NCBI GenBank assembly: GCA_002380425.1
Contig: DFUR01000013.1
Coordinates: 554-64,553 of the forward strand
Reading direction: 5' to 3'
Length of the DNA stretch: 64,000 bases
Origin: Bacteroidales bacterium UBA4181
GTDB lineage: Bacteria > Bacteroidota > Bacteroidia > Bacteroidales > UBA4181
The notes below the pieces were generated by a model. It was not told the DNA's origin. It searched no databases and saw only the letters and a list, made by a program, of their open reading frames with translations. Positions 1-64,000 of the stretch are shown one piece after another (position 1 is the first letter of the stretch; every line of letters starts with the position of its first letter). Both the position numbers and the translations under genes were made by a program.

Positions 1-1131
1 TATGCCTCGGGCTTCCTTTGGCTCGGGGGCCACCAGTACAATATATCCCCCTCCGCCTGCACCGGAAAGTTTCCAGCCAATGGCGCGGCCCCTGCATTGC
101 TCAATGGCCTCTAGAATCTCCGGGCCGACCATATTGGGAAACATATCGATTTGGGCCTCAAAGGCTTCTCTGAAGGCTGTCCCGAAAGCACGAATGTCCC
201 GCTGAAGGATGGCGTCCCAGCAGCGGACAGCAGCAATACTAAGGTTGCGTGCCTTGGCCGGATTGAGGTCGGTTCGTGCCAGTACATCGTACCCGGGAAT
301 ACGGGGGGGAAGGGCCACAAGGTACAGATGGGCCTCCAGCCATTCCAATATTTCTGGATTCAGCATGCATGTAATGCGTTCCGGCCAGTAACCTCCATTG
401 TAGTCCAGACGATTAAGCCCGGGGAGGACGATGCCAAGGGAATCCTGTGAGCCACTCACTACCTTAGTTCCGGGCGGGTTTTCGTAACAAAACAAGGTCT
501 TGGCCAGCTTTTCCATATTCCCCACGGGGATTTCATTCTGCCAGAGCTCAATGGCGCGCTTCCGGGTGCTGGTGCTCATCCCGCTGCGATCGTTGAATTC
601 ATAATCGGGCTCGATGCAGATGGTGAGTACTGGGCCGGGATGGTGACAGGAAACATAGGGTTGATCCAGCCATCCTCCGGCGAGGTCAATCCGGTAGGGA
701 ATGGTACACACCGAACGCAGCGCTGTTGTGGAGCGGGCCGGAAGGGTGGCGTGGGGTTCTCTGCGACTGACCACATAACGGATGCCCAGTTCCCGGCACA
801 AAGCCTCCTTGGCTGCCGTGTGTCCGTCTTCATTTACAAAAAAGATATCCGGACGAAACCTCCTTAGGTCCTCTTCAAAATCCATCAGTCCGCTCCCGGT
901 GTTGATCCAGGCATCCTGAACGGACTTCAATGCCTTGACCATGTACAGGCGCTCCTGCTCCGTATTGATGGTTTTGCGGCCTTTGAGCGCAAATACAGTA
1001 GCATCCGAACCAATACCCACATACAATGCCCCATGAGTGGCAGCCTCTTCAAAGAAGGCAACATGACCGCTGTGCAACATGTCATAGCAGCCGCTGACAA
1101 AGACTTTTACTGAGGGCTGGGAGCCGTCCAT
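1..1131 (-). CDS. Cytidylyltransferase-like (HxGH) domain fused to a GHMP-kinase-like domain; the C-terminus runs off the left window edge
   Basis: It is missing from the ORF track only because no stop lies in the window. I checked all 377 minus-strand codons from ATG (1131-1129) to position 1 and found no stop. The N-terminus MDGSQPSVKVFVSGCYDMLHSGHVAFFEEA carries the nucleotidyltransferase HxGH signature (TagD / RfaE-domain-II type). The last visible residues GRAIGWKLSGAGGGGYIVLVAPEP match the glycine-rich GHMP-kinase motif 3. Confidence 0.7.
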   Translation of the reverse strand, partial: MDGSQPSVKVFVSGCYDMLHSGHVAFFEEAATHGALYVGIGSDATVFALKGRKTINTEQERLYMVKALKSVQDAWINTGSGLMDFEEDLRRFRPDIFFVNEDGHTAAKEALCRELGIRYVVSRREPHATLPARSTTALRSVCTIPYRIDLAGGWLDQPYVSCHHPGPVLTICIEPDYEFNDRSGMSTSTRKRAIELWQNEIPVGNMEKLAKTLFCYENPPGTKVVSGSQDSLGIVLPGLNRLDYNGGYWPERITCMLNPEILEWLEAHLYLVALPPRIPGYDVLARTDLNPAKARNLSIAAVRCWDAILQRDIRAFGTAFREAFEAQIDMFPNMVGPEILEAIEQCRGRAIGWKLSGAGGGGYIVLVAPEPKEARGI

Positions 1132-1147
1132 AAGTCGTAGTTTTTTG

Positions 1148-1155
1148 CAAAGATA
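1148..1155 (-). promoter_or_regulatory. Candidate Bacteroidota -7 box TATCTTTG (TAnnTTTG consensus)
   Basis: Plus-strand CAAAGATA is TATCTTTG on the minus strand, about 17 nt upstream of the ATG at 1131. This rests on a motif match only. Confidence 0.3.
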
Positions 1156-1204
1156 TATGTTCTGAGATGATTCTGTGTGGAAAGGGGTTGAACTGCGCAA
1201 TGAT

Positions 1205-1693
1205 TTATCCACGCACTATTGGTTTGACGTCGTTCTCCGCCGGATGCCCTAAGTCCAGCTCAAAATATCCGTGCCCGGAAGATGATTCGATGCGCATAAA
1301 ACCCAGTTGTGAATAGAAAGCTTCCGCCCGGTCATTGCCCTGCTGTACTTCCAGACGCAGTTTCCTGAAGTGGTTCCTGACTCCGAAGGAGATGGCTTCC
1401 CGAATAAGTGCTTTCCCCATTCCCATATTCTGGAATTTCGGGATAATACTGAAGGATGCGACAAAGCCAAACTCCTTATCCGGGTGGTTAAAGTAACAGG
1501 CCATAAAGCCGGCCTTTACATCTCCTGCATACACCCAGAACTGTTCAGCATTGCAGGCAATCTTGGAGGCAAATTGTGGAATGTCCACCCTTCCGGTCAA
1601 AGGGGGGACAAATATGTCAGCATGAGCCGTGAGGTACGAGACGATCGCATCCACATTTTCTTTCTTGTTCTCTATGTGCATAGGGCCTGTCAT
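1205..1693 (-). CDS. GNAT-family N-acetyltransferase
   Basis: 162 aa. It has the acetyl-CoA binding pattern 'FQNMGMGKALIREAISF' (Q/RxxGxG/A) followed by 'AEAFYSQLGF'. Its start overlaps the upstream ATP-grasp stop by 1 nt (TAATG). Confidence 0.8.
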   Translation of the reverse strand: MTGPMHIENKKENVDAIVSYLTAHADIFVPPLTGRVDIPQFASKIACNAEQFWVYAGDVKAGFMACYFNHPDKEFGFVASFSIIPKFQNMGMGKALIREAISFGVRNHFRKLRLEVQQGNDRAEAFYSQLGFMRIESSSGHGYFELDLGHPAENDVKPIVRG

Positions 1694-2874
1694 TATTCAA
1701 TCCATTGATTATGGCGCAGTGCATCCATATAGCATTCTAGTTGTTCATTGGTGTCCAGACGGAATATCATCACTCCGGCTACATCCCTTGAATTCCGGTA
1801 TTGAGGAATGACCTGTCCGGGCTGGGCGAAAATGTCTGCTTCCAGAATGCATTCTTCGAGCAGTGCCGGGATGTTCACCTTGGAAAAAACAGTGTCACGG
1901 GTAGCATGAAGGATGAGTTGTGCATAATATCCCCTGTTTGTGGTTTTGGAGCAATGTTGTATCTCTTTCCCGAACAATGATTCCACATTGGCTCCGACCA
2001 GATCGAAGCCGGTAGCAGCCTTCATAAGCTGCGGCATGAAATTTCCCCCGTTACGGGCTCCAATTTCGAGCACAAAAAGTTGGTCCTGCTGGTCGCGGAT
2101 CACTTCGACATTGATTCCCCCGGTATGGAATCCCACTTTGCGGATCACCTCTTTCACCAGCGCATGAACTTTAGGCATGACATCTGTATGGGCGGAACTG
2201 GGAAGGATGGTAGAGTATGGCACTAATTCATTCACTGTGCTGAAATACTGGTCGCCCAGTTCCAGAAACCGGACTTCATGGTTGACCACAAATCCTTCGC
2301 CGTGTATCTGCGGCCCCTTTCTCTGGATGAATTGTTCCAGAATCACCCGGCCTGAGCGGGAGAATCTTAATGCCTCATCATAATATTGTTTTATGTCATC
2401 TGCATCCTCAATACGGAATATTCCCTTGCTTCCGCTGGAATCTGCCGGTTTGATGATAGCCTTTCCACCCGGATAGGCAGCCAGCAATTCCTTCAGGGTG
2501 GTGCCATGGCAAAACCAGGGGGATGCAAAAAGGTTGGCCTTAAGAAATGCCCGGAAAAGAGTTTTGTTGGAAAGTGTTTGAACGCTCTTGTAGGAGCTAC
2601 CTATCAGGCCCAGTCGGTCACGCACGTAGGCGGCTGTGGGAGCAGACGGGTCTGAAGCATAGGCACAGATTGCATCAATCTTTTGTTCTCTTGCCAGCTT
2701 CAGGATGGACTCTTTGTCGGTGGTGCTGATGTTGAAGTATTTGTCGGACACAGCATGGCCTGGGTTCTCAGGCAGGTAGTCGGCAGTAATCACGAAATAG
2801 CCCTGTTCCTTGGCGAACCTGATGACGGGGACCTGTGCGGGCGCTCCTCCCAGGATAAGGATGGTTTGTTTCAT
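1693..2874 (-). CDS. ATP-grasp domain ligase
   Basis: MKQTILILGGAPAQVPVIRFAKEQGY forms a pre-ATP-grasp Rossmann-like segment. 'IIKPADSSGSKGIFRI' and 'LFVLEIGARNGGNF' are typical ATP-grasp segments. I prefer the start at MKQ (2874) over the track start at 2904. Confidence 0.8.
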   Translation of the reverse strand: MKQTILILGGAPAQVPVIRFAKEQGYFVITADYLPENPGHAVSDKYFNISTTDKESILKLAREQKIDAICAYASDPSAPTAAYVRDRLGLIGSSYKSVQTLSNKTLFRAFLKANLFASPWFCHGTTLKELLAAYPGGKAIIKPADSSGSKGIFRIEDADDIKQYYDEALRFSRSGRVILEQFIQRKGPQIHGEGFVVNHEVRFLELGDQYFSTVNELVPYSTILPSSAHTDVMPKVHALVKEVIRKVGFHTGGINVEVIRDQQDQLFVLEIGARNGGNFMPQLMKAATGFDLVGANVESLFGKEIQHCSKTTNRGYYAQLILHATRDTVFSKVNIPALLEECILEADIFAQPGQVIPQYRNSRDVAGVMIFRLDTNEQLECYMDALRHNQWIE

Positions 2875-2968
2875 ACCCCAATATACTTCAATTTTTTGAA
2901 TCACCTGACTTATTTTTTATATTTTTACAAACGGAATATGATTTGTTCCGATTTCACCCGTCTCCTAT

Positions 2969-3634
2969 ATGGCTGATAAAGTGATTGTATTGGGTTCTTC
3001 CGGACACGCCCGGAGTGTTGCCTGTGTGCTCGAAGACCTCAATTATGAGGTTGTGGGCTTTGTGGACTCATTTCGGCCTCCCGGTGAGCCCGTCCTTAGG
3101 TACAAAACCCTTGGGGATGAGCATGTTATGAGGGATTGCCAAAGGCGGTATGGAACCCGCTCCGTGGTAGTCGGTGTGGGGGATATTCTCAGCAGAAAGA
3201 GGGTGGTTCAGCTAATCCGTGAAATCAACCCTGATGTTGTTTTCCCCACAATCGTCTCTCCCCACGCCAAAGTTTCGCATTATGCTTCTCTTGGTGAGGG
3301 TACGGTAGTGCTGTCCCATGCTCTGGTGAATGTGGAGTGTTTGGTAGGTTGTTTTTGTGTGCTCAATTCGGCCAGCCTTATTGAACACAACACCCGAATC
3401 GGGGATTATTGCAGCATATCTCCTGGTGCAAACATCGGAGCCAATGTCTCTGTTGGAGAGGGAGTCTTTATCGGTTCCTCTGCCACCCTCATTCAGCGCC
3501 GGAGCGTAGGTGCTTATTCGGTCATTGGAGCTGGGGCTGTGGTTACACAGGATTTGCCGGACCATGTGCTTGCTGTCGGTGTCCCCGCGGTGGTAAAACG
3601 AGAGAATTATGTTAATGTTAATATTTTCAGATGA
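2969..3634 (+). CDS. NeuD/PglD/PerB-family sugar N-acyltransferase (left-handed beta-helix)
   Basis: N-terminal 'KVIVLGSSGHARSVACVLEDLNYEVVGFVD' followed by hexapeptide repeats ('IGDYCSISPGANIGANVSVGEGVFIGSSATL'). Confidence 0.8.
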   Translation: MADKVIVLGSSGHARSVACVLEDLNYEVVGFVDSFRPPGEPVLRYKTLGDEHVMRDCQRRYGTRSVVVGVGDILSRKRVVQLIREINPDVVFPTIVSPHAKVSHYASLGEGTVVLSHALVNVECLVGCFCVLNSASLIEHNTRIGDYCSISPGANIGANVSVGEGVFIGSSATLIQRRSVGAYSVIGAGAVVTQDLPDHVLAVGVPAVVKRENYVNVNIFR

Positions 3635-3704
3635 TTGCATTCGGAAATGCTTCTGTGGCAATGTTCTGGAAGATGCCGCGCCAGAGAGCTAAACGTTTGG
3701 CGAT

Positions 3705-5000
3705 ATGAGTATTGGAGGATTTTTGCGCAGAAAGTTTTATTGGACTTTCGATTACTTCAAAGGCAGGCCTGTTGGCAAGCATTACAACGACATAAGCAGG
3801 ATTCTGAGGAACAGTAATGGCGAGGGGCCAGTGCTTCAACAGGAGCATCTGGCGCGACTGCTTCGGCATGCAGTTGAGCATTCCCCATTCTATGAAGCAT
3901 GTGATCCAGCAAGGCTCGATTCCTTTCCTGTCATCAACAAATCCTTGATCAGGGCACATCAGGATGCCATGAAGGTCCCTGTTCAAGTGATTCCCGAACA
4001 CACTGGCGAGATGCATATCCAGCGAACAAGTGGCTCTACCGGTACTCCGTTGGCGGTGCCTCAGGATAAGCGGAAGCGAAACCGGAGAATAGCCGAACTC
4101 AAATATTTTGGGGCCATTGCCGGGTATCCTTCTCACGAGAAAATGGCCCAGTTGAGAATCTGGACCAAATGGCAGAGCAAGGGGGCATTTCAGTCATTCA
4201 AGGAAAACATCTACCCGGTTGATTGCAGCCGGATGAATGATGAAATGTTGTCGGCTCTGTGTGTTCTGGTGAGAAAAAAAAGAATCCGTGCTCTTTGGGG
4301 CTACGCGAGTTGGTTCGATAAACTTGCCTCATTTGTTGCTTCGAACAGGGTGCGTCTTCCGTCTCTCAGGGTGGTAATTGCCGGTTCGGAGATGCTTCAG
4401 CCGGAAACCCGGGATACACTCAGGAGTGAACTTGGCTGTTCGGTTATTTCCAGATATTCAAATGAAGAACAGGGCGTTCTGGGGCAGGACAAAGAGGAGG
4501 ATGAGCACTATCACCTGAACCATGCCAGCTATTTTTTTGAATTTCTCCGAATGGACCGAGATGAAGCGGCTCAGCCCGGGGAGCTCTGCCGGATTGTTGT
4601 AACGGATTTGTTCAACTATGCGTTTCCTTTGATTCGTTATGATACAGGAGACACCGGCATATATGGGAACTCTGTCTCCGGTTTTCCTGTTTTGTGCAAG
4701 ATATATGGACGATTGCTCGATTTGGTGAGTGACACACAGGGCCTTCCGGTTCATCCCATGACAATTGCCAGGATATTGAAAAACTATGACCCGGTGGAGC
4801 AGTGGCAATTCACCCAGAAGAGCCCGGAGGAATATGAACTTAAATGGGTGTTGTCCGGAACCTTGGATTCGTCGGATTGTGTTGGAGAGCTTAGAAAAGT
4901 TTTTGGGCAGGATGCCCAGGTGTCAGTGGTTGAAGTGTCAGAAATACCTGTGTTGTCCTCTGGAAAGCGCAGGCTGGTAAAAAATGAATCAAATCAATGA
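3705..5000 (+). CDS. PaaK/CapK-like adenylate-forming enzyme (phenylacetate-CoA ligase / F390 synthetase family)
   Basis: 431 aa. It has the AMP-binding loop 'RTSGSTGTPLAV', 'IRYDTGD' and a C-terminal 'SGKRRLV'. Confidence 0.75.
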   Translation: MSIGGFLRRKFYWTFDYFKGRPVGKHYNDISRILRNSNGEGPVLQQEHLARLLRHAVEHSPFYEACDPARLDSFPVINKSLIRAHQDAMKVPVQVIPEHTGEMHIQRTSGSTGTPLAVPQDKRKRNRRIAELKYFGAIAGYPSHEKMAQLRIWTKWQSKGAFQSFKENIYPVDCSRMNDEMLSALCVLVRKKRIRALWGYASWFDKLASFVASNRVRLPSLRVVIAGSEMLQPETRDTLRSELGCSVISRYSNEEQGVLGQDKEEDEHYHLNHASYFFEFLRMDRDEAAQPGELCRIVVTDLFNYAFPLIRYDTGDTGIYGNSVSGFPVLCKIYGRLLDLVSDTQGLPVHPMTIARILKNYDPVEQWQFTQKSPEEYELKWVLSGTLDSSDCVGELRKVFGQDAQVSVVEVSEIPVLSSGKRRLVKNESNQ

Positions 5001-5638
5001 AAAAAATCTATTTGCTGGGTGTAGGGCGAAATACGCCGGTTTGTATGGATCTTGCAATCAGGTGCGGTTATGAGGTGGCGGGATTGTACCACTACAATGA
5101 TGAAAGAACGGGTGAGTCGGATCACGGGATTCTTATTCTGGGTTCGTTCGCTGATTTGTTTGCAAGGGATTCCCTGCAGGGATTGAATTTCCTGCTGACC
5201 ATGGGGGACAGCCGGATCCGGGTGGAGGTCGCCGATCGATTGCGCAAATTGGGAGCTAATCTGCCTTCTTTGATTCATCCTGCTGCCGTTGTCTCGGGCT
5301 TTGCTACCATAGAGGATGGGGTAACCGTGAATGCATTTTCAAACATTCAGGCTGATGTTTACATAGGCCAGGATAGTTTGATACTATCTGGTGTCAATGT
5401 CTCACACGGTTGTGTTCTTGACAAGGGGTGTTTCATTGCCGGCGGAGCCACTGTGGGTGCCCTCACAAAGGTAGGAGCTTGTGCTTTCATTGGGCAGGGG
5501 GCATTGATTCTTTCTTCCAAAGTTGATTCCATAGGAGAATACGCCGTTATTGGCGCCGGTGCTCTGGTTACAAAGCCTGTTGCACCTCATGATGTGGTTG
5601 CCGGAAGACCAGCCAAAAGCATTAAATCAACCGTATGA
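4997..5638 (+). CDS. Second NeuD/PglD-family acyltransferase (hexapeptide)
   Basis: 'MKKIYLLGVGRNTPVCMDLAIRCGYEVAGLY' plus hexapeptide repeats ('GCFIAGGATVGALTKVGACAFIGQGALI'). ATGA overlap with the upstream gene. Confidence 0.75.
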   Translation: MKKIYLLGVGRNTPVCMDLAIRCGYEVAGLYHYNDERTGESDHGILILGSFADLFARDSLQGLNFLLTMGDSRIRVEVADRLRKLGANLPSLIHPAAVVSGFATIEDGVTVNAFSNIQADVYIGQDSLILSGVNVSHGCVLDKGCFIAGGATVGALTKVGACAFIGQGALILSSKVDSIGEYAVIGAGALVTKPVAPHDVVAGRPAKSIKSTV

Positions 5639-6927
5639 TACGCATTGCACTTGTAGGGGATGTGATGATTACCAGGCCGCTGCCCTCTCAGGGCTATGAG
5701 GGCCAGCATCTGTTGACGCAATTGATTCAGGAACACGAGGTGAAATGTGCCAATCTGGAAACCACCATACACCGAAGAGAGGGGTATCCTTCTGCTTTCC
5801 CCGGGGGAACCTGGGCTATGGCCGATCCGGTTTGTCTTGAAGATATCAAAAGCCTGGGTTTTAATGTGCTCAATACGGCCAACAACCACTCGATGGATTA
5901 TGCACATAAGGGTTTGCTCGCTACACACAGACATCTGCGCAGGGCCGGTTTGACCTATTTTGGAACTGGTCAGAATCTGGCTGAGGCCTCGGCTCCATTG
6001 TTCACTGAGTGCTCAGAAGGTCGGGTGGCATTTGTCGGTGTCACCAGTTCTTTTCATGATTCGGATGCTGCGGGCCATCAGCGCAGGGACATGCAGGGAC
6101 GCCCCGGTGTCAATCCTTTACGGCACAAGTCGGTGTGCGAGATTTCGCCTGAGAACTTTACTGCCCTTCGGCATGTTGCCGAACAGACTGGTGTGAATGA
6201 TTATCATCATCAGGCCATCAGGGAAGGCTTTCTCCTGCCCAGAGAGAACCTCACTATTGGGCCGTATGAGTTTGTCCAGGGTGGGAGCAACGTACTTCGA
6301 ACTTTCCCTTTGGAGAAGGATGTGGAACGCATCGCGAAATCTGTTTCTGAGGCCCGGAAGCAGGCCGATTGTGTGGTGGTGAGCGTTCATTCGCATCAGT
6401 TTTCGAACAGAGACAAGTCCATTCCGGCTGAGTTCCTGTCTCTATTTTCCAGGACATGTATTGATGCCGGTGCATCTGTGATTGTGGGCCATGGCCCGCA
6501 TATTTTGCGGGGCATTGAAGTGTATCACGGCGGAGTGATATGCTACAGTCTGGGCAATTTTATTTTTCAGAACGAGACGGTTTCACATCTTCCTGCTGAG
6601 TTTTACGAGAAGTATTCCCTTGCCCATGATGATGGAGTCGGTACCGCCATGGATAAGCGAAGCCAGAATGGGACCAAGGGCCCTGCCAGCGATCCGGACT
6701 CATGGAAAAGCGTGCTGGTGAGCATAGCGCTGGAACCTGACACCATGAGCATCCGGTTGGTTCCGGTGGAACTGGGGTTTCATCTTGAACGCTACAATAG
6801 AGGTTTGCCCAAAATATCCGGAGACACTGCCGTTTTGGAACGCATACAAGCCTTGTCTGTTCCCTTTGGGACAGAGATTCATATCCGCAATGGGGAGGGT
6901 TTTCTCAAAGTTTCACGGAGAATCTGA
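5635..6927 (+). CDS. CapA/PGA_cap-family metallophosphoesterase-like protein
   Basis: 'IALVGDVMITR', 'ANLETTI' and 'FNVLNTANNHSMDYAHKGLLATHRHLRRAGLTYFGTG' match the pattern of poly-gamma-glutamate CapA-type proteins. ATGA overlap upstream. Confidence 0.7.
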   Translation: MIRIALVGDVMITRPLPSQGYEGQHLLTQLIQEHEVKCANLETTIHRREGYPSAFPGGTWAMADPVCLEDIKSLGFNVLNTANNHSMDYAHKGLLATHRHLRRAGLTYFGTGQNLAEASAPLFTECSEGRVAFVGVTSSFHDSDAAGHQRRDMQGRPGVNPLRHKSVCEISPENFTALRHVAEQTGVNDYHHQAIREGFLLPRENLTIGPYEFVQGGSNVLRTFPLEKDVERIAKSVSEARKQADCVVVSVHSHQFSNRDKSIPAEFLSLFSRTCIDAGASVIVGHGPHILRGIEVYHGGVICYSLGNFIFQNETVSHLPAEFYEKYSLAHDDGVGTAMDKRSQNGTKGPASDPDSWKSVLVSIALEPDTMSIRLVPVELGFHLERYNRGLPKISGDTAVLERIQALSVPFGTEIHIRNGEGFLKVSRRI

Positions 6928-6990
6928 GCAAGTACGTTTCGCTTCCATGGAAAAAATGATTAGTTTTACGCATACAACATATCGAGACAT

Positions 6991-7857
6991 ATGAAAGGGA
7001 TTATACTTGCCGGAGGTAGTGCTACCCGTCTTTATCCACTCTCCAAGGCCATTTCCAAACAAATCATGCCGGTGTACGACAAGCCCATGATTTATTATCC
7101 TCTTTCCACCCTGATGTTGGCGGGCATTCGTGAGGTATTGGTGATCTCCACTCCGAGGGACCTTCCCATGTTTCGGGAACTGCTCGGGGATGGCCGTCAC
7201 CTCGGAATGCGTCTGGAGTATAAGGTTCAGGATGTCCCCAATGGTCTGGCTCAGGCATTTGTTCTGGGTGCGGAGTTTCTTTCCGGTGAGCCGGCCTGTC
7301 TCATCCTGGGGGATAATTTATTCTATGGCCATGGTTTCCCGTCCCTGCTTCGCGGGGTGGTGGCCCATTCTGGCTCCGGAGCCTGTATCTTTGGTTACCC
7401 GGTGAAGGATCCCCGTGCTTATGGGGTGGTTTCGTTTGACGCAGACGGCACAGTACTGAGTCTTGAAGAAAAACCTGAGCATCCTCTTTCCAATTACGCG
7501 GTCCCCGGGCTGTATTTCTACGACAGTACCGTATCCGCCCGTGCTGCTGCCCTGAAGCCTTCTGCCAGAGGAGAGTACGAGATTACAGACCTCAATAAGT
7601 GTTATCTGGCCGAAGGGACCCTTAGAGTGGAACTCCTCGGGAGAGGGTTTGCCTGGCTGGACACCGGGAATTGCGACAGCCTCCTGGAAGCATCCAATTT
7701 TGTGCACACAGTTCAAAGCCGCCAGGGCTTTCAGATATCCTGTATTGAAGAGATTGCCTGGCGCAACGGATGGATCACCGATGAGCAGTTGCAGAAATTG
7801 GGACAAGCTCTGTCCAAGACGGAATACGGCCAGTATTTGCTGAGTCTGGTGCATTAG
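6991..7857 (+). CDS. rfbA: Glucose-1-phosphate thymidylyltransferase
   Basis: '[53 protein letters not shown]' is a near-canonical RmlA N-terminus. 288 aa. Confidence 0.95.
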
Positions 7858-7938
7858 GGGCCGGGATTGCCCTGGCTGCCGGGATTTGAGCCGTTTTGTG
7901 TATCTTTGTCCTGTATCAACCAACCTTTGCCCCCGTTT

Positions 7939-9078
7939 ATGAAGAAATATCTTGTCACCGGCGGAGCCGGTTTTATCGGAGCCAATTATGTCAAGTACCT
8001 GCTGCACACCTATGCTGATGTGAACCTCGTCGTGCTGGATGCCCTGACCTATGCCGGAAACTATCGTACCATCGAGCAGGATGTGGATGGGGAACGTTGT
8101 TGCTTCGTCAAAGGTGACATCTGCGACCGTGAATTGGTGGACCGTATCTTTGAGGAGCATGGAGTGCAGGTGGTGGTAAATTTTGCTGCGGAGAGCCATG
8201 TGGACCGGAGTATCGAAAACCCACAGCTTTTCCTGGTTACCAACATTCTGGGCACGCAGAACCTGTTGGATGCTGCTCGCCGTCACTGGGTAACGGGCAA
8301 GGATGCGCAGGGATATCCCCAATGGAAACAGGGTGTGCGTTTTCATCAGGTTTCGACCGATGAAGTGTATGGCAGCCTGGGTGAGGAGGGATACTTCACC
8401 GAAGAGACCCCCCTGGATCCGCGAAGCCCTTACAGTGCCTCCAAAACCAGTGCAGACCTCTTTGTCCGGGCTTATGTGGAAACCTTCAAAATGCCGGCGA
8501 CCATCACCCGTTGTTCCAACAACTACGGGCCATATCACTTTCCCGAAAAATTGATCCCCTTGATTATTAAGAACATTCTGGAGGGAAAGCCCCTCCCGGT
8601 GTACGGTAACGGGAGCAATGTCCGTGATTGGTTGTATGTGGAGGACCACTGCAAGGCTATAGAAATGGTCGTGCGTAAGGGGCGTCCTGGCGAAGTGTAC
8701 AATGTGGGAGGACACAACGAGATGCAGAATCTGGAGATTGTGAGAATGGTGATTGCCAATATCCGCAGCATTATGGACCGGGAGCCGGGTTATCGGGAGG
8801 TATTGAAAAAGAAGGAATACAATGCCCAGGGAGAGATCCGCACCGACTGGATCAACGAAACCCTCATCACGTTTGTGGCCGACCGGCTGGGGCATGACCA
8901 GCGATACGCTATTGACCCCACCAAGATTACCGGCGAACTGGGCTGGTATCCTGAAACCCGCTTTGCACAGGGCATTGTCCAAACCATCTACTGGTATCTG
9001 GATCATCAGGATTGGGTGGATGAAGTGACCAGCGGCTCGTACCAGCAGTACTACCAGCAGATGTACACAGACCGGTAA
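7939..9078 (+). CDS. rfbB: dTDP-glucose 4,6-dehydratase
   Basis: 'MKKYLVTGGAGFIGANYV', 'YSASKTSADLFVRAY' (YxxxK) and 'NNYGPYHFPEKLIP'. I prefer ATG at 7939 over the TTG-initiated track ORF at 7867. Confidence 0.95.
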   Translation: MKKYLVTGGAGFIGANYVKYLLHTYADVNLVVLDALTYAGNYRTIEQDVDGERCCFVKGDICDRELVDRIFEEHGVQVVVNFAAESHVDRSIENPQLFLVTNILGTQNLLDAARRHWVTGKDAQGYPQWKQGVRFHQVSTDEVYGSLGEEGYFTEETPLDPRSPYSASKTSADLFVRAYVETFKMPATITRCSNNYGPYHFPEKLIPLIIKNILEGKPLPVYGNGSNVRDWLYVEDHCKAIEMVVRKGRPGEVYNVGGHNEMQNLEIVRMVIANIRSIMDREPGYREVLKKKEYNAQGEIRTDWINETLITFVADRLGHDQRYAIDPTKITGELGWYPETRFAQGIVQTIYWYLDHQDWVDEVTSGSYQQYYQQMYTDR

Positions 9079-9163
9079 AAGGATTTGTCGCCCCAGTGTT
9101 GTTCTTTCAGTTCTTTTTGCTAATATTGCATGGAATAACGAGTAAAAAACTTACTCATTTGCT

Positions 9164-9697
9164 ATGTTGGAGGGCCTGATTACCTCAAAAACACGGATTA
9201 AGCTGCTGACTAAGTTCTTCATCAATGCGGGGACTACGGCTTATTTGCGTCATCTTGAATCGGAATTCGGGGAGTCAACCAATGCCATCCGGGTGGAATT
9301 GAACCGGCTGGAAAAGGCTGGATTGCTTGAGTCGGAGCGTTCCGGAAACAAAAAAATCTTCAGGGCCAATACCCAACACCCCTATTTTGGGGAAATCAAC
9401 CGCATTTTGCTCAAGTTTGTGGGCATTGAGGCAGTGATTGACCAAGTGGTGCGCAAGGTGGGGGTACTGGTCCGGGCCTATGTTACCGGGGATTTTGCCA
9501 TGGGTCGGCCCGGGAATATTCTGGACATCGCTCTTATTGGGAGCGGGTTTGATTATGCATACCTGAACAGCCTGATCAAAAGGGCTGAACAAACTGTGTC
9601 GTTCAAAATACGATACATCACTCTGGAGCCTGGGGAGGAAAAGTTGTTTGTTTCCACCCAGAATAGTGTGCTTTTGGTTTGGTCCTCAGGGAACTAG
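9164..9697 (+). CDS. Winged-helix (ArsR-like) transcriptional regulator with an uncharacterised C-terminal domain
   Basis: 'AYLRHLESEFGESTNAIRVELNRLEKAGLLESERSGNKKIF' has a wHTH pattern. It sits directly upstream of wza/wzc. A 6-bp hairpin GAGTAA-aaaac-TTACTC (9140..9156) lies just 5' of the start. Confidence 0.5.
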   Translation: MLEGLITSKTRIKLLTKFFINAGTTAYLRHLESEFGESTNAIRVELNRLEKAGLLESERSGNKKIFRANTQHPYFGEINRILLKFVGIEAVIDQVVRKVGVLVRAYVTGDFAMGRPGNILDIALIGSGFDYAYLNSLIKRAEQTVSFKIRYITLEPGEEKLFVSTQNSVLLVWSSGN

Positions 9698-9782
9698 ACC
9701 ATTAGTGCAGTGTGTGGCTTGCTTGGACCCTATGGGACTGAGGAGGCGAAGCTGTAAGTATCCCTGCATTGGGAGATTGTTG

Positions 9783-9790
9783 TACCTTTG
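9783..9790 (+). promoter_or_regulatory. Candidate -7 box TACCTTTG
   Basis: Exact TAnnTTTG match about 20 nt upstream of the wza ATG (9810). It lies in the largest intergenic gap (112 nt) of the plus-strand array. Confidence 0.35.
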
Positions 9791-9809
9791 ACCCGTTGGT
9801 GAAACTATT

Positions 9810-10607
9810 ATGAACTGTATGAAGAACTATTCCATGCGCGCCCTGTTGTGGCTGCCGGCATTGCTTGCTTTGGGGATATCCTCGTGTATCCCTCAGAAGT
9901 CTGTTATCTACCTGCAGGACAAGACCCAGCAGGAAGGCTATGTGAATCCTTACCGTCAGGCCACCGAGATCACGGAGAACTACAAGATTCAGGTGAACGA
10001 TTACCTGTATGTGCGCGTGATCACCGGGGACCCGGAGTTGGAGAAATACTACAATCTCTCAACCGGTACCGGACAGATGTCCACACAAGGGGGAAACTCC
10101 ATGAAATTCAGCTCCTATCTGGTGGCCGATAATGGGTGCATAGATTTTCCTTATCTGGGAGATGTGCCCGTGCAAGGGCTCACACTTAGTCAGGCCAAGG
10201 CCCGTCTGTCGGAATTGCTCAGCAAGCAGATTGACCAGTACACGCTTCAGGTGCAACTTACCAATACCTTCTTCACCGTGTTGGGTGAGGCTGGCTCGGG
10301 CATGTATCCCATGAACAAGGATCAGCTCACCATCTACGAGGCTCTGGCAATGGCGGGGGACCTGAAAACTTATTCCAAACGAAATAAGGTGAAGATTATC
10401 CGGAAAGGATCAGACGGGGTTTCTTCCATTCGCGAGGTGGACCTTACTGACAAGAATTTGCTCGATTCGCAGGAGTCGTATATTCTGCCCAATGATATTG
10501 TTTATGTGGAACCTATCAAGGCTAAGATGCTGGGTTTTGGAGAGACCTTCTCTCTGGGGCTGGTTACCACCCTTATTTCGTTCTATTTGTTGATTCTGTC
10601 CTTGTAA
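9810..10607 (+). CDS. wza: Polysaccharide export outer-membrane lipoprotein (Wza family)
   Basis: Lipoprotein-type signal 'MRALLWLPALLALGISSC', a Poly_export-like 'YKIQVNDYLYVRV' and an SLBB-like segment 'KVKIIRKGSDG'. It is adjacent to wzc. Confidence 0.85.
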   Translation: MNCMKNYSMRALLWLPALLALGISSCIPQKSVIYLQDKTQQEGYVNPYRQATEITENYKIQVNDYLYVRVITGDPELEKYYNLSTGTGQMSTQGGNSMKFSSYLVADNGCIDFPYLGDVPVQGLTLSQAKARLSELLSKQIDQYTLQVQLTNTFFTVLGEAGSGMYPMNKDQLTIYEALAMAGDLKTYSKRNKVKIIRKGSDGVSSIREVDLTDKNLLDSQESYILPNDIVYVEPIKAKMLGFGETFSLGLVTTLISFYLLILSL

Positions 10608-10617
10608 CCGTACTGTT

Positions 10618-13089
10618 ATGTCCGAGAATATTTCAGAGAATCCCGTATCTGTCCGTAAGCAGGACCGGAATGAACTACAAAAGTGGCTCTTCCTGTTTTT
10701 GAGTCATTGGCCCCTTTTTGTTTTGTTTGGCATTTTAGGCCTGGTTGCCTCGTTCTTCATTGACCGCTACACCGTTCCGGTATATCAGGTCCGCTCCACG
10801 GTGTTGCTCAAAAAAACCGTGCGAAGCGCCATCACGCTGGGAGAGCAGGCCTCTATGCTGGGAGGTATCACCAGTACGGATTATGAAAACTTCAACAACC
10901 AAAAGATTTTGATCCGCACCCCTTCGCAGATTATGAAGGCGCTAAATGCTCTGGACTTCAATATCTGTTATTATTCCCGGGGCCGGTTTAATGATTTTGA
11001 GTTTTATCCTGAATTGCCTTTCAAGGTGTTGATGGACTCGGCCCACGTGCAGCCCCTGGATGTGGAAATCCACCTGAGCCGCAAGAGTGACGGCACCCTT
11101 TATGTGCATGCCGATGCCGAAGGAGAGGTTTCTCTGTACAATTTCAAAGTGCGCAGCTACACGGGCACCCTTCCCGGATTGCAGTTTGAAGCCCCGCTGG
11201 TGGCCGATTCGCTGATCAAAACCGATTTTATGGCGTTTCGGATTGTGCCCACCAATACTCCTTTGAACGATCTGGTCACTGCTGGCGATTATTTTTTTAG
11301 GTTTCGCAGCAATCAGGATATGATTGGGGAGTACAGCAATATCAACATGGATTATGTAACCTCCGGTTCTTCCATTGTGAACATCACCCTGACCGGGACT
11401 TGCCTCAACAAGATGAATGTATTCCTGGCTAAGTTGATGGAAACCTGGACGGCCACAGGTCTGGAGCGCAAGAATCAGATTGCCAGCAACACCGTTGCCT
11501 TCATCAACCGGCATCTATTGGCTTTGAAAGATAGTCTGAGCCTGTCCGGGAACAAATTGCAAAGGTTTAAGCTGGCAAACAATATGCTACTTCCTGAAGG
11601 CATTTTAGAGGCGCAGTATTCCAAGATTCAGGAACTGGATGCCCGTCAGGCCCAGTTGGAGACACAGCGGTCGTATGTCACTGAGCTCAAAAAGTATCTG
11701 GCAAACCGGGCAGATTATGACAAACTCATCGCTCCATCATCGGTAGGCATCGAGAGTCCCACACTGAGTGGTTACATTGATCAGCTCAGTGCCATAAGGC
11801 AATCCCTGTATCAGTCGGTAGGACTGGGTGGAAAGATGACCAATCCCTATCTGGTGAAGTTGCAGAAGGAAGAATCCACGCTGCTGGCCTTGATTTACGA
11901 GAATATTTCCTCAATTGAGAACAATCTGCAGTTCACTCTGGAGATGATTTCGGGTCAAAGGCGAGATTTGATCAGGGAACAGTCACGCATGCCGGCCATG
12001 GAGCAGCAGTTGATCAACATCCAGCGCAATTTTGATATGACCGATGAACTCTATACTTCTCTGTTAGAAAAGAGCCTGGAAGCCCAGATTCAGAAGGCGT
12101 CAAATGTGTCGGATAGTGAAATCATTGAGTCACCGTCGCTGGATTATGTCATTGCACCGCAAACCCGGCGAATCTTTATGAAATGGACCCTGATTGCCTT
12201 GCTGATTCCTATTGGAGTGGTGGTGCTTAAGGACTTCCTGAATGTGAAAGTGATCAACAACGATGATGTCAAGAAAATCACCGATGTGTCTATCATTGGG
12301 ACCATCCTGGAAAACGACCGGGATGCCCTGATGGTTACCCAGGCCCATCCGAATGCTCCCATTTCCGAAGCATTCCGGGCACTGCGTACCCGTCTGGATT
12401 TTCTCTCCAGGGGCAAGGAAAAGCAGGTGGTGCTGTTTACCTCCACGGCCTCAGGTGAGGGGAAATCTTTCTGTGCTGCCAACCTTGCGGGCATCTGCGC
12501 CATGAATGGCAAGAAGACCGTGCTGCTTGGGATGGACCTGCGCAAACCCAAGCTGAATGAGGTGTTGGGCATGAGTCAGTCCGCCGGGATTTCGAACTAC
12601 CTGATTGGGAAGAAGTCGTTGGATGAGGTGATCACCCCAACCCAGTTTGCCAATCTGGACTGCTTGTTCTCCGGGCCGATTCCCCCCAATCCGGCCGAGT
12701 TGATAGACTCCGACAAAACCCGGGAAATGTTCGATGAACTCAAAAAACGATATGATTATATCATCGTGGACACTTCCCCGGTAGGTTTGGTGTCCGATGC
12801 CATGTTGCTGATGCCATATGCAGACGTGAATCTGTATGTGGTTCGTCACAGGGTAACCATCAAGCAATTGCTGGAACACAATATTGAACTGGTGCAGAAG
12901 CTCAATACCCGCAATCTGGGGATTGTGATGAATGGCCTGAATATCCGCAAACGCGGCTACGGCTATGGCTACGGCTATGGGTATGGCTACGGTTACGGGT
13001 ACGGCTATGGGTATGGCTACGGTTACGGAGACAATGCGGATATGAAAAAGGGCCGCAGGCGTTCCTCCAAATCGTCAAAGAAGGCATAA
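10618..13089 (+). CDS. wzc: Polysaccharide co-polymerase / BY-tyrosine kinase (Wzc family)
   Basis: 823 aa with two TM segments flanking a long coiled periplasmic region. Walker A 'TSTASGEGKSFCAANLA', A' 'VLLGMDLRKP' and Walker B 'YDYIIVDTSPVG' are present. The C-terminal tyrosine cluster is (GY)12. Confidence 0.9.
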   Translation: MSENISENPVSVRKQDRNELQKWLFLFLSHWPLFVLFGILGLVASFFIDRYTVPVYQVRSTVLLKKTVRSAITLGEQASMLGGITSTDYENFNNQKILIRTPSQIMKALNALDFNICYYSRGRFNDFEFYPELPFKVLMDSAHVQPLDVEIHLSRKSDGTLYVHADAEGEVSLYNFKVRSYTGTLPGLQFEAPLVADSLIKTDFMAFRIVPTNTPLNDLVTAGDYFFRFRSNQDMIGEYSNINMDYVTSGSSIVNITLTGTCLNKMNVFLAKLMETWTATGLERKNQIASNTVAFINRHLLALKDSLSLSGNKLQRFKLANNMLLPEGILEAQYSKIQELDARQAQLETQRSYVTELKKYLANRADYDKLIAPSSVGIESPTLSGYIDQLSAIRQSLYQSVGLGGKMTNPYLVKLQKEESTLLALIYENISSIENNLQFTLEMISGQRRDLIREQSRMPAMEQQLINIQRNFDMTDELYTSLLEKSLEAQIQKASNVSDSEIIESPSLDYVIAPQTRRIFMKWTLIALLIPIGVVVLKDFLNVKVINNDDVKKITDVSIIGTILENDRDALMVTQAHPNAPISEAFRALRTRLDFLSRGKEKQVVLFTSTASGEGKSFCAANLAGICAMNGKKTVLLGMDLRKPKLNEVLGMSQSAGISNYLIGKKSLDEVITPTQFANLDCLFSGPIPPNPAELIDSDKTREMFDELKKRYDYIIVDTSPVGLVSDAMLLMPYADVNLYVVRHRVTIKQLLEHNIELVQKLNTRNLGIVMNGLNIRKRGYGYGYGYGYGYGYGYGYGYGYGYGDNADMKKGRRRSSKSSKKA
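12955..13026 (+). repeat. 72-nt coding microsatellite-like repeat encoding (Gly-Tyr)x12, with an internal 30-nt periodicity
   Basis: Twelve consecutive GGN-TAY pairs. The 24-mer ggctatgggtatggctacggttac occurs at both 12973..12996 and 13003..13026. Confidence 0.9.
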
Positions 13090-13095
13090 TTTCGC

Positions 13096-14145
13096 ATGAA
13101 GCACGCGCTTATTACCGGGATTACCGGACAGGACGGAGCTTATCTGGCCAAGTATTTGCTAAACAAGGGCTATCGGGTCTTTGGCACGTATCGCCGCTTG
13201 TCCACGCCCAATTTTTGGCGGCTGCAATATCTGGGTATCTTCGATGAGGTGGAGTTGTTCCCCTGTGACTTAATGGATAGTTTCTCCATTATCGAAGCAC
13301 TGCGTCTTTCCCGGCCTGATGAAGTGTACAATCTGGCAGCCCAGAGTTTTGTCGGGGCCTCTTTTGAGCAGGCGATTGCCTCCGGTGAGATCACCGGATT
13401 GGGGGTTGCCCGGCTTTTGGAGGCCATCCGCCTGGTTACCCCCGAGGCTCGATTCTATCAGGCTTCTACCAGTGAGATGTTTGGGGACAACCGCTATGAC
13501 GCCCAGGACGAAAACACCCCGCTGGAGCCCTCCAGCCCCTATGCTGCCGCCAAGTTGTATGCGCACCACATGTTGAAGATATATCGTAAGGGATACGGAC
13601 TGTATGCCTGCAACGGGATTTTGTTCAACCATGAGAGCCCGCTCCGGGGGTTGGAGTTCGTTACCCGGAAAATCACCAACGCGGTTGCCAAAATTAAGCT
13701 CGGACTGGAATCCCATATTGAGCTTGGGAATATTGACGCCCGGCGCGACTGGGGATACGCTCCCGAGTATGTGGAAGCCATGTGGCTGATGTTACAGCAG
13801 GATACTCCGGATGACTATGTGGTGGCCACCAATGAAACCCATTCTGTGCGGGAGTTTCTCCAGGCTGCTTTCTCGTCGGCTGGCCTGAACTGGGAGGATC
13901 ATGTCCGCATCAGCGAGAAGTTTCTCCGGCCGGTGGAAGTGCGATCCTTGCACGGAAATTATGAAAAGAGTGCCCGTGTATTGGGATGGCAGCCAAAGGT
14001 GCTTTTTTCCGATTTGGTGGAATTGATGGTCCGGGAGGATCTGGAGCGGTGGGCTCAGTGGAACCGAGGGGTTCATTTCCCTTGGGATGCCTGGAATTAT
14101 CCCAATGAAAAGAAAATATTGTCCAGAAAAGTGAAGTTTGAATAA
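13096..14145 (+). CDS. gmd: GDP-mannose 4,6-dehydratase
   Basis: 'ALITGITGQDGAYLAKYLLNKGY', 'YAAAKLYAHHM' (YxxxK) and 'GILFNHESPLRG' are hallmark Gmd segments. Confidence 0.85.
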   Translation: MKHALITGITGQDGAYLAKYLLNKGYRVFGTYRRLSTPNFWRLQYLGIFDEVELFPCDLMDSFSIIEALRLSRPDEVYNLAAQSFVGASFEQAIASGEITGLGVARLLEAIRLVTPEARFYQASTSEMFGDNRYDAQDENTPLEPSSPYAAAKLYAHHMLKIYRKGYGLYACNGILFNHESPLRGLEFVTRKITNAVAKIKLGLESHIELGNIDARRDWGYAPEYVEAMWLMLQQDTPDDYVVATNETHSVREFLQAAFSSAGLNWEDHVRISEKFLRPVEVRSLHGNYEKSARVLGWQPKVLFSDLVELMVREDLERWAQWNRGVHFPWDAWNYPNEKKILSRKVKFE

Positions 14146-14146
14146 T

Positions 14147-14998
14147 ATGGAAAACAAATTGAAGGAAACAGTCTATCATCCTACACACGCTGATGTCAAG
14201 GTGTTTGCGCTAGGGAATATGTACAGAGACCTGCTACTTTCCCGGTTTTTGGGAAGGCAGTTGTTTGTGCGCGATACGCTGGCAACTTTTCGTCAGTCGC
14301 TGCTGGGATTGTTTTGGGCCTTTATTCCGCCCTTCTTTACGGCCTCTGTATGGATATTCTTAACGCTGTTCAATTTGGTTAAGGTCAACAACACGGTGGA
14401 AAACTATCCGGTGTTTGTGTTGTGTGGTACCATCATGTTTCAAACCTTCTTTGAAGCGCTCAAGGCGCCTACCGAAGCGGTGATGAACGGCCGCTCGATG
14501 ATGAGCAAACTGAAGTTTCCCCGGGAGGCCTTTTTGATCAGTGCTTTCTACCGGATGCTGTTTAACTTCCTGGCGAGGTTTGTGGCCTTGGTGTTGTTGC
14601 TGGTGGTCTTTTCGAATAGCTTTTCATGGAACTCCCTGTTGTTTATTCCCGCAGCCCTAGCGCTTATCCTTTGTGGTTTCAGTATTGGGGTATTGCTGAT
14701 TCCCTTCCAGATGCTCTATGAAGACTTTGGTCGTTTTCTGGCCATTGCCAGTCAGGTAGTGATGTACATCACCCCCGTAGTGTATCCCATGCCCGAATCA
14801 GGAAGACTGTACCATTTTATGCTCTGGAACCCCATCACCCCGCTCATCACGGTTACCCGGGACCTGCTGACAGGTCAGTATCCCACTATGTGGCCTCAGT
14901 TCACTGCCATCATGCTGTGTTCCTTGTTGATCCTTTGGATTGGCTGGGCCATGTACCGGATTACCATGCCGATTATCATTGAACGCATCGGTTCCTGA
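14147..14998 (+). CDS. wzm: ABC-2 type polysaccharide export permease
   Basis: About 283 aa with six hydrophobic segments. 'FRQSLLGLFWAFIPPFFTASVWIF' is typical of Wzm/TagG/KpsM permeases. I prefer ATG 14147 over the TTG track start 14138. It is followed by wzt. Confidence 0.85.
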   Translation: MENKLKETVYHPTHADVKVFALGNMYRDLLLSRFLGRQLFVRDTLATFRQSLLGLFWAFIPPFFTASVWIFLTLFNLVKVNNTVENYPVFVLCGTIMFQTFFEALKAPTEAVMNGRSMMSKLKFPREAFLISAFYRMLFNFLARFVALVLLLVVFSNSFSWNSLLFIPAALALILCGFSIGVLLIPFQMLYEDFGRFLAIASQVVMYITPVVYPMPESGRLYHFMLWNPITPLITVTRDLLTGQYPTMWPQFTAIMLCSLLILWIGWAMYRITMPIIIERIGS

Positions 14999-15037
14999 CC
15001 AATATTTCCAACATCCCATCAATACACATCCGTTTTC

Positions 15038-16255
15038 ATGAAGGACGATATTCTGATTAAGTGTGACAAAGTTTCCAAAAAGTTTTGCAAGGACTTCAAA
15101 AGGTCTCTTTGGTATGGTTTCAAGGACGTGTGCAGCTCTTTTACGAGGGGGAATCCCAATCCGGAGCGGCTCCGTAAGGACGAGTTCTGGGCGCTCAAGG
15201 ACATTTCTTTTGAACTGCGCAGAGGGGAATGTCTGGGCCTGATTGGGCACAACGGGGCAGGGAAGTCCACCCTGCTCAAGATGCTCACGGGTTTGATCAA
15301 GCCCGATGAGGGCTCCATCACCATGCGGGGGCGCATCGGCACCATGATCGAGTTGGGTGCCGGATTCAATCCCATCCTCACGGGGCGGGAGAACATTTAT
15401 AACAACGGCGCTGTACTGGGTTTCAGCAAGGAAGAGATTGATGATAAGTTTCAGCAAATCGTGGCTTTCTCGGAGATAGGGGAATTCATTGATAGCCCGG
15501 TGCAGAATTACAGCTCCGGGATGAAGGTTCGTCTGGGATTTGCCGTGGCAGCCCAGATGGAGCCCGATGTGTTGCTCGTTGACGAGGTGCTGGCAGTAGG
15601 CGACCTAGGCTTTGTTATTAAGTGCCTCAACCGCATGGGAGAACTCATTCCCAACACGGCCACCATCTTTGTCAGCCACAGTATGCCCATGATTTCCCGG
15701 ATTTGTTCCCAAGTGCTGCTGATGGACAAGGGGAAAACACTATTTCATTCCAATGATATAGCGGAGGGCATTGCCAAGTATATCAATATGTTTGAATCTC
15801 CTCAGAGGATCAATCAGGGAAGTGGGGAGATAGAGTTAGCGTCCATCGCGATACACGATCCCAGAACAGGCCGCATGGTGCAGGATGACTCTGCCGTCCT
15901 GACCACCTACGATGACCTTGATATGGAGGTGACCGTCAAGATCGCCCCCTCAGTAGGAACATTTCACTTGTTTTTAACCACTTTTGACGCTCAGCTCAGG
16001 GAGGTGATGTCCTCAGGGTCCAATATTAACGGGGCGGCATTTGTGAACAACGGGACGGAGGTGCGCAAGTTTCAAATCAAGATTCCGCATCAGGTATTGG
16101 CTACGGCCAAATACAGCATCACTTTTGGTGCCACCAACCCGGATACCAAGGCTTTTTACTGCCGGGTGACCAACAGTATCTACTTTACAATGAAGGCCGG
16201 TGCTGCTACCTGGGCTTGTTCGGTAATCCCCGGTGAGTGGAAAGAACAAAACTAA
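15038..16255 (+). CDS. wzt: Polysaccharide ABC transporter ATP-binding protein with a C-terminal Wzt_C-like beta-sandwich extension
   Basis: Walker A 'GHNGAGKST', signature 'YSSGMKVRLGFA' and Walker B 'VLLVDEVLAVGD'. About 150 extra C-terminal residues follow ('GEIELASIAIHD...KYSITFGATNPD...IYFTMKA'). Confidence 0.9.
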   Translation: MKDDILIKCDKVSKKFCKDFKRSLWYGFKDVCSSFTRGNPNPERLRKDEFWALKDISFELRRGECLGLIGHNGAGKSTLLKMLTGLIKPDEGSITMRGRIGTMIELGAGFNPILTGRENIYNNGAVLGFSKEEIDDKFQQIVAFSEIGEFIDSPVQNYSSGMKVRLGFAVAAQMEPDVLLVDEVLAVGDLGFVIKCLNRMGELIPNTATIFVSHSMPMISRICSQVLLMDKGKTLFHSNDIAEGIAKYINMFESPQRINQGSGEIELASIAIHDPRTGRMVQDDSAVLTTYDDLDMEVTVKIAPSVGTFHLFLTTFDAQLREVMSSGSNINGAAFVNNGTEVRKFQIKIPHQVLATAKYSITFGATNPDTKAFYCRVTNSIYFTMKAGAATWACSVIPGEWKEQN

Positions 16256-16260
16256 TCGGA

Positions 16261-17364
16261 ATGAACCCAGTATATGTAACCCAGCCAGCTCTTCCTCCTC
16301 TGGATGAATACACCCAGATGCTGGAGCAGATTTGGAGCCAAAAGATACTCACCAACAACGGTCCCTTTCACCAGGAGTTTGAGCAGGAGCTGTGCCGGTA
16401 TCTGGGGGTGGAGCATCTCTCAGTGTTTTCCAACGGCACCCTTGCCCTGATGACAGCACTGCAAGCGCTGCGTATCGTGGGCGAGGTCATAACTACTCCG
16501 TTCAGTTTTGTGGCGACCACGCATTCCCTGTGGTGGAACAACATCAAGCCGGTGTTCGTGGATGTGGAGCCTGAGTATTTCAATCTGGACCCGGACCGCA
16601 TTGAAGCAGCCATTACCCCGAGAACCACAGCCATCATGCCGGTGCATGTGTACGGGAATCCGTGCTACATGGAACGCATCCGCGAAATTGCCGACACCTA
16701 TGGGCTCAAAGTCATTTATGATGCAGCCCATGCTTTTGGCGTTCGCAGGAACGGACATTCTGTGCTGGAGTACGGGGATATGTCCATCCTTAGCTTTCAT
16801 GCCACCAAGGTATTCAGTTCCATTGAGGGAGGGGCCATCGTGTGCCGCAGTGAGGTTATGAAAAAAAGGATTGACCACCTCAAGAACTTTGGGTTTGCCA
16901 ATGAAACCACTGTCATAGAGCCGGGCATCAATGCCAAAATGAATGAGTTTCAGGCAGCTTTTGGTTTGCTTCAACTCCGGTATGTGGATGGATATATTGC
17001 ACGGAGAAAAGAAATTGCTGAGACCTATCGCTCCGGGCTTAGGGATGTTGCCGGGATTCGGTGTATGGAGGACATCCCGGGGGTGCGCCACGGTTATCCA
17101 TATTTCCCGGTATTTGTGGATGCCGCGCAATATGGAATGAGCCGTGATGATCTATACGAAAAGCTGAAGCAACATCAAATTTTTGGACGTCGTTATTTTT
17201 ATCCGCTCATCAGCCAATTCCCCACCTACAGCGGGCTGAGTTCCGCCCGGCCTGAAAATCTTCCGGTTGCAGAGCAGGCAGCCCGTCAGGTATTGTGCCT
17301 CCCGATTTTTCCGGAGCTCTCTCTGGAAAAGGTGGCAGAGATTCTATCCATCATTAAGTCTTGA
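16261..17364 (+). CDS. DegT/DnrJ/EryC1/StrS-family NDP-sugar aminotransferase
   Basis: 'GDMSILSFHATKVFSSIEGGAIV' contains the PLP lysine motif SxHxxK, and 'NAKMNEFQAAFGLLQL' is also present. I prefer ATG at 16261. Confidence 0.85.
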   Translation: MNPVYVTQPALPPLDEYTQMLEQIWSQKILTNNGPFHQEFEQELCRYLGVEHLSVFSNGTLALMTALQALRIVGEVITTPFSFVATTHSLWWNNIKPVFVDVEPEYFNLDPDRIEAAITPRTTAIMPVHVYGNPCYMERIREIADTYGLKVIYDAAHAFGVRRNGHSVLEYGDMSILSFHATKVFSSIEGGAIVCRSEVMKKRIDHLKNFGFANETTVIEPGINAKMNEFQAAFGLLQLRYVDGYIARRKEIAETYRSGLRDVAGIRCMEDIPGVRHGYPYFPVFVDAAQYGMSRDDLYEKLKQHQIFGRRYFYPLISQFPTYSGLSSARPENLPVAEQAARQVLCLPIFPELSLEKVAEILSIIKS

Positions 17365-17370
17365 TCCACT

Positions 17371-18492
17371 ATGGGAGCACTGGAGTCATTCAATGAGCGG
17401 GGCCTGTTGCAAAAGGAATACCTGGGTGAGGACAAGCCGGTAAACCGGATGGACCCTGTGGTTTCCATCTGCGTCACCACGTACCAGCATGCGGGATTCA
17501 TCACGGAATGTCTGGAAGGGATGCTCTGTCAGCGCACCCGATTCCCCTACGAGATTGTGATTGGTGAAGATGAGTCCACCGATGGTACCCGGGAAATTTG
17601 TATGGAGTATGCCCGGAAGTATCCGGATAAGATTCGTTTGTTGCTGCGCGACAGGGAGCTGTCACAGTATTATGAAGATGGGGTACTCAAGACCAGGTTC
17701 AACTGGAAGTGGACCCTGCGTGATTGCCGTGGAAAGTATGTGGCCTGGTGCGAAGGCGACGATTATTGGACCGACCCGGATAAATTGCAGAAACAGGTGG
17801 ACTTTATGGAACTCCATCCGGATTATGTGCTGTGCCACCATAATGTGGAGGTTCAATATGAAGATGGATCAAAACCTTCTCATCTGTCGAATGCTCCAGA
17901 CCAGCCCCTGGTTACCGATATCCGTGACCTGGCCAGAGGAAACTATATTTACACAGCGTCGTGCATGTACCGGAACAATCTTTTTCCATTCTTTCCGGGT
18001 TGGGTGTTCGGAGTTCCGGTAGGGGATTATGTGATGCACATGCTCAACGCCCGCTTTGGAAAAATAGGTTATTTGCCCGATGTGATGGCTGTGTACCGCA
18101 TCCATCAGGGAGGGGTATGGGGACCTCAGTCCCGTATCGTAACCTTGGAGCGCTGGCTCAAGGTGCTTGCGGCGATGATAGGACAGTTTGACATCCAGGT
18201 GGAGGAAATTCTCAGGGAACAGTACACCCGCTTGACCATCGAGTTGTTTGGACATTATATGCGTCAGAATGATACGCAGAAAGCCGCTCAGTGTCTGGAA
18301 AAACCGGTTTCTTGTCTGAATGCGGAGCAGTTGGAACCTTGCCGAATGCTTTTGGACCAATATGCGCAGCAACAACAACTGCAGCAGCAACTGGAGGAAA
18401 CGCTTCGTTCAACATCCTTCCGTACAGGCAGGATGTTGGTGGGTGTGTTGGCCTGGCCTCGTACGGTATGGAGAAAGCTGTTATCTCGTTGA
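17371..18492 (+). CDS. GT2-family glycosyltransferase with a Gln-rich helical C-terminal tail
   Basis: 'VSICVTTYQHAGFITECLEGMLCQ...YEIVIGEDESTDGT' and 'WCEGDDYW' (DxD-like). The tail reads 'LLDQYAQQQQLQQQLEETL'. An alternative start lies at 17449. Confidence 0.8.
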   Translation: MGALESFNERGLLQKEYLGEDKPVNRMDPVVSICVTTYQHAGFITECLEGMLCQRTRFPYEIVIGEDESTDGTREICMEYARKYPDKIRLLLRDRELSQYYEDGVLKTRFNWKWTLRDCRGKYVAWCEGDDYWTDPDKLQKQVDFMELHPDYVLCHHNVEVQYEDGSKPSHLSNAPDQPLVTDIRDLARGNYIYTASCMYRNNLFPFFPGWVFGVPVGDYVMHMLNARFGKIGYLPDVMAVYRIHQGGVWGPQSRIVTLERWLKVLAAMIGQFDIQVEEILREQYTRLTIELFGHYMRQNDTQKAAQCLEKPVSCLNAEQLEPCRMLLDQYAQQQQLQQQLEETLRSTSFRTGRMLVGVLAWPRTVWRKLLSR

Positions 18493-19532
18493 TGGTTGCT
18501 CCTGTGGACCGGCCTCTGGTGTCGGTGTGTATTCCCAGTTTCAACGGTGCTGCCTATGTTGAGCAAGCCCTTGAATCAGCTCTGTCTCAAACATACCGTC
18601 CTCTGGAGGTGCTGGTTGTGGATGATGGCTCCACGGACGAAACGGTGGCTCTGGTTGCGCATTATGCCGAACGGGATCGGAGGGTAGTGCTGCATCAGAA
18701 CAAACACAATATGGGATTGGTCGGGAATTGGAATGAATGTATCCGTCGGGCTTCTGGCCAATGGATTAAGTTTCTGTTTCAGGACGATGTGCTTGACCCA
18801 CTTTGTGTGGAACGTTTATTCGAGGGCTGTCGCCAGAGTCAGGCTCGGTTTGCGGTCTGTGACCGGAAGTTCCTCTTGGAATCTTCGGCCGGGGGAAAGT
18901 TCATAGATGCTTTTGGGCGCATTCGGCAATTGAGCGATACCGGGGTATCCACCGGGTTTGTGGCTCCCGATCAATTGCGGGATATTGTGTTGAAGGAACC
19001 CTATTTCAATATTCTGGGCGAACCTACAGCACATTTCTTTCATAAGAGCGTCCCTGAACAATTTGGTTTTTACAATGCTGATCTAATCCAGCTTTGCGAT
19101 TTTGAGTTTGCCCTTAGGGTTGTGGCTCATGTCGGTTGTTATTATGATGCGCAGGCCCTGGTAACCTTCCGAGTCCATGGGCAATCTGCTTCGGCCGCAA
19201 ACCAGGATGCCCGGAAAATCAGGAGTGACTGTGTGGATGTCTTGATTTTACTCCATCAGTATTTGTATCACCCCCTGTATCGTGTGTTTCACGCCCACCC
19301 GGGAATCGAACTTGTCCGGAAGGAATATGAGTTGCATTTTCGCCAACTTCACCGTGCGTTGGGTTTTTGGCGAACTTGTACTGTTCTGAGGCCCTTTCTG
19401 CAACATTATCCGCATTTGCGGCTGCACAGGAGCATCTTCGTCCGGGATTGCCGGGAAGCTTTGCTTCATCATCCGGGTGTCAGACGGTTGGTGCTTCTGT
19501 ATCAATCACTGAAAAACAAACTGAGCATTTGA
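18492..19532 (+). CDS. GT2-family glycosyltransferase
   Basis: 'VSVCIPSFNGAAYVEQALESALSQTYRPLEVLVVDDGSTDET' and 'FLFQDDVL'. The start at 18492 overlaps the upstream stop by 1 nt (TGATG). I judge the track extension from 18291 to be spurious. Confidence 0.8.
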   Translation: MVAPVDRPLVSVCIPSFNGAAYVEQALESALSQTYRPLEVLVVDDGSTDETVALVAHYAERDRRVVLHQNKHNMGLVGNWNECIRRASGQWIKFLFQDDVLDPLCVERLFEGCRQSQARFAVCDRKFLLESSAGGKFIDAFGRIRQLSDTGVSTGFVAPDQLRDIVLKEPYFNILGEPTAHFFHKSVPEQFGFYNADLIQLCDFEFALRVVAHVGCYYDAQALVTFRVHGQSASAANQDARKIRSDCVDVLILLHQYLYHPLYRVFHAHPGIELVRKEYELHFRQLHRALGFWRTCTVLRPFLQHYPHLRLHRSIFVRDCREALLHHPGVRRLVLLYQSLKNKLSI

Positions 19533-19536
19533 TCTG

Positions 19537-20340
19537 ATGGGTTCTCTTTCGGCAATGCGTCTTTTTGTACTGTTTCATCAGGACATTCACTGGGAATACT
19601 ATCCGGAATATTTGCGCGATAGCCTGATCTTTGTGAACCTTTCCGAGCACAATGTGGGAAAGTATTCTCTGCCAGGGGTTCACGCTTTCGATCAGGCATC
19701 ACTCCCGGGTTTCGTCTCTTTGGGTAAATGGTATGCAGAATCGGAGTTTCTATACAATCTGAGCAGGAATTTGTCCCTGTTCCCGAATGTTGAGTATGTG
19801 GGTTTTGTTCACTACGATTATGACCTCAGTACGCTTTCGCAGTCCGATTTTGAAACGGCACTGAGTCATTGCGATGTTGTTTCTTTTGAAACCTCTGACT
19901 TTGAAGATGATTATCGCCAGAACATTATGATGGATGCCAGGTTTCCCAATATGCTGCAAGGTGGCGGAAAGAATTGCTACCAGCAAATAGTGGAAGACTA
20001 CAACCAGCACTATCACTCAAAACACACTGTGGCCGGGTTGGTGGGTGCGGAGATTTGCCTGTGTTCGGCATTCGTTATGAAAACCGCTGTTTTGCAGCAG
20101 ATGATGGCGTTTATCGCTCCTCTGATTGAACGAGGGCAACTGAATGCTTTTGACAAGGGGCACAGATACCGCGCTCAGGGCGGATTTCTGGAACGATATT
20201 TCGGGGTGTGGATGGTATTGCAAGGGGTTTCGATGAAGAACCTCGAAATGCCCCACCGGTTTCAGAAATCAACGCCAGCGCGGGCACCGTTGTGTTCCCG
20301 AATAAAATACAAGATTTTCAAAACGTTGCGAGTTCTGTAA
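19537..20340 (+). CDS. Uncharacterised protein, possibly a DUF4422-like putative glycosyltransferase
   Basis: The only weak cue is 'AQGGFLERYFGVWM', which resembles the (G)F(L)(A)ERL motif of DUF4422 proteins, plus its position between GT2 genes. Confidence 0.35.
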   Translation: MGSLSAMRLFVLFHQDIHWEYYPEYLRDSLIFVNLSEHNVGKYSLPGVHAFDQASLPGFVSLGKWYAESEFLYNLSRNLSLFPNVEYVGFVHYDYDLSTLSQSDFETALSHCDVVSFETSDFEDDYRQNIMMDARFPNMLQGGGKNCYQQIVEDYNQHYHSKHTVAGLVGAEICLCSAFVMKTAVLQQMMAFIAPLIERGQLNAFDKGHRYRAQGGFLERYFGVWMVLQGVSMKNLEMPHRFQKSTPARAPLCSRIKYKIFKTLRVL

Positions 20341-21267
20341 ATGATGCCCAAAGTATCGGTTATTCTCCCTAACTTTAACCACGCACCCTATCTGGAACAG
20401 CGTCTGGAGAGTATCTTTTCCCAGACGTTTCAGGATTATGAGTTGATTCTGCTGGACGACCTGAGTACAGACAACAGCGTGGAGATCTTGTCCCGTTATG
20501 CCCGTGATCCCAGGGTGTCGCATTTTGTGGTGAACGACGCCAACAGTGGCTCTTCCTTTCGGCAGTGGGGCAAGGGGCTCAGCCTGGCAACCGGGAAGTA
20601 TGTCTGGATTGCCGAGAGCGACGACTTTGCTGACCCCAGTCTGTTGGAGCATCTGGTTTCGGCCATGGAGCAGCAGGATGACATAACCCTGGCTTATTGC
20701 CGCATCAACCGTGTGCGGGGAGATGGCTCCTTTGAGGAAATCTGCCAGTGGGGAGAGGCTATTGATCCCTCCCGGTGGGACCATGATTTTGTTTGTTCCG
20801 GCACAGAAGCTATTCAGAAATACCTGCAGTACCGGAATACCATTGTCAATGCCTCAGCCGTACTGTTTCGGCGGGAACGAGCCATTCCCTTTATGGATGA
20901 AATCGGTAGCTATCGCTATTGCGGAGATTGGCTGTTCTGGATTCTGATGCTCACCCATGGAAATATGGCTTATGTATCCCGGCCCCTGAGTTACTTCAGG
21001 CGTTATGAGAGCGCCACCAGTTTGCGGAATGTTCGCAGCACCATTACCCATCGTTTTGTGGAGTACCAGCGTGTGCTGGAACGGGTTGCCGGGCTCCTGC
21101 CTCCGGGATGCTCTTCACAACTGGAGCAATATGAATGGATAGTGCGGGAGTGGATGAGCAAGCGCAAGGCGATGAGCCTGTGGCAGTATCTGGTTCGGAC
21201 CCCGTTGCAGGGGCCGCTGAAAACTTTATTTTACCTTACTTTGTGGCATCAATGGCGGACCAAATGA
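20341..21267 (+). CDS. GT2-family glycosyltransferase
   Basis: 'VSVILPNFNHAPYLEQRLESIFSQTFQDYELILLDDLSTDNS' and 'IAESDDFA'. Confidence 0.85.
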   Translation: MMPKVSVILPNFNHAPYLEQRLESIFSQTFQDYELILLDDLSTDNSVEILSRYARDPRVSHFVVNDANSGSSFRQWGKGLSLATGKYVWIAESDDFADPSLLEHLVSAMEQQDDITLAYCRINRVRGDGSFEEICQWGEAIDPSRWDHDFVCSGTEAIQKYLQYRNTIVNASAVLFRRERAIPFMDEIGSYRYCGDWLFWILMLTHGNMAYVSRPLSYFRRYESATSLRNVRSTITHRFVEYQRVLERVAGLLPPGCSSQLEQYEWIVREWMSKRKAMSLWQYLVRTPLQGPLKTLFYLTLWHQWRTK

Positions 21268-22241
21268 GCAGAGATACTTTTTGTTCCATCGTAGAAACCT
21301 CCTACATTCCCTATGCGCTCACTGTTTGTGAGTCGGTGCGGCGTTTTGACCGGGATATTCTGTTTCATGTTTTTGTAACTGATCACTCCGGACCCTTCAC
21401 GGAATTGGAGGCCAGGCATCCCAACACCCGATTTCTGAGTACGGATCAGGTCTGTGCCTCCGGGGTGGCTCTGGAGCTGTACCAGGCCTACCGGCATTCA
21501 AGTATGGATAGCTTCAGACAATCCATGAAGTCGGCACTGATGCTGTATCTGTTGGAGCATGACGGCTTCGACAAGGTGCTCTTTGTGGATGCCGACCTGT
21601 TTTTTTACCACGATTTTCACTTTTTGTTTGATGCGCTCACGGAACATGCTGTGTTGCTGACTCCTCACTGGCGCTCCTCTATTGATCCCTCTATGGATTT
21701 CAATATGTTCCAGACCATCTTTACCGATGGCCTGTTCAACGGAGGGTTTGTGGGTGCCAGCCGGAGGGGTGCTGATGCCATGCGTTGGTGGGCCAGCGTT
21801 TGTGTGAGACTGTGTGTGATTGAAAGAACCCGGGGGCTGTTTGGCGATCAAACCTACCTGAACCTGCTCCCGGTATTGTTTGAGCATATTTTGGTGCTGA
21901 AACACCGCGGATGCAATGTGGCCCACTGGAATCTCCAGGATTGTCCCAGAACCCTTGTGGACGGCGAGGTACTGATTGACGGGCGTTTCCCTGTGGTGTT
22001 TGTGCATTTTACACGCAGCACCATCGAGGGCATTGTGAATGGGGAAGACCCGCTGCTTTCTCCTCATTTGAAGGATTATGAGCAAGTGCTGCTCCACCAC
22101 GAGGCCCGGTTTGACCTGCAGCGGTACGTGCGTCCCGGCACCGAGGAACCGGTAGCTCCGCCCCGCAAAAAGACCTGGGTTCAAAAGGGAATGGATTTTT
22201 TACGCATCCGGACCCGTATCCGCAAATTTCTGGAAGGTTAG
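21264..22241 (+). CDS. GT-A nucleotide-diphospho-sugar transferase, GT8-like
   Basis: 'FCSIVETSYIPYALTVCESV...FHVFVTD' and 'FDKVLFVDADLFFYHDF' (DxD). ATGA overlap start at 21264. An alternative in-frame ATG lies at 21252. Confidence 0.55.
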   Translation: MSRDTFCSIVETSYIPYALTVCESVRRFDRDILFHVFVTDHSGPFTELEARHPNTRFLSTDQVCASGVALELYQAYRHSSMDSFRQSMKSALMLYLLEHDGFDKVLFVDADLFFYHDFHFLFDALTEHAVLLTPHWRSSIDPSMDFNMFQTIFTDGLFNGGFVGASRRGADAMRWWASVCVRLCVIERTRGLFGDQTYLNLLPVLFEHILVLKHRGCNVAHWNLQDCPRTLVDGEVLIDGRFPVVFVHFTRSTIEGIVNGEDPLLSPHLKDYEQVLLHHEARFDLQRYVRPGTEEPVAPPRKKTWVQKGMDFLRIRTRIRKFLEG

Positions 22242-22243
22242 CA

Positions 22244-23377
22244 ATGAGAAATATTTGTTTTGTTACCCCCCACATGCCGGCTCCCACGGAAACCTTTATC
22301 CGGGCGCACATGGAACGCATCCGGGGGAATGTATTTCATCTGTACAGCTACAATCTGGATTATGCCACCCAAGGGGTACCCCTGAGAGAGTTGTATCCTG
22401 AAAAACGCCCGTCCTGGTATCGTTGGCTGCATCTGTTGCCCTATCACTGGGTGTTTCGGTTCTACCACCGCAAAAGGGAGGAGCGCTCGGATTTTGCTCT
22501 GGCATCCAGATACCTCAGGGAGCACTCTATTAACCTGGTGTTTGCGGAATTTGGGACAGCAGGAGCTGTGGTGGCTCCGGTGTGTGCCTCCCTGAATATC
22601 CCTATGGTGGTGTATTTTCTGGGTTTTGAGTCCACCCGTAAGGATATTGTGGAGGAGTTCCGCGAACGGTATCAATTTCTTTTCCGCTATGCTTCCGTTG
22701 TATTTGTGGTAGCGCGCAGGATGGCCGAGGACCTTGTAGCCTTAGGCTGCCCTGCTGAGAAAATTGTGTACAACCCTTGTGTACCCCATCCGGATTATCT
22801 CAAGGTCTCTGCCGATTATCATTCCAATACCCTGGTGGCCATTGGGCGACAAACCCTGAAGAAAGCGCCCTATCTCACCTTGCTGGCTTTTTACGAGGCT
22901 CAGAAGGTGTATCCTGAGTTGAGACTGGTGATGATCGGGGAGGGTGAGCTTCAGGAAATCAATACCCGTATAGTGCGGGCCCTTCATCTGGAGGATAAAG
23001 TATCCCTGCGTCCCTTTCAAACCAGGGAGCAGATTCTGGAGCAGATGGGAGACACCCTGATGTTTGTGCAACATTCCCTCATGGCAGCTAACGGCGATAG
23101 TGAAGGGACTCCTGTGGCCATCCTGGACGCTATGGCGTCGGGGGTTCCGGTGGTGGCTACCCGCCACTACGGCATCATGGATACGGTGGTGGATGAGGAA
23201 ACCGGCTTGTTGTGCGATGAGGGGGACCTGGAAACGATGATCAGGAATATCCTCCGCATCGCAGGTGACCGAAGACTTGCAGCACAACTGGGCCAGAACG
23301 GGCGCAGAAGGGTGACAGATTTATACACCATGGACCGTCATATCAGCTTGATTGAAGAAAAACTTAAGGGACTATGA
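22244..23377 (+). CDS. GT4 (GT-B, group 1) glycosyltransferase
   Basis: 'EGTPVAILDAMASGVPVVATRHYGIMDTVVDEETGLL' is the EX7E region. Confidence 0.85.
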   Translation: MRNICFVTPHMPAPTETFIRAHMERIRGNVFHLYSYNLDYATQGVPLRELYPEKRPSWYRWLHLLPYHWVFRFYHRKREERSDFALASRYLREHSINLVFAEFGTAGAVVAPVCASLNIPMVVYFLGFESTRKDIVEEFRERYQFLFRYASVVFVVARRMAEDLVALGCPAEKIVYNPCVPHPDYLKVSADYHSNTLVAIGRQTLKKAPYLTLLAFYEAQKVYPELRLVMIGEGELQEINTRIVRALHLEDKVSLRPFQTREQILEQMGDTLMFVQHSLMAANGDSEGTPVAILDAMASGVPVVATRHYGIMDTVVDEETGLLCDEGDLETMIRNILRIAGDRRLAAQLGQNGRRRVTDLYTMDRHISLIEEKLKGL

Positions 23378-24801
23378 CCGATAAAACCATCGGTAATGCA
23401 TTCCTGCAATCGGCTTTGGCCGATCAGGCCGCTTTTATGTCTTTGCCTCAGTTTCTGCAGTGGATGGAAGAGAAAAAGCAAGCCACCTGCCACCGTATTA
23501 CCCCGATTGCTTTTGCAGACATGAAACAATGGCACTTTCACCCTCAAACGGGGAATCTGGAGCATCAAACGGGGAAATTTTTCAGCATCGAAGGGGTGCA
23601 CATCCGGACCAACTGGGATACGGTCAAGGAGTGGTCGCAGCCCATCATCAATCAGCCGGAGATTGGCTTCCTGGGCATTATTGCCAAAAGTTTCGGGGGG
23701 GTGCTGCACTTTCTCATGCAAGCCAAGATAGAGCCGGGCAATATCAACGGGGTACAGCTTTCCCCAACGCTGCAGGCAACCCGGAGCAATTACACCCAGG
23801 TACATCAGGGCAATGCCCCGCATTATCTGGAGTATTTTATGGGCCGTGTTCCGGGCGTGAAGGTGCTGCTGGACCAGTTGCAGTCCGAGCAGGGAGCCCG
23901 CTTTTTCAGAAAGCGCAACCGGAATATCATTGTGGAAGTTGCCGGAGACATTCCTGTGCTGGAGGATTTTTGCTGGCTCACTCTGGCCCAGATCAAACAG
24001 TTGCTCTCTTTCGACAATGTGGTCAACATGGACACCCGTACGGTGATCTCAGGAATCACGTTCCGGAATGGGAATGGTTTGGTGGTGCCCGGGAACAGTG
24101 GCCGTCCGGAAGTTTTCGGTCTGTCCATGCTTGCTTCGGAACTCGATGAGGAGCATGCTTTGCACACCATCGAGGAGGTTATATCCTGGATTACAAGGCA
24201 CAAATCCCTCGCCGAACTCGAGGTGGAGCGGGTACCCCTCAGCAGGGTGCAACACTGGGTCCGGGACAGCCATGCCATCTACCACGAGGATCATAAATAC
24301 TTCTCCGTCATCGCGGTTCAGGTTGAAATTGGGAACCGGGAGGTGCGGAATTGGACCCAACCTTTGGTACAGTCCGCCCAGGAGGGGATTATGGGCTTTA
24401 TTGTCAAGAATATAAACGGAGTGTACCACTTTCTGGTGCAGGCCAAAATGGAAGCCGGGAATCTGGATATCATCGAGCTGGCACCCACGGTGCAATGCCT
24501 CACGGGCAACTACCGCAAGGGACTCAATGAGTACGAGGTGCCTTTCCTGGATTATTTCCTGCATCCGGAACAACACCAGACACAGGTGCTGTTGTCCACC
24601 ATGCAGTCCGAGGAAGGAGGCCGATTTTACCGGGAACAAAACCGAAATATGATTGTGGAAGTGGGGGAGGCTTTTTCCCCGGAGGTCCCGGAAAAATACA
24701 TCTGGATGACCCTCCACCAGATCAAAACCTTTATACGTTTTAATAATTATCTGAACATCCAGGCCCGCAGCCTGTTGTCGGCTATAAGGTTTGTGTCATG
24801 A
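23374..24801 (+). CDS. NDP-hexose 2,3-dehydratase (EvaA/TylX3/OleV family)
   Basis: 475 aa with an internal duplication. 'GFLGIIAKSFGGVLHFLMQAKIEPGN...QSEQGARFFRKRNRNIIVEV' pairs with 'GIMGFIVKNINGVYHFLVQAKMEAGN...QSEEGGRFYREQNRNMIVEV', which is characteristic of the two-Nudix-like-domain dehydratases. Confidence 0.8.
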   Translation: MTDKTIGNAFLQSALADQAAFMSLPQFLQWMEEKKQATCHRITPIAFADMKQWHFHPQTGNLEHQTGKFFSIEGVHIRTNWDTVKEWSQPIINQPEIGFLGIIAKSFGGVLHFLMQAKIEPGNINGVQLSPTLQATRSNYTQVHQGNAPHYLEYFMGRVPGVKVLLDQLQSEQGARFFRKRNRNIIVEVAGDIPVLEDFCWLTLAQIKQLLSFDNVVNMDTRTVISGITFRNGNGLVVPGNSGRPEVFGLSMLASELDEEHALHTIEEVISWITRHKSLAELEVERVPLSRVQHWVRDSHAIYHEDHKYFSVIAVQVEIGNREVRNWTQPLVQSAQEGIMGFIVKNINGVYHFLVQAKMEAGNLDIIELAPTVQCLTGNYRKGLNEYEVPFLDYFLHPEQHQTQVLLSTMQSEEGGRFYREQNRNMIVEVGEAFSPEVPEKYIWMTLHQIKTFIRFNNYLNIQARSLLSAIRFVS

Positions 24802-25757
24802 AGAAGATTCGCATTGGGGTGCTGGGCTGTGCCCGGATTGCCCGTCGTTCGGTGATTCCTGCCATGCAGCAGGTGGAAGCGTTGCAGTTGGTTGCCGTGG
24901 CCAGCCGCACCAAGGATAAGGCGCAGGAGTTTGCCACGCAGTTTGGATGTGAGGCGTTGGAGGGATACCAGTCCTTGCTGGACCGGGCCGATATTGATGC
25001 CATTTATATGCCTTTACCTACCGGCTTGCATCAGGAATGGGTGCTGCGTGCCCTGGAGGCGGGAAAACATCTGCTGGTGGAGAAATCGCTGGCCTCCGAT
25101 TATGCTTCTGTTCTGGAGATGGTCGCCATGGCCCGGAAGCGGAGCCTGCTGCTGATGGAGAATTTTATGTTTCTATACCACGGACAGCACCAGTATATTC
25201 GGTCCCTGCTTCAGAACGGGGAAATCGGGGCGTTGAGATGCTTCCGGAGTTCGTTTGGGTTTCCTCCACTGGAACCCGGGAATTTCAGGTATGACAAAGC
25301 CTTGGGCGGGGGAGCGCTGCTGGATGCCGCAGCCTATACCGTGCGTGCCAGCCAGTTATTTCTCCCAGGCCCGCTGCAGGTCCGGGCTTCCACCCTCCAT
25401 GTCAATGAACAGGGCGTGGATCTGTATGGCAGTGCCTTTCTGGTGAACCCAGACGGCCTGAGTGCTGAGGTCGCCTTTGGTTTTGACAATTTTTACCAGT
25501 GTAATTATGAACTCTGGGGCAGCAAGGGTAAAATCACTGCCGAAAGAGCCTTCACCCCCGGGCCTGATTTTTCACCAACGATATTGCTGGAGCAGCCGGG
25601 GCGTTGCGAAAGGATACAACTCCCGGCTGAAAATCATTTCACGGCCCTGTTGCAGGAGTTTTGCCGGTGTGTTCAACATCAGGACGGAGCCTCCAAGTAT
25701 TCCGAAGTGTTGGAGCAAAGCCGATTGCTGGATGAGATAAAAAATCAGAACCCGTGA
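24798..25757 (+). CDS. Gfo/Idh/MocA oxidoreductase, candidate NDP-hexose 3-ketoreductase
   Basis: 'IRIGVLGCARIARRSVIPAM' is the N-terminal Rossmann segment and 'EKSLA' is the EKP-like motif. It is translationally coupled (ATGA) to the 2,3-dehydratase. Confidence 0.7.
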   Translation: MKKIRIGVLGCARIARRSVIPAMQQVEALQLVAVASRTKDKAQEFATQFGCEALEGYQSLLDRADIDAIYMPLPTGLHQEWVLRALEAGKHLLVEKSLASDYASVLEMVAMARKRSLLLMENFMFLYHGQHQYIRSLLQNGEIGALRCFRSSFGFPPLEPGNFRYDKALGGGALLDAAAYTVRASQLFLPGPLQVRASTLHVNEQGVDLYGSAFLVNPDGLSAEVAFGFDNFYQCNYELWGSKGKITAERAFTPGPDFSPTILLEQPGRCERIQLPAENHFTALLQEFCRCVQHQDGASKYSEVLEQSRLLDEIKNQNP

Positions 25758-26659
25758 GCCAAAGTCTTGTATTGGGTGCCCATGGTTATTTGGGCCGACA
25801 CATGGCGCATTATCTAAGAATGCGCGGGGAGTATGTGATGACGTGCGACATAGCTCCTGCACCGGTGGATGCCTCGGTTCCCTACGTTCAGGCAGATGTG
25901 GCCAATGCGGCATCGGTTGCCTCTCTGGATTTTGATGTGGATTTTATCTATGTGTTCAGCGGCCTCACCGGGACGGAAGTTGGGTTTGAACGGTATCGTG
26001 ATTTTGTGGAGGTGAACGAAATAGGCTTGCTGAATATTCTGCAGCACCACAGAGCCTCCGGGAGCCGTGCCAGGATTGTTTTCCCTTCGACCCGTCTGGT
26101 GTACAAGGGCAAACAAGGAGCACTCCTGACCGAAGACAGTGAGAAGGAGGCCCTCACCCCCTATGCACAGAACAAATTGTCGTGTGAGGCCTTCCTGAGT
26201 ATGTATCAGCGGTTGTTCGGGATTGAGTTTACGGTGTTCCGGGTGTGTGTACCCTACGGAAATGAGTTTCAGGGGGCCTATTCCTACGGCACTGTGGGAT
26301 TCTTCCTGCAGCGAGCCATGAGCCAACAGCCACTGGAACTCTTTGGCGACGGAAGCCTGCGCAGGACTTTTACCCATGTGCTCGACATCTGTTGTCAGAT
26401 GGCTCTTGCTCTGGAGCATCCTGCTTCGCGGAATGTGGTGCTGAATGTGGGGGGCGAGAACCTGAGCCTGATGGAGGCTGCTACATTCATCGCAGAGGCA
26501 GCCGGAGTCGAGGTACGTACGGTACCTTGGCCTCCCCGTGCCTGGGCCCTGGAATCTGGAGATACAGTCTTTGATGCATCCAGAATGGAAGCACTCACCA
26601 AGCCGCTCACAACCCATTCCTATGCAGATTGGGTGCAGCATTTGTTTTCTGAACGGTAA
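25754..26659 (+). CDS. Extended SDR (NAD-dependent epimerase/dehydratase family), candidate NDP-4-keto-hexose reductase
   Basis: 'LVLGAHGYLGRHMAHYL' (GxxGxxG) and 'YAQNK' (YxxxK). GTG start in a GTGA overlap with the upstream gene. Confidence 0.7.
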   Translation: MSQSLVLGAHGYLGRHMAHYLRMRGEYVMTCDIAPAPVDASVPYVQADVANAASVASLDFDVDFIYVFSGLTGTEVGFERYRDFVEVNEIGLLNILQHHRASGSRARIVFPSTRLVYKGKQGALLTEDSEKEALTPYAQNKLSCEAFLSMYQRLFGIEFTVFRVCVPYGNEFQGAYSYGTVGFFLQRAMSQQPLELFGDGSLRRTFTHVLDICCQMALALEHPASRNVVLNVGGENLSLMEAATFIAEAAGVEVRTVPWPPRAWALESGDTVFDASRMEALTKPLTTHSYADWVQHLFSER

Positions 26660-26677
26660 TTTGTAAATGGTACGGAT

Positions 26678-27409
26678 ATGATGTTTTCTGTGGTGATTCC
26701 GCTCTACAACTGCGCCCGCTTTGTGCCCGAACTGACGCAGCGTTTGATTGATGCTCTATCCCGGATAACTCAGGATTTTGAAATCCTCTATATCAACGAT
26801 GCCAGCACTCAGGACGACTGGTCTCAGGTGGTCCTGGTAAGCGCATCGGATGTCAGGGTTAGGGGCATTAACCTGTCGCGAAACTTTGGACAACATTGCG
26901 CCATATCGGCTGGTTTGTCTTTTGCCACAGGGGAATGGGTAGTGGTTATGGACGGGGATCTGCAGGATCGACCAGAAGAGATTCCGGCTTTGTATCAAAA
27001 AGCCATCGAAGGCTTTGATATTGTTCTGGCTCAACGCATTCAGCGCCGGCATTCGGTGATAAAACGTCAAGGGTCCAGGTTGTTTTACGCTGTATTGGCC
27101 TATTTGACTGACACAGAGCAGGACGCATCGGTAGCTAACTTTGGCATCTATCACGCTAAAGTGGTGCGGGCCATCCTGTCCATGAAGGACTATTCCCGGT
27201 ATTTCCCGACGATGGTCAAATGGGTAGGATTCCGTAGTGCCAGAATGCCTGTGGAACATGCACTCAGGCCGGAAGGTACCGGAAGCTACCATTTCCATGC
27301 CCTGTTGCGCCTGTCCTTTTTCCCTTCCGCCGTCCATCAAAGGAAAACCGAAGAGGCATCATCACCACATTTATACATCCCGATGAACCCAGGAGACGGG
27401 AGTTGCTGA
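26678..27409 (+). pseudogene. GtrB/ArnC-like polyprenyl-phosphate glycosyltransferase lacking the C-terminal membrane anchor (truncated paralog of 27887..28855)
   Basis: It aligns by eye with the downstream paralog ('LSRNFGQHCAISAGL' vs 'LSRNFGQQYALQAGL'; 'DGDLQDRPEEIPALYQKAIEGFDIV' vs 'DCDLQDRPEEIPGLLRKAQEGFDVV') up to about 'GTGSYHF'. After that it diverges and stops, without the two TM helices seen in the paralog. Confidence 0.5.
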
Positions 27410-27882
27410 ATCGGTTGGCTCAGGCGGGATGCGACGTGCAGAATGTGACGGGAAAATACAGCCCACAGGAGATATCCGAGCTTTATGGACATATTCGCAT
27501 CCTGATCAATATACATCAAACAGAGGCTCACCACACGTTTGAAGAACTGCGGGTGTTGCCTGCACTGCTTTGTGGGGCCATCGTAATCAGTGAAGATTCT
27601 CCATTAAGGGAGACCGTTCCCTATTCCAAATTCATCCTGTGGTCCGATATGGAGCATATCGTACCATTTGTTCGTGAGGTGGAAAAGAATTATGACAAAT
27701 ATTTCGATGCCCTTTTTTCTTCGTCTGATTTCGAGCAGGTCGTTGAACAGATGCATGCAAGGAACGAAGAACAGGTTCACAAAGGTTTGAGCAGTCTCAA
27801 TAGGCCTCGTTCCACACAAATGTGGTCAGTGGCCTCAGGCAGAATACGCCGGTGTTTTGACCGGCTCCTGGCCCGGATTTAA
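27340..27882 (+). pseudogene. C-terminal fragment of a GT-B-like glycosyltransferase (no ATG; track ORF starts at TTG 27403)
   Basis: This frame is open from 27238. From about 27350 it reads 'RRGIITTFIHPDEPRRRELLNRLAQAGCDV...ELYGHIRILINIH...FEELRVLPALLCGAIVISE'. That resembles the C-terminal half of CgeB/GT1-like proteins such as 46784..47803, but it has no N-terminal half. Confidence 0.4.
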
Positions 27883-27886
27883 CCCA

Positions 27887-28855
27887 ATGGTCAGCAATGG
27901 CACAAAATCAATGCTTATGAAGGAACATGTTGCATTATCCGTGGTGAGCCCGGTGTACAAGTCCGAGGCGTTGGTTGGCCCCTTGGTGGAGCGCATCATT
28001 GCTGCAGTAGAACCCTTGCAGTTGCGGTACGAGATTATTCTCGTTGAGGATGCTGGCCCGGATCACTCCTGGGACAGAATTGTGGAGCATGCCCGAAAAT
28101 ATCCACAGGTTCGGGGGCTGAGACTGAGCCGGAATTTTGGACAGCAATATGCGTTACAGGCTGGACTTGATGCGAGTCAGGGAGATTGGGTGGTGACTCT
28201 GGATTGTGATCTTCAGGACAGGCCCGAGGAGATTCCCGGATTACTCCGTAAGGCGCAAGAGGGGTTTGATGTGGTGGCTGCTCACCGGGGACACCGGCAG
28301 GATGAGTGGCTTAAACGGTTCGCCTCACGCACTTTCTATCGCTTGCTGGGATACCTTACCGGAACTGCTTTGGATGGGGGCGTTGCGAATTTTATGTTGT
28401 ACCGCAGGAGTGTGGTGGATGCGATGGCTCGTTTTCACGATTACCATCGTTATTACCCCATGCTGCACAAACTTGTGGGATTTCGGTATGCACTTGTTCC
28501 CATTGAGCACGCCGAAAGGCCTCAGGGACGTTCTTCTTATTCTTTCCGCAAAAGAATCCGTCTGGCACTTTCGACGATTCTTTCTTTCTCCGATAAGCCC
28601 CTTCGGCTTGCTGTGAAACTTGGAGTAGTCCTGTCTGCGCTTTCCCTGTTGACGGCCATAGTGCTTGTTGTTCTGTATTTTGCCAGCGATGTGCACGTGG
28701 ACGGCTGGGCCAGTCTTGCCCTTCTGCAGAGTTTCTTTTCCGGAGCCATCATCACGGTATTGGGTATGGTGGGTTTGTATGTGGCCAGTATTTTTGAGAG
28801 TGTCAAGGAGCGTCCCACTTACCTGGTTTCGGGCAGGGTGAATTTTGATGAATAA
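27887..28855 (+). CDS. GtrB/ArnC-like polyprenyl-phosphate sugar synthase (GT2 with two C-terminal TM helices)
   Basis: 'LSVVSPVYKSEALVGPLVERI', 'DCDLQDRPEEI' and the C-terminal helices 'LGVVLSALSLLTAIVLVVLYF' and 'FFSGAIITVLGMVGLYVASIF'. The start is uncertain (27887, 27911 or 27917). Confidence 0.85.
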   Translation: MVSNGTKSMLMKEHVALSVVSPVYKSEALVGPLVERIIAAVEPLQLRYEIILVEDAGPDHSWDRIVEHARKYPQVRGLRLSRNFGQQYALQAGLDASQGDWVVTLDCDLQDRPEEIPGLLRKAQEGFDVVAAHRGHRQDEWLKRFASRTFYRLLGYLTGTALDGGVANFMLYRRSVVDAMARFHDYHRYYPMLHKLVGFRYALVPIEHAERPQGRSSYSFRKRIRLALSTILSFSDKPLRLAVKLGVVLSALSLLTAIVLVVLYFASDVHVDGWASLALLQSFFSGAIITVLGMVGLYVASIFESVKERPTYLVSGRVNFDE

Positions 28856-31115
28856 AAGGAATTCCATAAAACTGCTTCTTGCTCTTGGAGTATTTGTTCT
28901 GATATTTTCGGGGCTGATTCTCCACAGATACAGGGAGGCTCTTAACTTGAACTACGTGTACCTCAAGGTCTCAGGGACGGAGAGTCCGCTGTCCGTTCAA
29001 GGAGAGACAAATCTTGGGGCAATCGTTGATTTTGCTCAGAATCAGAATTTGATATGGACTTTGCCCCAGAATGAGAACCGGGCGTTGGTTCGTATCATGG
29101 TTCATGCTCCGGGTTCGGCCGCAGACTCCTCTCTGAGGATTGCTTTGGCGGAATCTCCCAGGCCGGCTTACGACGAATCGCAGTTGTGGTTTCGCCCACA
29201 CTCACACTTGCTTGTGGAGCACGGAGAGGTGTCTGCTTCACAACGGAGGAGCATCCTGCCAGCGTACCACAATGTTCTGAACTGGAAGGGTGATGTACGT
29301 CTTGTTCTTTCCCCCTTACTTGTTGCATCTCTCATAACCATCGTTTTGATTGCCTTCCTGTTCCCGCAGGCTGCGGCTGAAGCGCGAGAGTGGATTGGCT
29401 CAATACTTGGGAAATGTGAGACGCCGTTCTACTGGCTGTATCTGATTGCATTCCCTTTGTATGGATTGTTTCGGGGAGTTGACTTAACTGATGTGCCCTA
29501 TGTGCTGAATCACTACAGGTTTTTTCCCGAAACGAACCCCTTGTTCTACCTCTCCTCCATGCTGGGAAACCTCTGGATAAAACTGGCCGGAAACGGAATT
29601 CTGGCCTCCAGAATATTATATCTTATTCTGTTGTGGTCCATGATGTTGATCATATATTCCGCCCTGATGAGAAAAGTGCCCCGCCGGATACTGCTTCAGG
29701 GGTTGGTCGTCATGATGTCCTCGATTGTTACAGCATCTGCCTACTCTCCATCGCTTGACTCTCTGTCGCTTTTGTTGCTGCTGGCTCAGTTTGTGTGCAT
29801 TTCAGGATACCTGGAGCAGGGCAGGAGCGGGATGTTGGTGGTGTATGGTTTGGTGTCTGGATTGCTCACCTTGGTGCGTTTCCCGGGAATCGCTACTATA
29901 GGGATTCCCTTCATCATTTGGGCAGTGATGCTTATCGAGAGCCGCTGGTCACGAACCCCTTTGCGGAGTGTGCACCCTGCCAGAGATGCGCTGTTTCTCC
30001 TGCTGCCTTTTGCTTGCGTTATAGCGTCTTTCCTGCTGTTCGCTCCGGGTTACAGCCTCACAGCGGTCTGGGATGCCATAACCCACTTGCTGGCGAATGA
30101 CAGAAACCATTCTCTGGATGCCATCACGTCCATGTATGCTCATGACTTTCAAATGTACGTACGGAACTTTATCTTCCTTGGGGTGGGTTGTGGTGTATTT
30201 GCACTTCTGAGAAGGTTTCCAAGCATTGTCCGATGGGCATTTCTATTATTGTTCTACGCCTGGATGGTTTGGTATGTATGGGCAAACAGAGGCCCGCATA
30301 TCCCATTCGGTATGGTGGCATTTTTCAGTTGTGGCATCCTGCTGCTTTTGCTGGTGATGTTGCTTCACCTGGAATGGCATCGCTATCGGTTCATTGTACT
30401 GACCTTGCTTGTAGGTTTTGTCTTTGTGTTTGTCCCCATTCTGGGTTCAGCTACCGGGTTTTTCAAAATGAGGCTTTTCCTCTCTGTTTATGCTGTCTTT
30501 TTGTGGGCTTTGATGCACCGTGTGGCTGCTGATGGGAACAGAGTCGGCTATTTTAAACCATTTTTTGGGGTGTTTGTTCTTGTCTTGGTTCTTTCCTCCC
30601 TGGTTTTCAGGCTGGGATTCGTTTACGGAGATACCGCTCCTGTGCGCACCATGACCGAGTATTCATCTTTGCCTCAGTTACATGGCATCAGAATTTCACA
30701 GGTGCGCAAACATTATCTGGAGGATACTCTGGATCGATTGTGCCGCCATGTCGGGAGTTCGCAAGACCTGGTTCTCTATGGACGTCCAGGTCATATGTTT
30801 TATTACTTGTTACAAAGAAAAAGTCCGGTTCTCCAGAATTTCGAACTCGATTGTGATTCAGTGCATCTTCAGGTTCTGGAGCAATTCTTTGCCGAGGGAC
30901 ATCTGCCCGTTATCGGGATTCTGCATGGGGAACCTCACGCACATTCCTTTCTTCCGCCTAACCCCTTGTCACCCCCGAAACCAACTGAGGATCAAAAAAA
31001 ATTGATTGATATGTTGCAACAAAGAGGTTACCGGATTGTGGAAGAAACAGGCTACATGGTTCTGCTTCTCCCCGAGACCAGTCTTGCCCCTCACATGCCC
31101 ATCCCCATCCCATGA
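28848..31115 (+). CDS. Large polytopic membrane protein, GT-C (ArnT/PMT-like) glycosyltransferase candidate
   Basis: About 755 aa with at least 12 hydrophobic helices. It has an acidic first-loop candidate 'FRGVDLTDVPYV' and a soluble C-terminal domain of about 150 aa. It overlaps the GtrB-like stop. Confidence 0.6.
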   Translation: MNKRNSIKLLLALGVFVLIFSGLILHRYREALNLNYVYLKVSGTESPLSVQGETNLGAIVDFAQNQNLIWTLPQNENRALVRIMVHAPGSAADSSLRIALAESPRPAYDESQLWFRPHSHLLVEHGEVSASQRRSILPAYHNVLNWKGDVRLVLSPLLVASLITIVLIAFLFPQAAAEAREWIGSILGKCETPFYWLYLIAFPLYGLFRGVDLTDVPYVLNHYRFFPETNPLFYLSSMLGNLWIKLAGNGILASRILYLILLWSMMLIIYSALMRKVPRRILLQGLVVMMSSIVTASAYSPSLDSLSLLLLLAQFVCISGYLEQGRSGMLVVYGLVSGLLTLVRFPGIATIGIPFIIWAVMLIESRWSRTPLRSVHPARDALFLLLPFACVIASFLLFAPGYSLTAVWDAITHLLANDRNHSLDAITSMYAHDFQMYVRNFIFLGVGCGVFALLRRFPSIVRWAFLLLFYAWMVWYVWANRGPHIPFGMVAFFSCGILLLLLVMLLHLEWHRYRFIVLTLLVGFVFVFVPILGSATGFFKMRLFLSVYAVFLWALMHRVAADGNRVGYFKPFFGVFVLVLVLSSLVFRLGFVYGDTAPVRTMTEYSSLPQLHGIRISQVRKHYLEDTLDRLCRHVGSSQDLVLYGRPGHMFYYLLQRKSPVLQNFELDCDSVHLQVLEQFFAEGHLPVIGILHGEPHAHSFLPPNPLSPPKPTEDQKKLIDMLQQRGYRIVEETGYMVLLLPETSLAPHMPIPIP

Positions 31116-32086
31116 TCGCTTCAATCTCAGTAGTGATTCCTACCTATAACCGAGCCCATACGATAGCCCGTTGTTTGCGGTCTGTGGTGCAGCAAACCCT
31201 GCCTCCCATGGAGGTGATTGTGGTAGATGATTGTTCTTCAGACAACACCGTGTCTATGGTGCAGGGATTGGGGTATCCTTCGGTAAGGGTAGTTGTTCTG
31301 GAGCAGAATTCGGGAGCCCAGGCAGCCCGAAACCGTGGTATCCGAGAAGCCCACGGGGAGTGGATTGCTTTTCAGGACTCTGATGATGAATGGATTAAAA
31401 ATAAGTTGGAAATACAGTACCACTACAATCTGACAAATGGTTTGAATGTGTCATATACCAACGCCTGGATTCACAAAGACCAGTCGAGATGGTTATACGA
31501 TATGCCAGATTATAGCATGGACACTTACAAATGTTTGTTGGCAAAATATGGACCCATGTTCCCGAGTCTGCTGGTTCGCAGGCAATGTTTGGTGGAGATT
31601 GGATTCTTGGATGAATGTGTTCCAAGTTATCAGGAATGGGATACATCAATAAGGTTGGCTCGAAGGAATAATTTTGGTTTTATCAACCAACCTTTGTTTG
31701 TGTACCATCTGCATCAGGGTGAGACCATTTCGAAAGATGTGGCGAGGGAAGCTCTTGGAGTATCTTACATTGCGCAGAAACACAGGGAGGAAATTGTGCG
31801 GGTTGCCGGTGCGGCCGTGTACCGGCGGCATTGTCTGGATATCGCTGAAAGGTTTCGGCGTGCCGGGAATCCTGCCCGGGAACGGGCCTTCCTGAAGGAT
31901 TCTGTGCGTTTTCAAGAGGGCTTTGCTCGTAGATGTGCAGAACGTTTATTATTGCTATATTGTCCCTTGTTCCGGATGTATTTGGAGCAAGGTGAATCTT
32001 TCCCCCGGCTCTGGGCCCGGATGATTGTGAAAACCAAGATGTTCATCGCGCGTATAATTGGAAGATATGAAGACCATAACCCATGA
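31112..32086 (+). CDS. GT2-family glycosyltransferase
   Basis: 'ISVVIPTYNRAHTIARCLRSVVQQTLPPMEVIVVDDCSSDNT' and 'FQDSDDEW'. ATGA overlap upstream. Confidence 0.85.
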   Translation: MIASISVVIPTYNRAHTIARCLRSVVQQTLPPMEVIVVDDCSSDNTVSMVQGLGYPSVRVVVLEQNSGAQAARNRGIREAHGEWIAFQDSDDEWIKNKLEIQYHYNLTNGLNVSYTNAWIHKDQSRWLYDMPDYSMDTYKCLLAKYGPMFPSLLVRRQCLVEIGFLDECVPSYQEWDTSIRLARRNNFGFINQPLFVYHLHQGETISKDVAREALGVSYIAQKHREEIVRVAGAAVYRRHCLDIAERFRRAGNPARERAFLKDSVRFQEGFARRCAERLLLLYCPLFRMYLEQGESFPRLWARMIVKTKMFIARIIGRYEDHNP

Positions 32087-32489
32087 CGGGGCCATCATGG
32101 CCATTGTGATTCCCAGCTCGTACAACAAGCAGGGAATAGAGTTTTTTACCCCGGATGATTTTTCCCAGCAACTGGCTTATATGCATCATCCTAAGGGGAA
32201 ACTAATTCAGCCCCATGTGCACAACCTGATCATGCGTGAGGTGCATTTCACCCAGGAAGTACTGGTTATTCGCAAGGGTAGGGTACGGGTGGATTTCTTT
32301 TCCACTGCTCAGGAGTATTTGGAGAGTTGTGTGCTGGAAACAGGGGACGTGATTTTGCTGGCCTCCGGGGGACACGGCTTTGAAATGCTCGAAGAAACCG
32401 AGATGATTGAAATCAAGCAGGGGCCCTTTGCGGGGGATAAGGACAAAACCCGCTTTGATGCCACCGTTAGCGAACTTAAGATACGATAA
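32067..32489 (+). CDS. Small cupin-fold protein (WbuC-like?)
   Basis: About 140 aa. 'HHPKGKLIQPHVHN' and 'GDVILLASGGHGFEM' look like cupin motifs 1 and 2. The exact family cannot be determined by eye. Confidence 0.5.
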   Translation: MKTITHDGAIMAIVIPSSYNKQGIEFFTPDDFSQQLAYMHHPKGKLIQPHVHNLIMREVHFTQEVLVIRKGRVRVDFFSTAQEYLESCVLETGDVILLASGGHGFEMLEETEMIEIKQGPFAGDKDKTRFDATVSELKIR

Positions 32490-32490
32490 T

Positions 32491-33609
32491 ATGTTTATTC
32501 CTGTCAATGAGCCTTGTCTTGAAGGCAATGAGATAAAGTATCTCACAGAGTGCATTCAAACCGGCTGGATTTCGTCCGAAGGCCCGTATGTGACACAATT
32601 TGAGCAGTTGTTTGCCCAAAGAATGGGGCGGAAATATGGTATAGCAGTTTCCAATGGCTCGGTGGCACTTGATGCAGCAGTGGTTGCTCTGGGTCTCGAA
32701 AAGGGGGATGAAGTAATCATGCCGGCTTTTACGATTATTTCCTGCGCTGCAGCGATTGTCAGGGCCGGGGCTGTGCCTGTGTTGGTGGATTCCGAGCCGG
32801 ACACCTGGAATATGGATGTATCCCAGATAGAAGCAAAAATCACCCCCAGAACCAGGGCCATTATGGTGGTGCATATCTATGGTTTGCCTGTGGATATGGA
32901 CCCGGTGCTGGAACTGGCGCACAAGTACGGGCTGAAGGTGATTGAAGATGCAGCAGAGATGCACGGACAAACCTATAAAGGCCGACCGTGCGGTAGTCTG
33001 GGAGATATCAGCACTTTTAGTTTTTACCCCAACAAGCACATCACTACAGGTGAGGGGGGGATGATTCTTACCGATGACGAGCAACTTGCTGAGCGGTGCC
33101 GTTCCCTGCGCAATCTGTGCTTTCAGCCCGGCCGAAGGTTTGTGCATGAGGAGCTGGGCTGGAATTTCCGGCTCACCAACCTGCAGGCGGCAATGGGTGT
33201 AGCTCAGTTGGAGCGTCTGGATGAGTTTGTGGCGCGTAAAAGGGAGATAGGTTCCCGATACACCGCGCTACTCTCGGGCCAGAAGAGCCTGCAGATTCCG
33301 ATGGAAAGCACTCCGTATTCCAGGAATATTTACTGGGTGTTTGGTCTGGTTCTGGGCCCTGAGGTTCCGTTTGATGCCATGGAAGCCATGAAGCGTTTGG
33401 GCGAAGCTGGCGTTGGAACCCGTCCATTCTTCTGGTGCATGCACGAACAACCGGTCTTTCAAAAGATGGGCCTGTTTGTTGGAGAACATTACCCGGTTGC
33501 TGAGAATATGGCCCGCAGAGGGTTTTATGTGCCCAGCGGACTGGGTCTGAATCTGGACCTGATTCCCGAAATCTGCAGTAAAGTCAAGCTAATTCTGTCT
33601 CAATCCTGA
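32491..33609 (+). CDS. DegT-family aminotransferase, GDP-perosamine synthase-like
   Basis: 'MFIPVNEPCLEGNEIKYLTECIQTGWISSEG', 'FSFYPNKHITTGEGGMILTDD' (PLP Lys) and 'NFRLTNLQAAMGVAQLERL' match the pattern of Per/RfbE-type enzymes. ATG at 32491. Confidence 0.75.
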   Translation: MFIPVNEPCLEGNEIKYLTECIQTGWISSEGPYVTQFEQLFAQRMGRKYGIAVSNGSVALDAAVVALGLEKGDEVIMPAFTIISCAAAIVRAGAVPVLVDSEPDTWNMDVSQIEAKITPRTRAIMVVHIYGLPVDMDPVLELAHKYGLKVIEDAAEMHGQTYKGRPCGSLGDISTFSFYPNKHITTGEGGMILTDDEQLAERCRSLRNLCFQPGRRFVHEELGWNFRLTNLQAAMGVAQLERLDEFVARKREIGSRYTALLSGQKSLQIPMESTPYSRNIYWVFGLVLGPEVPFDAMEAMKRLGEAGVGTRPFFWCMHEQPVFQKMGLFVGEHYPVAENMARRGFYVPSGLGLNLDLIPEICSKVKLILSQS

Positions 33610-33613
33610 GCCG

Positions 33614-34861
33614 ATGCCCAAGCGGATTGCCGTTTTTCAGTACGACTGGCCCCTTCAGAGCTATACTCGTGATTTGCTGGTAAAGCTCAGGGAGGAAGGC
33701 CACGAGGTTACTTTTTTTGCCTATCAGGTGTTTGAAGTACAACTGGTGGATGTGTCTCCCTTGAGCGACCTGGGCATTGAGGAACTCTATTTTCAGGACA
33801 CCGGAACGAGGATTCAGCATGTGGAAGACCGGCTTGGAAGCATTTGGGGACGGGCATTCCGGCATATATTCTGGAGATTTCTGGTGGGCACACTCAAATG
33901 GCTCTGGAAGTTGCCTGTTCATCTTATTGACAAACTGGTGCTCTTTCAGTCCCTGTTGTCGGTTAGGAAACGTGCTCCCTTTGACTATTATATCGGGATG
34001 GAGAAGGAAGGCCTGATATGGGCTTCGCTCCTGGCACGAAAGACCAGAGTTCCGGTGATATATTACAGTCTGGAACTCTATCTGGAGGATCTTCTGCACC
34101 TTCCTGAATATGCAAAATATGCCTCATTGAGAAAAGCGGAGTTGAAATGTCACCAGCGGGCCGTGGCCACCATTGTGCAGGACCGGTTCAGGGCGGAGGC
34201 CTTGTTCCGGGCCAACAACACCCGGAATCTGTGGATTCCCCTGCCTGTTTCGGTAAGGGGGCTTCCGGTTTATAGAAAATCGGGATACCTGTGCCGAAAG
34301 TTCGGGATCCCCGCGGATAAAACCATCCTGTTGTATTTTGGTTTGTTTCTGCAGGTGCGTTTCTGTGAGGAAATCATCGAGGCTGTCAATGACATGGATG
34401 GGTCGTGTGTTGCTGTCTTTCACGGATACGGAGACCCGGAGTATGTGGCCCTGTTACAGTCCAAAGCCAAACCAGGCAGGGTGTATTTCAGTCTGGACCT
34501 GGTGGAGGAGTCAGAACTTTCCGAGATCCTCTCCTCGGCTCATATTGGATTTGCTCTGTATGAAAACCGCTATCTCAACGACAGGTTCACAGCCTTGTCC
34601 TCTCAGAAGATTGCCCTCTTTGCACGGCACGGACTGCCCTTTGTGGCCATGAAGAATGAAAGCTATGAGGACTTAGAGCGACAGGTGCCCTGTTGTGCCC
34701 TTGTGGATGATGTATCGTCCTTGCCTCAGGCACTTTCCCTTGTAGTGAGTCATTACCAGCAATACCGCGCGGCTTCTTTTGAGGCCTACCGGAGATTCTA
34801 CCATTTCGATCAGGCGTTCGCTCCCCTTGGAACATTCCTGAAATCAGGTTCTATTCAATAA
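33614..34861 (+). CDS. GT-B fold glycosyltransferase-like protein
   Basis: 'KRIAVFQYDWPLQSYTRDLLVKLREEGHEVTFF' is a GT-B N-domain start. The C-domain contains 'ILLYFGLF...VAVFHGYGDPEYV' and 'SQKIALFARHGLPFVA'. Confidence 0.55.
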   Translation: MPKRIAVFQYDWPLQSYTRDLLVKLREEGHEVTFFAYQVFEVQLVDVSPLSDLGIEELYFQDTGTRIQHVEDRLGSIWGRAFRHIFWRFLVGTLKWLWKLPVHLIDKLVLFQSLLSVRKRAPFDYYIGMEKEGLIWASLLARKTRVPVIYYSLELYLEDLLHLPEYAKYASLRKAELKCHQRAVATIVQDRFRAEALFRANNTRNLWIPLPVSVRGLPVYRKSGYLCRKFGIPADKTILLYFGLFLQVRFCEEIIEAVNDMDGSCVAVFHGYGDPEYVALLQSKAKPGRVYFSLDLVEESELSEILSSAHIGFALYENRYLNDRFTALSSQKIALFARHGLPFVAMKNESYEDLERQVPCCALVDDVSSLPQALSLVVSHYQQYRAASFEAYRRFYHFDQAFAPLGTFLKSGSIQ

Positions 34862-34871
34862 CCAACACTCT

Positions 34872-36803
34872 ATGTGCGGTATTTCGGGTATGCTTTGCCG
34901 GGGAAATCAGACGGTTTCTCTCCAAGCCATTCAGACGTTTAACAATTTGCTGTACCACCGGGGTCCGGATAGCGAGGGCTACTGGATAGACCGGGACGGA
35001 CGGGCTGCCTTAGGGCACCGAAGGTTGTCCATTCTGGACCTCTCCGATGCTGGCAAACAGCCGATGACCAGCACGGATGGCCGCTGGGTGATGGAGTTCA
35101 ACGGTGAGATTTATAATTTCATAGAGTTGCGCACGGAACTTGCTGGGAAAGGATATTCATTTTCTTCTGACGGCGATGCCCAGGTGTTGCTGGCCGCCTG
35201 GCAGGAGTGGGGGGCTTCGGTAATGCAACGGCTTAACGGAATGTGGGCCCTTGCTTTTTACGACGTATTGCAGGGAGAATTATTCTTGTTCCGGGATCGC
35301 TTCGGCATCAAGCCTCTGTATTATTTTCAGGATGATTCCCGGTTTTTGTTTGCTTCTGAGGTGACCGCCATCCACAAGTTCGTTGGTAATGTTTTAACGA
35401 TCAACCGGATGGTTGTTGCCTCTCTTTTGGAGGGAAACGGCTCTTACCACGGAACAGACCAGACCTTTCTCAATGAGGTGCGCAGCTTGCCCGGAGGGCA
35501 CATGCTGCACTGGAAAGATGGAGCCTGTACGGTTAGTGAGTACTATTCCATCCCCGTTGTCCAGGTTCCCCGCAGTTTTCGGGAACAGGCTGCCCAACTT
35601 AGGGAACTGCTCTTTGATGCGGTGAAGATAAGGCTCAGGAGTGATGTGCCGGTGGCCACCTGTTTGTCGGGTGGCGTGGACAGCGGGAGCATCGCCTCCA
35701 TCATTGCCGAGATGAATCATGAGGCACAGGATCGCTTCAGTCACTTTTCCCACCGGGCTTTTTGTGCCTCTTTTAAGGGCTCGCCCATTGATGAAACGGC
35801 CGATGCGGAGCGGATTGCCCGGCAAAAGCAGCTCACCCTGGATGTGCTTCCCATTCTGCCGCCCTCAACTGAAGAACTCGAAACAGCTCTGGAACAATGT
35901 GACGGGCCTATGTACGCTCTGGCGTTTTATCCCATCTGGAAGCTTTACGGATACATCAAACAGCAAGGAATCACGGTTACTCTGGATGGTCAGGGGCCGG
36001 ATGAAATGCTGGGGGGGTACAATCCTTTGTACGAAGCATTGTGCGGGGCCTGGCAAAGCAGAAATCTGCCCCTGATGGCCGATGTGTATCGTACCTATGC
36101 TGCACAGGGAGAATCCAGTCAATTCAGCGCAAAGGCCCATGCCCGCAGGGAACTCAGAAGATTTCTGAGGTACCGTTGGCTGATGCTGGGTCAGATATAC
36201 CGCCGTCCATTGAAAAAAACTCTGTCATGGTTGCATTTGTATCATTATCCTGCCGCACGGGCGCAAAGTGATGGGCTCCGTCCGGCAAGGCGCACCGCTC
36301 ATTTTCAAAATGCATTGGACAAGCATCTTTTTGCTGCATTCTTTCAGTATCCTCTTCCCGGTATTCTCAATCAATATGACCGCTGTTCCATGGCGCACGG
36401 AGTGGAGTGCCGGATGCCCTTTATGGACTATCGGGTGGTAGAATTTGTGTTTTCGCTGCCAGCTTCGTCCAAGGTGGGCGGAGGCTATACTAAGCGGGTG
36501 CTGCGTGAGGCCATGAAGGGATTGCTGCCCGATGAAACCCGCCTCAACAAGCGTAAGACGGGCTTTAATGCACCGATTGTGGATTGGTATCTGGGGCCCC
36601 TCAGGGAGTGGATGCTTTCCCAGATGGACCAGCCTTCCTTCCTGAACAATCCATATTTTAACGGGGCTGAAGTGCGGAAAGAGTTCGGCAATCTTGTTGC
36701 TGGAGACATACAGAATTGGGACCATTCCTGGAAGTTCTGGCCCTATGTACACCTTAACTGGTGGATGAACCGAATTCAAAAATATGGTCAAAATGGCAAA
36801 TAA
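34872..36803 (+). CDS. Asparagine synthase (glutamine-hydrolysing)-type amidotransferase
   Basis: 'MCGISGML' provides the N-terminal Cys nucleophile. 'HRGPDSEGYW' and 'SGGVDSGSIASI' (PP-loop SGGxDS) are also present. 643 aa. Confidence 0.9.
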   Translation: MCGISGMLCRGNQTVSLQAIQTFNNLLYHRGPDSEGYWIDRDGRAALGHRRLSILDLSDAGKQPMTSTDGRWVMEFNGEIYNFIELRTELAGKGYSFSSDGDAQVLLAAWQEWGASVMQRLNGMWALAFYDVLQGELFLFRDRFGIKPLYYFQDDSRFLFASEVTAIHKFVGNVLTINRMVVASLLEGNGSYHGTDQTFLNEVRSLPGGHMLHWKDGACTVSEYYSIPVVQVPRSFREQAAQLRELLFDAVKIRLRSDVPVATCLSGGVDSGSIASIIAEMNHEAQDRFSHFSHRAFCASFKGSPIDETADAERIARQKQLTLDVLPILPPSTEELETALEQCDGPMYALAFYPIWKLYGYIKQQGITVTLDGQGPDEMLGGYNPLYEALCGAWQSRNLPLMADVYRTYAAQGESSQFSAKAHARRELRRFLRYRWLMLGQIYRRPLKKTLSWLHLYHYPAARAQSDGLRPARRTAHFQNALDKHLFAAFFQYPLPGILNQYDRCSMAHGVECRMPFMDYRVVEFVFSLPASSKVGGGYTKRVLREAMKGLLPDETRLNKRKTGFNAPIVDWYLGPLREWMLSQMDQPSFLNNPYFNGAEVRKEFGNLVAGDIQNWDHSWKFWPYVHLNWWMNRIQKYGQNGK

Positions 36804-37959
36804 TCCTGCTCTGGTTGTTCCTGCTTTCAATCGTCCGGCCAGCCTGTCGCGGCTCCTTGATGCTCTTGCCAAGGCACATTATGATGTCCCGCCTGTTCTG
36901 ATTATCAGCATTGATTATTCTGTGGACTACACTTCGGTGTTGCAAACTCTGGCGCAGAGCTTTCTCTGGCACGGGGAGAAGAAAGTGGTAGTTCATCAGC
37001 AAAACATGGGGCTTAAGAACCATATTTTGTGGTGTGCCTCACTTTCTGAGCAATATGGAGCTGTGATTGTTCTGGAGGATGACCTCATGGTTTCTCCCTG
37101 GTTCTACCACTATGCATTAAGTGCTCTTGAGGATACTGATGGCTCTGAAGACGTTGCGGGGATATCCCTGTATGCCCCTTCGTTCAACGAATCAGCTTTT
37201 TTGCCATTCCATCCTCTGATGACAGGTTCCGGGTACTACCTCATGCAGTTGCCTTGTTCCTGGGGGCAGATATGGACGAGGGAACAATACCGGGGTTTTG
37301 CTCAGTGGTACCAAACCGATTTTCGAGAGTCTGATATGGACTTTCTTCCCGATGGAATCAGGGAATGGTCCGCGCAGTCCTGGAAGAAAATCTTTATTTT
37401 GTATCTGCAACAAACCCGTCGTTTCTTCGCCTATCCATATACGTCTTTTTCACAGAATATGAACGAACCGGGCACCCATGTTCGCTCGTGTGACAAGACA
37501 TTCCACAACACATTATCTCTGGGTTTTCGTCCTTTGGGCCCATTTCTGCCCGAACAGGCACCCAGATACGATGCATCGGGAAACCTGCTTCCTGATTATT
37601 TGCTCGCCCACTGTCCTGCATTGAACGATTTTCGGTTCGAGGTAGATTTGTATGGAAAGAAGTTGCACAATTATGATGAAGATCAGTGGGTGCTGACCTG
37701 TTTGCCCTGTGAGTCCTATGTCTGGTCATTTGCTCTGGACCTGTTTCCCCCGGAAGTGAACCTCATGATGGGACAGGAGGGAATCGGTTTATTTCTGACA
37801 CGCAAACGGCACATACGTTCGAACTCATATCCCCGGGAGTTGATTCGCTACTTCTATCCCGTTCCTGGGTGGTACGGTGCTTATTTTGCCCCCCCCATCA
37901 GGGAGATGCTGAAATCCTTCTTTCCCAGGTTGTTGCATAAGCTCTTTTGTCGTCGGTGA
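36793..37959 (+). CDS. GT-A glycosyltransferase with an EDD motif, GnT-I (GT13)-like
   Basis: 'ALVVPAFNRPASLSRLLDAL...VLIISIDY' and 'AVIVLEDDLMVSPWFYHY' resemble the GnT-I 'VVVEDDLEVAPDFF' region. It contains a C8 tract at 37889..37896. Confidence 0.5.
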   Translation: MANNPALVVPAFNRPASLSRLLDALAKAHYDVPPVLIISIDYSVDYTSVLQTLAQSFLWHGEKKVVVHQQNMGLKNHILWCASLSEQYGAVIVLEDDLMVSPWFYHYALSALEDTDGSEDVAGISLYAPSFNESAFLPFHPLMTGSGYYLMQLPCSWGQIWTREQYRGFAQWYQTDFRESDMDFLPDGIREWSAQSWKKIFILYLQQTRRFFAYPYTSFSQNMNEPGTHVRSCDKTFHNTLSLGFRPLGPFLPEQAPRYDASGNLLPDYLLAHCPALNDFRFEVDLYGKKLHNYDEDQWVLTCLPCESYVWSFALDLFPPEVNLMMGQEGIGLFLTRKRHIRSNSYPRELIRYFYPVPGWYGAYFAPPIREMLKSFFPRLLHKLFCRR

Positions 37960-38747
37960 TGACCACCCTCTATACCACCTTTTACGATGAGCAAAACCCG
38001 GTGCGGAAAGCCGAGTTGCTTCGGGCTGTGGAGTTAAACCTGAAGTGTTCGGCTATTGACCGGATTGTGGTGCTTAACGAAAGCAACCATCACTGGAGCG
38101 ATGGCCATTTGGAAAGTATCGCAGTCAGTAGGCGACCCAGTTATGAGGACTATTTCCGCATCATCAATGAACGGAGCGGACCGGACGATATCCACATCAT
38201 TGCCAATACCGATATCTTCTTTGATGAGCGCATTGGGGTGCTGCACCATCTGAACTGGGCCGATACCTGTCTGGCCCTGACCCGATGGAATGTCCGGGAG
38301 GATGCTTCTGTGGCTTTGTTCGAACGGAACGACAGTCAGGATGTATGGGTTTTCAAGGGCCCGGTGAAACCGGTAACAGGGGATTTTCCCATTGGGGTGC
38401 CCTTTTGTGACAACCGTATTCTGTATGAATTGCTCCGGGCAGGATACAGGGTGCTCAATCCGGCCTTCAGTATTCGGTGTTATCACTTACATGCAGGGGT
38501 GCGGCAGGAATATGACAAGGCAACGCTCCAGGTCTATGTGGAAGAACCTTACCGCTACTTGTTTCCCCACAATCTGTTCAGTCTGTTTGGAACGTTGTGG
38601 TTCAATTTGCGCCATCGTCCCGGAGTGCTGTCCTATCGTTATGACCTGAAAAAAGCCAATCGCTGGTGGGCCGTGAGGCTGTTGCGTTTTGCTTACACCC
38701 GGCTGACCGGAAACGCCTTTCCCCTCCTGGGATATCCGCCTCGCTGA
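37959..38747 (+). CDS. Uncharacterised protein (possible GT-A-like transferase)
   Basis: 262 aa. The only cue is a DxD-like 'IIANTDIFFDE' following a beta-alpha-like N-terminus. TGATG overlap with the upstream gene. Confidence 0.3.
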   Translation: MTTLYTTFYDEQNPVRKAELLRAVELNLKCSAIDRIVVLNESNHHWSDGHLESIAVSRRPSYEDYFRIINERSGPDDIHIIANTDIFFDERIGVLHHLNWADTCLALTRWNVREDASVALFERNDSQDVWVFKGPVKPVTGDFPIGVPFCDNRILYELLRAGYRVLNPAFSIRCYHLHAGVRQEYDKATLQVYVEEPYRYLFPHNLFSLFGTLWFNLRHRPGVLSYRYDLKKANRWWAVRLLRFAYTRLTGNAFPLLGYPPR

Positions 38748-38748
38748 T

Positions 38749-39756
38749 ATGAAGCACTTGTTGAAAAAATCACTGTCCGCAACCCTGCCACATCTGCCCG
38801 TTTCGTGGCTGATCAGGATGGCTCCCGGCCCCTTGTTCCCCTATTATCATCTGGTGTCCGATGTTCCTCCCGTGTACATGCAGGGCTCGTATCCGGTGGC
38901 TTCGGTGCAGGTGTTCGAACGTAACCTGGACTTTTTGTTGCGGCATTGGAAACCGGTTTCTCTGGAAGATATCCTGGGATGGGTGCGGGAAGGAGCTCCA
39001 GTTCCTCAGGGTGTGTTTCATCTAACCTTCGATGACGGTTTCCGGGAGGTCTATGATGTGGTGTTCCCAGTGCTGAAGCGAAAGGGGATTCCTGCCACGA
39101 CCTTTGTTTGCAGTGACTTACTTGAACCAGGGATTTGGATGTGGGAACATGAACGTGCCTTGGTAGTCAGAGCCGCAAAAGAGGCTGACAAACAGATACT
39201 CCAATCGCTTTCAGTTGCATTAAATTGCATTTCCGGTTATGAGTTGCAGACGCTGAGCGCGGTGGATTATGAGCACCGGGGGGCGTTGTCGCGTGCGGCG
39301 GATTGTTTGCATCTGGATTTATCCACTCTGGCCCGGGAGCATTCCCCGTACCTTGCTGAAGGCCACATCCGGGAGATGATTGCCTCTGGATTTACCTTCG
39401 GGTCTCACGCTCTGGACCACCCTTTGTTTCAGAACCTCACTCTGGAACATCAATTGGCGCAGATATCTCAGAGCGTTCGGGCAATATGCGAACGGTTTGG
39501 CCTGCCCTATAAAGTTTTTGCCTTCCCCTATGGAGAATCGGGGTTGTCTCCGGAGTTATTCTCCCGTATCTTTGGGGAGGGTCTGGTGGACATCTGCTGG
39601 GGTACCCGGGGGATGTTGCCCGATGAATATCCAGGGGTGATTCAGCGTCTTTGGATGGAGGTTCCGGGAGGGGCTGTCTCTTGCGCGATCCGGCAGGAGC
39701 TGACCCGTAAAGTGATTCGTAAGCTGGTCCATAATGATAAGGTTACACGAAAATAA
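38749..39756 (+). CDS. Polysaccharide deacetylase (CE4 / NodB homology domain)
   Basis: 'FHLTFDDGFREVYDVVFPVLKRKGIPATTFV' (TFDDG motif 1) and 'FGSHALDHP' (His motif). Confidence 0.8.
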   Translation: MKHLLKKSLSATLPHLPVSWLIRMAPGPLFPYYHLVSDVPPVYMQGSYPVASVQVFERNLDFLLRHWKPVSLEDILGWVREGAPVPQGVFHLTFDDGFREVYDVVFPVLKRKGIPATTFVCSDLLEPGIWMWEHERALVVRAAKEADKQILQSLSVALNCISGYELQTLSAVDYEHRGALSRAADCLHLDLSTLAREHSPYLAEGHIREMIASGFTFGSHALDHPLFQNLTLEHQLAQISQSVRAICERFGLPYKVFAFPYGESGLSPELFSRIFGEGLVDICWGTRGMLPDEYPGVIQRLWMEVPGGAVSCAIRQELTRKVIRKLVHNDKVTRK

Positions 39757-39757
39757 G

Positions 39758-41773
39758 ATGCCCCTGATTTCCATCATTATTCCTCATTACAACCGTTCCG
39801 GCCTGATTGGTGCCACCCTGCAGTCGGTTTACAACCAAACCATGAGCGATTGGGAGGTGATTATTGTGGATGACGGTTCCACTCCTGAGGAATATTCCTT
39901 GTTGCAGTCTCATGCTGACGAGCGGGTGCGGATTCTGCAGCGGGAGGATGCTCCAAAGGGGCCCTCCCGGTGCCGCAATATTGGGCTGAGCCTTGCCAAA
40001 GGGAAGTATGCGCTGTTCCTGGATTCCGATGACTTGCTGGAATCCACTTCCCTTGTCGGCCGTTACAGCCGGGCGCAGCAATACCCTTCGCTGGATATGT
40101 GGGTGTTTCATTACGCCAATTTTCGGGAGGTTCCCGGGGATGTGAATGAGCCTTGGCGAAGGCTTGACCCTACCATCAATCATTTGGAACACTTTCTCAC
40201 CCTGGATGCACCCTGGTGTGTCACCTCCTGTTTGTGGAACACCGAGCGGTTGCGCGCTTTGGGTGGGTTTAACGAACGGATATGGTACGGGGATGATGCG
40301 GAGTTGCACATCCACGCTCTTTTGGAAGGATACCGCTTTAAGGAGTTTCCCGAGGTTACGGCAGATTGTTTTGTGCGGCGCAGCGAGATACCGAGAACCA
40401 CCAATGAATTGTCTGAGGGAATGATTCATTCCCGCCTGCTCTATCTGGATGAAGTATGGTCTTTGATGGAGAAGTATCCCAATGTTGAAAGGAACCGCAG
40501 ATGGTGGGAAACCGCCTATTTTGCCGAGGCTGAGTTCTTGATTTTCAAACGTCAGTACCGGAGTCTTGTGGCGGTTTGGTTGCACATGCTGGAACGTTTT
40601 TCCTGGTGGAAAGCCTCGGCCATCTGCTGGTACACCGGGGTGGGGGCAGGGCTGCATGCGTGTAGCCCGCTGGCGTACAGATTGTGGCGGAAACTACACA
40701 TCATTCTTTCCTCCGAGCGGTTCTTTATGTGGACGCAGCGACGCAGCGCCGAGCATACCAACTTGCAGTGGGCTGCCATGCAGGACAGCCTGAATCTGCT
40801 CCGGCAAAGGGCCTCGGAGTCGTCATCAGATTATCTGCTGGGTGTTTTGCCTTCACGGCCCAAGATTAAATTGTGGTTCACAGATTTCTGGGGCGGGTTT
40901 GACCCCCGGTGCAACTGGTTTCTCACATTTTTGGCTCCGCATTTCGACATTGAGCTTTCAGAGCATCCGGATTTTTTGATTTATTCCTGCTACGGAACGA
41001 ATTTTCTGCGTTATTCCTGTGTCCGTATCTACTTTACCGCTGAGAATATCCGCCCCGATTACCGGTTTTGTGATTATTCTTTTTCCTTCGATTTCTCCAA
41101 GGACCCCCGCAACTATCGTCTTCCTCTTTATCGCCTGTATTTTACCGAGCAACAATTGCTTGCCCCAAGGATGGCAGAGCCGTCCCTGTTCAGCGGGCGG
41201 AAATTCTGCAATATGGTGGTGAGCAACGCCCATGCACGCGAACGGCTAGATTTTTTTCGGTTGCTGAATGCCCGTTCAAAAGTGGACTCAGGGGGCAGAA
41301 CGCTGAACAACATCGGGGGAGCCGTGGAGAACAAAAGGACTTTTGTGCATCAGTACCGTTTTACCATTGCCTTTGAAAACAGTTCGCACCCCGGTTATCT
41401 TACCGAGAAACTCTTTGAGCCCTGGGTGGAACACAGTGTTCCCATTTATTGGGGCGACCCCAGAGTAGAGGATGAGATCAACCCGGAATGTTTCATCAAT
41501 GTGATGAATTATTCTTCATTTGAGGAGGCTGTGGAGGATATCATGAGAATCAATCAGTCTCCCAGGCTCTATTTAAACTATCTCCAGGCTCCCTTGTTTC
41601 GGAACAATGTTATGCCCGATTACCTGACGGACGAACAAATTCTGAGGCGTTTTGCCGAGATCTTTGGCATCGGGACCCGGATTGTCAGGGCTGCGGCATG
41701 GTGGCATCCCCTGTATTATTATGTCCGCAAACTCAAAGGGGGTTCCCGGCTTATCAAGATGGATTTACGCTGA
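39758..41773 (+). CDS. Two-domain glycosyltransferase: N-terminal GT2 fused to a C-terminal GT10 (alpha-1,3/4-fucosyltransferase-like) domain
   Basis: The GT2 domain has 'ISIIIPHYNRSGLIGATLQSVYNQTMSDWEVIIVDDGSTPEE' and 'FLDSDDLL'. The GT10 domain has 'KLWFTDFWGGFD', 'IYFTAENIRPD' and 'YRFTIAFENSSHPGYLTEKLFE', which is the FxxxFENSxxxxYxTEK motif. Confidence 0.8.
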   Translation: MPLISIIIPHYNRSGLIGATLQSVYNQTMSDWEVIIVDDGSTPEEYSLLQSHADERVRILQREDAPKGPSRCRNIGLSLAKGKYALFLDSDDLLESTSLVGRYSRAQQYPSLDMWVFHYANFREVPGDVNEPWRRLDPTINHLEHFLTLDAPWCVTSCLWNTERLRALGGFNERIWYGDDAELHIHALLEGYRFKEFPEVTADCFVRRSEIPRTTNELSEGMIHSRLLYLDEVWSLMEKYPNVERNRRWWETAYFAEAEFLIFKRQYRSLVAVWLHMLERFSWWKASAICWYTGVGAGLHACSPLAYRLWRKLHIILSSERFFMWTQRRSAEHTNLQWAAMQDSLNLLRQRASESSSDYLLGVLPSRPKIKLWFTDFWGGFDPRCNWFLTFLAPHFDIELSEHPDFLIYSCYGTNFLRYSCVRIYFTAENIRPDYRFCDYSFSFDFSKDPRNYRLPLYRLYFTEQQLLAPRMAEPSLFSGRKFCNMVVSNAHARERLDFFRLLNARSKVDSGGRTLNNIGGAVENKRTFVHQYRFTIAFENSSHPGYLTEKLFEPWVEHSVPIYWGDPRVEDEINPECFINVMNYSSFEEAVEDIMRINQSPRLYLNYLQAPLFRNNVMPDYLTDEQILRRFAEIFGIGTRIVRAAAWWHPLYYYVRKLKGGSRLIKMDLR

Positions 41774-41778
41774 AAAAC

Positions 41779-42693
41779 ATGCTCGCGCTCACAGATTATT
41801 GCCGCTACAACGAATCTCTCAAGCCATCTCTGGTGTTTCGCCTCGGTGCGGATGCTGGTTTCTTTTCGGAGATCAACAATATGCTTCTGGCCCAGTTGTA
41901 CTGTCTGGACCAGGGGATCAGGTTCCGTTTGTATGCTCGGGGAGCACAGTTTTCACCGGAGGGTTGGACCGGATTTTTCGAGCCATTTTGTACTGAGAGT
42001 AGCTGCACATTTCACCGTCACTACAATGTCAGGGATATTGGCCGTTCCAGAGTTTGGGCTCTGTACAGCAGAATCCGGCCACTCTTGGGCTGGCCCCTGC
42101 TAACCCAGGATGTGTGGATACAACTCCGGGAACCGGAGCGCTTGCGGTACAGTCTGCCTTTCCCCGGTTGGGAGGACATTTCCCTCAGGGATGCTCTGCG
42201 GGAGTTGTTCCGGATGATATGGCGTTACAATACAGCTACATCCGAAGCTGTTCATGCCCTGATACAGTCGTTGTCCATGCCGGAACACTATCTGGGTATG
42301 CACATCCGGGCGGGCGATAAAAACACTGAGCATCCCCTTATGGAGGCCTCTGTGTATATCGAGAAAGCTGAGAAGGTGTCTTCGTTGCGTCATGCTTTTG
42401 TCCTTACCGATGATTATGATGTGTTTTCGCACCTGAGTCAGCATTACCCGGACTGGACCTTTTACACCCTTTGCCAGCCATCAGAAAAGGGATATTTTCA
42501 TCGTTCTCTGGGCGCACAGGGGGCCGAAAAAGTCCGGGACAGCCACCTTCGCTTGCTGGCTTCCTCGGATATCCTGGAGCGTAGTGAACATTTTATAGGT
42601 ACCTTTAGCTCCAATCCGGGCATGAATATGGGCATCCGAATGCAACCCGGGCAGTGTCACGGCGTGGATTTTGAAAACTGGCGAATATGGTGA
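41779..42693 (+). CDS. Fucosyltransferase-superfamily-like protein (GT11/GT23/GT65-type HxRxGD motif)
   Basis: 'LGADAGFFSEINNMLLAQLYC', 'LGMHIRAGDK' and 'DILERSEHFIGTFSSNPGMNMG' resemble FUT8/NodZ/FutC motifs I-III. ATG at 41779. Confidence 0.5.
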   Translation: MLALTDYCRYNESLKPSLVFRLGADAGFFSEINNMLLAQLYCLDQGIRFRLYARGAQFSPEGWTGFFEPFCTESSCTFHRHYNVRDIGRSRVWALYSRIRPLLGWPLLTQDVWIQLREPERLRYSLPFPGWEDISLRDALRELFRMIWRYNTATSEAVHALIQSLSMPEHYLGMHIRAGDKNTEHPLMEASVYIEKAEKVSSLRHAFVLTDDYDVFSHLSQHYPDWTFYTLCQPSEKGYFHRSLGAQGAEKVRDSHLRLLASSDILERSEHFIGTFSSNPGMNMGIRMQPGQCHGVDFENWRIW

Positions 42694-43565
42694 TGGATTC
42701 AACCCCGGTAGTTTCGGTTCTGGTTACGGTGTACAACCGTGCACGGTATTTGGAAGCATGTCTGGAAAGCATTCGTGAATCAACATACCCTCATTGGGAG
42801 GCCGTGGTTGTGGATGATGGCTCCTCTGACGAGTCTCTGATGATTGCCCGGCAGTTTGCTGCAGTGGACCCTCGCTTCAGAGTGTTCTGCAACGAAGCAA
42901 ACCTGGGAGATTATCCCAACCGAAACCGGGCGGCTTCCCTGGCTCTGGGAAAGTATCTTAAGTACCTTGATGCAGACGACATGCTCTATCCCCATGCCCT
43001 GGGGATATTCGTGGAGGAAATGGAACGATTTCCTCAGGCGGCCCTGGGTATTTCCCAGCAAGTGGTTGAAGATGTGCTTCCCTATCCGTTCCTGATGACT
43101 CCACATGAAACCTACCGACGCGAGTTCCTGTGCCGCGGGGTGCTGGGCGTAGGACCGACCGGGACCATCATCCGGCGGGATTGTTTTGAAGCCCTCGGTG
43201 GCTTTAGCATCCAGCGACACATCGGAGACACAGATATGTGGCTGAGGCTTTCGGCACAATATCCGGTACTGAAACTCAATGCCTGTCTCACCTTTTGGCG
43301 CCGGCACGAGGGCCAGGAGATTGTGGCAGAGGACAGGAATCTTTCGGTTCGGCGGGTGCGATATGACCATTTGTTGCAGATGCTTCGGTCGGAGCACTGC
43401 CCCCTGAATGAAAGCGAAAGGACAGAAGCCATGAGAAGGGTACATCGCAGATATGCCCGTTTTCTGGTCCGTCTGGCATTGAAAAATGGCCCTTTGGGAG
43501 AGACCTCCCGTCTGAGTAAGGGAATGGGGGGTTGGATGAAAATTTTGCGTTATGCCTGGACATAA
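42687..43565 (+). CDS. GT2-family glycosyltransferase
   Basis: 'VSVLVTVYNRARYLEACLESIRESTYPHWEAVVVDDGSSDES' and 'YLDADDML'. Confidence 0.85.
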   Translation: MVMDSTPVVSVLVTVYNRARYLEACLESIRESTYPHWEAVVVDDGSSDESLMIARQFAAVDPRFRVFCNEANLGDYPNRNRAASLALGKYLKYLDADDMLYPHALGIFVEEMERFPQAALGISQQVVEDVLPYPFLMTPHETYRREFLCRGVLGVGPTGTIIRRDCFEALGGFSIQRHIGDTDMWLRLSAQYPVLKLNACLTFWRRHEGQEIVAEDRNLSVRRVRYDHLLQMLRSEHCPLNESERTEAMRRVHRRYARFLVRLALKNGPLGETSRLSKGMGGWMKILRYAWT

Positions 43566-44547
43566 TTATTCAAGACACCGGTTGTCACATGGTGCAGAGC
43601 CGGTTTCGGAGCAGCCACCGGTGTCTGTAGTGGTGATTACCTATCAGTCGGCTCCCTATGTGATTCAGACACTTGAGAGCGTGTTGCAGCAAACCTATCC
43701 CAAGTTGGAACTGATTGTGTCCGATGATGCCTCGGACGATGAAACCGCTCAGTTGTGTGAGGCCTGGTTGGAGACCCACAAAGACCGTTTTGTCCGAACC
43801 CGATGGATTTCTTCGCCGCTGAATACAGGAATTCCAGCGAATTGCAACCGGGGGTGCAAAGCAGCACAGGGAGAATGGATCAAGATTATTGCGGGAGACG
43901 ATCAGTTGTTGCCTGAATGCATCACCCAAAATGTGGCCTTTGTGCGTGCTCATCCTCATGCCCGTCTGGTTTGTTCCCGCGCACTGAAGATGGACGAGCA
44001 GGGCATAGAGCTGGAAGGCTCTGAGTATTACAAAGGCGAACCCGATGCGTTGCGGGCGTGTTTCTTTTCACGGTCAGCAGGGAGACAACGCCGGTTTTAT
44101 GCCCGACATCCCATCTCCCTGGTGGCACCTTCTTTTTTTGTGAAGCGTTCTATGTTGGAACGGGTGGGCGGATTTGATGACCGGTTGCGGGTATTCGAGG
44201 ATATGTCCCTCGTGTGCCGGATTCTCAGGGCCGGCTGGAAAATTCATTGGATGGAGCAGACATCGGTACGCTACCGGATTCGGACTAGCTCCGTTTCGCG
44301 ACAGAAGAATCCGGAACGACAGGCCCGGAACCTGGAGGAACTCGAATTCATCTACCGGCACTACCGCAGGAAACATCTTCGCTGGTGGCGGCCTCTGGAC
44401 CTTTGTGCTATGACAGAGGCTTTTATAACCTTTACCTATGCTGGCCGTTGGGGAGGCAAGGGAGCCCGGTTTCTTCTGAAACTGAATCCCTACCGCTTGT
44501 ATGAGTGTTTTGTTTGCCGGATTTACCGTCAGAGGCATGACGATTAA
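43552..44547 (+). CDS. GT2-family glycosyltransferase
   Basis: 'VSVVVITYQSAPYVIQTLESVLQQTYPKLELIVSDDASDDET' and 'IAGDDQLL'. Confidence 0.85.
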   Translation: MPGHNYSRHRLSHGAEPVSEQPPVSVVVITYQSAPYVIQTLESVLQQTYPKLELIVSDDASDDETAQLCEAWLETHKDRFVRTRWISSPLNTGIPANCNRGCKAAQGEWIKIIAGDDQLLPECITQNVAFVRAHPHARLVCSRALKMDEQGIELEGSEYYKGEPDALRACFFSRSAGRQRRFYARHPISLVAPSFFVKRSMLERVGGFDDRLRVFEDMSLVCRILRAGWKIHWMEQTSVRYRIRTSSVSRQKNPERQARNLEELEFIYRHYRRKHLRWWRPLDLCAMTEAFITFTYAGRWGGKGARFLLKLNPYRLYECFVCRIYRQRHDD

Positions 44548-45652
44548 TTATATTACCAATCAGTCCCTGGACAGTATTAGCGGCGGCTGGAACGGGAATA
44601 ACGCCCGGGTCTATGCCGAACTCGCCCGGAGGATGACGGTGAACTATGTGGGTCCTGTCCATCCTCCTGTGGATCGCTTTGAGGCGGGTTATTCCCGTCT
44701 TCGTCGGCTTATGGGACTCAAAGGAGGTTTTGCGGCTTTCTCCCACCGCAGATTGTCACAGATTGCCAGGGAGGTGGATGTCCTGAAGTACCCATCGGAT
44801 TATTGTATGTTCTGGGGGCAGATGCCCTGGCTCTATTGTGCTCCGGCAGAGCCTTACGGGGTGTATCTGGATGTGCCTTTCAGGAGTTATGTACGCATTT
44901 TTCTGGAGGAACACCGGTTTCAGGAAAAGGAGCTGTGCCGGATAGAACAGTTGGAAGCCAGATGGCTGGCCAATGCGCGCCACGTCTTTTGGGGATCACA
45001 GTGGGCTTTGGATCAGGCTTCGGCCTACAAGGCTCTGGGCGTGACAAACAGCAGGGTAGTGTGGGTTGGTGGCAATCTGGAGATTCCTCCGGGTGATGAG
45101 TACCGGGATTCTTGTACCTTCCTTTTTGTGGCACTTCGTTTCAGGGAGAAAGGGGGAATGATGGTCTGGGAGGCCTTTCGCAAGGTCCGGGAACGACACC
45201 CGGAGTGTAACTGGGTGATTGCCGGGGCGAGTCCTCCTCCCGAGGTACTCGCTACTCCGGGGGTGGTTTATGCTGGTATGTTCCGCAAGGAGTCGCCTGA
45301 CGAGTTGGAGCAGTTCAGAGCTCTGATGGCCGGGGCCTTTTGTTTGGTGCATCCTACGTCCATGGACACTCTGGGTCAGGTGATTATTGAGGCGGGGTAT
45401 CATGGCTGTCCTGCCATTGCGCCAGCTCGTTTTGGCATTCCGGAACTGATTCATCACCAACAGACCGGCATCCTGCTTCCGGAGCATTTCACCGTTCAGG
45501 ATGTAGCGGCTGCGATGGAATGGATGCTCGATCACCCTTCAGAATACCTTCATATGCGGCGGGAGGTTCGGGCATACAGTACCGGGGAACTAACCTTTGA
45601 CAGGGTTGGAGAGAAGATTTCTTCAGCCATTATGGAGGTGAGTCATGAGTAA
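44537..45652 (+). CDS. GT4-like (GT-B) glycosyltransferase
   Basis: 'LGQVIIEAGYHGCPAIAPARFGIPELIHHQQTGILL' is an EX7E-like region. I prefer the start at 44537 (MTINY). Confidence 0.7.
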   Translation: MTINYITNQSLDSISGGWNGNNARVYAELARRMTVNYVGPVHPPVDRFEAGYSRLRRLMGLKGGFAAFSHRRLSQIAREVDVLKYPSDYCMFWGQMPWLYCAPAEPYGVYLDVPFRSYVRIFLEEHRFQEKELCRIEQLEARWLANARHVFWGSQWALDQASAYKALGVTNSRVVWVGGNLEIPPGDEYRDSCTFLFVALRFREKGGMMVWEAFRKVRERHPECNWVIAGASPPPEVLATPGVVYAGMFRKESPDELEQFRALMAGAFCLVHPTSMDTLGQVIIEAGYHGCPAIAPARFGIPELIHHQQTGILLPEHFTVQDVAAAMEWMLDHPSEYLHMRREVRAYSTGELTFDRVGEKISSAIMEVSHE

Positions 45653-46787
45653 ACCTCATAAGTGGGCCGTAGTGCATTTCCTGCCCCTGGAGAAATATCC
45701 CCCGGTGATGAATTTTCTCCGGATGCTTGGAGCTCAGGGTGTGAACTTCCTGGCACTGACCACCAGGGTCGGGCCAGCCATGCCACGGTTCGTGGTTCCT
45801 GATGGTCGCATTACCCGTTTCGGTGCCACAGGCCAGAATGTGCCTGGTTGGTTGCGGAAACTGACTTATCCGCTTTTCTATGCAGCCGCTTTCGTGCGGC
45901 TGTGTCTGTATCGTCCGTCGGTGGTGTTGTATTATGAGTCCTATTCGGCCATTCCGGTTTATTTCTATCTGCGTTTTGTCAATTCTAAAGCCCGTTTGCT
46001 GATCCATTTTCACGAATACTTCTCACCTCAGTGGTATCAGCAGGGTATGCGTACCGTGCGTTGGGCCCATCGTTTGGAGAAGTCCTGGCTGTTTGGACGT
46101 GCTGCGCTGATATCTCAAACCAATGCCTTCAGGGTGGGCATGTTCCGTAAAGATCATCCGACAGTGCCAGAGAGCCGGATGATGGTTGTGCCTAACTTTC
46201 CGCCCCTGGCCTGGAAACAGCGCAGCAGGCGAGTGGACGAGCCCGGATGTCCTCTGAGGACGGTGTATATCGGGTCGGTTTCCCTGCGAGCTACCTATCT
46301 GGAAGATTATGTCGCATGGGTGCAGCAGCAACAGGGCCGGGTGTTGTTCGATGTGGTGTCCTATACCTATGATGCTGCTGCCCGGAATTTTCTGGAACAA
46401 CTTCAATCTCCCTGGGTGCGTTTCTTTCCCGGAGGACTGCCTTATGACCAGATTCCGGGATGGCTGGAGCGGGGGCAATATGACGTGGGCATTATATTTT
46501 ATAAAGGCCTGTACGACAATACCGTATTCTGCGCCTCCAACAAATTGTTTGAATATCTTGCCTGTGGCCTGGATGTTTGGTGCTGTCGCGAAATGGTTGG
46601 TTCGCAGGAGTATGCCCGTACAGACTGTTATCCTAAGGTGCTTATGGTTGATTATACCCGTATCGGGGAATGGGATGTACAGAACATGACGGACCGAGAA
46701 GGAATAGGCTACCGTCCCCCGGAATATTTTGCCGAGCCGGCCATGGAGGCATGGTTGCATCAGTTTGAGTCTGTTCAAGAGGGATGA
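45645..46787 (+). CDS. GT-B fold glycosyltransferase
   Basis: 'WAVVHFLPLEKYPPVMNFLRML' and the C-domain segment 'SNKLFEYLACGLDVWC'. Confidence 0.6.
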   Translation: MSKPHKWAVVHFLPLEKYPPVMNFLRMLGAQGVNFLALTTRVGPAMPRFVVPDGRITRFGATGQNVPGWLRKLTYPLFYAAAFVRLCLYRPSVVLYYESYSAIPVYFYLRFVNSKARLLIHFHEYFSPQWYQQGMRTVRWAHRLEKSWLFGRAALISQTNAFRVGMFRKDHPTVPESRMMVVPNFPPLAWKQRSRRVDEPGCPLRTVYIGSVSLRATYLEDYVAWVQQQQGRVLFDVVSYTYDAAARNFLEQLQSPWVRFFPGGLPYDQIPGWLERGQYDVGIIFYKGLYDNTVFCASNKLFEYLACGLDVWCCREMVGSQEYARTDCYPKVLMVDYTRIGEWDVQNMTDREGIGYRPPEYFAEPAMEAWLHQFESVQEG

Positions 46788-47803
46788 AAAGGTTTTTGTA
46801 CATAGGACAATATGAGCCCGGCTGCACCTCCAGAATGCGGGCGGACACTTTGCTGGAGCTGCTCCCCGGGTATGTTTTTGAAGTGGCAGATACCCTGATC
46901 CCGTTCAGGCAGACATCCCGCCTGCTGCGTTCTCTGGGATTTCGCTTCAAGTGCGGGCCACTGGTAGCCCGGATCAACCGCATGGTGCTTGCGTGCGCTC
47001 AGCAGCAAAGTTATGAGGCGATTTGGGTGGACAAAGGGGTTTTTCTCACCCGCGAAACCCTGAAAACATTGCGCAGCAAGACAGGCCTGTTGATTCACTA
47101 CACCCCGGATGCCGCGTGGTATGCCAATCGTTCCCGTCATTTTGAACGTGGGATGGATCTTTATGATTTTCTTATTACTACCAAGTCTTTTGAGATGGAC
47201 TGGTATCTTTCCAGGGTCCCCCGTGGAAAGGTGCTGCTGACCACTCAGGGCTTTGACCCGCAAGTGCATTACCCAAGGGTGCCATTTCAGGATAAGGTGC
47301 CCTGCATTACCTTTATTGGGTTGTGTGAGCCAGCCAGGGAGAAACTGGTCGCCCTGCTTTTGTGCAGTGGTTTGGAGGTGCATTTGGGCGGGACGGGATG
47401 GACTTCATTTGTGCACGAGCATGCTTCTGAGAACCTTGTTTACCTCGGAGAAAGAGTGATGCACGATGCCTATGCCCATGAGATTTCCCGCTCCTTCTTC
47501 GCTCTTGGATGTCTTTCCAAACGTTTCCCGGAGTTGCACACTACCCGAACCTTTGAGATTCCGGCCTGCGGAACGGCCCTGGTGACGGAGTTGAATGAGG
47601 AAACCCGCCGATTTTTCTCTCCTCAGCAGGCAGTTTTTTACGATTCTCCGGAATCACTAACGCAGCAATTGTGCTATTATCTGGAACATCCTTCTGAACT
47701 GGAGCAACTTACAATTATGGGGCATCAAAGAGTCACTCTGTCTGGATATGATTACCCAAGCATTCTGAAAAGCTTGCTGAAAGCAGTACATTTGCACCCA
47801 TGA
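46784..47803 (+). CDS. CgeB-like / Glyco_trans_1_2-type glycosyltransferase
   Basis: 'FLYIGQYEPGCTSRMRADTL' and the C-terminal 'TTRTFEIPACGTALVTE'. ATGA overlap. Confidence 0.55.
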   Translation: MKRFLYIGQYEPGCTSRMRADTLLELLPGYVFEVADTLIPFRQTSRLLRSLGFRFKCGPLVARINRMVLACAQQQSYEAIWVDKGVFLTRETLKTLRSKTGLLIHYTPDAAWYANRSRHFERGMDLYDFLITTKSFEMDWYLSRVPRGKVLLTTQGFDPQVHYPRVPFQDKVPCITFIGLCEPAREKLVALLLCSGLEVHLGGTGWTSFVHEHASENLVYLGERVMHDAYAHEISRSFFALGCLSKRFPELHTTRTFEIPACGTALVTELNEETRRFFSPQQAVFYDSPESLTQQLCYYLEHPSELEQLTIMGHQRVTLSGYDYPSILKSLLKAVHLHP

Positions 47804-49131
47804 AAAGAGTAGAACCTATCCTGTTCGTGGTAACAGCCGTTCTGTTGCTGGTGCTGACCGACCGTCCCCTGCTCTCGGCCATTGGTGTGGGCTTTGTGCC
47901 GGCCATACTGTACAGTTTCTTTGATGAATGCCGCACCCGCATCCCCATTGACAAGCTTATTGTTGCCATGGCGGCGGTGCAATGGATTCTGGGCCCTTTT
48001 TTGGCCTACAGTGGTTACAACGACCATTACAAGTACCACATGTATGTGGAGGAATCCCAGTATATGTTGCTGGCGGTCCCGGGGGTGCTGGCGTTCTGGG
48101 CTGGATTTTGGTTGTTGCGCCATCGAAACAGCGATGGGGTGTTCCGGGTGAGTTTCCCGTGGGTACGTGAGATTCCGCCACGGTATGCCTATTACCTGAT
48201 TATCACTGGGGTGGCCGCCTCTTTTCTGTCTTCTTATGTTCCGGGTGGATTGAAGTTCTTTTTCTACCTGCTGGGGCTCCTGCAATACATCGGGGTTTTG
48301 TACCTGTTCTTTGGGCATTCCAAAAATAAGTACCTGGTGCTGGGCATGAGTGTGCTGGCCATTACGCTGAGTTCCCTCAAGGCAGCGATGTTTCACGACT
48401 TGTTTCTTTGGGTGGTGCTGCTCAGTATGTATCTGATGTACTATTTTCAGATCACCATCCGGCAAAAACTGGTGTATTTCCTTGCAGGGGCATCCGTGAT
48501 TTTTTTGATTCTGGTGGTGAAGGCCGACTACCGGCAAAAGATCTGGGCTGGGGCCATCACGGGACAGGAGGTGAGTTATTTCTCTACTCTGGTGAAAACC
48601 CAGATATCTGAGAATAAGCTATTCAGCAAGCAAAATATTGAAGGGATTGTGGTCCGGCTGAATCAGGGATGGATCATCAGCCGGATTATGGAGCAGGTCC
48701 CTGCCAATGTGCGTCATGCCGATGGAGAAACGGTTTGGGAGGCTGCCAAGGCATCCCTGTTGCCCCGGTTTCTGAATCCTGGCAAGGTGGAGGCAGGTGG
48801 GCGGGAGAACTATACTCGTTTTACTCTTTATGTGATTCATGAGACCTCCATGGGGTTGAGCCTGCTGGGTGAAGGCTATGCCAATTTCGGCATTTACGGG
48901 GCTTGGGTATTCATGCTCTGTGTGGGTTTGTTGTTTGGGTATGTGTTTCGGAAGTTACTTTCGCTTTGCACTCAATATCCATCCCTGGTACTTTGGATTC
49001 CGCTTATTTTCATGCAGGTGGTGAAGGCTGAAACCGAGACCCTGGTGGTTCTCAATTACCTGGTGAAGGCCATCATCCTGACCCTGGTTGTCTTTTACGG
49101 TGCCCGAAACTTCTTGCGTTGGGATATATAA
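47800..49131 (+). CDS. wzy: Polytopic membrane protein, O-antigen/capsule polymerase (Wzy) or ligase-like
   Basis: 443 aa with about 10-12 hydrophobic helices and one larger loop ('ADYRQKIWAGAITGQE...RLNQGWIISRIM'). It has no soluble domains and is embedded among GT genes. I cannot separate Wzy from WaaL by eye. Confidence 0.55.
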   Translation: MKRVEPILFVVTAVLLLVLTDRPLLSAIGVGFVPAILYSFFDECRTRIPIDKLIVAMAAVQWILGPFLAYSGYNDHYKYHMYVEESQYMLLAVPGVLAFWAGFWLLRHRNSDGVFRVSFPWVREIPPRYAYYLIITGVAASFLSSYVPGGLKFFFYLLGLLQYIGVLYLFFGHSKNKYLVLGMSVLAITLSSLKAAMFHDLFLWVVLLSMYLMYYFQITIRQKLVYFLAGASVIFLILVVKADYRQKIWAGAITGQEVSYFSTLVKTQISENKLFSKQNIEGIVVRLNQGWIISRIMEQVPANVRHADGETVWEAAKASLLPRFLNPGKVEAGGRENYTRFTLYVIHETSMGLSLLGEGYANFGIYGAWVFMLCVGLLFGYVFRKLLSLCTQYPSLVLWIPLIFMQVVKAETETLVVLNYLVKAIILTLVVFYGARNFLRWDI

Positions 49132-50123
49132 TGAGAGGGATTACCTATATTATGCGCCGGGAATCTCCCCGGTATTTTAGTATTGAGGCTGTTTTTCGCA
49201 CCATTAACAAGGAACTGGAGCGGAACGGGGTAGATACCCATCGCGTATGTCTGCCTGGAGACGGCGTTTCCGTGCGTACCCTGATGAGAAACCTGTGGCA
49301 TGCCTTTCGTATCCGTTCCCGGGTGGTGCATATCACCGGGGATGTACACTATGTGGCTCCGGTAATCCGTGGCCCCGTGATACTTACCATTCATGATGTA
49401 GGTTCGGCCTTGCGCGGGGGGTGTATGAACCGGTTTTTTATCAAACTATTCTGGTTCTGGATTCCCGCTCTGTGCGTGCGCAGGATCACGGTGATCTCGG
49501 AGTTTTCGGCCCGGGAACTGGTGCGATTGGTGCCTTTTGCCCGCCATAAGGTGCGGGTGATTCCCAATCCCCTGCCCGAGTGTTCCCCTTCAGAGCCCTA
49601 TGACTTTTGTGAAGCCTCCCCGCTGGTCCTCCTGGTCGGCACCAAGGAGAACAAGAACCTCCCCCGAATCGTGCAGGCCCTCACCGGGTTGTCCTGCCGT
49701 TTGCTCATCGTGGGGCACCTTACACCACACCAGCGCAGTATGTTGGACAACAGTGGGCTGGTGTACCGCAACGAGACTGATTTGCCGCCCCAGGCTATGG
49801 CTGAAGTGTACCGTAAGTGTGATCTGTTGTGTTTTGCATCCACCTATGAGGGCTTTGGTCTGCCCATCATCGAAGCGCAGGCTTCGGGCCGTCCTGTGAT
49901 TACTTCGTGCGTGGCCTCCATGCCTGAGGTTGCCGGGAAGGGGGCTCTGTTGGTTGACCCCCACAACCCACAAGCCATCCGGGATGCGTTCCTCAGACTG
50001 GTTCAGGATGCGGATTTGAGAAACCGGCTGATTGCCGAGGGTTTGGAGAATGTGAAGCGTTTTGCTCCGGAACGAGTAGCCGGGGCTTATCTGTCCTTGT
50101 ATCGTGAACTTGCCCGTGTATGA
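49131..50123 (+). CDS. GT4 glycosyltransferase
   Basis: 'YEGFGLPIIEAQASGRPVITSCVASMPEVAGKGALLVDP' is the EX7E region. TAATG overlap start. Confidence 0.8.
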   Translation: MRGITYIMRRESPRYFSIEAVFRTINKELERNGVDTHRVCLPGDGVSVRTLMRNLWHAFRIRSRVVHITGDVHYVAPVIRGPVILTIHDVGSALRGGCMNRFFIKLFWFWIPALCVRRITVISEFSARELVRLVPFARHKVRVIPNPLPECSPSEPYDFCEASPLVLLVGTKENKNLPRIVQALTGLSCRLLIVGHLTPHQRSMLDNSGLVYRNETDLPPQAMAEVYRKCDLLCFASTYEGFGLPIIEAQASGRPVITSCVASMPEVAGKGALLVDPHNPQAIRDAFLRLVQDADLRNRLIAEGLENVKRFAPERVAGAYLSLYRELARV

Positions 50124-51259
50124 AAATACTGGTGTTCATTGACTGGTATTTGCCCGGAACCAGTGCAGGAGGTCCAGTGCGAAGCCTGGCCAATATGTGT
50201 GCGCATTTTGCAGGCACCCACCAATTCCACATTGTCACCCGAAACCGGGATTACTGTGCCCGGGAGCCTTACCGGGATATTGTCCCGGACCGTTGGACGG
50301 ATATGACCGATGGGGTTCGGGTATTTTATGCGGCCTCAACCTCTGGTCTTGTTCGCGTATTGAACGACTCGGTCCGGGATACGTCTTTTGACTGGGTTTA
50401 TATCAATGGGGTGTATTCTTTATTCTATTCGATACTTCCTTTGTGGCGGGCCAGATGGTCTGGGCGCAGGGTTCTGGTTGCCCCGCGCGGGATGTTGAAT
50501 CCACAGGCGTTCACTTCCAAGGCGCTTAAAAAGAGGGTGTATCTTGGGTTAATGCATCTGGTGTGCGGATACCGGGGGGTGGTGTTTCATGCAACCAATC
50601 GGGAGGAGGCAGCGCACATTCGTTCCCGGGTGGGTAGCACTGCTCTTGTCCGGGTGGCCCCGAATCTTCCCAGGAGATTTGCTGCATTGGGTGGGTGGGT
50701 GCATCCTCCAAAAGAGCCCGGAATAGCACGGTTGATATCGGTAGCCAGGATCTCGCCCGAAAAAGGGACCCTGCATGCCCTGAAGCTGCTCTCAGCTCTT
50801 CCAGCAGGGCGGCAGGTGAGCCTGGATATCTTTGGCCCTGTGTATGACCCGCTCTACTGGGAGGAATGTCAACGAGTCATTGATAATTTGCCAGCCCACG
50901 TTGGGGTGCAATACAAAGGTGCTGTTGACGGGGAAAACGTTCCGTCTCTATTGGCGGCATATCATTTCCTGATAATGCTCACGGAGGGAGAGAACTTTGG
51001 ACATGCCATTCTGGAGGCTCTCGGTTGCGGATGCCCTGTAATTATCTCAGACCGGACTCCCTGGAGGAGCTTGACTGAGCAGTCTGCGGGCTGGGATTTT
51101 CCGTTGGGAGACGAAGCCCGTGGCATTTCTGCACTCACACAGGCCCTGGATTTGTCGGAAATGGAGTATATTCGCTGGTCGGAGTCTGCCCAAAGGCTGG
51201 CTGCCGATTTTGGGTCCGACCCGGGCCTTGTGAAAGCGAACAGTGAGTTATTCGAATAA
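50120..51259 (+). CDS. GT4 glycosyltransferase
   Basis: 'MKILVFIDWYLPGTSAGGPVRSL' and 'GENFGHAILEALGCGCPVIISDRTPW'. ATGA overlap. Confidence 0.8.
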   Translation: MKILVFIDWYLPGTSAGGPVRSLANMCAHFAGTHQFHIVTRNRDYCAREPYRDIVPDRWTDMTDGVRVFYAASTSGLVRVLNDSVRDTSFDWVYINGVYSLFYSILPLWRARWSGRRVLVAPRGMLNPQAFTSKALKKRVYLGLMHLVCGYRGVVFHATNREEAAHIRSRVGSTALVRVAPNLPRRFAALGGWVHPPKEPGIARLISVARISPEKGTLHALKLLSALPAGRQVSLDIFGPVYDPLYWEECQRVIDNLPAHVGVQYKGAVDGENVPSLLAAYHFLIMLTEGENFGHAILEALGCGCPVIISDRTPWRSLTEQSAGWDFPLGDEARGISALTQALDLSEMEYIRWSESAQRLAADFGSDPGLVKANSELFE

Positions 51260-51820
51260 ATGCTTATGCACCCCCGCCCCTTGGTTCAGTTAAAGTCTTT
51301 TGACAATTCCTGGTATCACCCCGGCCGGCCGTTCTGGGTTCGGGGTTTGTGGTTTTTGGTGAATGTGGCGGTTCTTCAGTGTCCCCTGAATCCTGGTTCA
51401 CGCCTCCGGGTTTGGGCATTGCGCCTTTTCGGTGCCCGTGTTGGAGCGGGGGTGGTCATCAAGCCCCGGGTGAACATCAAGTATCCCTGGAAATTGCAGA
51501 TAGGCAATGATTGCTGGATAGGTGAGGGGGTGTGGATAGACAATTTGGGCATGGTCGTGCTGGAACACGATGTCTGTCTTTCGCAGGAATGTTTGTTGTT
51601 GTGTGGTAACCACAACTACAAAGCGCCCTCGTTTGATTTGATGGTGGGGGACATTCTGGTGGAGTCGGGCTCCTGGATCGGTGCCCGGTCCGTGGTGTGT
51701 CCCGGGGTGACGGTTCGGTCTCATGCCGTGCTCACCGCAGGCTCTGTGGCCACATCCGATATGGAAGCGTGGGGCGTGTATCAGGGCCATCCGGCCCGGA
51801 AAATCAGAGAAAGGTTATGA
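51260..51820 (+). CDS. WcaF-like hexapeptide O-acetyltransferase
   Basis: 'FDNSWYHPGRPFWVRGLWFLVN' and the hexapeptide region 'IGNDCWIGEGVWIDNLGMVVLEHDVCLSQ'. This layout matches colanic-acid WcaF-type enzymes. Confidence 0.8.
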   Translation: MLMHPRPLVQLKSFDNSWYHPGRPFWVRGLWFLVNVAVLQCPLNPGSRLRVWALRLFGARVGAGVVIKPRVNIKYPWKLQIGNDCWIGEGVWIDNLGMVVLEHDVCLSQECLLLCGNHNYKAPSFDLMVGDILVESGSWIGARSVVCPGVTVRSHAVLTAGSVATSDMEAWGVYQGHPARKIRERL

Positions 51821-52587
51821 AAATCTCAGTGATTACAGCCTGTTATAACAGTCAGGCATATCTGGCTTCGGCGATAGAATCCGTGCTCAAGCAATCCTAC
51901 GACAATATTGAGTATATCCTGGTGGACGGGGCCTCGGAAGATGCCACACTGGAAATTGTGCGTCGTTACACCCCTGCTTTTGGGAATCGGATGGTGCTGA
52001 TCAGTGAGCAGGACCAGGGTATTTATGATGCCATCAACAAAGGAATTGCCCGGGCTACCGGGGATGTGGTAGGGGTGTTGCACTCCGATGATTTGTATGC
52101 TTCTCCGGATGTGTTGCAGCATGTGGCTGAGGCGTTTAATCATTCCCTCGCCGATGTGGTCTATGGGGATCTGTGTTATGTGGATCCGAAGAACCTGAAA
52201 AGGGTGAAGCGACACTGGAAAAGTATGCCCTTTCGCCCGGGAATGCTGCATCGGGGATGGATGCCGGCGCATCCTTCGGTGTTTGTCCGTAAGTCCGTGT
52301 ATGAGCGGTTGGGGCCCTATGATGAGAAACTAACCATCTCCGGGGATTATGATTATATGCTGCGCTTGTTTTCTGCACCCATATCCTCAAGTTATGTTGG
52401 AGAGGTATTCACCCTGATGCGTAGCGGAGGTACCAGCAACCGGAACCTGAAAAATCTGTGGAAGAAATCCCGGCAGGACATCGTTGCCCTGAAGAAGAAC
52501 GGCCTTCCCCGTCCTGTATCGACTGTACTGTTGAAGAATATTCGGAAATTGCCCCAGGTGATTCCCGGGAGTAGCCTATTTCTGTAA
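51817..52587 (+). CDS. GT2-family glycosyltransferase
   Basis: 'MKISVITACYNSQAYLASAIESVLKQSYDNIEYILVDGASEDAT' and 'LHSDDLY'. ATGA overlap start at 51817. Confidence 0.85.
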   Translation: MKISVITACYNSQAYLASAIESVLKQSYDNIEYILVDGASEDATLEIVRRYTPAFGNRMVLISEQDQGIYDAINKGIARATGDVVGVLHSDDLYASPDVLQHVAEAFNHSLADVVYGDLCYVDPKNLKRVKRHWKSMPFRPGMLHRGWMPAHPSVFVRKSVYERLGPYDEKLTISGDYDYMLRLFSAPISSSYVGEVFTLMRSGGTSNRNLKNLWKKSRQDIVALKKNGLPRPVSTVLLKNIRKLPQVIPGSSLFL

Positions 52588-53616
52588 GGCGCAGTCCGCA
52601 GGTGCTGCTCCAGGCCTTCCGGGGGACAACACAGGTTCAGTTGCAGCTTCCTGTTTCCCGGTTGCGGGAGACATCAGCCAGAACTTGAGGCAGTACAACA
52701 TGGCAAGTGGTGTGACCGTGATAAACCCGACGGCCCACCAGGGGAAAATAGTCCATAACGAAAGGGCTGCCATGGACACTCCCAACTGAAGCCCGGCATA
52801 CAGCAGGGACACCCAAAGGTGAGACCATTGCTGTTCATTGGTGAGGACCTGAAAAAAGTGCAGCCGGTGGGCCTTGAAGATATTCTGCCTCAGATACAAC
52901 CTGTGAAGGATGGTGGCGATGGTGTCCACACCGTACACTGCCAGCAATGCCAGCCAGACCGGGCTCCCGGTTTGCATCATCAATTTAAGAACAAGAAAGA
53001 TAATCCAGAAAGCGATGGACATGCTGCCCACGTCGCCAGCGAAGCATTTGGCCCGGGTACGGAAGTTGAAGGTCAGGAACACCACGCAAGCGATCATGGC
53101 ATACCAAATAAAATCAGGATGGACTACGAAGGCAACATGCCGGAGGTTGATCCATTGAAGAACGGCAAGAACAACCAGACTGTACAGGCCGGTCATACCG
53201 TTGATTCCGTCCATAAAGTTGAAGGCATTGGCCACCCCACCCAGAATAAGATAGGCCAGAATAACCATCCAGAGAGGAGCCACTTCAAAAAGTCCAACAC
53301 CGTAGAAGGCAAAGGATACGGCGATAAAATGCACCAATAAGCGCCAGAGTGTGGGTACGCCCCGGGTGTCGTCAATAAAACTTACTGCTGCAATGATGAA
53401 CAACCCCGTCAGAAAGGCAATTTTTCCATGGATCTCCAGATGTTCCAGGCTGTGGACCAGACCTGCTACAAAAAAGAGGATGCCTCCGCCCCTGATGGCC
53501 AGATAATGATGCGAACTGCGGTCGTTGGGGCAATCGAAAATGCGAAGCCTTCGGGCAACCTGCATATAGGCGATTATGGTAGCGTAAAGAAGTGCCGTAA
53601 CGAGGATGTAACTCAT
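52576..53616 (-). CDS. wecA: Polyprenyl-phosphate HexNAc-1-phosphate transferase (MraY/WecA family)
   Basis: 'RIFDCPNDRSSHHYLAIRGGGILFF', 'NAFNFMDGINGMTG' and multiple TM helices. It converges on the last plus-strand GT2 and overlaps it by 12 nt. Confidence 0.85.
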   Translation of the reverse strand: MSYILVTALLYATIIAYMQVARRLRIFDCPNDRSSHHYLAIRGGGILFFVAGLVHSLEHLEIHGKIAFLTGLFIIAAVSFIDDTRGVPTLWRLLVHFIAVSFAFYGVGLFEVAPLWMVILAYLILGGVANAFNFMDGINGMTGLYSLVVLAVLQWINLRHVAFVVHPDFIWYAMIACVVFLTFNFRTRAKCFAGDVGSMSIAFWIIFLVLKLMMQTGSPVWLALLAVYGVDTIATILHRLYLRQNIFKAHRLHFFQVLTNEQQWSHLWVSLLYAGLQLGVSMAALSLWTIFPWWAVGFITVTPLAMLYCLKFWLMSPATGKQEAATEPVLSPGRPGAAPADCALQK

Positions 53617-53638
53617 AAAGCGTTCGTTAATCTAGGCG

Positions 53639-53646
53639 CAAAGATA
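53639..53646 (-). promoter_or_regulatory. Candidate -7 box TATCTTTG for wecA
   Basis: Plus-strand CAAAGATA lies about 23 nt upstream of the minus-strand ATG at 53616. The same octamer occurs at 1148 and 59011. Confidence 0.3.
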
Positions 53647-53750
53647 CGCAAATATGTTTTACCCTCCTTATGGCATTGAACGATTTTTGCCGTTTCGAAC
53701 CATTTTTTCGCCACCCCAGTTCAAATGATCCGGAAGCCATTGGAATTGCT

Positions 53751-53758
53751 TATTTTTG
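53751..53758 (+). promoter_or_regulatory. Candidate -7 box TATTTTTG for upxY
   Basis: Exact TAnnTTTG match about 45 nt upstream of the preferred upxY ATG (53803). Confidence 0.35.
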
Positions 53759-53802
53759 CAGTGTCTGTGCCCCTAAATTTTACTGGGGAGGAATTTCAAT
53801 AT

Positions 53803-54309
53803 ATGCTCATGGATGACCGCTGGCTTGCTTTCTATACCCGTTCCCGTGCGGAAAAATCAATCTACACCCGGCTGCATGGCATGGGTATTGATTGTTGTGT
53901 GCCTATTCATAAGGTCGTCCGACAATGGTCTGACCGGCGTAAGCAAGTGGAAGAACCGTTGATTCGGGGCTATATTTTTGCCCGCCCTCAGGGCCGGCAA
54001 TATTTTGATGTGCTCAACACCCCGGGGGTAGTGCGTTGTGTGATGTATTGCGGCCAGCCGGCCCGTATTCCTCATGTCCAGATAGAAATGCTGCAGCGTC
54101 TGGTGGATGAGAACTGGGAGGTGGAGCAATCTGCCGGACCGTTTCAACCCGGAGAGAAAGTGCGGTTTATCCGGGGACCCTTGCTGGGTATTACCGGCGA
54201 GCTGGTGGAGGTGGCTGGAAAACACAAGGTAATCCTTCGTTTGGATCATATTGAACATTCCCTGCTGGTAACCGTTCATCCTGCCCAACTGGAACGGGTA
54301 ACCGCCTGA
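53803..54309 (+). CDS. UpxY-family (NusG-like) transcription antiterminator
   Basis: 'RWLAFYTRSRAEKSIYTRL' is the N-terminal NGN-like start and 'GEKVRFIRGPLLGITGELVEVAGKHKVILRLD' is the KOW motif. At 168 aa from ATG 53803, the size fits UpxY proteins. Confidence 0.8.
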   Translation: MLMDDRWLAFYTRSRAEKSIYTRLHGMGIDCCVPIHKVVRQWSDRRKQVEEPLIRGYIFARPQGRQYFDVLNTPGVVRCVMYCGQPARIPHVQIEMLQRLVDENWEVEQSAGPFQPGEKVRFIRGPLLGITGELVEVAGKHKVILRLDHIEHSLLVTVHPAQLERVTA

Positions 54310-54316
54310 AGGTGTG

Positions 54317-55615
54317 TTAATGCATTGCAGAAGTGGATTTTATGGAAATACTGTCTGCTGACAGTAGCCATTTCCAGACCGGTACCACACTGATGGCTTG
54401 TCCTGATGTGAGGGTAATGACGCGTTCCTCGTCGCGGGTGATGATACACAGGTGTTCCAATGGTACTACTTGCGATAGTTTTTCAAGAGCTTGGGTTTCA
54501 CGTTCGACGGTAGTAGCATCGCTAAGATCGTAACAGACCTGGAAGGCTGCGCGTTGTGCAGGCAGGAAAAAATCCACCTCGATGTTCCGGTTATAGAAAT
54601 AGACGTCTTCCTGATATTGTCTGTATAAGTGGATAGCACATATGTTTTCCAGCAAAGCTGTTTCGGCATCCGTCAGGAAGAGCGCAAGCAAACCATTGTC
54701 TTCGAAATAGTGTTTTTTTAGGGTTTCTTTTTCCACAAATTTGGTTGCGTAGTTGTTGATAGAAAAGACCAGACAGGATTCCTTGAGGTGGCAGACAAAA
54801 TGCATGACGCTGGTTGCATTGGTACTCACTCCCGTTGATTTGATCAGGTTGGCTATTCGGTTGTATGCGATGGGCTGTTTCACATTCATGGCCAAACGAT
54901 GGATGGTCATCCGAAGGGCCTCTTCGTTTCGAACATTGTGTCTTACTACGATGTCCGAGAAAAATATATTGTTATAAATGCCTGTCATCCAAGCTCTTTT
55001 GGCCTTGATGTGTACCAGCTCCGGGAAACCTCCAAAATGAAAGTAGTCATCAAAGTGTTTGGCTACCATTGCTTGTTGCCGACTCAGTTGCCAGTGTTTT
55101 TGCAAAGTGATACCCGTTGCAGTCAGGTGCTCAGAAAGTGAATATGGGTGTACCTGTTTGATCCAGTATCGGCCTCCAAGAGTGGTGGCAATCTCACGGC
55201 TTAACATCTTTGCGTTGCTGCCAGTGATGTATGTGCTAATTTTTTCATTGGCCATTCTTCGGGCAAAGTATTCCCAGCCTTCAATTTGTTGGATTTCGTC
55301 GAGAAACAAGATAGGGGCGCAAGAATATAGCGATTGGTGGGCCTGAAGGATTAGATCGAGGTCTTCGGCCTTAATGGTTCTGATGCGTTCATCGTCAAAG
55401 CTCACATAGACGATTTCCTCGATGCTGTGTCCTTCTCTGAGCAATTGTTGTATGCGTTGATAAAGAAGGTAGGATTTGCCACATTGCCTGATGCCCACAT
55501 AAACATAGTTCCCTTTCGCTTCGTACTCAACGGGCCGTTCGATCAGTGGTATGCTTGGAATGATGGATTGCCATTCCACCAGAATTTTCCGGATAACTTC
55601 CCTTTCCATATACAA
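54317..55615 (-). CDS. AAA+ ATPase (AAA_14 / DUF4143-type)
   Basis: 'YVGIRQCGKSYLLYQ' (P-loop) and 'ILFLDEIQ' (Walker B). 432 aa. The gene is visibly more AT-rich than its neighbours; I judged this by eye and did not compute it. Confidence 0.85.
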   Translation of the reverse strand: MYMEREVIRKILVEWQSIIPSIPLIERPVEYEAKGNYVYVGIRQCGKSYLLYQRIQQLLREGHSIEEIVYVSFDDERIRTIKAEDLDLILQAHQSLYSCAPILFLDEIQQIEGWEYFARRMANEKISTYITGSNAKMLSREIATTLGGRYWIKQVHPYSLSEHLTATGITLQKHWQLSRQQAMVAKHFDDYFHFGGFPELVHIKAKRAWMTGIYNNIFFSDIVVRHNVRNEEALRMTIHRLAMNVKQPIAYNRIANLIKSTGVSTNATSVMHFVCHLKESCLVFSINNYATKFVEKETLKKHYFEDNGLLALFLTDAETALLENICAIHLYRQYQEDVYFYNRNIEVDFFLPAQRAAFQVCYDLSDATTVERETQALEKLSQVVPLEHLCIITRDEERVITLTSGQAISVVPVWKWLLSADSISIKSTSAMH

Positions 55616-55634
55616 ACTTGATGTTCTTCAGGCT

Positions 55635-55642
55635 CAAATATA
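55635..55642 (-). promoter_or_regulatory. Candidate -7 box TATATTTG for the ATPase gene
   Basis: Plus-strand CAAATATA lies about 20 nt upstream of the ATG at 55615. Confidence 0.3.
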
Positions 55643-55668
55643 CTCTTTTCCAAATTACTAATTGATAA

Positions 55669-55696
55669 AATTACCAATATTTTTAAATTGGTAATT
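55669..55696. repeat. Perfect 10-bp inverted repeat AATTACCAAT-(8 nt)-ATTGGTAATT, a possible terminator or operator downstream of rfbC
   Basis: Read directly from the sequence: arms at 55669..55678 and 55687..55696 with loop ATTTTTAA. It lies between the rfbC stop (55730) and the ATPase start (55615). The stem is AT-rich, so its role as a terminator is uncertain. Confidence 0.6.
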
Positions 55697-55729
55697 GAGA
55701 TATTTGGTCAGATCCGGGACGTTTCTCTC

Positions 55730-56278
55730 TCAGGCAAACAGATCTGTCTGGGAGGAGTGGGGGGCATTGGCGTCTTTGGCGGAGACCAGGCGGGTGGCCG
55801 GATCCAGGGGCCACTGGATGTTCAGGGCCGGATCGTCGAAGCGGATGGCTCCTTCGGAAGTGGGTGCGTAAGGATTGTCGGTGAGGTAGTTGATGACGGT
55901 ATTGTCGGTGAGGGCCACAAAACCATGGGCAAATCCTCTGGGTATGAATATCTGGCGCCGGTTCTCCGCGCTGATTTCTGCTCCGACCCATTGCAGGAAG
56001 GTGGGAGAGGACTTCCGGATATCTACGGCCACATCATAGATGGCACCGCTCAACACCCGGATCAGCTTGGCCTGGGCAAACGGAACTCGTTGAAAGTGCA
56101 GGCCCCTCAGGACTCCTTTCTGGGAGCAGGATTCGTTCTGCTGCACAAAGTGGGTGTTGAAGGGAGCGGGGCCCTGAGGCTGCTCCTTCCATATTTCGGC
56201 AAAATAGCCCCGGGCATCTCCAAAAAATGCGGGCTCCAGCAGTACAACACCCGGAATGTTTGTTTCAATAACCTTCAT
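55730..56278 (-). CDS. rfbC: dTDP-4-dehydrorhamnose 3,5-epimerase
   Basis: 'MKVIETNIPGVVLLEPAFFGDARGYFAEIW' and 'RGLHFQ'. 182 aa. Confidence 0.95.
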   Translation of the reverse strand: MKVIETNIPGVVLLEPAFFGDARGYFAEIWKEQPQGPAPFNTHFVQQNESCSQKGVLRGLHFQRVPFAQAKLIRVLSGAIYDVAVDIRKSSPTFLQWVGAEISAENRRQIFIPRGFAHGFVALTDNTVINYLTDNPYAPTSEGAIRFDDPALNIQWPLDPATRLVSAKDANAPHSSQTDLFA

Positions 56279-56329
56279 ACAAGCATGGGTAAAAGAATCA
56301 GTATTGGCTAATAGCGTTACGCATTCAAA

Positions 56330-57211
56330 TCAACGTTCGGTAGGCGAAACCAGTACTCCGATGCATTCGGCAAGAGCATCCTCCCAGGGCCGGTTGAGGA
56401 TTCCGAGGGCTTCCATCTTGCGGGTATCCAGAGCGCTGTACGCGGGACGGCGCACAGCAGTGGGATATTCAGCAGTGGTGACGGGGAGAACAGGAGTGGT
56501 TATTCCGGCCATCTTCAGGGTACTGGCGGCCAGCTGGTACCAGGTGGTCACCCCTTGATTGCAAAAATGAAAGATTTGGTTCTCCCGGGAGGGCCGGGTG
56601 GCAAGGGTCAGCAGTGCCCGCGCCAGGTCGGTGGCATATGTGGGACACCCTTGCTGGTCGGCCACTACGCGGAGTTCGTCCCGGGTGGTTCCCAGGCGCA
56701 GCATGGTTCGAACAAAATTTTGCCCAAACTCGGAATACAGCCAGGAGGTCCGCACAATGTTGTAGGCGCATCCGGAGGCCTGGACGGCCTTTTCGCCTTC
56801 CAGTTTGGTGCTGCCATAGACTCCGATGGGTGCGGTAGGAGCGTCTTCGGGGATGGGGATTCGGGCGGAGCCGTCAAAAACATAATCGGTGGACACATGG
56901 AGCAACAGCAACCCTCTGCGGGCAGCCTCTACAGCAAGAATCCCCGGCGCCATGGCATTGACCAGATGGGCGGCTTGCTGATCCGATTCGGCTTTTTCCA
57001 CGGCAGTGTAGGCGGCGGTATTGATGATCACCGAAGGACGTACCTGCTCCAGCAGCCGGGCAACCACATCCTTCCGGGTGATGTCTCCTTCCGGGAGATC
57101 TGTGGCAGTGAGTTCTATGGCGGGAAACTGTGGCGACACTTTGCTGAGTGAACGCCCCAGTTGCCCGTTGGCTCCGGTAACCAGTACCCTGAGCCGGGAT
57201 GAGTGCTCCAT
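56330..57211 (-). CDS. rfbD: dTDP-4-dehydrorhamnose reductase
   Basis: 'RVLVTGANGQLGRSL', 'INTAAYTAVEKAE' and 'YGSTKLEGE' (YxxxK). I prefer the start at 57211 (MEHSS). The 69-codon track extension contains no recognisable homology. Confidence 0.9.
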   Translation of the reverse strand: MEHSSRLRVLVTGANGQLGRSLSKVSPQFPAIELTATDLPEGDITRKDVVARLLEQVRPSVIINTAAYTAVEKAESDQQAAHLVNAMAPGILAVEAARRGLLLLHVSTDYVFDGSARIPIPEDAPTAPIGVYGSTKLEGEKAVQASGCAYNIVRTSWLYSEFGQNFVRTMLRLGTTRDELRVVADQQGCPTYATDLARALLTLATRPSRENQIFHFCNQGVTTWYQLAASTLKMAGITTPVLPVTTAEYPTAVRRPAYSALDTRKMEALGILNRPWEDALAECIGVLVSPTER

Positions 57212-57325
57212 GGGAAATGATGATTCAAGTTTATGCATAACAAAGGTAGAAAATCTTTTGTGGATGTGGCACAAAATCTCAGAATGGTTACCTTTGAAGC
57301 AACAGTAATTGTATTTTCTTAGATT

Positions 57326-58276
57326 ATGATTCAAAAAGGAGTTCTTGTTCCGTTCGATTTCGAACCCAAGGCGGAGGCTGCTTTGGAATACGCCTGTGCG
57401 TTGGCCCCGATGTATCATTGTGGTATCCGGTTGTTGTACGTCATCGAGTCCGGGGATTTTATCTCGGAGTTGTTTCGCAGTGAGGAGGATACAGCCCGCA
57501 TGAAGCAGCGGGTACTGGCTCGTTTGGAGGAGACCGCATCCATGGTGCGGAGGAACTACGGACTGGAGGTATCACTGCATGTGGAGAAGGGTGAGCCTTA
57601 TCAGGTAATTCTTTCCCTGGCCAAGGAATGGCATTCGTGCGCCATTGTGATGGGGAAGGAGGGCCGCACCCTCATGTCCCACAGTATATTAGGTTCCGAT
57701 GAACTCAGGGTGGTCGGGATGGCTCCCTGTCCGGTCTTTACCGTCCCGGCGCCTGCTGATGCCATTGTGCTCAGGGATACAACCGACACTCCTTCGCAGG
57801 CACGATTTGCTCATTTGGTGCTTCCGCTGGACCTCTCCAAGCATACCCAGCAGAAACTCAAGATGGCCATTAAACTGGCCCGTATTTACGGCTCCACGAT
57901 TCATGTGGTGTCGGTGTTGATTGGGGGAATTCAGGTGCGGGAAAGCCGCATTTTTGAACGCATGCAGCGTGCCAGCCGGATGCTGGATGACTTGGGTATT
58001 GCCCATACGGCTCAGTTGTATTCGAGGCCTGCGCAACCTGTGGAGGAAGTGATATTCAGACACGCCCGGGATGTGCGTGGAGATTTAATCGTGATGATGA
58101 CCCATCAGGAGGCAACCACATCGGACAACTACATCGGTGCGGTGGCCCAGCGGGTGATTCAGGGTGCAGAGATTCCCGTTTTGTCCATGACATCTTCGGC
58201 CACTCAGGGGGCGGGTTTTATGGGGGTTGAATTTGTAGATCCTTTTGCGATGTTCAAAAAGCACCATATTCACTGA
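57326..58276 (+). CDS. Tandem universal stress protein (2 x Usp domain)
   Basis: 316 aa with two halves, each resembling a Usp domain and each ending in a 'G(x)..G(x9)GS'-like segment ('MGKEGRTLMSHSILGSDELRVV'; 'THQEATTSDNYIGAVAQRVI'). Confidence 0.75.
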   Translation: MIQKGVLVPFDFEPKAEAALEYACALAPMYHCGIRLLYVIESGDFISELFRSEEDTARMKQRVLARLEETASMVRRNYGLEVSLHVEKGEPYQVILSLAKEWHSCAIVMGKEGRTLMSHSILGSDELRVVGMAPCPVFTVPAPADAIVLRDTTDTPSQARFAHLVLPLDLSKHTQQKLKMAIKLARIYGSTIHVVSVLIGGIQVRESRIFERMQRASRMLDDLGIAHTAQLYSRPAQPVEEVIFRHARDVRGDLIVMMTHQEATTSDNYIGAVAQRVIQGAEIPVLSMTSSATQGAGFMGVEFVDPFAMFKKHHIH

Positions 58277-58310
58277 TTGCCTTATTGTTTTCTGAAGAGA
58301 TTTCTGATCG

Positions 58311-59003
58311 ATGGTTTATCTGGTTCCGAATGTGATTGCCGACACTCCTCCCGGAGAGGTCATCCCCGAGGGCGGGTTACAGGTAATCAGAACTCTTAGG
58401 CATTTTGTGGCTGAGGACATCCGTACTGTTCGTCGGTTTCTGGCACGGGTGGGCATGCCTGTCCCGCTGGATGAGTTGCAGTTCTATGTGCTCAATGAGC
58501 ACACTACAGAGGCTGAATTGGCCGGATTGGCTCGGCCCATGCAGTTGTATGATATCGGGATGGTTTCCGAAGCTGGTGCCCCCGGTGTGGCAGACCCCGG
58601 AAGCGACTTGGTCCGGATGGCCCATGCACAGGGAATCCCTGTGAGGCCTCTGACAGGGCCGTCTTCGTTGTTGCTGGCTCTGATGGCTTCAGGGATGAAT
58701 GGTCAGCATTTTGCTTTTCACGGGTATTTGCCCGTCAAACGTGCTGAAAGGATGGAGGCTATTCGGAGACTGGAACACCGGGCTCTGTCAGAAGGCAGTA
58801 CCCAGATTTTTATTGAGGCTCCGTACCGAAATGATGCCTTGCTTGAAGATATTCTCAGTGTTTGCCGCCCGGCTACCCGTGTGTGTGTGGCTGCCGGGAT
58901 TTCCTCCTCTTCGGAGTATATCCGGACCCTGCCTGTGGCGGAATGGAAGCGTGCGAAGCCAATTTTGCATAAAATTCCGGTGGTGTTTCTGCTAGGTGTC
59001 TGA
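58311..59003 (+). CDS. SAM-dependent methyltransferase, tetrapyrrole-methylase superfamily (RsmI/YraL-like)
   Basis: 'YDIGMVSEAGAPGVADPGSDLV' and 'GPSSLLLALMASGMNGQHFAFHGYLP'. Confidence 0.75.
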   Translation: MVYLVPNVIADTPPGEVIPEGGLQVIRTLRHFVAEDIRTVRRFLARVGMPVPLDELQFYVLNEHTTEAELAGLARPMQLYDIGMVSEAGAPGVADPGSDLVRMAHAQGIPVRPLTGPSSLLLALMASGMNGQHFAFHGYLPVKRAERMEAIRRLEHRALSEGSTQIFIEAPYRNDALLEDILSVCRPATRVCVAAGISSSSEYIRTLPVAEWKRAKPILHKIPVVFLLGV

Positions 59004-59010
59004 TTTTGAT

Positions 59011-59018
59011 TATCTTTG
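59011..59018 (+). promoter_or_regulatory. Candidate -7 box TATCTTTG upstream of the pseudouridine synthase gene
   Basis: Exact TAnnTTTG match about 70 nt upstream of ATG 59087. Confidence 0.3.
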
Positions 59019-59086
59019 CGCCCTGAAACTTTGGCGCGATTTATGCAGCTACAGCAAATTTGGAAATGTTTATCTCTTAATGAATT

Positions 59087-60892
59087 ATGGACAACGATCA
59101 GGAAAAGCGTGAGGTGAAGAAAATCACCCTTACGCCTCGCTCCGATGAACCGGAAAGCGATCGGAACGAAAACCGTGAAGGTGATTCGAGGCCGAGAAGA
59201 AGCTTCCCCGACAGGGGTGGCTATGACAACCGTCCTGCCCGAGGGGGTAGAGACGGAGATTACAACAGCGGCTACAACGACCGCAGGGAACGTCCTTACC
59301 GGGATTTCAACCGTATGGATGACAGTAGTCCCAGGCCCTACAACCGGGATAACAACGGCCCTCGTCCGTACAACCGTGGTGGTGACAGTGGCCCCAGGCC
59401 CTACAACCGGGATAACAACGGCCCGCGTCCGTTTAACCGTACAGGCGAAGGTGGCCCCAGGCCCTACAACCGCGATAACAACGGCCCTCGTCCGTACAAC
59501 CGTGGTGGTGAAAGTGGCCCCAGGCCCTACAATCGTCCGGACAACAGTGGCCCCCGTCCTTACACGCGTGATGACCGGGGAGAACGGAACTTCAACCGCG
59601 AGGGGGCTGACCGTGCCGCCGGGTCCACCGGTGACAGAGGCTACGCCCGTCCGTTCCGTCCCTACAGAAGCGACAATCAGCGTCCTGCCAGGGATTTCAA
59701 CCGCGATTTCAATCGTGATCCAAACCGCGACTTCAACAGGGATCCCAACCAGTATCAGGAGCGTCCCGACAGGGAGGAACCCAATTTTAACCGTGAGGGG
59801 GCCGATAAGTCGGCTACCCAAGGTTATTCTGCCGGCGGATACGTCCGCCCGCCCCGTGAATACCAGGCTCCCAATGAAGGAGACAGGCCACGGCGCAAAC
59901 GGATTACTCCAGAGAATCCATCCTCTTTTGAACGGGTGGAGCCAGGACGTCGCCCCGAAGGGGAACGGAGTTTCGACAGCCCGCGGCCTTTCCGTCGCCC
60001 TGAAGGAGACCAGGGTTATGATCGTCCCAGATTAGGCCGCCGTCCTACCGTTGACAGGGATTTTGGTCCTTCCCGCAGGCCCTCCGATGGAGGGCGGTTG
60101 GCGATCCGTAAAGGATTTGCACCCAAAAAGCCACGCCCGGAGATTCCCCAATATCCCGATGTCATTCCGGACAAGCCGTTGCGTCTGAACAAGTACATTG
60201 CCAACACCGGTCTTTGTTCCCGCAGGGAAGCCGATGAGCACATCCAGGCTGGAAAAATCTCTGTGAATGGTACCGTGGTGACTGAGCTTGGAGTGAAAGT
60301 GAATCCTCAGGACGAGATTGCTTTTGACGGCCGGGTGTTGAACCGGGAACGGAAAATCTATCTGATTCTCAATAAGCCCAAGGGGTTTGTGACCACCCTG
60401 GACGATCCTGAGTCGCGCAAGACCGTGATGGAACTGGTGCATACTGCCTGTAAGGAACGGATTTACCCTGTGGGGCGGCTGGATAAGATGACTACCGGGG
60501 TACTTCTGTTCACCAATGACGGGGAACTGGCTCTGAAGCTGACGCACCCCGGGAACCACATGCGCAAGGTGTATCATGTCAAACTCGACAGGGCGCTTGC
60601 TCAGGAGGACATGGAAAAACTGGCCTCGGGTGTGGAACTCGAAGATGGCTGGATCACCCCTGATGCTATCGCCTATGCCAGCGAAGAGGATTTGTCGCAG
60701 GTAGGTGTGGAGATTCATTCGGGTCGTAACCGGGTGGTTCGGCGTATGTTTGATCAGGTGGGCTACAAGGTCAGCAAACTCGACCGGGTGTACTTCTCGG
60801 GCCTCTCCAAGAAGGGTCTGAAAAGAGGGAAATGGCGTTTCCTGACTCCTCAGGAAGTAGCGTTTCTCAAAATGATGCCTGCGGGCGTCTAG
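59087..60892 (+). CDS. RluB/RsuA-family pseudouridine synthase with a disordered, repeat-rich N-terminal extension of about 350 aa
   Basis: S4 domain 'LRLNKYIANTGLCSRREADEHIQAGKISVNG' and catalytic 'YPVGRLDKMTTGVLLFTNDGEL'. The N-terminus is rich in R/P/N/D/G. Confidence 0.85.
   Translation: MDNDQEKREVKKITLTPRSDEPESDRNENREGDSRPRRSFPDRGGYDNRPARGGRDGDYNSGYNDRRERPYRDFNRMDDSSPRPYNRDNNGPRPYNRGGDSGPRPYNRDNNGPRPFNRTGEGGPRPYNRDNNGPRPYNRGGESGPRPYNRPDNSGPRPYTRDDRGERNFNREGADRAAGSTGDRGYARPFRPYRSDNQRPARDFNRDFNRDPNRDFNRDPNQYQERPDREEPNFNREGADKSATQGYSAGGYVRPPREYQAPNEGDRPRRKRITPENPSSFERVEPGRRPEGERSFDSPRPFRRPEGDQGYDRPRLGRRPTVDRDFGPSRRPSDGGRLAIRKGFAPKKPRPEIPQYPDVIPDKPLRLNKYIANTGLCSRREADEHIQAGKISVNGTVVTELGVKVNPQDEIAFDGRVLNRERKIYLILNKPKGFVTTLDDPESRKTVMELVHTACKERIYPVGRLDKMTTGVLLFTNDGELALKLTHPGNHMRKVYHVKLDRALAQEDMEKLASGVELEDGWITPDAIAYASEEDLSQVGVEIHSGRNRVVRRMFDQVGYKVSKLDRVYFSGLSKKGLKRGKWRFLTPQEVAFLKMMPAGV
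59330..59569 (+). repeat. About 3.8 tandem copies of a 63-nt coding repeat (PRPYNRDNNGPRPYNRGG[DE]SG), giving 8 PRP[YF][NT]R motifs
   Basis: Units start at 59330, 59393 and 59456 with a partial unit at 59519. I read these directly from the nucleotide and protein sequence. Confidence 0.85.
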
Positions 60893-60898
60893 CCTGCT

Positions 60899-61669
60899 AT
60901 GTTTCGCTTTAGACACTTTTCCGTACGTCAGGAGGGTTGCTCCATGAAGGTGGGTACGGACGGAGTGTTGCTGGCTGCCTGGGCAGGTCAGTTTCCAGCT
61001 GAACGGGCACTGGATGTGGGTACGGGTACAGGGCTGATAGCCCTGGCCCTGGCCGCTTCGGGCGTAGCGCATGTGGATGGGGTGGAGCTGGATGAGTCTG
61101 CCATTTTCCGGGCCACGGCAAATGTGTCAGAGAATGGCCTGCAACGGCAGGTCTCCATCGTGCACACTTCCTTCCAGCAGTTTGTATCCTTGATTTCCGG
61201 CTTCCCTTCGACCGCTTCGGGTTCCCCGATGGAGGCAAGAGGCGTTTCTTTGTCTGGCTGCCGCCCTTATGATCTGGTGGTGTCTAATCCTCCCTTTTTC
61301 TCCCAATCTCTTAAATCTGAGCATGCCGGACGCACCCTGGCGCGTCATGATGATGCCTTGCCTTTCCCGGAACTGGTGGCAGGGACGTGTGCCTGTCTGG
61401 CACCCGATGGTGTGTTTGCCGTTATCGTGCCCTATGACCGGATGTTGGCTTGTGTAGCGCAGGCAACAGCGTCAGGACTTTATCTCCATAGCCGGTTGTG
61501 CGTGTCTTCACGGCCAGGAAGGGGCTTCCACCGGGCATTGCTGGCCTTTGGACGCAGACAGCGTGCTGTGCTTGAAAAAACTTTGACTATTTATAGAGAT
61601 GAGCAGAGCTTCTCGGATGATTTCAAGGAGCTTACCCGTTCACTCTATCTGGACGAAGCCCTGCTGTGA
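60899..61669 (+). CDS. tRNA1(Val) (adenine37-N6)-methyltransferase-like (YfiC/TrmN6 family)
   Basis: 'FRFRHFSVRQEGCSMKVGTDGVLLAAWA', 'LDVGTGTGLIALALA' and 'DLVVSNPPFF' (NPPF). Confidence 0.8.
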   Translation: MFRFRHFSVRQEGCSMKVGTDGVLLAAWAGQFPAERALDVGTGTGLIALALAASGVAHVDGVELDESAIFRATANVSENGLQRQVSIVHTSFQQFVSLISGFPSTASGSPMEARGVSLSGCRPYDLVVSNPPFFSQSLKSEHAGRTLARHDDALPFPELVAGTCACLAPDGVFAVIVPYDRMLACVAQATASGLYLHSRLCVSSRPGRGFHRALLAFGRRQRAVLEKTLTIYRDEQSFSDDFKELTRSLYLDEALL

Positions 61670-62556
61670 AGCAGCATTTTGAGGTAGCCCCTCCAGCGGG
61701 CATGCCATAGAGGAATCTGCCGGCAGAATTGCCGGGCTTCGGCATATTTTCCAAATGACAGAGCCGTGTTGGCGAGCCTGCGAAAGCGCAGGGTGTCAGC
61801 CTGTACCTGGGACATTCCGCTGTCAGGGTACTTGGCGCGGAAATAATCCCGGATGTCAAAAATGGCCTGTTGATAGCGTATGTTTTTGTCGTATTGGTTG
61901 GAATGGCTGATGGATGTGCCGGTGATGCGGTAGGTGGCCGTTGGCTCGGGGATGCAGACAAACCGGGTGTGGCGGGAGAACTCCAGCCACATTGGGTAGT
62001 CCTCAATGGTGAAGCCTTGTTGCCGCAGTTGATTCAGATTGAGAAATCTCAGAAGTGATTTACGAAAACACACACTTATGGCCGGGATGGGATTGTTGTG
62101 CATGAGTGCCTTGAACTCCCCGCCTGCAGGCAGTTCGGGAGGGATGTAGGTTTCCCTGGGTTGTCCGGGCAAATCCGTATGCCATCGAATCACCCCTGTA
62201 TAGACGACACCGGTTTGAGGCTCCAGCTCGAGCAGGGCTGTCTGCTTGCTGAGCTTGAGGGGATCGTGCCAAAAGTCATCTCCGGCACAGAGGCAGATAT
62301 AATCTCCGGAGCACTGTTCCAGCAGGCTGTGAAAATTGGCTGTGAGCCCCAGATTGTGCTCCTGAAGCACCGGGATAATCCGGGCATCTTCCATTGCCGC
62401 TGAGAGCAGGATTTCCCGGGTATTGTCGGTCGAGGCGTCTTCACCCACAAGGATCTCCAGGTCCACATCGCCTTGCTGTCGCAGCAGGCTCTCGAGGGTC
62501 TCCCGCAGGGTATCCTGTTGGTTGTAGGTGCAGACACATATAGAAACTCGGGCCAT
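61645..62556 (-). CDS. GT2-family glycosyltransferase
   Basis: 'VSICVCTYNQQDTLRETLESLLRQQGDVDLEILVGEDASTDNT' and 'CAGDDFW'. Its 3' end overlaps the convergent methyltransferase gene by 25 nt. Confidence 0.85.
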   Translation of the reverse strand: MARVSICVCTYNQQDTLRETLESLLRQQGDVDLEILVGEDASTDNTREILLSAAMEDARIIPVLQEHNLGLTANFHSLLEQCSGDYICLCAGDDFWHDPLKLSKQTALLELEPQTGVVYTGVIRWHTDLPGQPRETYIPPELPAGGEFKALMHNNPIPAISVCFRKSLLRFLNLNQLRQQGFTIEDYPMWLEFSRHTRFVCIPEPTATYRITGTSISHSNQYDKNIRYQQAIFDIRDYFRAKYPDSGMSQVQADTLRFRRLANTALSFGKYAEARQFCRQIPLWHARWRGYLKMLLHSRASSR

Positions 62557-62573
62557 GGGTAAGGTTGTCGAAA

Positions 62574-63536
62574 TTATCGTTTAACAAATTTATAAACAGC
62601 ATTTTGTGTTTCTCTGTGGGTAGCTCCGAGCCATTCTTCCCAAAAAATACGGTACCCTTCGCACCACTTTTGCAGCAACTCTTCGACCGTGAAGGCCCCG
62701 GTGCTGCGGTTCTTGCACTCAGATTGGGTCAGGTTGCAGGGCACATTCACATAGGGGGTTCTGGAAAAACAGATGCCTTTGCGATGATCAAAAACGGGCA
62801 GGAATAGCTGAAGGTTTCCTTCCAGGCTGTTGGGGGCTTTGTAGGATGTACGGCGGATGTAATGCAGTATCTCCGCGCGATGGAAAAGAGTGCCGTCAAG
62901 GGACAGGGGATAGCTCCATTCCGGGGCATCGGTTGCCTGATACCAGTACCAGGAATGCATCCCCGGATATTCTTCGACCAATGGTGGAAGTATTTGTGGG
63001 CAATTCTTTGTAAAACAGAATGTATTATCGAGGCCTTTAGTGAGCGTAGGCAGGGCTTTGAGCGGGTTGAACCGAAGAAAATCGCGCAGATCAATACGCT
63101 GAATGAACAGGGCATCATCGGTCATGAAGAATAGTTTCTGCACACTCAGCCGCTCCATCAGCTCCTCCAGTTGCGGTTTGAAATCGGTCTCCCGGTGAAA
63201 GGTCACCGGATGCTCCCGGAACAACTCCTGAAGGTCCTGATAGGAGCGTTCGTGCTCAGGCGTGCAGGTGAACAGGATGTGCAGGGGTACGGGATGGGTT
63301 ACATGGTTAAAGTAGCTGCTGAGCAGGGCGTGGAGCTGGATGGCCCGGTTTCTGGAAAACACAATAGCAGCACAGGAAAAGTCCTGGTCTGTTTCCTCCA
63401 TGTCCGCCTGCAGGGATGTGTGGTAGTCCAGCAGGGCTCCGATGAGTTGATCCTTGCGGCTGAGCTCGTAGCGGAACACCGGGCGCAAAAGAGCAAGAAT
63501 TTGCCTTCGGAGCAGGGAGCGTAGTTTATTCTTCAT
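62574..63536 (-). CDS. Uncharacterised protein (possible GT-A-like transferase)
   Basis: 320 aa. The cues are 'CAAIVFSRNRAIQLHALLSS' and a DxD-like 'LFFMTDDALF'. It sits between a GT2 gene and a flippase-like gene. Confidence 0.3.
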   Translation of the reverse strand: MKNKLRSLLRRQILALLRPVFRYELSRKDQLIGALLDYHTSLQADMEETDQDFSCAAIVFSRNRAIQLHALLSSYFNHVTHPVPLHILFTCTPEHERSYQDLQELFREHPVTFHRETDFKPQLEELMERLSVQKLFFMTDDALFIQRIDLRDFLRFNPLKALPTLTKGLDNTFCFTKNCPQILPPLVEEYPGMHSWYWYQATDAPEWSYPLSLDGTLFHRAEILHYIRRTSYKAPNSLEGNLQLFLPVFDHRKGICFSRTPYVNVPCNLTQSECKNRSTGAFTVEELLQKWCEGYRIFWEEWLGATHRETQNAVYKFVKR

Positions 63537-63538
63537 GG

Positions 63539-64000
63539 CTATATGAATTTTTTACTCATCCCCCTGGTGACCATCCGGAAAGTGATCACCGCCAGAATCA
63601 GCAGATACAGGACGTTCGACACCACATAGCCTATCATCAGGGCCTCGATGCCCGAGGATGCCAGCAGGAGTTTGGATATCACATAATAGGAGCTTCCGCA
63701 GGCAATCTCGGCCACAAGGTAGGCATAGGTCCGGCCACGGGCGATGAGCAGGTAGCTGAGGACATAACCGGCTCCTTTGAACAAGTCCCCGCAAACCTGG
63801 TACTTCACCAGCGGGGTTGCGGTGAGGAACTCAGCCTTGAAAAACAGGGGAATCAGTATGGATTTGAGGAGCATAAAGCCGGTGCCCCCGATGACCACAA
63901 AGCCTACGATGACAGTCAGGGTGCGGCGCAGCAGCAGCCCCAGCTTTTCGGGGTCGGGCTCAGCAGCGAACTTGGGCAGGAAATACAACCCAATGATTCC
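63539..64000 (-). CDS. wzx: Wzx-type (MOP/MATE-like) polysaccharide flippase, C-terminal part; the N-terminus lies beyond the right window edge
   Basis: The frame stays open to position 64000 (GIIGLYFLPKF...). At least four hydrophobic helices are visible ('TLTVIVGFVVIGGTGFMLL', 'YVLSYLLIARG', 'LVAEIACGSSYYVI', 'VVSNVLYLLILAVITF'), which is typical of flippase C-termini. Confidence 0.6.
   Translation of the reverse strand, partial: GIIGLYFLPKFAAEPDPEKLGLLLRRTLTVIVGFVVIGGTGFMLLKSILIPLFFKAEFLTATPLVKYQVCGDLFKGAGYVLSYLLIARGRTYAYLVAEIACGSSYYVISKLLLASSGIEALMIGYVVSNVLYLLILAVITFRMVTRGMSKKFI

What the first reader, a model, noticed from the sequence alone, without database searches (positions are those of the whole stretch)
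23374..26659. Complete dTDP-2,6-dideoxyhexose branch inside a Bacteroidota-type surface-glycan operon
**Seen in sequence.** Three ORFs are chained by 4-nt ATGA/ATGA/GTGA overlaps.
- The first is a 475-aa protein with a clear internal duplication ('...VLHFLMQAKIEPGN...QSEQGARFFRKRNRN' and '...VYHFLVQAKMEAGN...QSEEGGRFYREQNRN'). This is the two-domain architecture of NDP-hexose 2,3-dehydratases.
- The second is a Gfo/Idh/MocA oxidoreductase.
- The third is an extended SDR with GxxGxxG and YxxxK motifs.

**Established knowledge.** RmlA and RmlB (present at 6991..9078), followed by a 2,3-dehydratase (EvaA/TylX3/OleV/SpnO), a Gfo/Idh/MocA 3-ketoreductase (KijD10/OleW/SpnN type) and a 4-ketoreductase, make up the known route to dTDP-2,6-dideoxyhexoses. 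That route has been characterised almost entirely in actinomycete natural-product pathways. True 2-deoxy-6-deoxy hexoses are very rare in bacterial polysaccharides.

**Inference.** This locus installs a 2,6-dideoxy sugar into a cell-envelope glycan. With one of the two aminotransferases, the product could instead be a 3-amino-2,3,6-trideoxy sugar.
Basis: partly seen in the sequence, partly recalled or inferred. Interest (0 to 1): 0.8.

Follow-up and report, generated by a model that had tools for sequence, protein, structure and literature searches.

The report
Dideoxy-sugar pathway in surface-glycan locus
Three overlapping genes in a large cell-surface polysaccharide locus of a probable Bacteroidota bacterium very likely make a 2,6-dideoxy sugar by a route studied until now only in antibiotic producers. 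The same gene set turns out to be common in Bacteroidota, and here it lies next to genes that could deliver the sugar on a lipid carrier.

Summary
ORFs 23374-24801, 24798-25757 and 25754-26659 are chained by ATGA/ATGA/GTGA overlaps.

- **ORF1** is a two-domain NDP-hexose 2,3-dehydratase (EvaA E 7.5e-116; both catalytic Glu kept).
- **ORF2** is a KijD10-type 3-ketoreductase (E 2.5e-79; Lys/Tyr kept; no WbpB-type match).
- **ORF3** is an extended SDR that acts at sugar C-4. Its 4-ketoreductase role is inferred from context, not from its closest solved relatives, which are 4-epimerases.

RmlA and RmlB pass equivalog cut-offs.

1. The gene set is widespread: at least 552 species genomes, mostly Bacteroidota, including cultured Bacteroides.
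2. After dehydratase and 3-KR, loci carry either the ORF3-type SDR (20) or a DesI-like C-4 aminotransferase (18), never both (45 loci).
3. A GtrB/ArnC-type polyprenyl-phosphate glycosyltransferase (27857-28855) travels with the SDR-type module. In this window an orphan ArnT-like GT-C (28845-31115) follows it, which suggests lipid-carrier delivery.

The 3-amino-sugar alternative is not supported. Digitoxose in the Tannerella forsythia O-glycan is a precedent within the phylum, and I found no report of its genes. This is a new member of known kinds and is moderately interesting.

The parts
6991..7857 (+). RmlA, glucose-1-phosphate thymidylyltransferase. It supplies dTDP-glucose.
   Evidence: NCBIfam TIGR01207 at 461 bits, above the equivalog cut-off of 360.65.
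7867..9078 (+). RmlB, dTDP-glucose 4,6-dehydratase. It makes dTDP-4-keto-6-deoxyglucose, the substrate of ORF1.
   Evidence: NCBIfam TIGR01181 at 464 bits, above the cut-off of 365.
16237..17364 (+). DesI-like dTDP-4-keto-6-deoxyhexose C-4 aminotransferase. It is a possible competing branch leading to viosamine or to a 4-amino-2,4,6-trideoxyhexose.
   Evidence: Best PDB match is DesI 2po3 at 2.4e-64. TIGR04427 scores 303 bits, below the cut-off of 650. It is 39-49% identical to the aminotransferase that directly follows dehydratase and KR in 18 of 45 related loci.
22244..23377 (+). GT4-family glycosyltransferase whose stop overlaps the ORF1 start (ATGA). It is a candidate direct user of the dTDP-sugar.
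   Evidence: Pfam Glycos_transf_1 at 4.3e-26; junction sequence. No orthologue was found beside the module in other loci.
23374..24801 (+). ORF1: dTDP-4-keto-6-deoxyglucose 2,3-dehydratase (EvaA/TylX3/OleV family).
   Evidence: Two Hexose_dehydrat domains, E 9.7e-158. EvaA 4j7g at E 7.5e-116, with 51% and 41% identity in the two domains. E120 and E172 correspond to EvaA E139 and E190 and are invariant in 17 homologues.
24798..25757 (+). ORF2: dTDP-3,4-diketo-2,6-dideoxyhexose 3-ketoreductase (KijD10 type, Gfo/Idh/MocA).
   Evidence: KijD10 3rbv at E 2.5e-79 and 42% identity over 313 residues; the next structure scores 6.7e-36. K96 and Y180 correspond to KijD10 K102 and Y186. A homologue lies next to the dehydratase in 44 of 45 loci.
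25754..26659 (+). ORF3: extended SDR acting at sugar C-4. The inferred role is dTDP-4-keto-2,6-dideoxyhexose 4-ketoreductase.
   Evidence: Epimerase PF01370 at 6e-31. S112, Y137, K141 and GxxGxxG are invariant. The AF2 model has pLDDT 94 and its Foldseek neighbours are C-4 epimerases, 4,6-dehydratases and Rmd. Homologues (40-51% identity) lie beside dehydratase and KR in 20 of 45 loci and never together with the DesI-like aminotransferase.
26678..27409 (+). Truncated paralogue of the GtrB/ArnC-type GT2: catalytic domain only, with no membrane helices. Probably a gene remnant.
   Evidence: 47% identical to residues 27-238 of the intact copy, then the similarity ends. No TM segment and no C-terminal remnant downstream. 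NCBIfam PgfS and ArnC match only its N-terminal 210 residues.
27403..27882 (+). 159-aa fragment that resembles the C-terminal half of a GT1-type glycosyltransferase. Probably a remnant.
   Evidence: Weak Glyco_trans_1_2 match at 2e-4. No TM segments and no NCBIfam match.
27857..28855 (+). GtrB/ArnC-type polyprenyl-phosphate glycosyltransferase. The inferred role is undecaprenyl-phosphate dideoxyhexose synthase. The true start is probably an internal Met near residue 19-21.
   Evidence: GtrB 5ekp at 1.2e-57 and ArnC 9hwj at 1.8e-55, both over the full length. C-terminal TM helices. Orthologues (49-62% identity) are embedded inside the dehydratase-KR-(methyltransferase)-GT2-SDR cassette in about 20 loci.
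28845..31115 (+). Orphan 756-aa polytopic membrane protein with a GT-C (ArnT-like) fold. The inferred role is a periplasmic transferase that uses the lipid-linked sugar. The ATG at 28848 overlaps the end of the preceding gene by 8 nt.
   Evidence: About 12-13 hydrophobic segments and a soluble C-terminal domain. It has no Pfam or NCBIfam match of its own. Only 75 distant relatives exist among 1.84 billion representatives, and 9 of 35 of them match PMT_2. The AF2 model has pTM 0.76, and the top 34 Foldseek PDB matches are all GT-C, led by ArnT at 1.2e-6. G211, D213, D216 and R345 are conserved.
55730..56278 (-). RmlC-like dTDP-4-dehydrorhamnose 3,5-epimerase. It could divert the 4-keto-2,6-dideoxy intermediate into the L-series.
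   Evidence: The translation reads as a typical RmlC. Identified by eye only; not scanned against any family library.
56330..57418 (-). RmlD, dTDP-4-dehydrorhamnose reductase. It is an alternative C-4 reductase.
   Evidence: Pfam RmlD_sub_bind at 1.1e-95, covering residues 77-353. The real start is probably internal.

Best explanation
The block is a biosynthetic branch for a dTDP-2,6-dideoxyhexose that feeds a cell-envelope glycan.

**Pathway.**
1. RmlA and RmlB make dTDP-4-keto-6-deoxy-D-glucose (shown by equivalog-level homology).
2. ORF1 removes the C-2 hydroxyl, giving dTDP-3,4-diketo-2,6-dideoxyglucose (strong homology; catalytic Glu pair kept).
3. ORF2 reduces C-3. It is the KijD10 type, which gives an equatorial 3-OH in the characterised enzymes (strong homology; Lys/Tyr kept).
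4. ORF3 reduces the C-4 ketone (inferred from context). The product is an olivose- or oliose-type D-sugar. If the RmlC encoded in the window acts first, the product is an L-sugar such as L-digitoxose. The stereochemistry is not resolved.

**Delivery (inferred, less certain).** The GtrB/ArnC-like enzyme at 27857-28855 would transfer the sugar from dTDP to undecaprenyl phosphate. After flipping, the ArnT-like GT-C at 28845-31115 would add it in the periplasm as a side-branch decoration to a glycan, lipid or protein acceptor. This would work like the Gtr, Arn and GacI/GacL three-component systems.
For: **Enzyme identities**
- ORF1.
- ORF2.
- ORF3.
- RmlA and RmlB.
- The four genes from the GT4 to ORF3 overlap by 4 nt, which implies co-translation.

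**Comparative genomics**
- At least 552 species genomes hold a relative of ORF1.
- Among 45 loci with full flanks, 44 have the KR next to the dehydratase. Twenty have the ORF3-type SDR, 18 have a DesI-like C-4 aminotransferase, and none has both (Fisher p = 3e-7, not corrected for phylogeny). The SDR and a C-4 aminotransferase therefore look like alternative ways of resolving the same C-4 ketone.

**Delivery route**
- Twelve of the 45 loci carry a GtrB orthologue (49-62% identity). It never occurs with the aminotransferase, and it often sits inside the sugar cassette between KR or methyltransferase and the SDR.
- Polytopic proteins lie next to the cassette in L022, L030, L033, L042 and L071; the L022 protein matches PMT_2.
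- In the window, the GtrB-like gene and the GT-C gene overlap and lie 1.2 kb downstream of ORF3.

**Context and precedent**
- In Bacteroides faecalis the triad lies in a typical UpxY-Wza-Wzz...Wzx capsule locus.
- Digitoxose occurs as a variably present branch in the T. forsythia O-glycan (PMC4030854, PMC8550257).
Against: - No biochemical data exist for any of these proteins.
- The nearest solved relatives of ORF3 are UDP-sugar 4-epimerases and 4,6-dehydratases. The only 4-ketoreductase in the Foldseek list, Rmd, ranks 44th. Asp32 after strand beta-2 suggests NAD rather than NADP.
- In the window the GtrB-like gene is separated from ORF3 by two apparent gene remnants.
- The GT-C is an orphan that is not conserved with the module elsewhere.
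- No GtrA-type flippase was found in the window.
- A GT4 gene overlaps the ORF1 start and could use the dTDP-sugar directly.
- Twelve of the 26 loci that have the SDR lack a GtrB orthologue, so lipid-carrier delivery is not obligatory.
- The exclusivity statistic is not corrected for phylogeny.
Confidence: 0.7

Rival explanations
1. The ORF1/ORF2 product (dTDP-4-keto-2,6-dideoxyhexose) is aminated at C-4 by the DesI-like aminotransferase at 16237-17364. This would give a 4-amino-2,4,6-trideoxyhexose, perhaps N-acylated by the PglD-like acyltransferases at 2969 or 4997, either instead of or in addition to the 4-hydroxy sugar. ORF3 would then have another role.
For: DegT1 is 39-49% identical to the aminotransferase that directly follows dehydratase and KR in 18 of 45 loci. 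It is DesI-like. Hexapeptide acyltransferases are present.
Against: DegT1 lies 6 kb upstream, next to the ABC-transporter genes. Its ordinary substrate, the RmlB product, is available, and that would give viosamine. The ORF3-type SDR and this aminotransferase never occur together beside the module in other loci. ORF3 is translationally coupled to ORF2.
Confidence: 0.15
2. ORF3 is not the reductase. It would be a C-4 epimerase, or it would act on another nucleotide sugar. The C-4 ketone would instead be reduced by RmlD (56330-57418) after RmlC epimerisation, giving an L-series 2,6-dideoxyhexose.
For: The best sequence and fold matches of ORF3 are 4-epimerases. RmlC and RmlD are in the window. 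L-digitoxose pathways use a KijD10-type KR, then an epimerase, then a 4-KR (PMC11167396).
Against: RmlC and RmlD lie 30 kb away on the opposite strand, and their default role is L-rhamnose synthesis. Compact cassettes such as L036 and L071 contain only dehydratase, KR, GtrB-like GT and the SDR, with no other reductase. The SDR and the C-4 aminotransferase are mutually exclusive.
Confidence: 0.1
3. One reading: a C-3 aminotransferase converts the 3,4-diketo intermediate into a 3-amino-2,3,6-trideoxyhexose.
For: There are two DegT-family genes in the window. In three loci (L061, L068, L072) a DegT gene lies between the dehydratase and a divergent Gfo gene.
Against: DegT2 is perosamine-synthase-like (3bn1 at 3.8e-91) and pairs with Gmd. 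DegT1 is DesI-like. The C-3 aminotransferase QdtB scores 20 or more orders of magnitude worse for both. A dedicated KijD10-type 3-ketoreductase is coupled to the dehydratase.
Confidence: 0.03
4. The sugar decorates a secreted small molecule (a natural product) rather than an envelope glycan.
For: Every characterised 2,3-dehydratase comes from an antibiotic pathway (PMC8987622). An ATP-grasp gene and an AMP-binding-like gene lie at the left end of the window.
Against: No PKS, NRPS or terpene genes were found among about 50 annotated genes. The context is Wza/Wzc, Wzm/Wzt, Wzy-like, WecA-like, UpxY-like and many GTs. Related loci are capsule or O-antigen loci.
Confidence: 0.02

Closest known systems
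EvaA (Amycolatopsis orientalis) and the TylX3/OleV/SpnO/KijB1 NDP-hexose 2,3-dehydratases
   Same: The same two-domain Nudix-like architecture, 41-51% identity, and both catalytic glutamates conserved.
   Different: The host is a probable Gram-negative Bacteroidota bacterium, and the gene sits in a polysaccharide locus rather than an antibiotic cluster. Activity has not been tested.
KijD10 C-3 ketoreductase (kijanimicin L-digitoxose pathway)
   Same: 42% identity over the full length, the Gfo/Idh/MocA fold, and Lys102/Tyr186 equivalents conserved. It sits directly after a 2,3-dehydratase.
   Different: The stereochemical outcome and the cofactor are unknown here. There is no adjacent 5-epimerase.
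Actinomycete dTDP-2,6-dideoxyhexose pathways (olivose, oliose, digitoxose; for example the Kij, Jad, Ole and Urd clusters)
   Same: The same logic: RmlA, then RmlB, then 2,3-dehydratase, then 3-KR, then 4-KR (PMC11167396, PMC8987622).
   Different: The putative 4-KR is closest to 4-epimerase-like SDRs among solved structures. The product is destined for an envelope glycan. The pathway is often linked to a polyprenyl-phosphate GT rather than to a GT1 natural-product glycosyltransferase.
Digitoxose branch of the Tannerella forsythia S-layer / general protein O-glycan
   Same: It is a 2,6-dideoxyhexose in a surface glycan of a Bacteroidota species. It is present as a sub-stoichiometric branch on the reducing-end sugar (PMC4030854, PMC8550257), which is what a late decoration would look like.
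   Different: The genes for it have not been reported ('encoded elsewhere', PMC6120980). I could not test whether T. forsythia has this module. A KijD10-type KR alone would not give D-digitoxose.
Three-component lipid-carrier glycosylation systems (GtrA/GtrB/GtrC; ArnC/ArnT; GacI/GacL; CsbB/YfhO)
   Same: A GtrB/ArnC-type GT2 with a C-terminal TM hairpin, followed by a polytopic GT-C.
   Different: The donor would be a dTDP-2,6-dideoxyhexose rather than UDP-Glc, UDP-GlcNAc or UDP-Ara4FN. No GtrA-type flippase was found. The GT-C is an orphan with no family assignment. The GT2 does not reach the ArnC or PgfS equivalog cut-offs.

Membership tests
NDP-hexose 2,3-dehydratase (PF03559; EvaA type) | Two tandem Hexose_dehydrat (Nudix-like) domains in one chain of about 470 aa. 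| tested here: met
   Two stretches, residues 26-227 and about 262-472; 522 bits against a cut-off of 25.
NDP-hexose 2,3-dehydratase (PF03559; EvaA type) | Catalytic Glu pair of the N-terminal pocket (EvaA E139 and E190). | tested here: met
   E120 and E172 align to them and are invariant in 17 homologues. Their role in EvaA is taken from PMC8987622.
NDP-hexose 2,3-dehydratase (PF03559; EvaA type) | Dehydration of dTDP-4-keto-6-deoxyglucose at C-2/C-3. | not testable with these tools
   The genes that supply the substrate, RmlA and RmlB, are present. The activity needs an enzyme assay.
KijD10-type sugar 3-ketoreductase (Gfo/Idh/MocA) | N-terminal Rossmann domain and C-terminal Gfo domain, with the closest relative being a sugar 3-KR rather than a WbpB/WlbA or inositol dehydrogenase. 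| tested here: met
   PF01408 and PF22725. KijD10 scores 2.5e-79 against 6.7e-36 for the next structure. WlbA/WbpB are absent from the 60 listed matches, the weakest at E 1.3e-7. All NCBIfam Gfo equivalogs fall far below their cut-offs.
KijD10-type sugar 3-ketoreductase (Gfo/Idh/MocA) | Catalytic Lys102 and Tyr186. | tested here: met
   K96 (in VEKSL) and Y180 align to them. I counted positions from the alignment, using the Y186F mutant chain to fix the numbering.
KijD10-type sugar 3-ketoreductase (Gfo/Idh/MocA) | Genetic coupling to a 2,3-dehydratase. | tested here: met
   4-nt overlap in the window. A homologue is adjacent in 44 of 45 loci.
NDP-4-keto-2,6-dideoxyhexose 4-ketoreductase (extended SDR) | Extended-SDR fold with GxxGxxG and the Ser-Tyr-Lys triad positioned for C-4 hydride transfer. 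| tested here: met
   G8, G11, G14, S112, Y137 and K141 are invariant. The model has pLDDT 94 and TM 0.82-0.87 to C-4-acting NDP-sugar SDRs.
NDP-4-keto-2,6-dideoxyhexose 4-ketoreductase (extended SDR) | The closest characterised relatives are 4-ketoreductases. | tested here: inconclusive
   The best solved relatives are 4-epimerases and 4,6-dehydratases, and Rmd ranks 44th. Known deoxysugar 4-KRs (UrdR, KijC2, EryBIV) have no solved structures, so they could not be compared.
NDP-4-keto-2,6-dideoxyhexose 4-ketoreductase (extended SDR) | It occupies the C-4-processing slot of the pathway. | tested here: met
   Twenty loci have the SDR only, 18 have the C-4 aminotransferase only, and none has both. 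Compact cassettes contain no other reductase.
GtrB/ArnC-type polyprenyl-phosphate glycosyltransferase (GT2) | GT2 catalytic domain plus a C-terminal transmembrane hairpin, with full-length similarity to GtrB and ArnC. | tested here: met
   5ekp at 1.2e-57 (residues 15-326) and 9hwj at 1.8e-55. TM segments at 255-313.
GtrB/ArnC-type polyprenyl-phosphate glycosyltransferase (GT2) | Orthology to ArnC or PgfS (NCBIfam equivalog cut-off). | tested here: not met
   205 bits against 529 for ArnC, and 200 against 500 for PgfS. It belongs to the family but is not an ArnC or PgfS orthologue.
GT-C glycosyltransferase (ArnT/PMT-like) | Polytopic membrane core with the GT-C fold and a soluble periplasmic domain. 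| tested here: met
   About 12-13 TM segments. pTM 0.76. The top 34 Foldseek PDB matches are all GT-C, with ArnT at E 1.2e-6, but TM-scores are only 0.32-0.45.
GT-C glycosyltransferase (ArnT/PMT-like) | Conserved acidic motif in the first extracytoplasmic loop. | tested here: inconclusive
   D213 and D216 (in GVDLTD) are invariant or nearly so in 35 relatives, and they follow helix 174-206 in the model. The sidedness of the loop and any catalytic role were not tested.
GT-C glycosyltransferase (ArnT/PMT-like) | Match to a curated GT-C sequence family. | tested here: not met
   The protein has no Pfam or NCBIfam match of its own. Only 9 of 35 remote relatives reach PMT_2, with a best E of 1.4e-5.

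The most novel reading that the evidence does not exclude
The 2,6-dideoxyhexose is not built into the repeat unit in the cytoplasm. Instead it is loaded on undecaprenyl phosphate by a dedicated GtrB-like synthase and attached in the periplasm by GT-C enzymes. In this window that enzyme is an orphan ArnT-like protein with almost no relatives. On this reading, the cassette of dehydratase, 3-KR, optional methyltransferase, GtrB-like GT and SDR is a widespread and undescribed Bacteroidota system for decorating surface glycans with 2-deoxy sugars. It would also be the missing genetic basis of digitoxose-type branches such as the one on the Tannerella forsythia O-glycan.
Probability: 0.35. Interest if true: 0.65.

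Novelty: new member of a known kind. Interest (0 to 1): 0.45.

Why it matters
2-Deoxy sugars are acid-labile and are easily lost in standard glycan composition analysis, so they may be under-reported in surface glycans. This work shows that the full genetic route is common in Bacteroidota, including gut Bacteroides and Prevotellaceae, and in several other Gram-negative phyla. That predicts that 2,6-dideoxyhexoses, and in a sister module 4-amino-2,4,6-trideoxyhexoses, are much more frequent envelope components than the structural literature suggests.

The work also supplies concrete candidate genes for the unexplained digitoxose of the T. forsythia O-glycan. It names cultured strains in which the prediction can be tested. 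Finally, it provides non-actinomycete enzymes that could be useful for glycodiversification.

Tried and rejected
1. I first took the 243-aa GT2 at 26678 to be the conserved module partner. tblastn showed that the true orthologue is the 332-aa gene at 27857, and that the 243-aa gene is a truncated paralogue.
2. I suspected that the 730-785-aa proteins following the GtrB-like gene in L008, L012, L013 and L017 were counterparts of the window's 756-aa protein. They are TPR-SpoIIE proteins and are unrelated.
3. The word-indexed search for the 756-aa protein returned only the protein itself. The exhaustive HMMER search was needed.
4. I looked for three things in the window and found none: a homologue of the cassette methyltransferase (L005 or L030 type), a small GtrA-type flippase ORF with three or more hydrophobic segments, and a further Wzx-sized polytopic ORF. 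Besides the 756-aa protein, only the Wzy-like and WecA-like ORFs are strongly polytopic.
5. Structure prediction and Foldseek for ORF3 did not separate reductase from epimerase.
6. The source organism could not be named. The exact proteins are in NCBI, JGI, Logan and ENA assemblies but carry no names. The best named relatives are Flavobacteriales and Vicingaceae MAGs at 67% identity.
7. I could not test whether T. forsythia carries the module.
8. Two literature queries failed because of their syntax, and two more were too broad to be informative.

Full report
**1.

The three ORFs are at 23374-24801 (475 aa), 24798-25757 (319 aa) and 25754-26659 (301 aa, GTG start) on the + strand. The junctions read ATGA, ATGA and GTGA. 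The first ATGA is shared with the stop codon of an upstream GT4 gene (22244-23377), so four genes are chained in total.

- **ORF2** has both GFO_IDH_MocA domains.
- **ORF3** matches Epimerase/PF01370. G8xxG11xxG14, S112 and Y137xxxK141 are invariant in 37 homologues.
- **RmlA** (6991-7857) and **RmlB** (7867-9078) pass the NCBIfam equivalog cut-offs.

**2. The two diagnostic enzymes**

ORF1's only solved relative is EvaA (4j7g, E 7.5e-116). Identity is 51% in the N-terminal domain and 41% in the C-terminal domain. A 2022 review reports that EvaA E139 and E190 are essential for catalysis (PMC8987622). They align with E120 and E172 of ORF1, and both are invariant in 17 homologues.

ORF2's best solved relative is the sugar 3-ketoreductase KijD10 (3rbv, E 2.5e-79, 42% identity over 313 residues). 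The next Gfo/Idh/MocA structure scores 6.7e-36. No WbpB/WlbA-type UDP-HexNAc 3-dehydrogenase appears among the 60 listed matches, the weakest of which has E 1.3e-7. KijD10 Lys102 and Tyr186 correspond to K96 and Y180 of ORF2.

**3. ORF3 is the weakest link**

By sequence, its best solved relatives are a UDP-GlcNAc 4-epimerase (6wjb, 6e-24), MoeE5, GalE enzymes and 4,6-dehydratases. A confident model (pLDDT 94.4) superposes at TM 0.82-0.87 on the same set. The 4-ketoreductase Rmd ranks only 44th. All of these enzymes transfer hydride at sugar C-4, so chemistry at C-4 is supported. Sequence and fold do not, however, separate a reductase from an epimerase.

**4. Comparative genomics settles more than structure does**

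The best 80 (53-67% identity) are mostly Bacteroidota: Flavobacteriales, Vicingaceae, Chitinophagales, Cytophagales and Bacteroidales, including Bacteroides faecalis, B. faecichinchillae and Prevotellaceae. Ignavibacteria, Verrucomicrobiota, Deltaproteobacteria, Burkholderiales and a cyanobacterium also appear.

In the 45 loci with full flanks:
- 44 have an ORF2 homologue beside the dehydratase.
- 20 have an ORF3-type SDR (40-51% identity) nearby.
- 18 have instead a DesI-like aminotransferase directly after the KR.
- None has both (Fisher p = 3e-7, not corrected for phylogeny).

The simplest reading is that the SDR and a C-4 aminotransferase are alternative ways of processing the same C-4 ketone. 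That is what a 4-ketoreductase would do. Compact cassettes such as L036 and L071 contain no other reductase. In cultured B. faecalis the order is UpxY, Wza, Wzz, WbpM-like, SDR, dehydratase, KR, Wzx, GT, which is a textbook capsule locus.

**5. The aminotransferases**

The 32407-33609 protein is perosamine-synthase-like (3bn1, 3.8e-91). Together with Gmd (13096-14145) it explains a GDP-perosamine branch.

The 16237-17364 protein is DesI-like (2po3, 2.4e-64; TIGR04427 at 303 bits, below its cut-off). That makes it a dTDP-4-keto-6-deoxyhexose C-4 aminotransferase.

Neither protein has a C-3 aminotransferase as its best match, and a dedicated 3-KR is present. The realistic amino alternative is a 4-amino-2,4,6-trideoxyhexose, because the DesI-like protein is 39-49% identical to the aminotransferase of the sister module.

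**6.

In about 20 loci the cassette reads dehydratase, KR, optional SAM methyltransferase, a GT2 of about 310 aa, then the SDR. That GT2 is orthologous (49-62% identity, full length) to the window's 27857-28855 gene. It is not orthologous to the 243-aa gene at 26678.

The 27857 protein is a GtrB/ArnC-type polyprenyl-phosphate glycosyltransferase:
- GtrB 5ekp at 1.2e-57 and ArnC 9hwj at 1.8e-55, both over the full length.
- C-terminal TM helices.
- ArnC and PgfS NCBIfam scores are well below the equivalog cut-offs, so it is a family member and not an orthologue of either.

The 243-aa gene is a truncated paralogue without TM helices. The next ORF, of 159 aa, looks like a GT1 fragment. Independent metagenome contigs show the same layout.

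**7. The 756-aa protein that overlaps the end of the GtrB-like gene**

It has no Pfam or NCBIfam match. It returns only itself in the 5.8-billion-protein index. It has just 75 distant relatives among 1.84 billion representatives, and 9 of 35 of those match PMT_2.

It has about 12-13 hydrophobic segments and a soluble C-terminal domain. A model built on 35 sequences reaches pTM 0.76. Its top 34 Foldseek matches in the PDB are all GT-C enzymes: ArnT first (E 1.2e-6), then STT3, AglB, PglB, ALG9, DPY19, AftA and Emb. TM-scores are modest, at 0.32-0.45. A GVDLTD motif (D213, D216) directly after a TM helix is conserved.

In several other loci, polytopic proteins of 413-533 aa sit directly upstream of the dehydratase. 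One of them matches PMT_2.

Taken together, these results suggest, but do not prove, the following route. The dTDP-dideoxyhexose is transferred to undecaprenyl phosphate and is then added in the periplasm by a GT-C, as in the Gtr, Arn and GacI/GacL systems.

Four points count against this:
- No GtrA-type flippase was found in the window.
- The GT-C is not conserved with the module in other loci.
- Twelve SDR-type loci lack the GtrB orthologue.
- A GT4 gene overlaps the ORF1 start and may use the dTDP-sugar directly.

**8. Which sugar?**

KijD10-type reductases give an equatorial 3-OH. L-digitoxose then needs an epimerase and a 4-KR. D-digitoxose needs a reductase that gives an axial 3-OH (PMC11167396).

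With ORF2 and ORF3 alone, a D-olivose- or D-oliose-type product is therefore expected. With the RmlC encoded at 55730-56278, an L-series sugar is possible. RmlD (56330-57418) is a back-up reductase. The stereochemistry is not resolved.

**9. Comparison with what is known**

The 2022 review lists 2,3-dehydratases only from antibiotic pathways. My text searches found no paper on these enzymes in surface glycans. The held library omits most subscription journals, so this is weak evidence of absence.

There is an important precedent. The Tannerella forsythia (Bacteroidota) S-layer and general O-glycan carries beta-digitoxose on its reducing-end galactose (PMC4030854). The branch is variably present (PMC8550257). 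The genes for that core are 'encoded elsewhere' and have not been identified (PMC6120980; a 2025 review, PMC12871550). I could not test whether T. forsythia has this module.

**10. Verdict**

The enzymes are new members of known families, and the pathway logic is known. Three things are new:
- the envelope-glycan context;
- the breadth of distribution, together with the clean split into a reductase branch and a C-4 aminotransferase branch;
- the recurrent coupling to a polyprenyl-phosphate glycosyltransferase.

Confidence that ORF1 and ORF2 act as stated is about 0.9. Confidence that the block yields a dTDP-2,6-dideoxyhexose for an envelope glycan is about 0.7. Confidence in lipid-carrier delivery is about 0.35-0.45.

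Interest is moderate. The finding is a solid and testable prediction that matters for Bacteroidota glycobiology, but it is not a new kind of system.

Noticed in passing
window 28845-31115: An orphan 756-aa GT-C-fold membrane protein. It has only 75 remote relatives among 1.84 billion representative proteins and no curated family. Its extra N-terminal region of about 190 residues is predicted with low confidence.
   Followed up: yes
window 26678-27882: Two apparent gene remnants lie between ORF3 and the intact GtrB-like gene. One is a GtrB-type catalytic domain without its TM hairpin (243 aa). The other is a 159-aa fragment resembling the C-terminal part of a GT1 enzyme. Independent metagenome contigs (L001-L004) show the same gene layout, so this is not an assembly artefact.
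   Followed up: partly
L037, L039, L041, L044, L046, L052, L056-L058, L060, L062, L064-L066, L069, L070, L076, L077, L082, L083 (about 11.4-13.5 kb in each locus): A sister module: dehydratase, 3-KR, then a DesI-like C-4 aminotransferase. It predicts a dTDP-4-amino-2,4,6-trideoxyhexose in many Bacteroidota, Deltaproteobacteria, Rhodocyclaceae and a cyanobacterium. I know of no surface glycan reported to contain this sugar class.
   Followed up: partly
L061, L068, L072: A third arrangement: dehydratase, then a DegT aminotransferase (26-30% identical to the window's), then a divergent Gfo/Idh/MocA protein (31-38%). This may be a 3-amino branch.
   Followed up: no
L005 3410-4120; L030 4173-5000; also L006, L008, L012, L013, L033, L067: A SAM-dependent methyltransferase of 235-275 aa lies between the KR and the GtrB-like gene in many cassettes. 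This suggests a methylated dideoxyhexose. The window has no homologue.
   Followed up: partly
L008 14020-16224; L012 14051-16330 and 16354-18291; L013 7837-9972; L017 14231-16588: Large TPR-SpoIIE (PP2C phosphatase) proteins flank the cassette in Flavobacteriales and Vicingaceae MAGs. This may indicate regulation of the glycan decoration.
   Followed up: no
window 13096-14145 and 32407-33609: Gmd and a perosamine-synthase-like aminotransferase lie 19 kb apart. Together they imply a GDP-perosamine branch in the same locus.
   Followed up: partly
window 1693-6927: An ATP-grasp ligase (minus strand), two PglD-like hexapeptide acyltransferases, an AMP-binding-like protein and a CapA/PGA_cap protein lie just upstream of rmlA. 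They may carry out amino-acid or acyl decoration of an amino sugar.
   Followed up: no
window 9810-16255 and 47800-53616: Wza and Wzc, an ABC transporter (Wzm/Wzt), a Wzy-like protein and a WecA-like initiating transferase all lie in or beside one co-directional gene array of about 50 kb (WecA-like on the minus strand). No Wzx-like ORF was detected. The locus may combine more than one assembly route.
   Followed up: no
window 39734-42693: A GT2 domain fused to a GT10-type alpha-1,3-fucosyltransferase (679 aa) is followed by a protein with weak similarity to FUT8. These are eukaryote-like fucosyltransferase domains in a bacterial glycan locus.
   Followed up: no
window 34872-36803 and 38749-39756: An AsnB-type glutamine amidotransferase and a polysaccharide deacetylase lie within the locus. 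The amidotransferase could form uronamides, like the ManNAcCONH2 residue of the T. forsythia glycan.
   Followed up: no
L022 12565-13080: A gene with an ORF6N domain (typical of phage and mobile elements) is inserted between the KR and the GtrB-like gene of one Bacteroidales cassette.
   Followed up: no
window 56330-57418 (minus strand): The RmlD ORF is 362 aa, but the RmlD domain starts at residue 77. The real start is probably internal. rmlD and rmlC lie on the opposite strand, 30 kb from rmlA and rmlB.
   Followed up: no

What the first reader, a model, noticed from the sequence alone, without database searches (positions are those of the whole stretch)
39758..42693. GT2-GT10 fusion followed by a second fucosyltransferase-like gene, with gmd present but no fcl in the window
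**Seen in sequence.** One 671-aa ORF joins a canonical GT2 head to a C-terminal domain. That domain carries the alpha-1,3/4-fucosyltransferase motif 'FTIAFENSSHPGYLTEKLFE'. The next ORF has 'LGMHIRAGDK' and 'FIGTFSSNPG', which resemble the HxRxGD and C-terminal motifs of the GT11/GT23/GT65 fucosyltransferase superfamily. gmd is at 13096..14145, but I recognised no GDP-fucose synthase (fcl). The SDR at 25754 does not look like Fcl.

**Inference.** Two readings are possible. GDP-L-fucose may be completed by an unlinked fcl. Alternatively, these 'FucT-like' domains may use another GDP-6-deoxyhexose made here, such as GDP-perosamine or its N-acyl form, or GDP-D-rhamnose. The GT2-GT10 fusion would add two consecutive residues from a single polypeptide.
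Basis: partly seen in the sequence, partly recalled or inferred. Interest (0 to 1): 0.6.

Follow-up and report, generated by a model that had tools for sequence, protein, structure and literature searches.

The report
Fucosyltransferase-type gene pair without a fucose supply
Two neighbouring sugar-adding genes in a large cell-surface sugar-coat gene cluster of a Bacteroidota bacterium look like intact fucose-adding enzymes, one of them a very rare two-enzyme fusion, yet the 97%-complete genome has no gene for the last step of making activated fucose, so what they transfer is an open question that can be tested.

Summary

- **Fusion.** ORF 39758..41773 (671 aa) is a real GT2–GT10 fusion. All Pfam domains pass their thresholds and all H. 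pylori FucT catalytic residues are kept. The same ORF is called in at least 8 independent metagenome assemblies.
- **Second gene.** The next gene (true start 41779, 304 aa) just misses the FUT8 Pfam threshold. Its confident model matches only GDP-fucose enzymes in the PDB (FUT8, NodZ, POFUT2, AtFUT1, POFUT1).
- **Missing fcl.** fcl is absent from the whole assembly (97.4% complete), not only from the window. fkp and GDP-mannose 3,5-epimerase are absent too. This is unusual. 92 of 100 other GT10-bearing genomes have fcl. All 24 relatives with gmd also have fcl, mostly adjacent to it.
- **Likely use of gmd.** The window's gmd is a divergent type. It probably feeds a perosamine-synthase-like aminotransferase at 32491..33609, which is paired with a WbuC-like cupin.
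- **Donor pocket.** The GT10 domain shows no remodelling of its conserved positions, and its nearest genome-resolved relative (L016) lies in a genome that has fcl.

My best reading (about 0.45) is that these are true L-fucose-type transferases whose donor supply is unidentified. Use of another GDP-sugar (about 0.25) or an unsupplied module (about 0.15) is not excluded.

The fusion order is very rare: one other protein among 1.84 billion representatives. Permuted fusions and adjacent unfused gene pairs also exist.

The parts
39758..41773 (+). GT2-GT10 fusion glycosyltransferase (671 aa; alternative start 39734 gives 679 aa)
   Evidence: The same ORF is called in 8 independent metagenome contigs. 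Only P0002 matches it end to end among 1.84 billion representatives.
39758..40822 (+). GT2 (GT-A) head, residues 1-355, with a 'DSDD' DXD motif. It is homologous to stand-alone GT2 proteins of 370-400 aa.
   Evidence: Pfam PF00535 covers residues 5-112, E 4e-24. Stand-alone homologues are 37-47% identical. The best solved GT2 relative is chondroitin synthase 2z87, E 2e-22.
40874..41587 (+). GT10 module: FucT_N (residues 373-461) plus the Glyco_transf_10 catalytic domain (residues 483-610)
   Evidence: In the alignment to H. pylori FucT, E95, R195, N240, Y246, E249 and K250 are all conserved, as E429, R496, N541, Y547, E550 and K551.
41779..42693 (+). GT23-like (FUT8/NodZ-fold) glycosyltransferase, 304 aa ('ORF2')
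   Evidence: PF19745 scores 26.6 bits, below the gathering cut-off. The model has pLDDT 93.1. Foldseek matches FUT8 at 2.7e-12 and NodZ at 2.7e-8. H175, R177, G179, D180 and K181 are invariant in 41 family members.
13096..14145 (+). GDP-mannose 4,6-dehydratase of a divergent type, with no fcl beside it
32067..32489 (+). WbuC-like cupin (140 aa) directly upstream of the aminotransferase; function unknown
   Evidence: TIGR04366 scores 32 bits, below the 42-bit cut-off. The cupin+aminotransferase pair recurs in 3 of 3 sampled genomes.
32491..33609 (+). Perosamine-synthase-like aminotransferase acting on a GDP-4-keto-6-deoxyhexose. The open frame runs from a TTG at 32407.
   Evidence: The best PDB match is Caulobacter perosamine synthetase 3bn1, E 3.8e-91. 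The best NCBIfam match is the LegC family, 331 bits.
33614..34861 (+). GT4-like glycosyltransferase directly behind the per-like gene; the conventional candidate perosaminyltransferase
   Evidence: weak GT4 matches only.
37947..38747 (+). Conserved 266-aa protein with no family match; part of the conserved module
   Evidence: No Pfam or NCBIfam hit. It is 57% identical to a gene in L005 and 42% to one in L016.
38749..39756 (+). CE4 polysaccharide deacetylase directly upstream of the fusion
   Evidence: PF01522, E 6e-20. It is syntenic in L005 at 44% identity. The same Pfam family sits next to the permuted fusions in L002 and L003.
42687..43565 (+). GT2 glycosyltransferase following ORF2; syntenic in L005
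14138..16255 (+). Wzm permease and Wzt ATPase of an O-antigen-type ABC exporter
52576..53616 (-). WecA/MraY-family (PF00953) initiating phosphoglycosyl transferase at the end of the locus
   Evidence: Gene calls on identical contigs.

Best explanation
**What it is.** The two genes are a working, conserved glycan-building module inside a roughly 45-kb Wzm/Wzt (ABC-transporter-type) surface-polysaccharide locus.

**How it probably works.**
- The fusion protein carries two inverting transferases on one chain.
- The GT2 head adds a beta-linked sugar from an alpha-linked nucleotide sugar.
- The GT10 tail adds an alpha-L-fucose-type residue from a GDP-beta-L-6-deoxyhexose.
- Together they would lay down two successive residues. 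They may do this repeatedly, in the way the multi-domain polymerases of ABC-dependent O-antigen pathways work.
- The GT23-like enzyme next door adds a second fucose-type residue, as a branch or a cap.

**The donor.** It is most likely GDP-L-fucose or a sugar of nearly identical shape. Its source is not accounted for. Either fcl lies in the roughly 3% of the genome that was not assembled, or the 3,5-epimerisation and 4-reduction after Gmd are done by enzymes unrelated to Fcl.

**Shown:** domain identities, intact catalytic residues, fold, synteny, rarity of the fusion, and absence of fcl, fkp and GME from the assembly.

**Inferred:** the donor, the linkages, the order of additions and any polymerase behaviour.
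For: **Domains and catalytic residues.** The GT10 domains pass Pfam thresholds, and every H. pylori FucT catalytic or GDP-fucose-binding residue is kept. Of 61 columns conserved in 78 other GT10 domains, the window and its closest homologue differ at only five (Y506, K534, T548, F574, D599). None of these is catalytic, and H. pylori FucT itself has V at the T548 position.

**Nearest relatives.** The closest genome-resolved GT10 domain, L016 (48% identical), lies in a genome with fcl (G041). L002 carries a permuted fusion (49% identical) with gmd+fcl upstream in the same locus.

**Co-occurrence with fcl.**
- 73 of 80 GT10-bearing genomes across phyla have fcl.
- 19 of 20 high-quality genomes of the same phylum that carry GT10 have fcl.
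- All 5 other genomes with an ORF2-family gene have fcl.

**ORF2.** Its model matches only GDP-fucose enzymes, and the H-x-R-x-G-D-K motif is invariant in the family.

**Functional coupling of GT2 and GT10.**
- A same-order fusion exists in P0002 (51% identical).
- Permuted GT10-GT2 fusions exist in P0003-P0007.
- Adjacent unfused GT2|GT10 genes exist in L016, L023, L044 and L048.

**Pathway context.** Wzm/Wzt and a WecA-type initiator flank the locus.
Against: - No fcl is found in a 97.4%-complete assembly, although E. coli Fcl finds fcl in 26 of the 40 other relatives searched, in all but one at E of 1e-58 or lower.
- No Fkp is found, and no GME.
- All 24 relatives with gmd also have fcl. 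It lies on the same contig in 21 of them and is directly adjacent in 12 of 13 loci inspected. The window's gmd stands alone beside wzm.
- The window's Gmd is only 44-49% identical to those canonical Gmds.
- The nearest genera mostly lack the gmd-fcl pair (1 of 5 genomes), so true absence of fcl is quite likely.
- No candidate for an Fcl-independent epimerase/reductase pair has been demonstrated.
- Polymerase behaviour is conjecture.
Confidence: 0.45

Rival explanations
1. **Donor switch.** fcl is truly absent. The GT10 domain, the GT23-like enzyme or both use a different GDP-sugar made in the locus from the Gmd product. Candidates are GDP-perosamine or its N-acyl form, GDP-D-rhamnose, or GDP-mannose itself.
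For: - gmd without fcl is unique to this genome among the 25 gmd-bearing genomes of the relatives set.
- A perosamine-synthase-like aminotransferase lies in the locus.
- An N-acetyltransferase of the NeuD/PglB/VioB family is at 4997..5638.
- Donors other than fucose probably do occur in GT10. In three fcl-less genomes a GDP-mannose 3,5-epimerase gene sits directly beside the GT10 gene.
- In a Chloroflexia MAG without fcl, a per-like gene overlaps the start of a GT10 gene.
- Per-like genes occur in 3 of 6 fcl-less GT10 genomes against 2 of 44 with fcl. Fisher p = 0.009, from small numbers and MAGs of unknown completeness.
Against: - GDP-alpha-D-perosamine differs from GDP-beta-L-fucose in ring conformation and in the geometry of the anomeric bond (established stereochemistry). 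Yet the GT10 domain shows no remodelling of conserved positions.
- Two unrelated fucosyltransferase families would both have had to switch donor.
- A GT4 gene lies next to the per-like gene here, and another does in L019. These are the usual kind of perosaminyltransferase.
- The window's GT10 does not group with the per-adjacent L019 in the tree.
- From my own knowledge, I know of no characterised GT10 or GT23 enzyme that uses a D-configured GDP-sugar. The literature searches found none.
Confidence: 0.25
2. **Unsupplied module.** The U266-deacetylase-fusion-ORF2-GT2 block was acquired from a fucose-making donor. It currently has no donor sugar in this host, so these two enzymes are idle while the rest of the locus builds the glycan.
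For: - The block is syntenic with a 51-59% identical block on another organism's contig, L005.
- It is not found in the 40 relatives searched.
- fcl is absent from the assembly.
Against: - The genes are intact, tightly packed in one long co-directional array, and identical at protein level in at least 8 metagenome assemblies.
- All catalytic residues are kept.
- No frameshift or stop is present.
- G+C matches the surroundings.
Confidence: 0.15
3. **Assembly or gene-calling artefact.** The fusion is two separate genes wrongly joined.
For: None found.
Against: - The same uninterrupted 671/679-aa ORF is present in 8 independent assemblies from JGI, ENA and Logan.
- A 663-aa protein that is 51% identical aligns over residues 1-668 in one stretch.
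Confidence: 0.01

Closest known systems
Helicobacter pylori alpha1,3/4-fucosyltransferase FucT/FutA (GT10; PDB 2nzw, 5zoi)
   Same: Both have the FucT_N plus GT10 catalytic domains. E95, R195, N240, Y246, E249 and K250 are all conserved, including the 'FEN...GY.TEK' motif.
   Different: Here the GT10 module is the C-terminal half of a fusion with a GT2 domain. It lacks the heptad-repeat tail, sits in an ABC-transporter polysaccharide locus, and the genome shows no GDP-fucose synthase.
FUT8 / NodZ alpha1,6-fucosyltransferases (GT23)
   Same: ORF2 shares their fold (Foldseek E 2.7e-12 and 2.7e-8; TM 0.55-0.65) and the H-x-R-x-G-D-K GDP-binding motif.
   Different: Sequence identity is only 11-17%, and the Pfam score is just below the family cut-off. 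ORF2 is much shorter than FUT8 (304 aa, no SH3 or coiled-coil domain). It belongs to an uncharacterised, mainly Bacteroidota family.
Multi-domain glycosyltransferase polymerases of ABC-transporter-dependent O-antigen pathways (E. coli O9a WbdA, Raoultella/Klebsiella WbbB) and two-domain synthases such as chondroitin synthase KfoC
   Same: Two glycosyltransferase modules sit on one polypeptide in a locus with Wzm/Wzt and a WecA-type initiator. The GT2 head's best solved GT2 relative is chondroitin synthase.
   Different: The domain pair is different (GT2 + GT10). No polymerase activity, chain terminator or product is known here. The resemblance to WbdA and WbbB is from my own knowledge and was not tested.
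Permuted GT10-GT2 fusions (P0003-P0007; loci L002-L004) and unfused GT2|GT10 neighbours (L016, L023, L044, L048)
   Same: The same two domain families are involved, 47-49% identical in GT10. They are also in Wzm/Wzt loci with a CE4 deacetylase nearby.
   Different: The domain order is opposite, or the genes are separate. L002 carries gmd+fcl in the same locus; the window does not.

Membership tests
GT10 (Pfam PF00852 + PF18025) | Scores above the curated Pfam thresholds for both GT10 domains | tested here: met
   PF18025 scores 97.9 bits (cut-off 27.2). PF00852 scores 74.4 bits (cut-off 23.9).
GT10 (Pfam PF00852 + PF18025) | Catalytic base and GDP-fucose-binding residues of H. pylori FucT (E95, R195, N240, Y246, E249, K250) | tested here: met
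   All are aligned and identical. They are also conserved in the 84-sequence alignment.
GT10 (Pfam PF00852 + PF18025) | Uses GDP-beta-L-fucose as donor | not testable with these tools
   The genomic proxy fails: no fcl, fkp or GME in the assembly. Elsewhere 92 of 100 GT10-bearing genomes have fcl.
GT23-like fucosyltransferase superfamily (FUT8/NodZ) | Passes the Pfam FUT8_N_cat (PF19745) gathering threshold | tested here: not met
   26.6 bits against a 27.6 cut-off, E 3e-6. There is no PDB hit by sequence.
GT23-like fucosyltransferase superfamily (FUT8/NodZ) | GT-B-variant fold of FUT8/NodZ | tested here: met
   Model pLDDT 93.1. All 50 matches listed by Foldseek are fucosyltransferases, with FUT8 at E 2.7e-12.
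GT23-like fucosyltransferase superfamily (FUT8/NodZ) | Conserved Arg-containing motif (HxRxGDK) that binds the GDP phosphate | tested here: met
   H175, R177, G179, D180 and K181 are invariant in 41 family members. The role of the Arg is taken from knowledge of FUT8 and NodZ.
GT2 | Pfam PF00535 above threshold, with a DXD motif | tested here: met
   85.7 bits against a 23.3 cut-off. 'FLDSDD' is visible in the translation.
De novo GDP-L-fucose pathway (Gmd + Fcl) | GDP-mannose 4,6-dehydratase present | tested here: met
   TIGR01472 is the best hit at 389 bits, slightly under its 415 cut-off. Identity to E. coli Gmd is 44%.
De novo GDP-L-fucose pathway (Gmd + Fcl) | GDP-L-fucose synthase (Fcl) present | tested here: not met
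   There is no hit better than 24% identity in the 97.4%-complete assembly. The same query finds fcl in 26 of the 40 other relatives searched.
GDP-perosamine pathway (Gmd + Per, optionally PerB) | Perosamine synthase | tested here: inconclusive
   The best solved relative is Caulobacter Per, E 3.8e-91, well ahead of the next (7.8e-72). No curated family passes its cut-off. A conserved cupin partner leaves the exact product open.
ABC-transporter-dependent polysaccharide assembly with a multi-domain glycosyltransferase | Wzm/Wzt exporter, a WecA-type initiator and a polypeptide with two or more GT modules in one locus | tested here: met
   Polymerase activity itself cannot be tested with these tools.

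The most novel reading that the evidence does not exclude
The genome makes a look-alike of fucose without Fcl.

1. Gmd forms GDP-4-keto-6-deoxymannose.
2. The conserved WbuC-like cupin acts as a 3,5-epimerase.
3. The per-like aminotransferase then gives a GDP-4-amino-4,6-dideoxy-L-hexose, which may be N-acylated afterwards.
4. The unremodelled GT10 and GT23-like enzymes accept this sugar in place of GDP-L-fucose.

This would explain three things together: two intact fucosyltransferase-type genes, gmd without fcl, and the very widespread, uncharacterised cupin+aminotransferase cassette.
Probability: 0.08. Interest if true: 0.8.

Novelty: new variant of a known kind. Interest (0 to 1): 0.45.

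Why it matters
- **A rare enzyme combination.** A single polypeptide that joins a GT2 and a GT10 module in this order has only one other representative in 1.84 billion protein clusters. Together with the permuted and unfused versions, it points to a recurrent two-enzyme unit for building fucose-containing bacterial polysaccharides. Such enzymes are useful for glycan synthesis.
- **A clean test case for function prediction.** Two fucosyltransferase-type genes sit in a nearly complete genome that has gmd but no fcl. This tests whether family membership predicts the donor sugar.
- **A hint that GT10 donors vary.** GT10 genes sit beside GDP-mannose 3,5-epimerase genes in other fcl-less genomes. 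This suggests that GT10 donor range in bacteria is wider than the annotation 'fucosyltransferase' implies.

Tried and rejected
**Searches in this genome that found nothing**
- The whole genome was searched for fcl, fkp and GME. None was found.
- All 16 Epimerase-family matches in the genome were listed and the unknown ones read. They are gmd, rmlB, rmlD, GalE-like, UDP-GlcA-epimerase-like, UXS-like, the SDR at 25754 and several unrelated SDRs. One lies on a 3.4-kb contig with a TPP enzyme and an ATP-grasp enzyme. None is Fcl-like.
- The plasmid collection gave no match.
- A PDB sequence search with ORF2 and with the cupin gave nothing useful.

**Ideas tested and dropped**
- The aminotransferase at 16237 as Per: rejected. 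Its best relative is DesI (2po3), so it belongs to the dTDP branch.
- The 322-aa gene after the permuted fusion in L002 as an ORF2 homologue: rejected, no similarity.
- A 'non-fucose clade' of GT10 uniting the window with the per-adjacent L019 or the GME-adjacent loci: not found in the tree.
- A donor-pocket signature in the window's GT10: not found.
- P0362 as a second same-order GT2-GT10 fusion: rejected. It is a tandem GT10-GT10 protein.

**Uninformative results**
- Contexts of the fcl-less loci L041 and L049 are housekeeping genes.
- The literature on WbuC gives no function.

Reads could not be used to look for an unassembled fcl.
Full report
**1. Observation**

The window is bases 554-64553 of an 84-kb contig. 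The contig belongs to a 2.66-Mb, 107-contig assembly rated 97.4% complete and 0.04% contaminated.

ORF 39758..41773 (671 aa) contains the quoted GT10 motif. Its Pfam hits are a GT2 domain (residues 5-112, E 4e-24), FucT_N (373-461, 97.9 bits) and the GT10 catalytic domain (483-610, 74.4 bits). All are well above their curated cut-offs. By sequence, the best solved relative is H. pylori alpha1,3-fucosyltransferase (2nzw, E 9e-32). The printed alignment shows E95, R195, N240, Y246, E249 and K250 of that enzyme all conserved.

The fusion is not an assembly artefact.
- The same 671/679-aa gene is called on 8 contigs shown from independent JGI, ENA and Logan assemblies, the longest 359 kb.
- A 663-aa protein that is 51% identical aligns with it end to end.

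The second ORF carries the two quoted motifs. Its only Pfam hit is FUT8_N_cat, one bit below the cut-off, and it has no PDB hit by sequence. I aligned 40 homologues and predicted the structure (pLDDT 93.1, pTM 0.91). All 50 matches listed by Foldseek against the PDB are GDP-fucose-dependent enzymes:
- FUT8, E 2.7e-12
- NodZ, E 2.7e-8
- POFUT2, Arabidopsis FUT1 and POFUT1

H175, R177, G179, D180 and K181 are invariant in the family. The gene starts at the ATG at 41779, 6 nt after the fusion's stop, not at 41698. That start is used in all independent gene calls.

**2. The locus**

One co-directional array runs from about 7 kb to 52.6 kb. Its genes are:
- rmlA and rmlB
- wza and wzc
- gmd (13096)
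- wzm and wzt
- a DesI-like aminotransferase
- several GT2 genes
- an NDP-hexose 2,3-dehydratase, a Gfo/Idh/MocA oxidoreductase and the SDR at 25754
- a cupin plus a per-like aminotransferase (32067..33609)
- a GT4-like gene
- an AsnB-type amidotransferase
- an atypical GT-A gene
- an unassigned 266-aa gene
- a CE4 deacetylase
- the fusion, then ORF2
- two GT2 genes and four GT4-type genes
- a Wzy-like gene
- a WcaF-type acetyltransferase
- a final GT2 gene

A WecA-family initiator lies convergent at the end of the array. rmlC and rmlD lie beyond it on the minus strand.

**3. Fate of the Gmd product**

No GDP-fucose route is found.
- E. coli Fcl finds nothing better than a GalE-like gene at 24% identity in the whole assembly.
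- The same query finds fcl in 26 of the 40 other relatives, in all but one at E of 1e-58 or lower.
- Fkp is absent.
- No GDP-mannose 3,5-epimerase is present.

The aminotransferase at 32491..33609 has Caulobacter perosamine synthetase as its clearly best solved relative (E 3.8e-91; the next is 7.8e-72). Its best NCBIfam hit is LegC, another GDP-sugar aminotransferase. The simplest use of Gmd here is therefore a GDP-4-amino-4,6-dideoxyhexose, probably perosamine.

This aminotransferase is preceded by a 140-aa WbuC-like cupin at a 1-nt spacing. The cupin+aminotransferase pair is a widespread cassette. More than 8000 proteins match the cupin, the top hits at 60-72% identity, and the pair recurs in 3 of 3 sampled genomes. 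No GT10 gene lies nearby in those three, and the cupin's function is unknown.

**4. How unusual gmd without fcl is**

- Among the 40 relatives, 24 have gmd and all 24 also have fcl. The two genes are on the same contig in 21 of them.
- In 12 of 13 inspected loci fcl is directly adjacent to gmd.
- Those Gmd proteins are 57-65% identical to E. coli Gmd. The window's is 44% identical to E. coli Gmd and 44-49% to theirs.
- The nearest genera mostly lack the gmd-fcl pair: 1 of 4 genomes in one genus and 0 of 1 in the other.

The window's gmd is therefore not the family's gmd-fcl gene. True absence of fcl is a serious possibility and not just a gap in the assembly.

**5. Do these transferase families normally go with fcl?**

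- I collected 80 species genomes whose GT10 domain is 37-48% identical to the window's. Of these, 73 have fcl.
- In 400 genomes of the same phylum that are at least 90% complete, 20 have GT10 and 19 of those have fcl.
- ORF2-family genes occur in 5 other genomes searched, and all 5 have fcl.

The exceptions are informative.
- In three of the seven fcl-less genomes (L043, L045, L060), a gene 100 bits and more above any other family sits directly beside the GT10 gene. Its best solved relative is Arabidopsis GDP-mannose 3,5-epimerase (E 2e-101). This suggests GDP-L-galactose as the donor there.
- In a fourth (L019, a Chloroflexia MAG), a per-like aminotransferase overlaps the GT10 start. A GNAT gene and a GT4 gene lie upstream and two GT2 genes downstream.

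**6. Does the window's GT10 look re-tooled?**

It does not.
- In a maximum-likelihood tree, the window groups with L005 (support 100/94) and then with L016, a Saccharicrinis MAG that has fcl. It does not group with L019 or with the GME-adjacent genes.
- Of 61 columns conserved in 78 other sequences, the window and L005 differ at only five, none of them catalytic. At one of these (T548L), H. pylori FucT itself has valine.
- By contrast, the GME-adjacent pair L043/L045 changes three conserved positions in the VDSGG-x-x-NN-x-G loop.

**7. The fusion architecture**

- Among 5.8 billion clustered proteins and 1.84 billion representatives, only P0002 shares the GT2-then-GT10 order. P0362 turned out to be a GT10-GT10 tandem.
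- P0002's contig (L005) has the same gene order as the window: 266-aa gene (57% identical), deacetylase (44%), fusion (51%), ORF2 (57%), GT2.
- P0003-P0007 carry the opposite order, GT10 then GT2. They sit in Wzm/Wzt loci with a CE4 deacetylase, and one of them has gmd+fcl upstream.
- Unfused GT2 genes sit directly upstream of GT10 in L016, L023, L044 and L048.

Independent fusions in both orders, together with conserved adjacency, argue that the two activities work on successive steps.

**8. Weighing the explanations**

Enzyme identity is well supported. The donor is not.

Evidence pointing to L-fucose or a very similar L-sugar:
- the unremodelled pocket
- the fcl-positive nearest genome-resolved relative (L016) and the gmd+fcl locus of a permuted fusion (L002)
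- the strong family-level co-occurrence with fcl

Evidence pointing to real absence of GDP-fucose:
- the completeness of the assembly
- the lone, divergent gmd
- the presence of a per-like branch

GDP-alpha-D-perosamine differs from GDP-beta-L-fucose in ring conformation and in the geometry of the anomeric bond (established stereochemistry). A direct switch by two unrelated families without visible changes therefore seems less likely than an unidentified supply of a fucose-shaped donor.

My estimates are:
- 0.45 for fucose-type transfer with an unidentified supply (a missed fcl or a non-orthologous route)
- 0.25 for a different GDP-sugar donor
- 0.15 for an unsupplied module
- the remainder for something else

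**9. Limits**

- Most comparison genomes are MAGs of unknown completeness.
- Related genomes are not independent observations.
- The per/fcl association (Fisher p = 0.009) rests on 5 genomes.

Noticed in passing
L043:9015-9998, L045:7219-8190, L060:13056-14063: In three GT10-bearing genomes without fcl, a GDP-mannose 3,5-epimerase gene lies directly beside the GT10 gene. Its best solved relative is Arabidopsis GME 2c59, E 2e-101. These GT10 enzymes may therefore be L-galactosyltransferases. L043 and L045 also change three otherwise conserved GT10 positions (G512A, N517R, G520A/S in window numbering).
   Followed up: partly
L019:6890-12932: A Chloroflexia MAG without fcl has this gene order: GNAT, GT4, per-like aminotransferase (46% identical to the window's), GT10, GT2, GT2. 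The aminotransferase overlaps the GT10 start. Its gmd (57% identical to the window's) is split over two frames on another contig.
   Followed up: partly
window 32067-33609; L107, L108, L109 at about 8001-9558: A 140-146-aa cupin with no Pfam family sits directly upstream of a 371-373-aa DegT-type aminotransferase. This is a widespread two-gene cassette: more than 8000 cupin homologues, the top hits at 60-72% identity. Its sugar product is unknown.
   Followed up: partly
proteins P0003-P0009, P0026, P0362: Bacterial GT10 domains are fused to many partners: GT2 in the opposite order, a second GT10, GT47, GT4 and TPR repeats.
   Followed up: partly
window 37947-38747: A 266-aa protein with no family match is conserved next to GT10 genes in two other organisms (57% identical in L005, 42% in L016). 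It may be an uncharacterised partner enzyme.
   Followed up: no
window 13096-14145: The only Gmd of the genome scores below the TIGR01472 cut-off. It is only 44-49% identical to the canonical Gmd of relatives, all of which pair with fcl.
   Followed up: yes
window 55730-57418 (minus strand): rmlC and rmlD lie about 47 kb from rmlA and rmlB (6991-9078). They are on the opposite strand and beyond the end of the glycan array.
   Followed up: no
L096-L103: The locus recurs in at least 8 metagenome assemblies, including a stirred-tank reactor sample. ORF2's protein sequence is identical in all of them, and contigs reach 359 kb. Better assemblies of this organism therefore exist.
   Followed up: no
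L016:5520-10924: In the nearest genome-resolved relative of the GT10 domain (Saccharicrinis MAG), GT10 sits behind a GT2 gene and between two sulfotransferase genes. A 295-aa GDP_Man_Dehyd-type SDR lies upstream. This hints at a sulfated fucose-type polymer.
   Followed up: no
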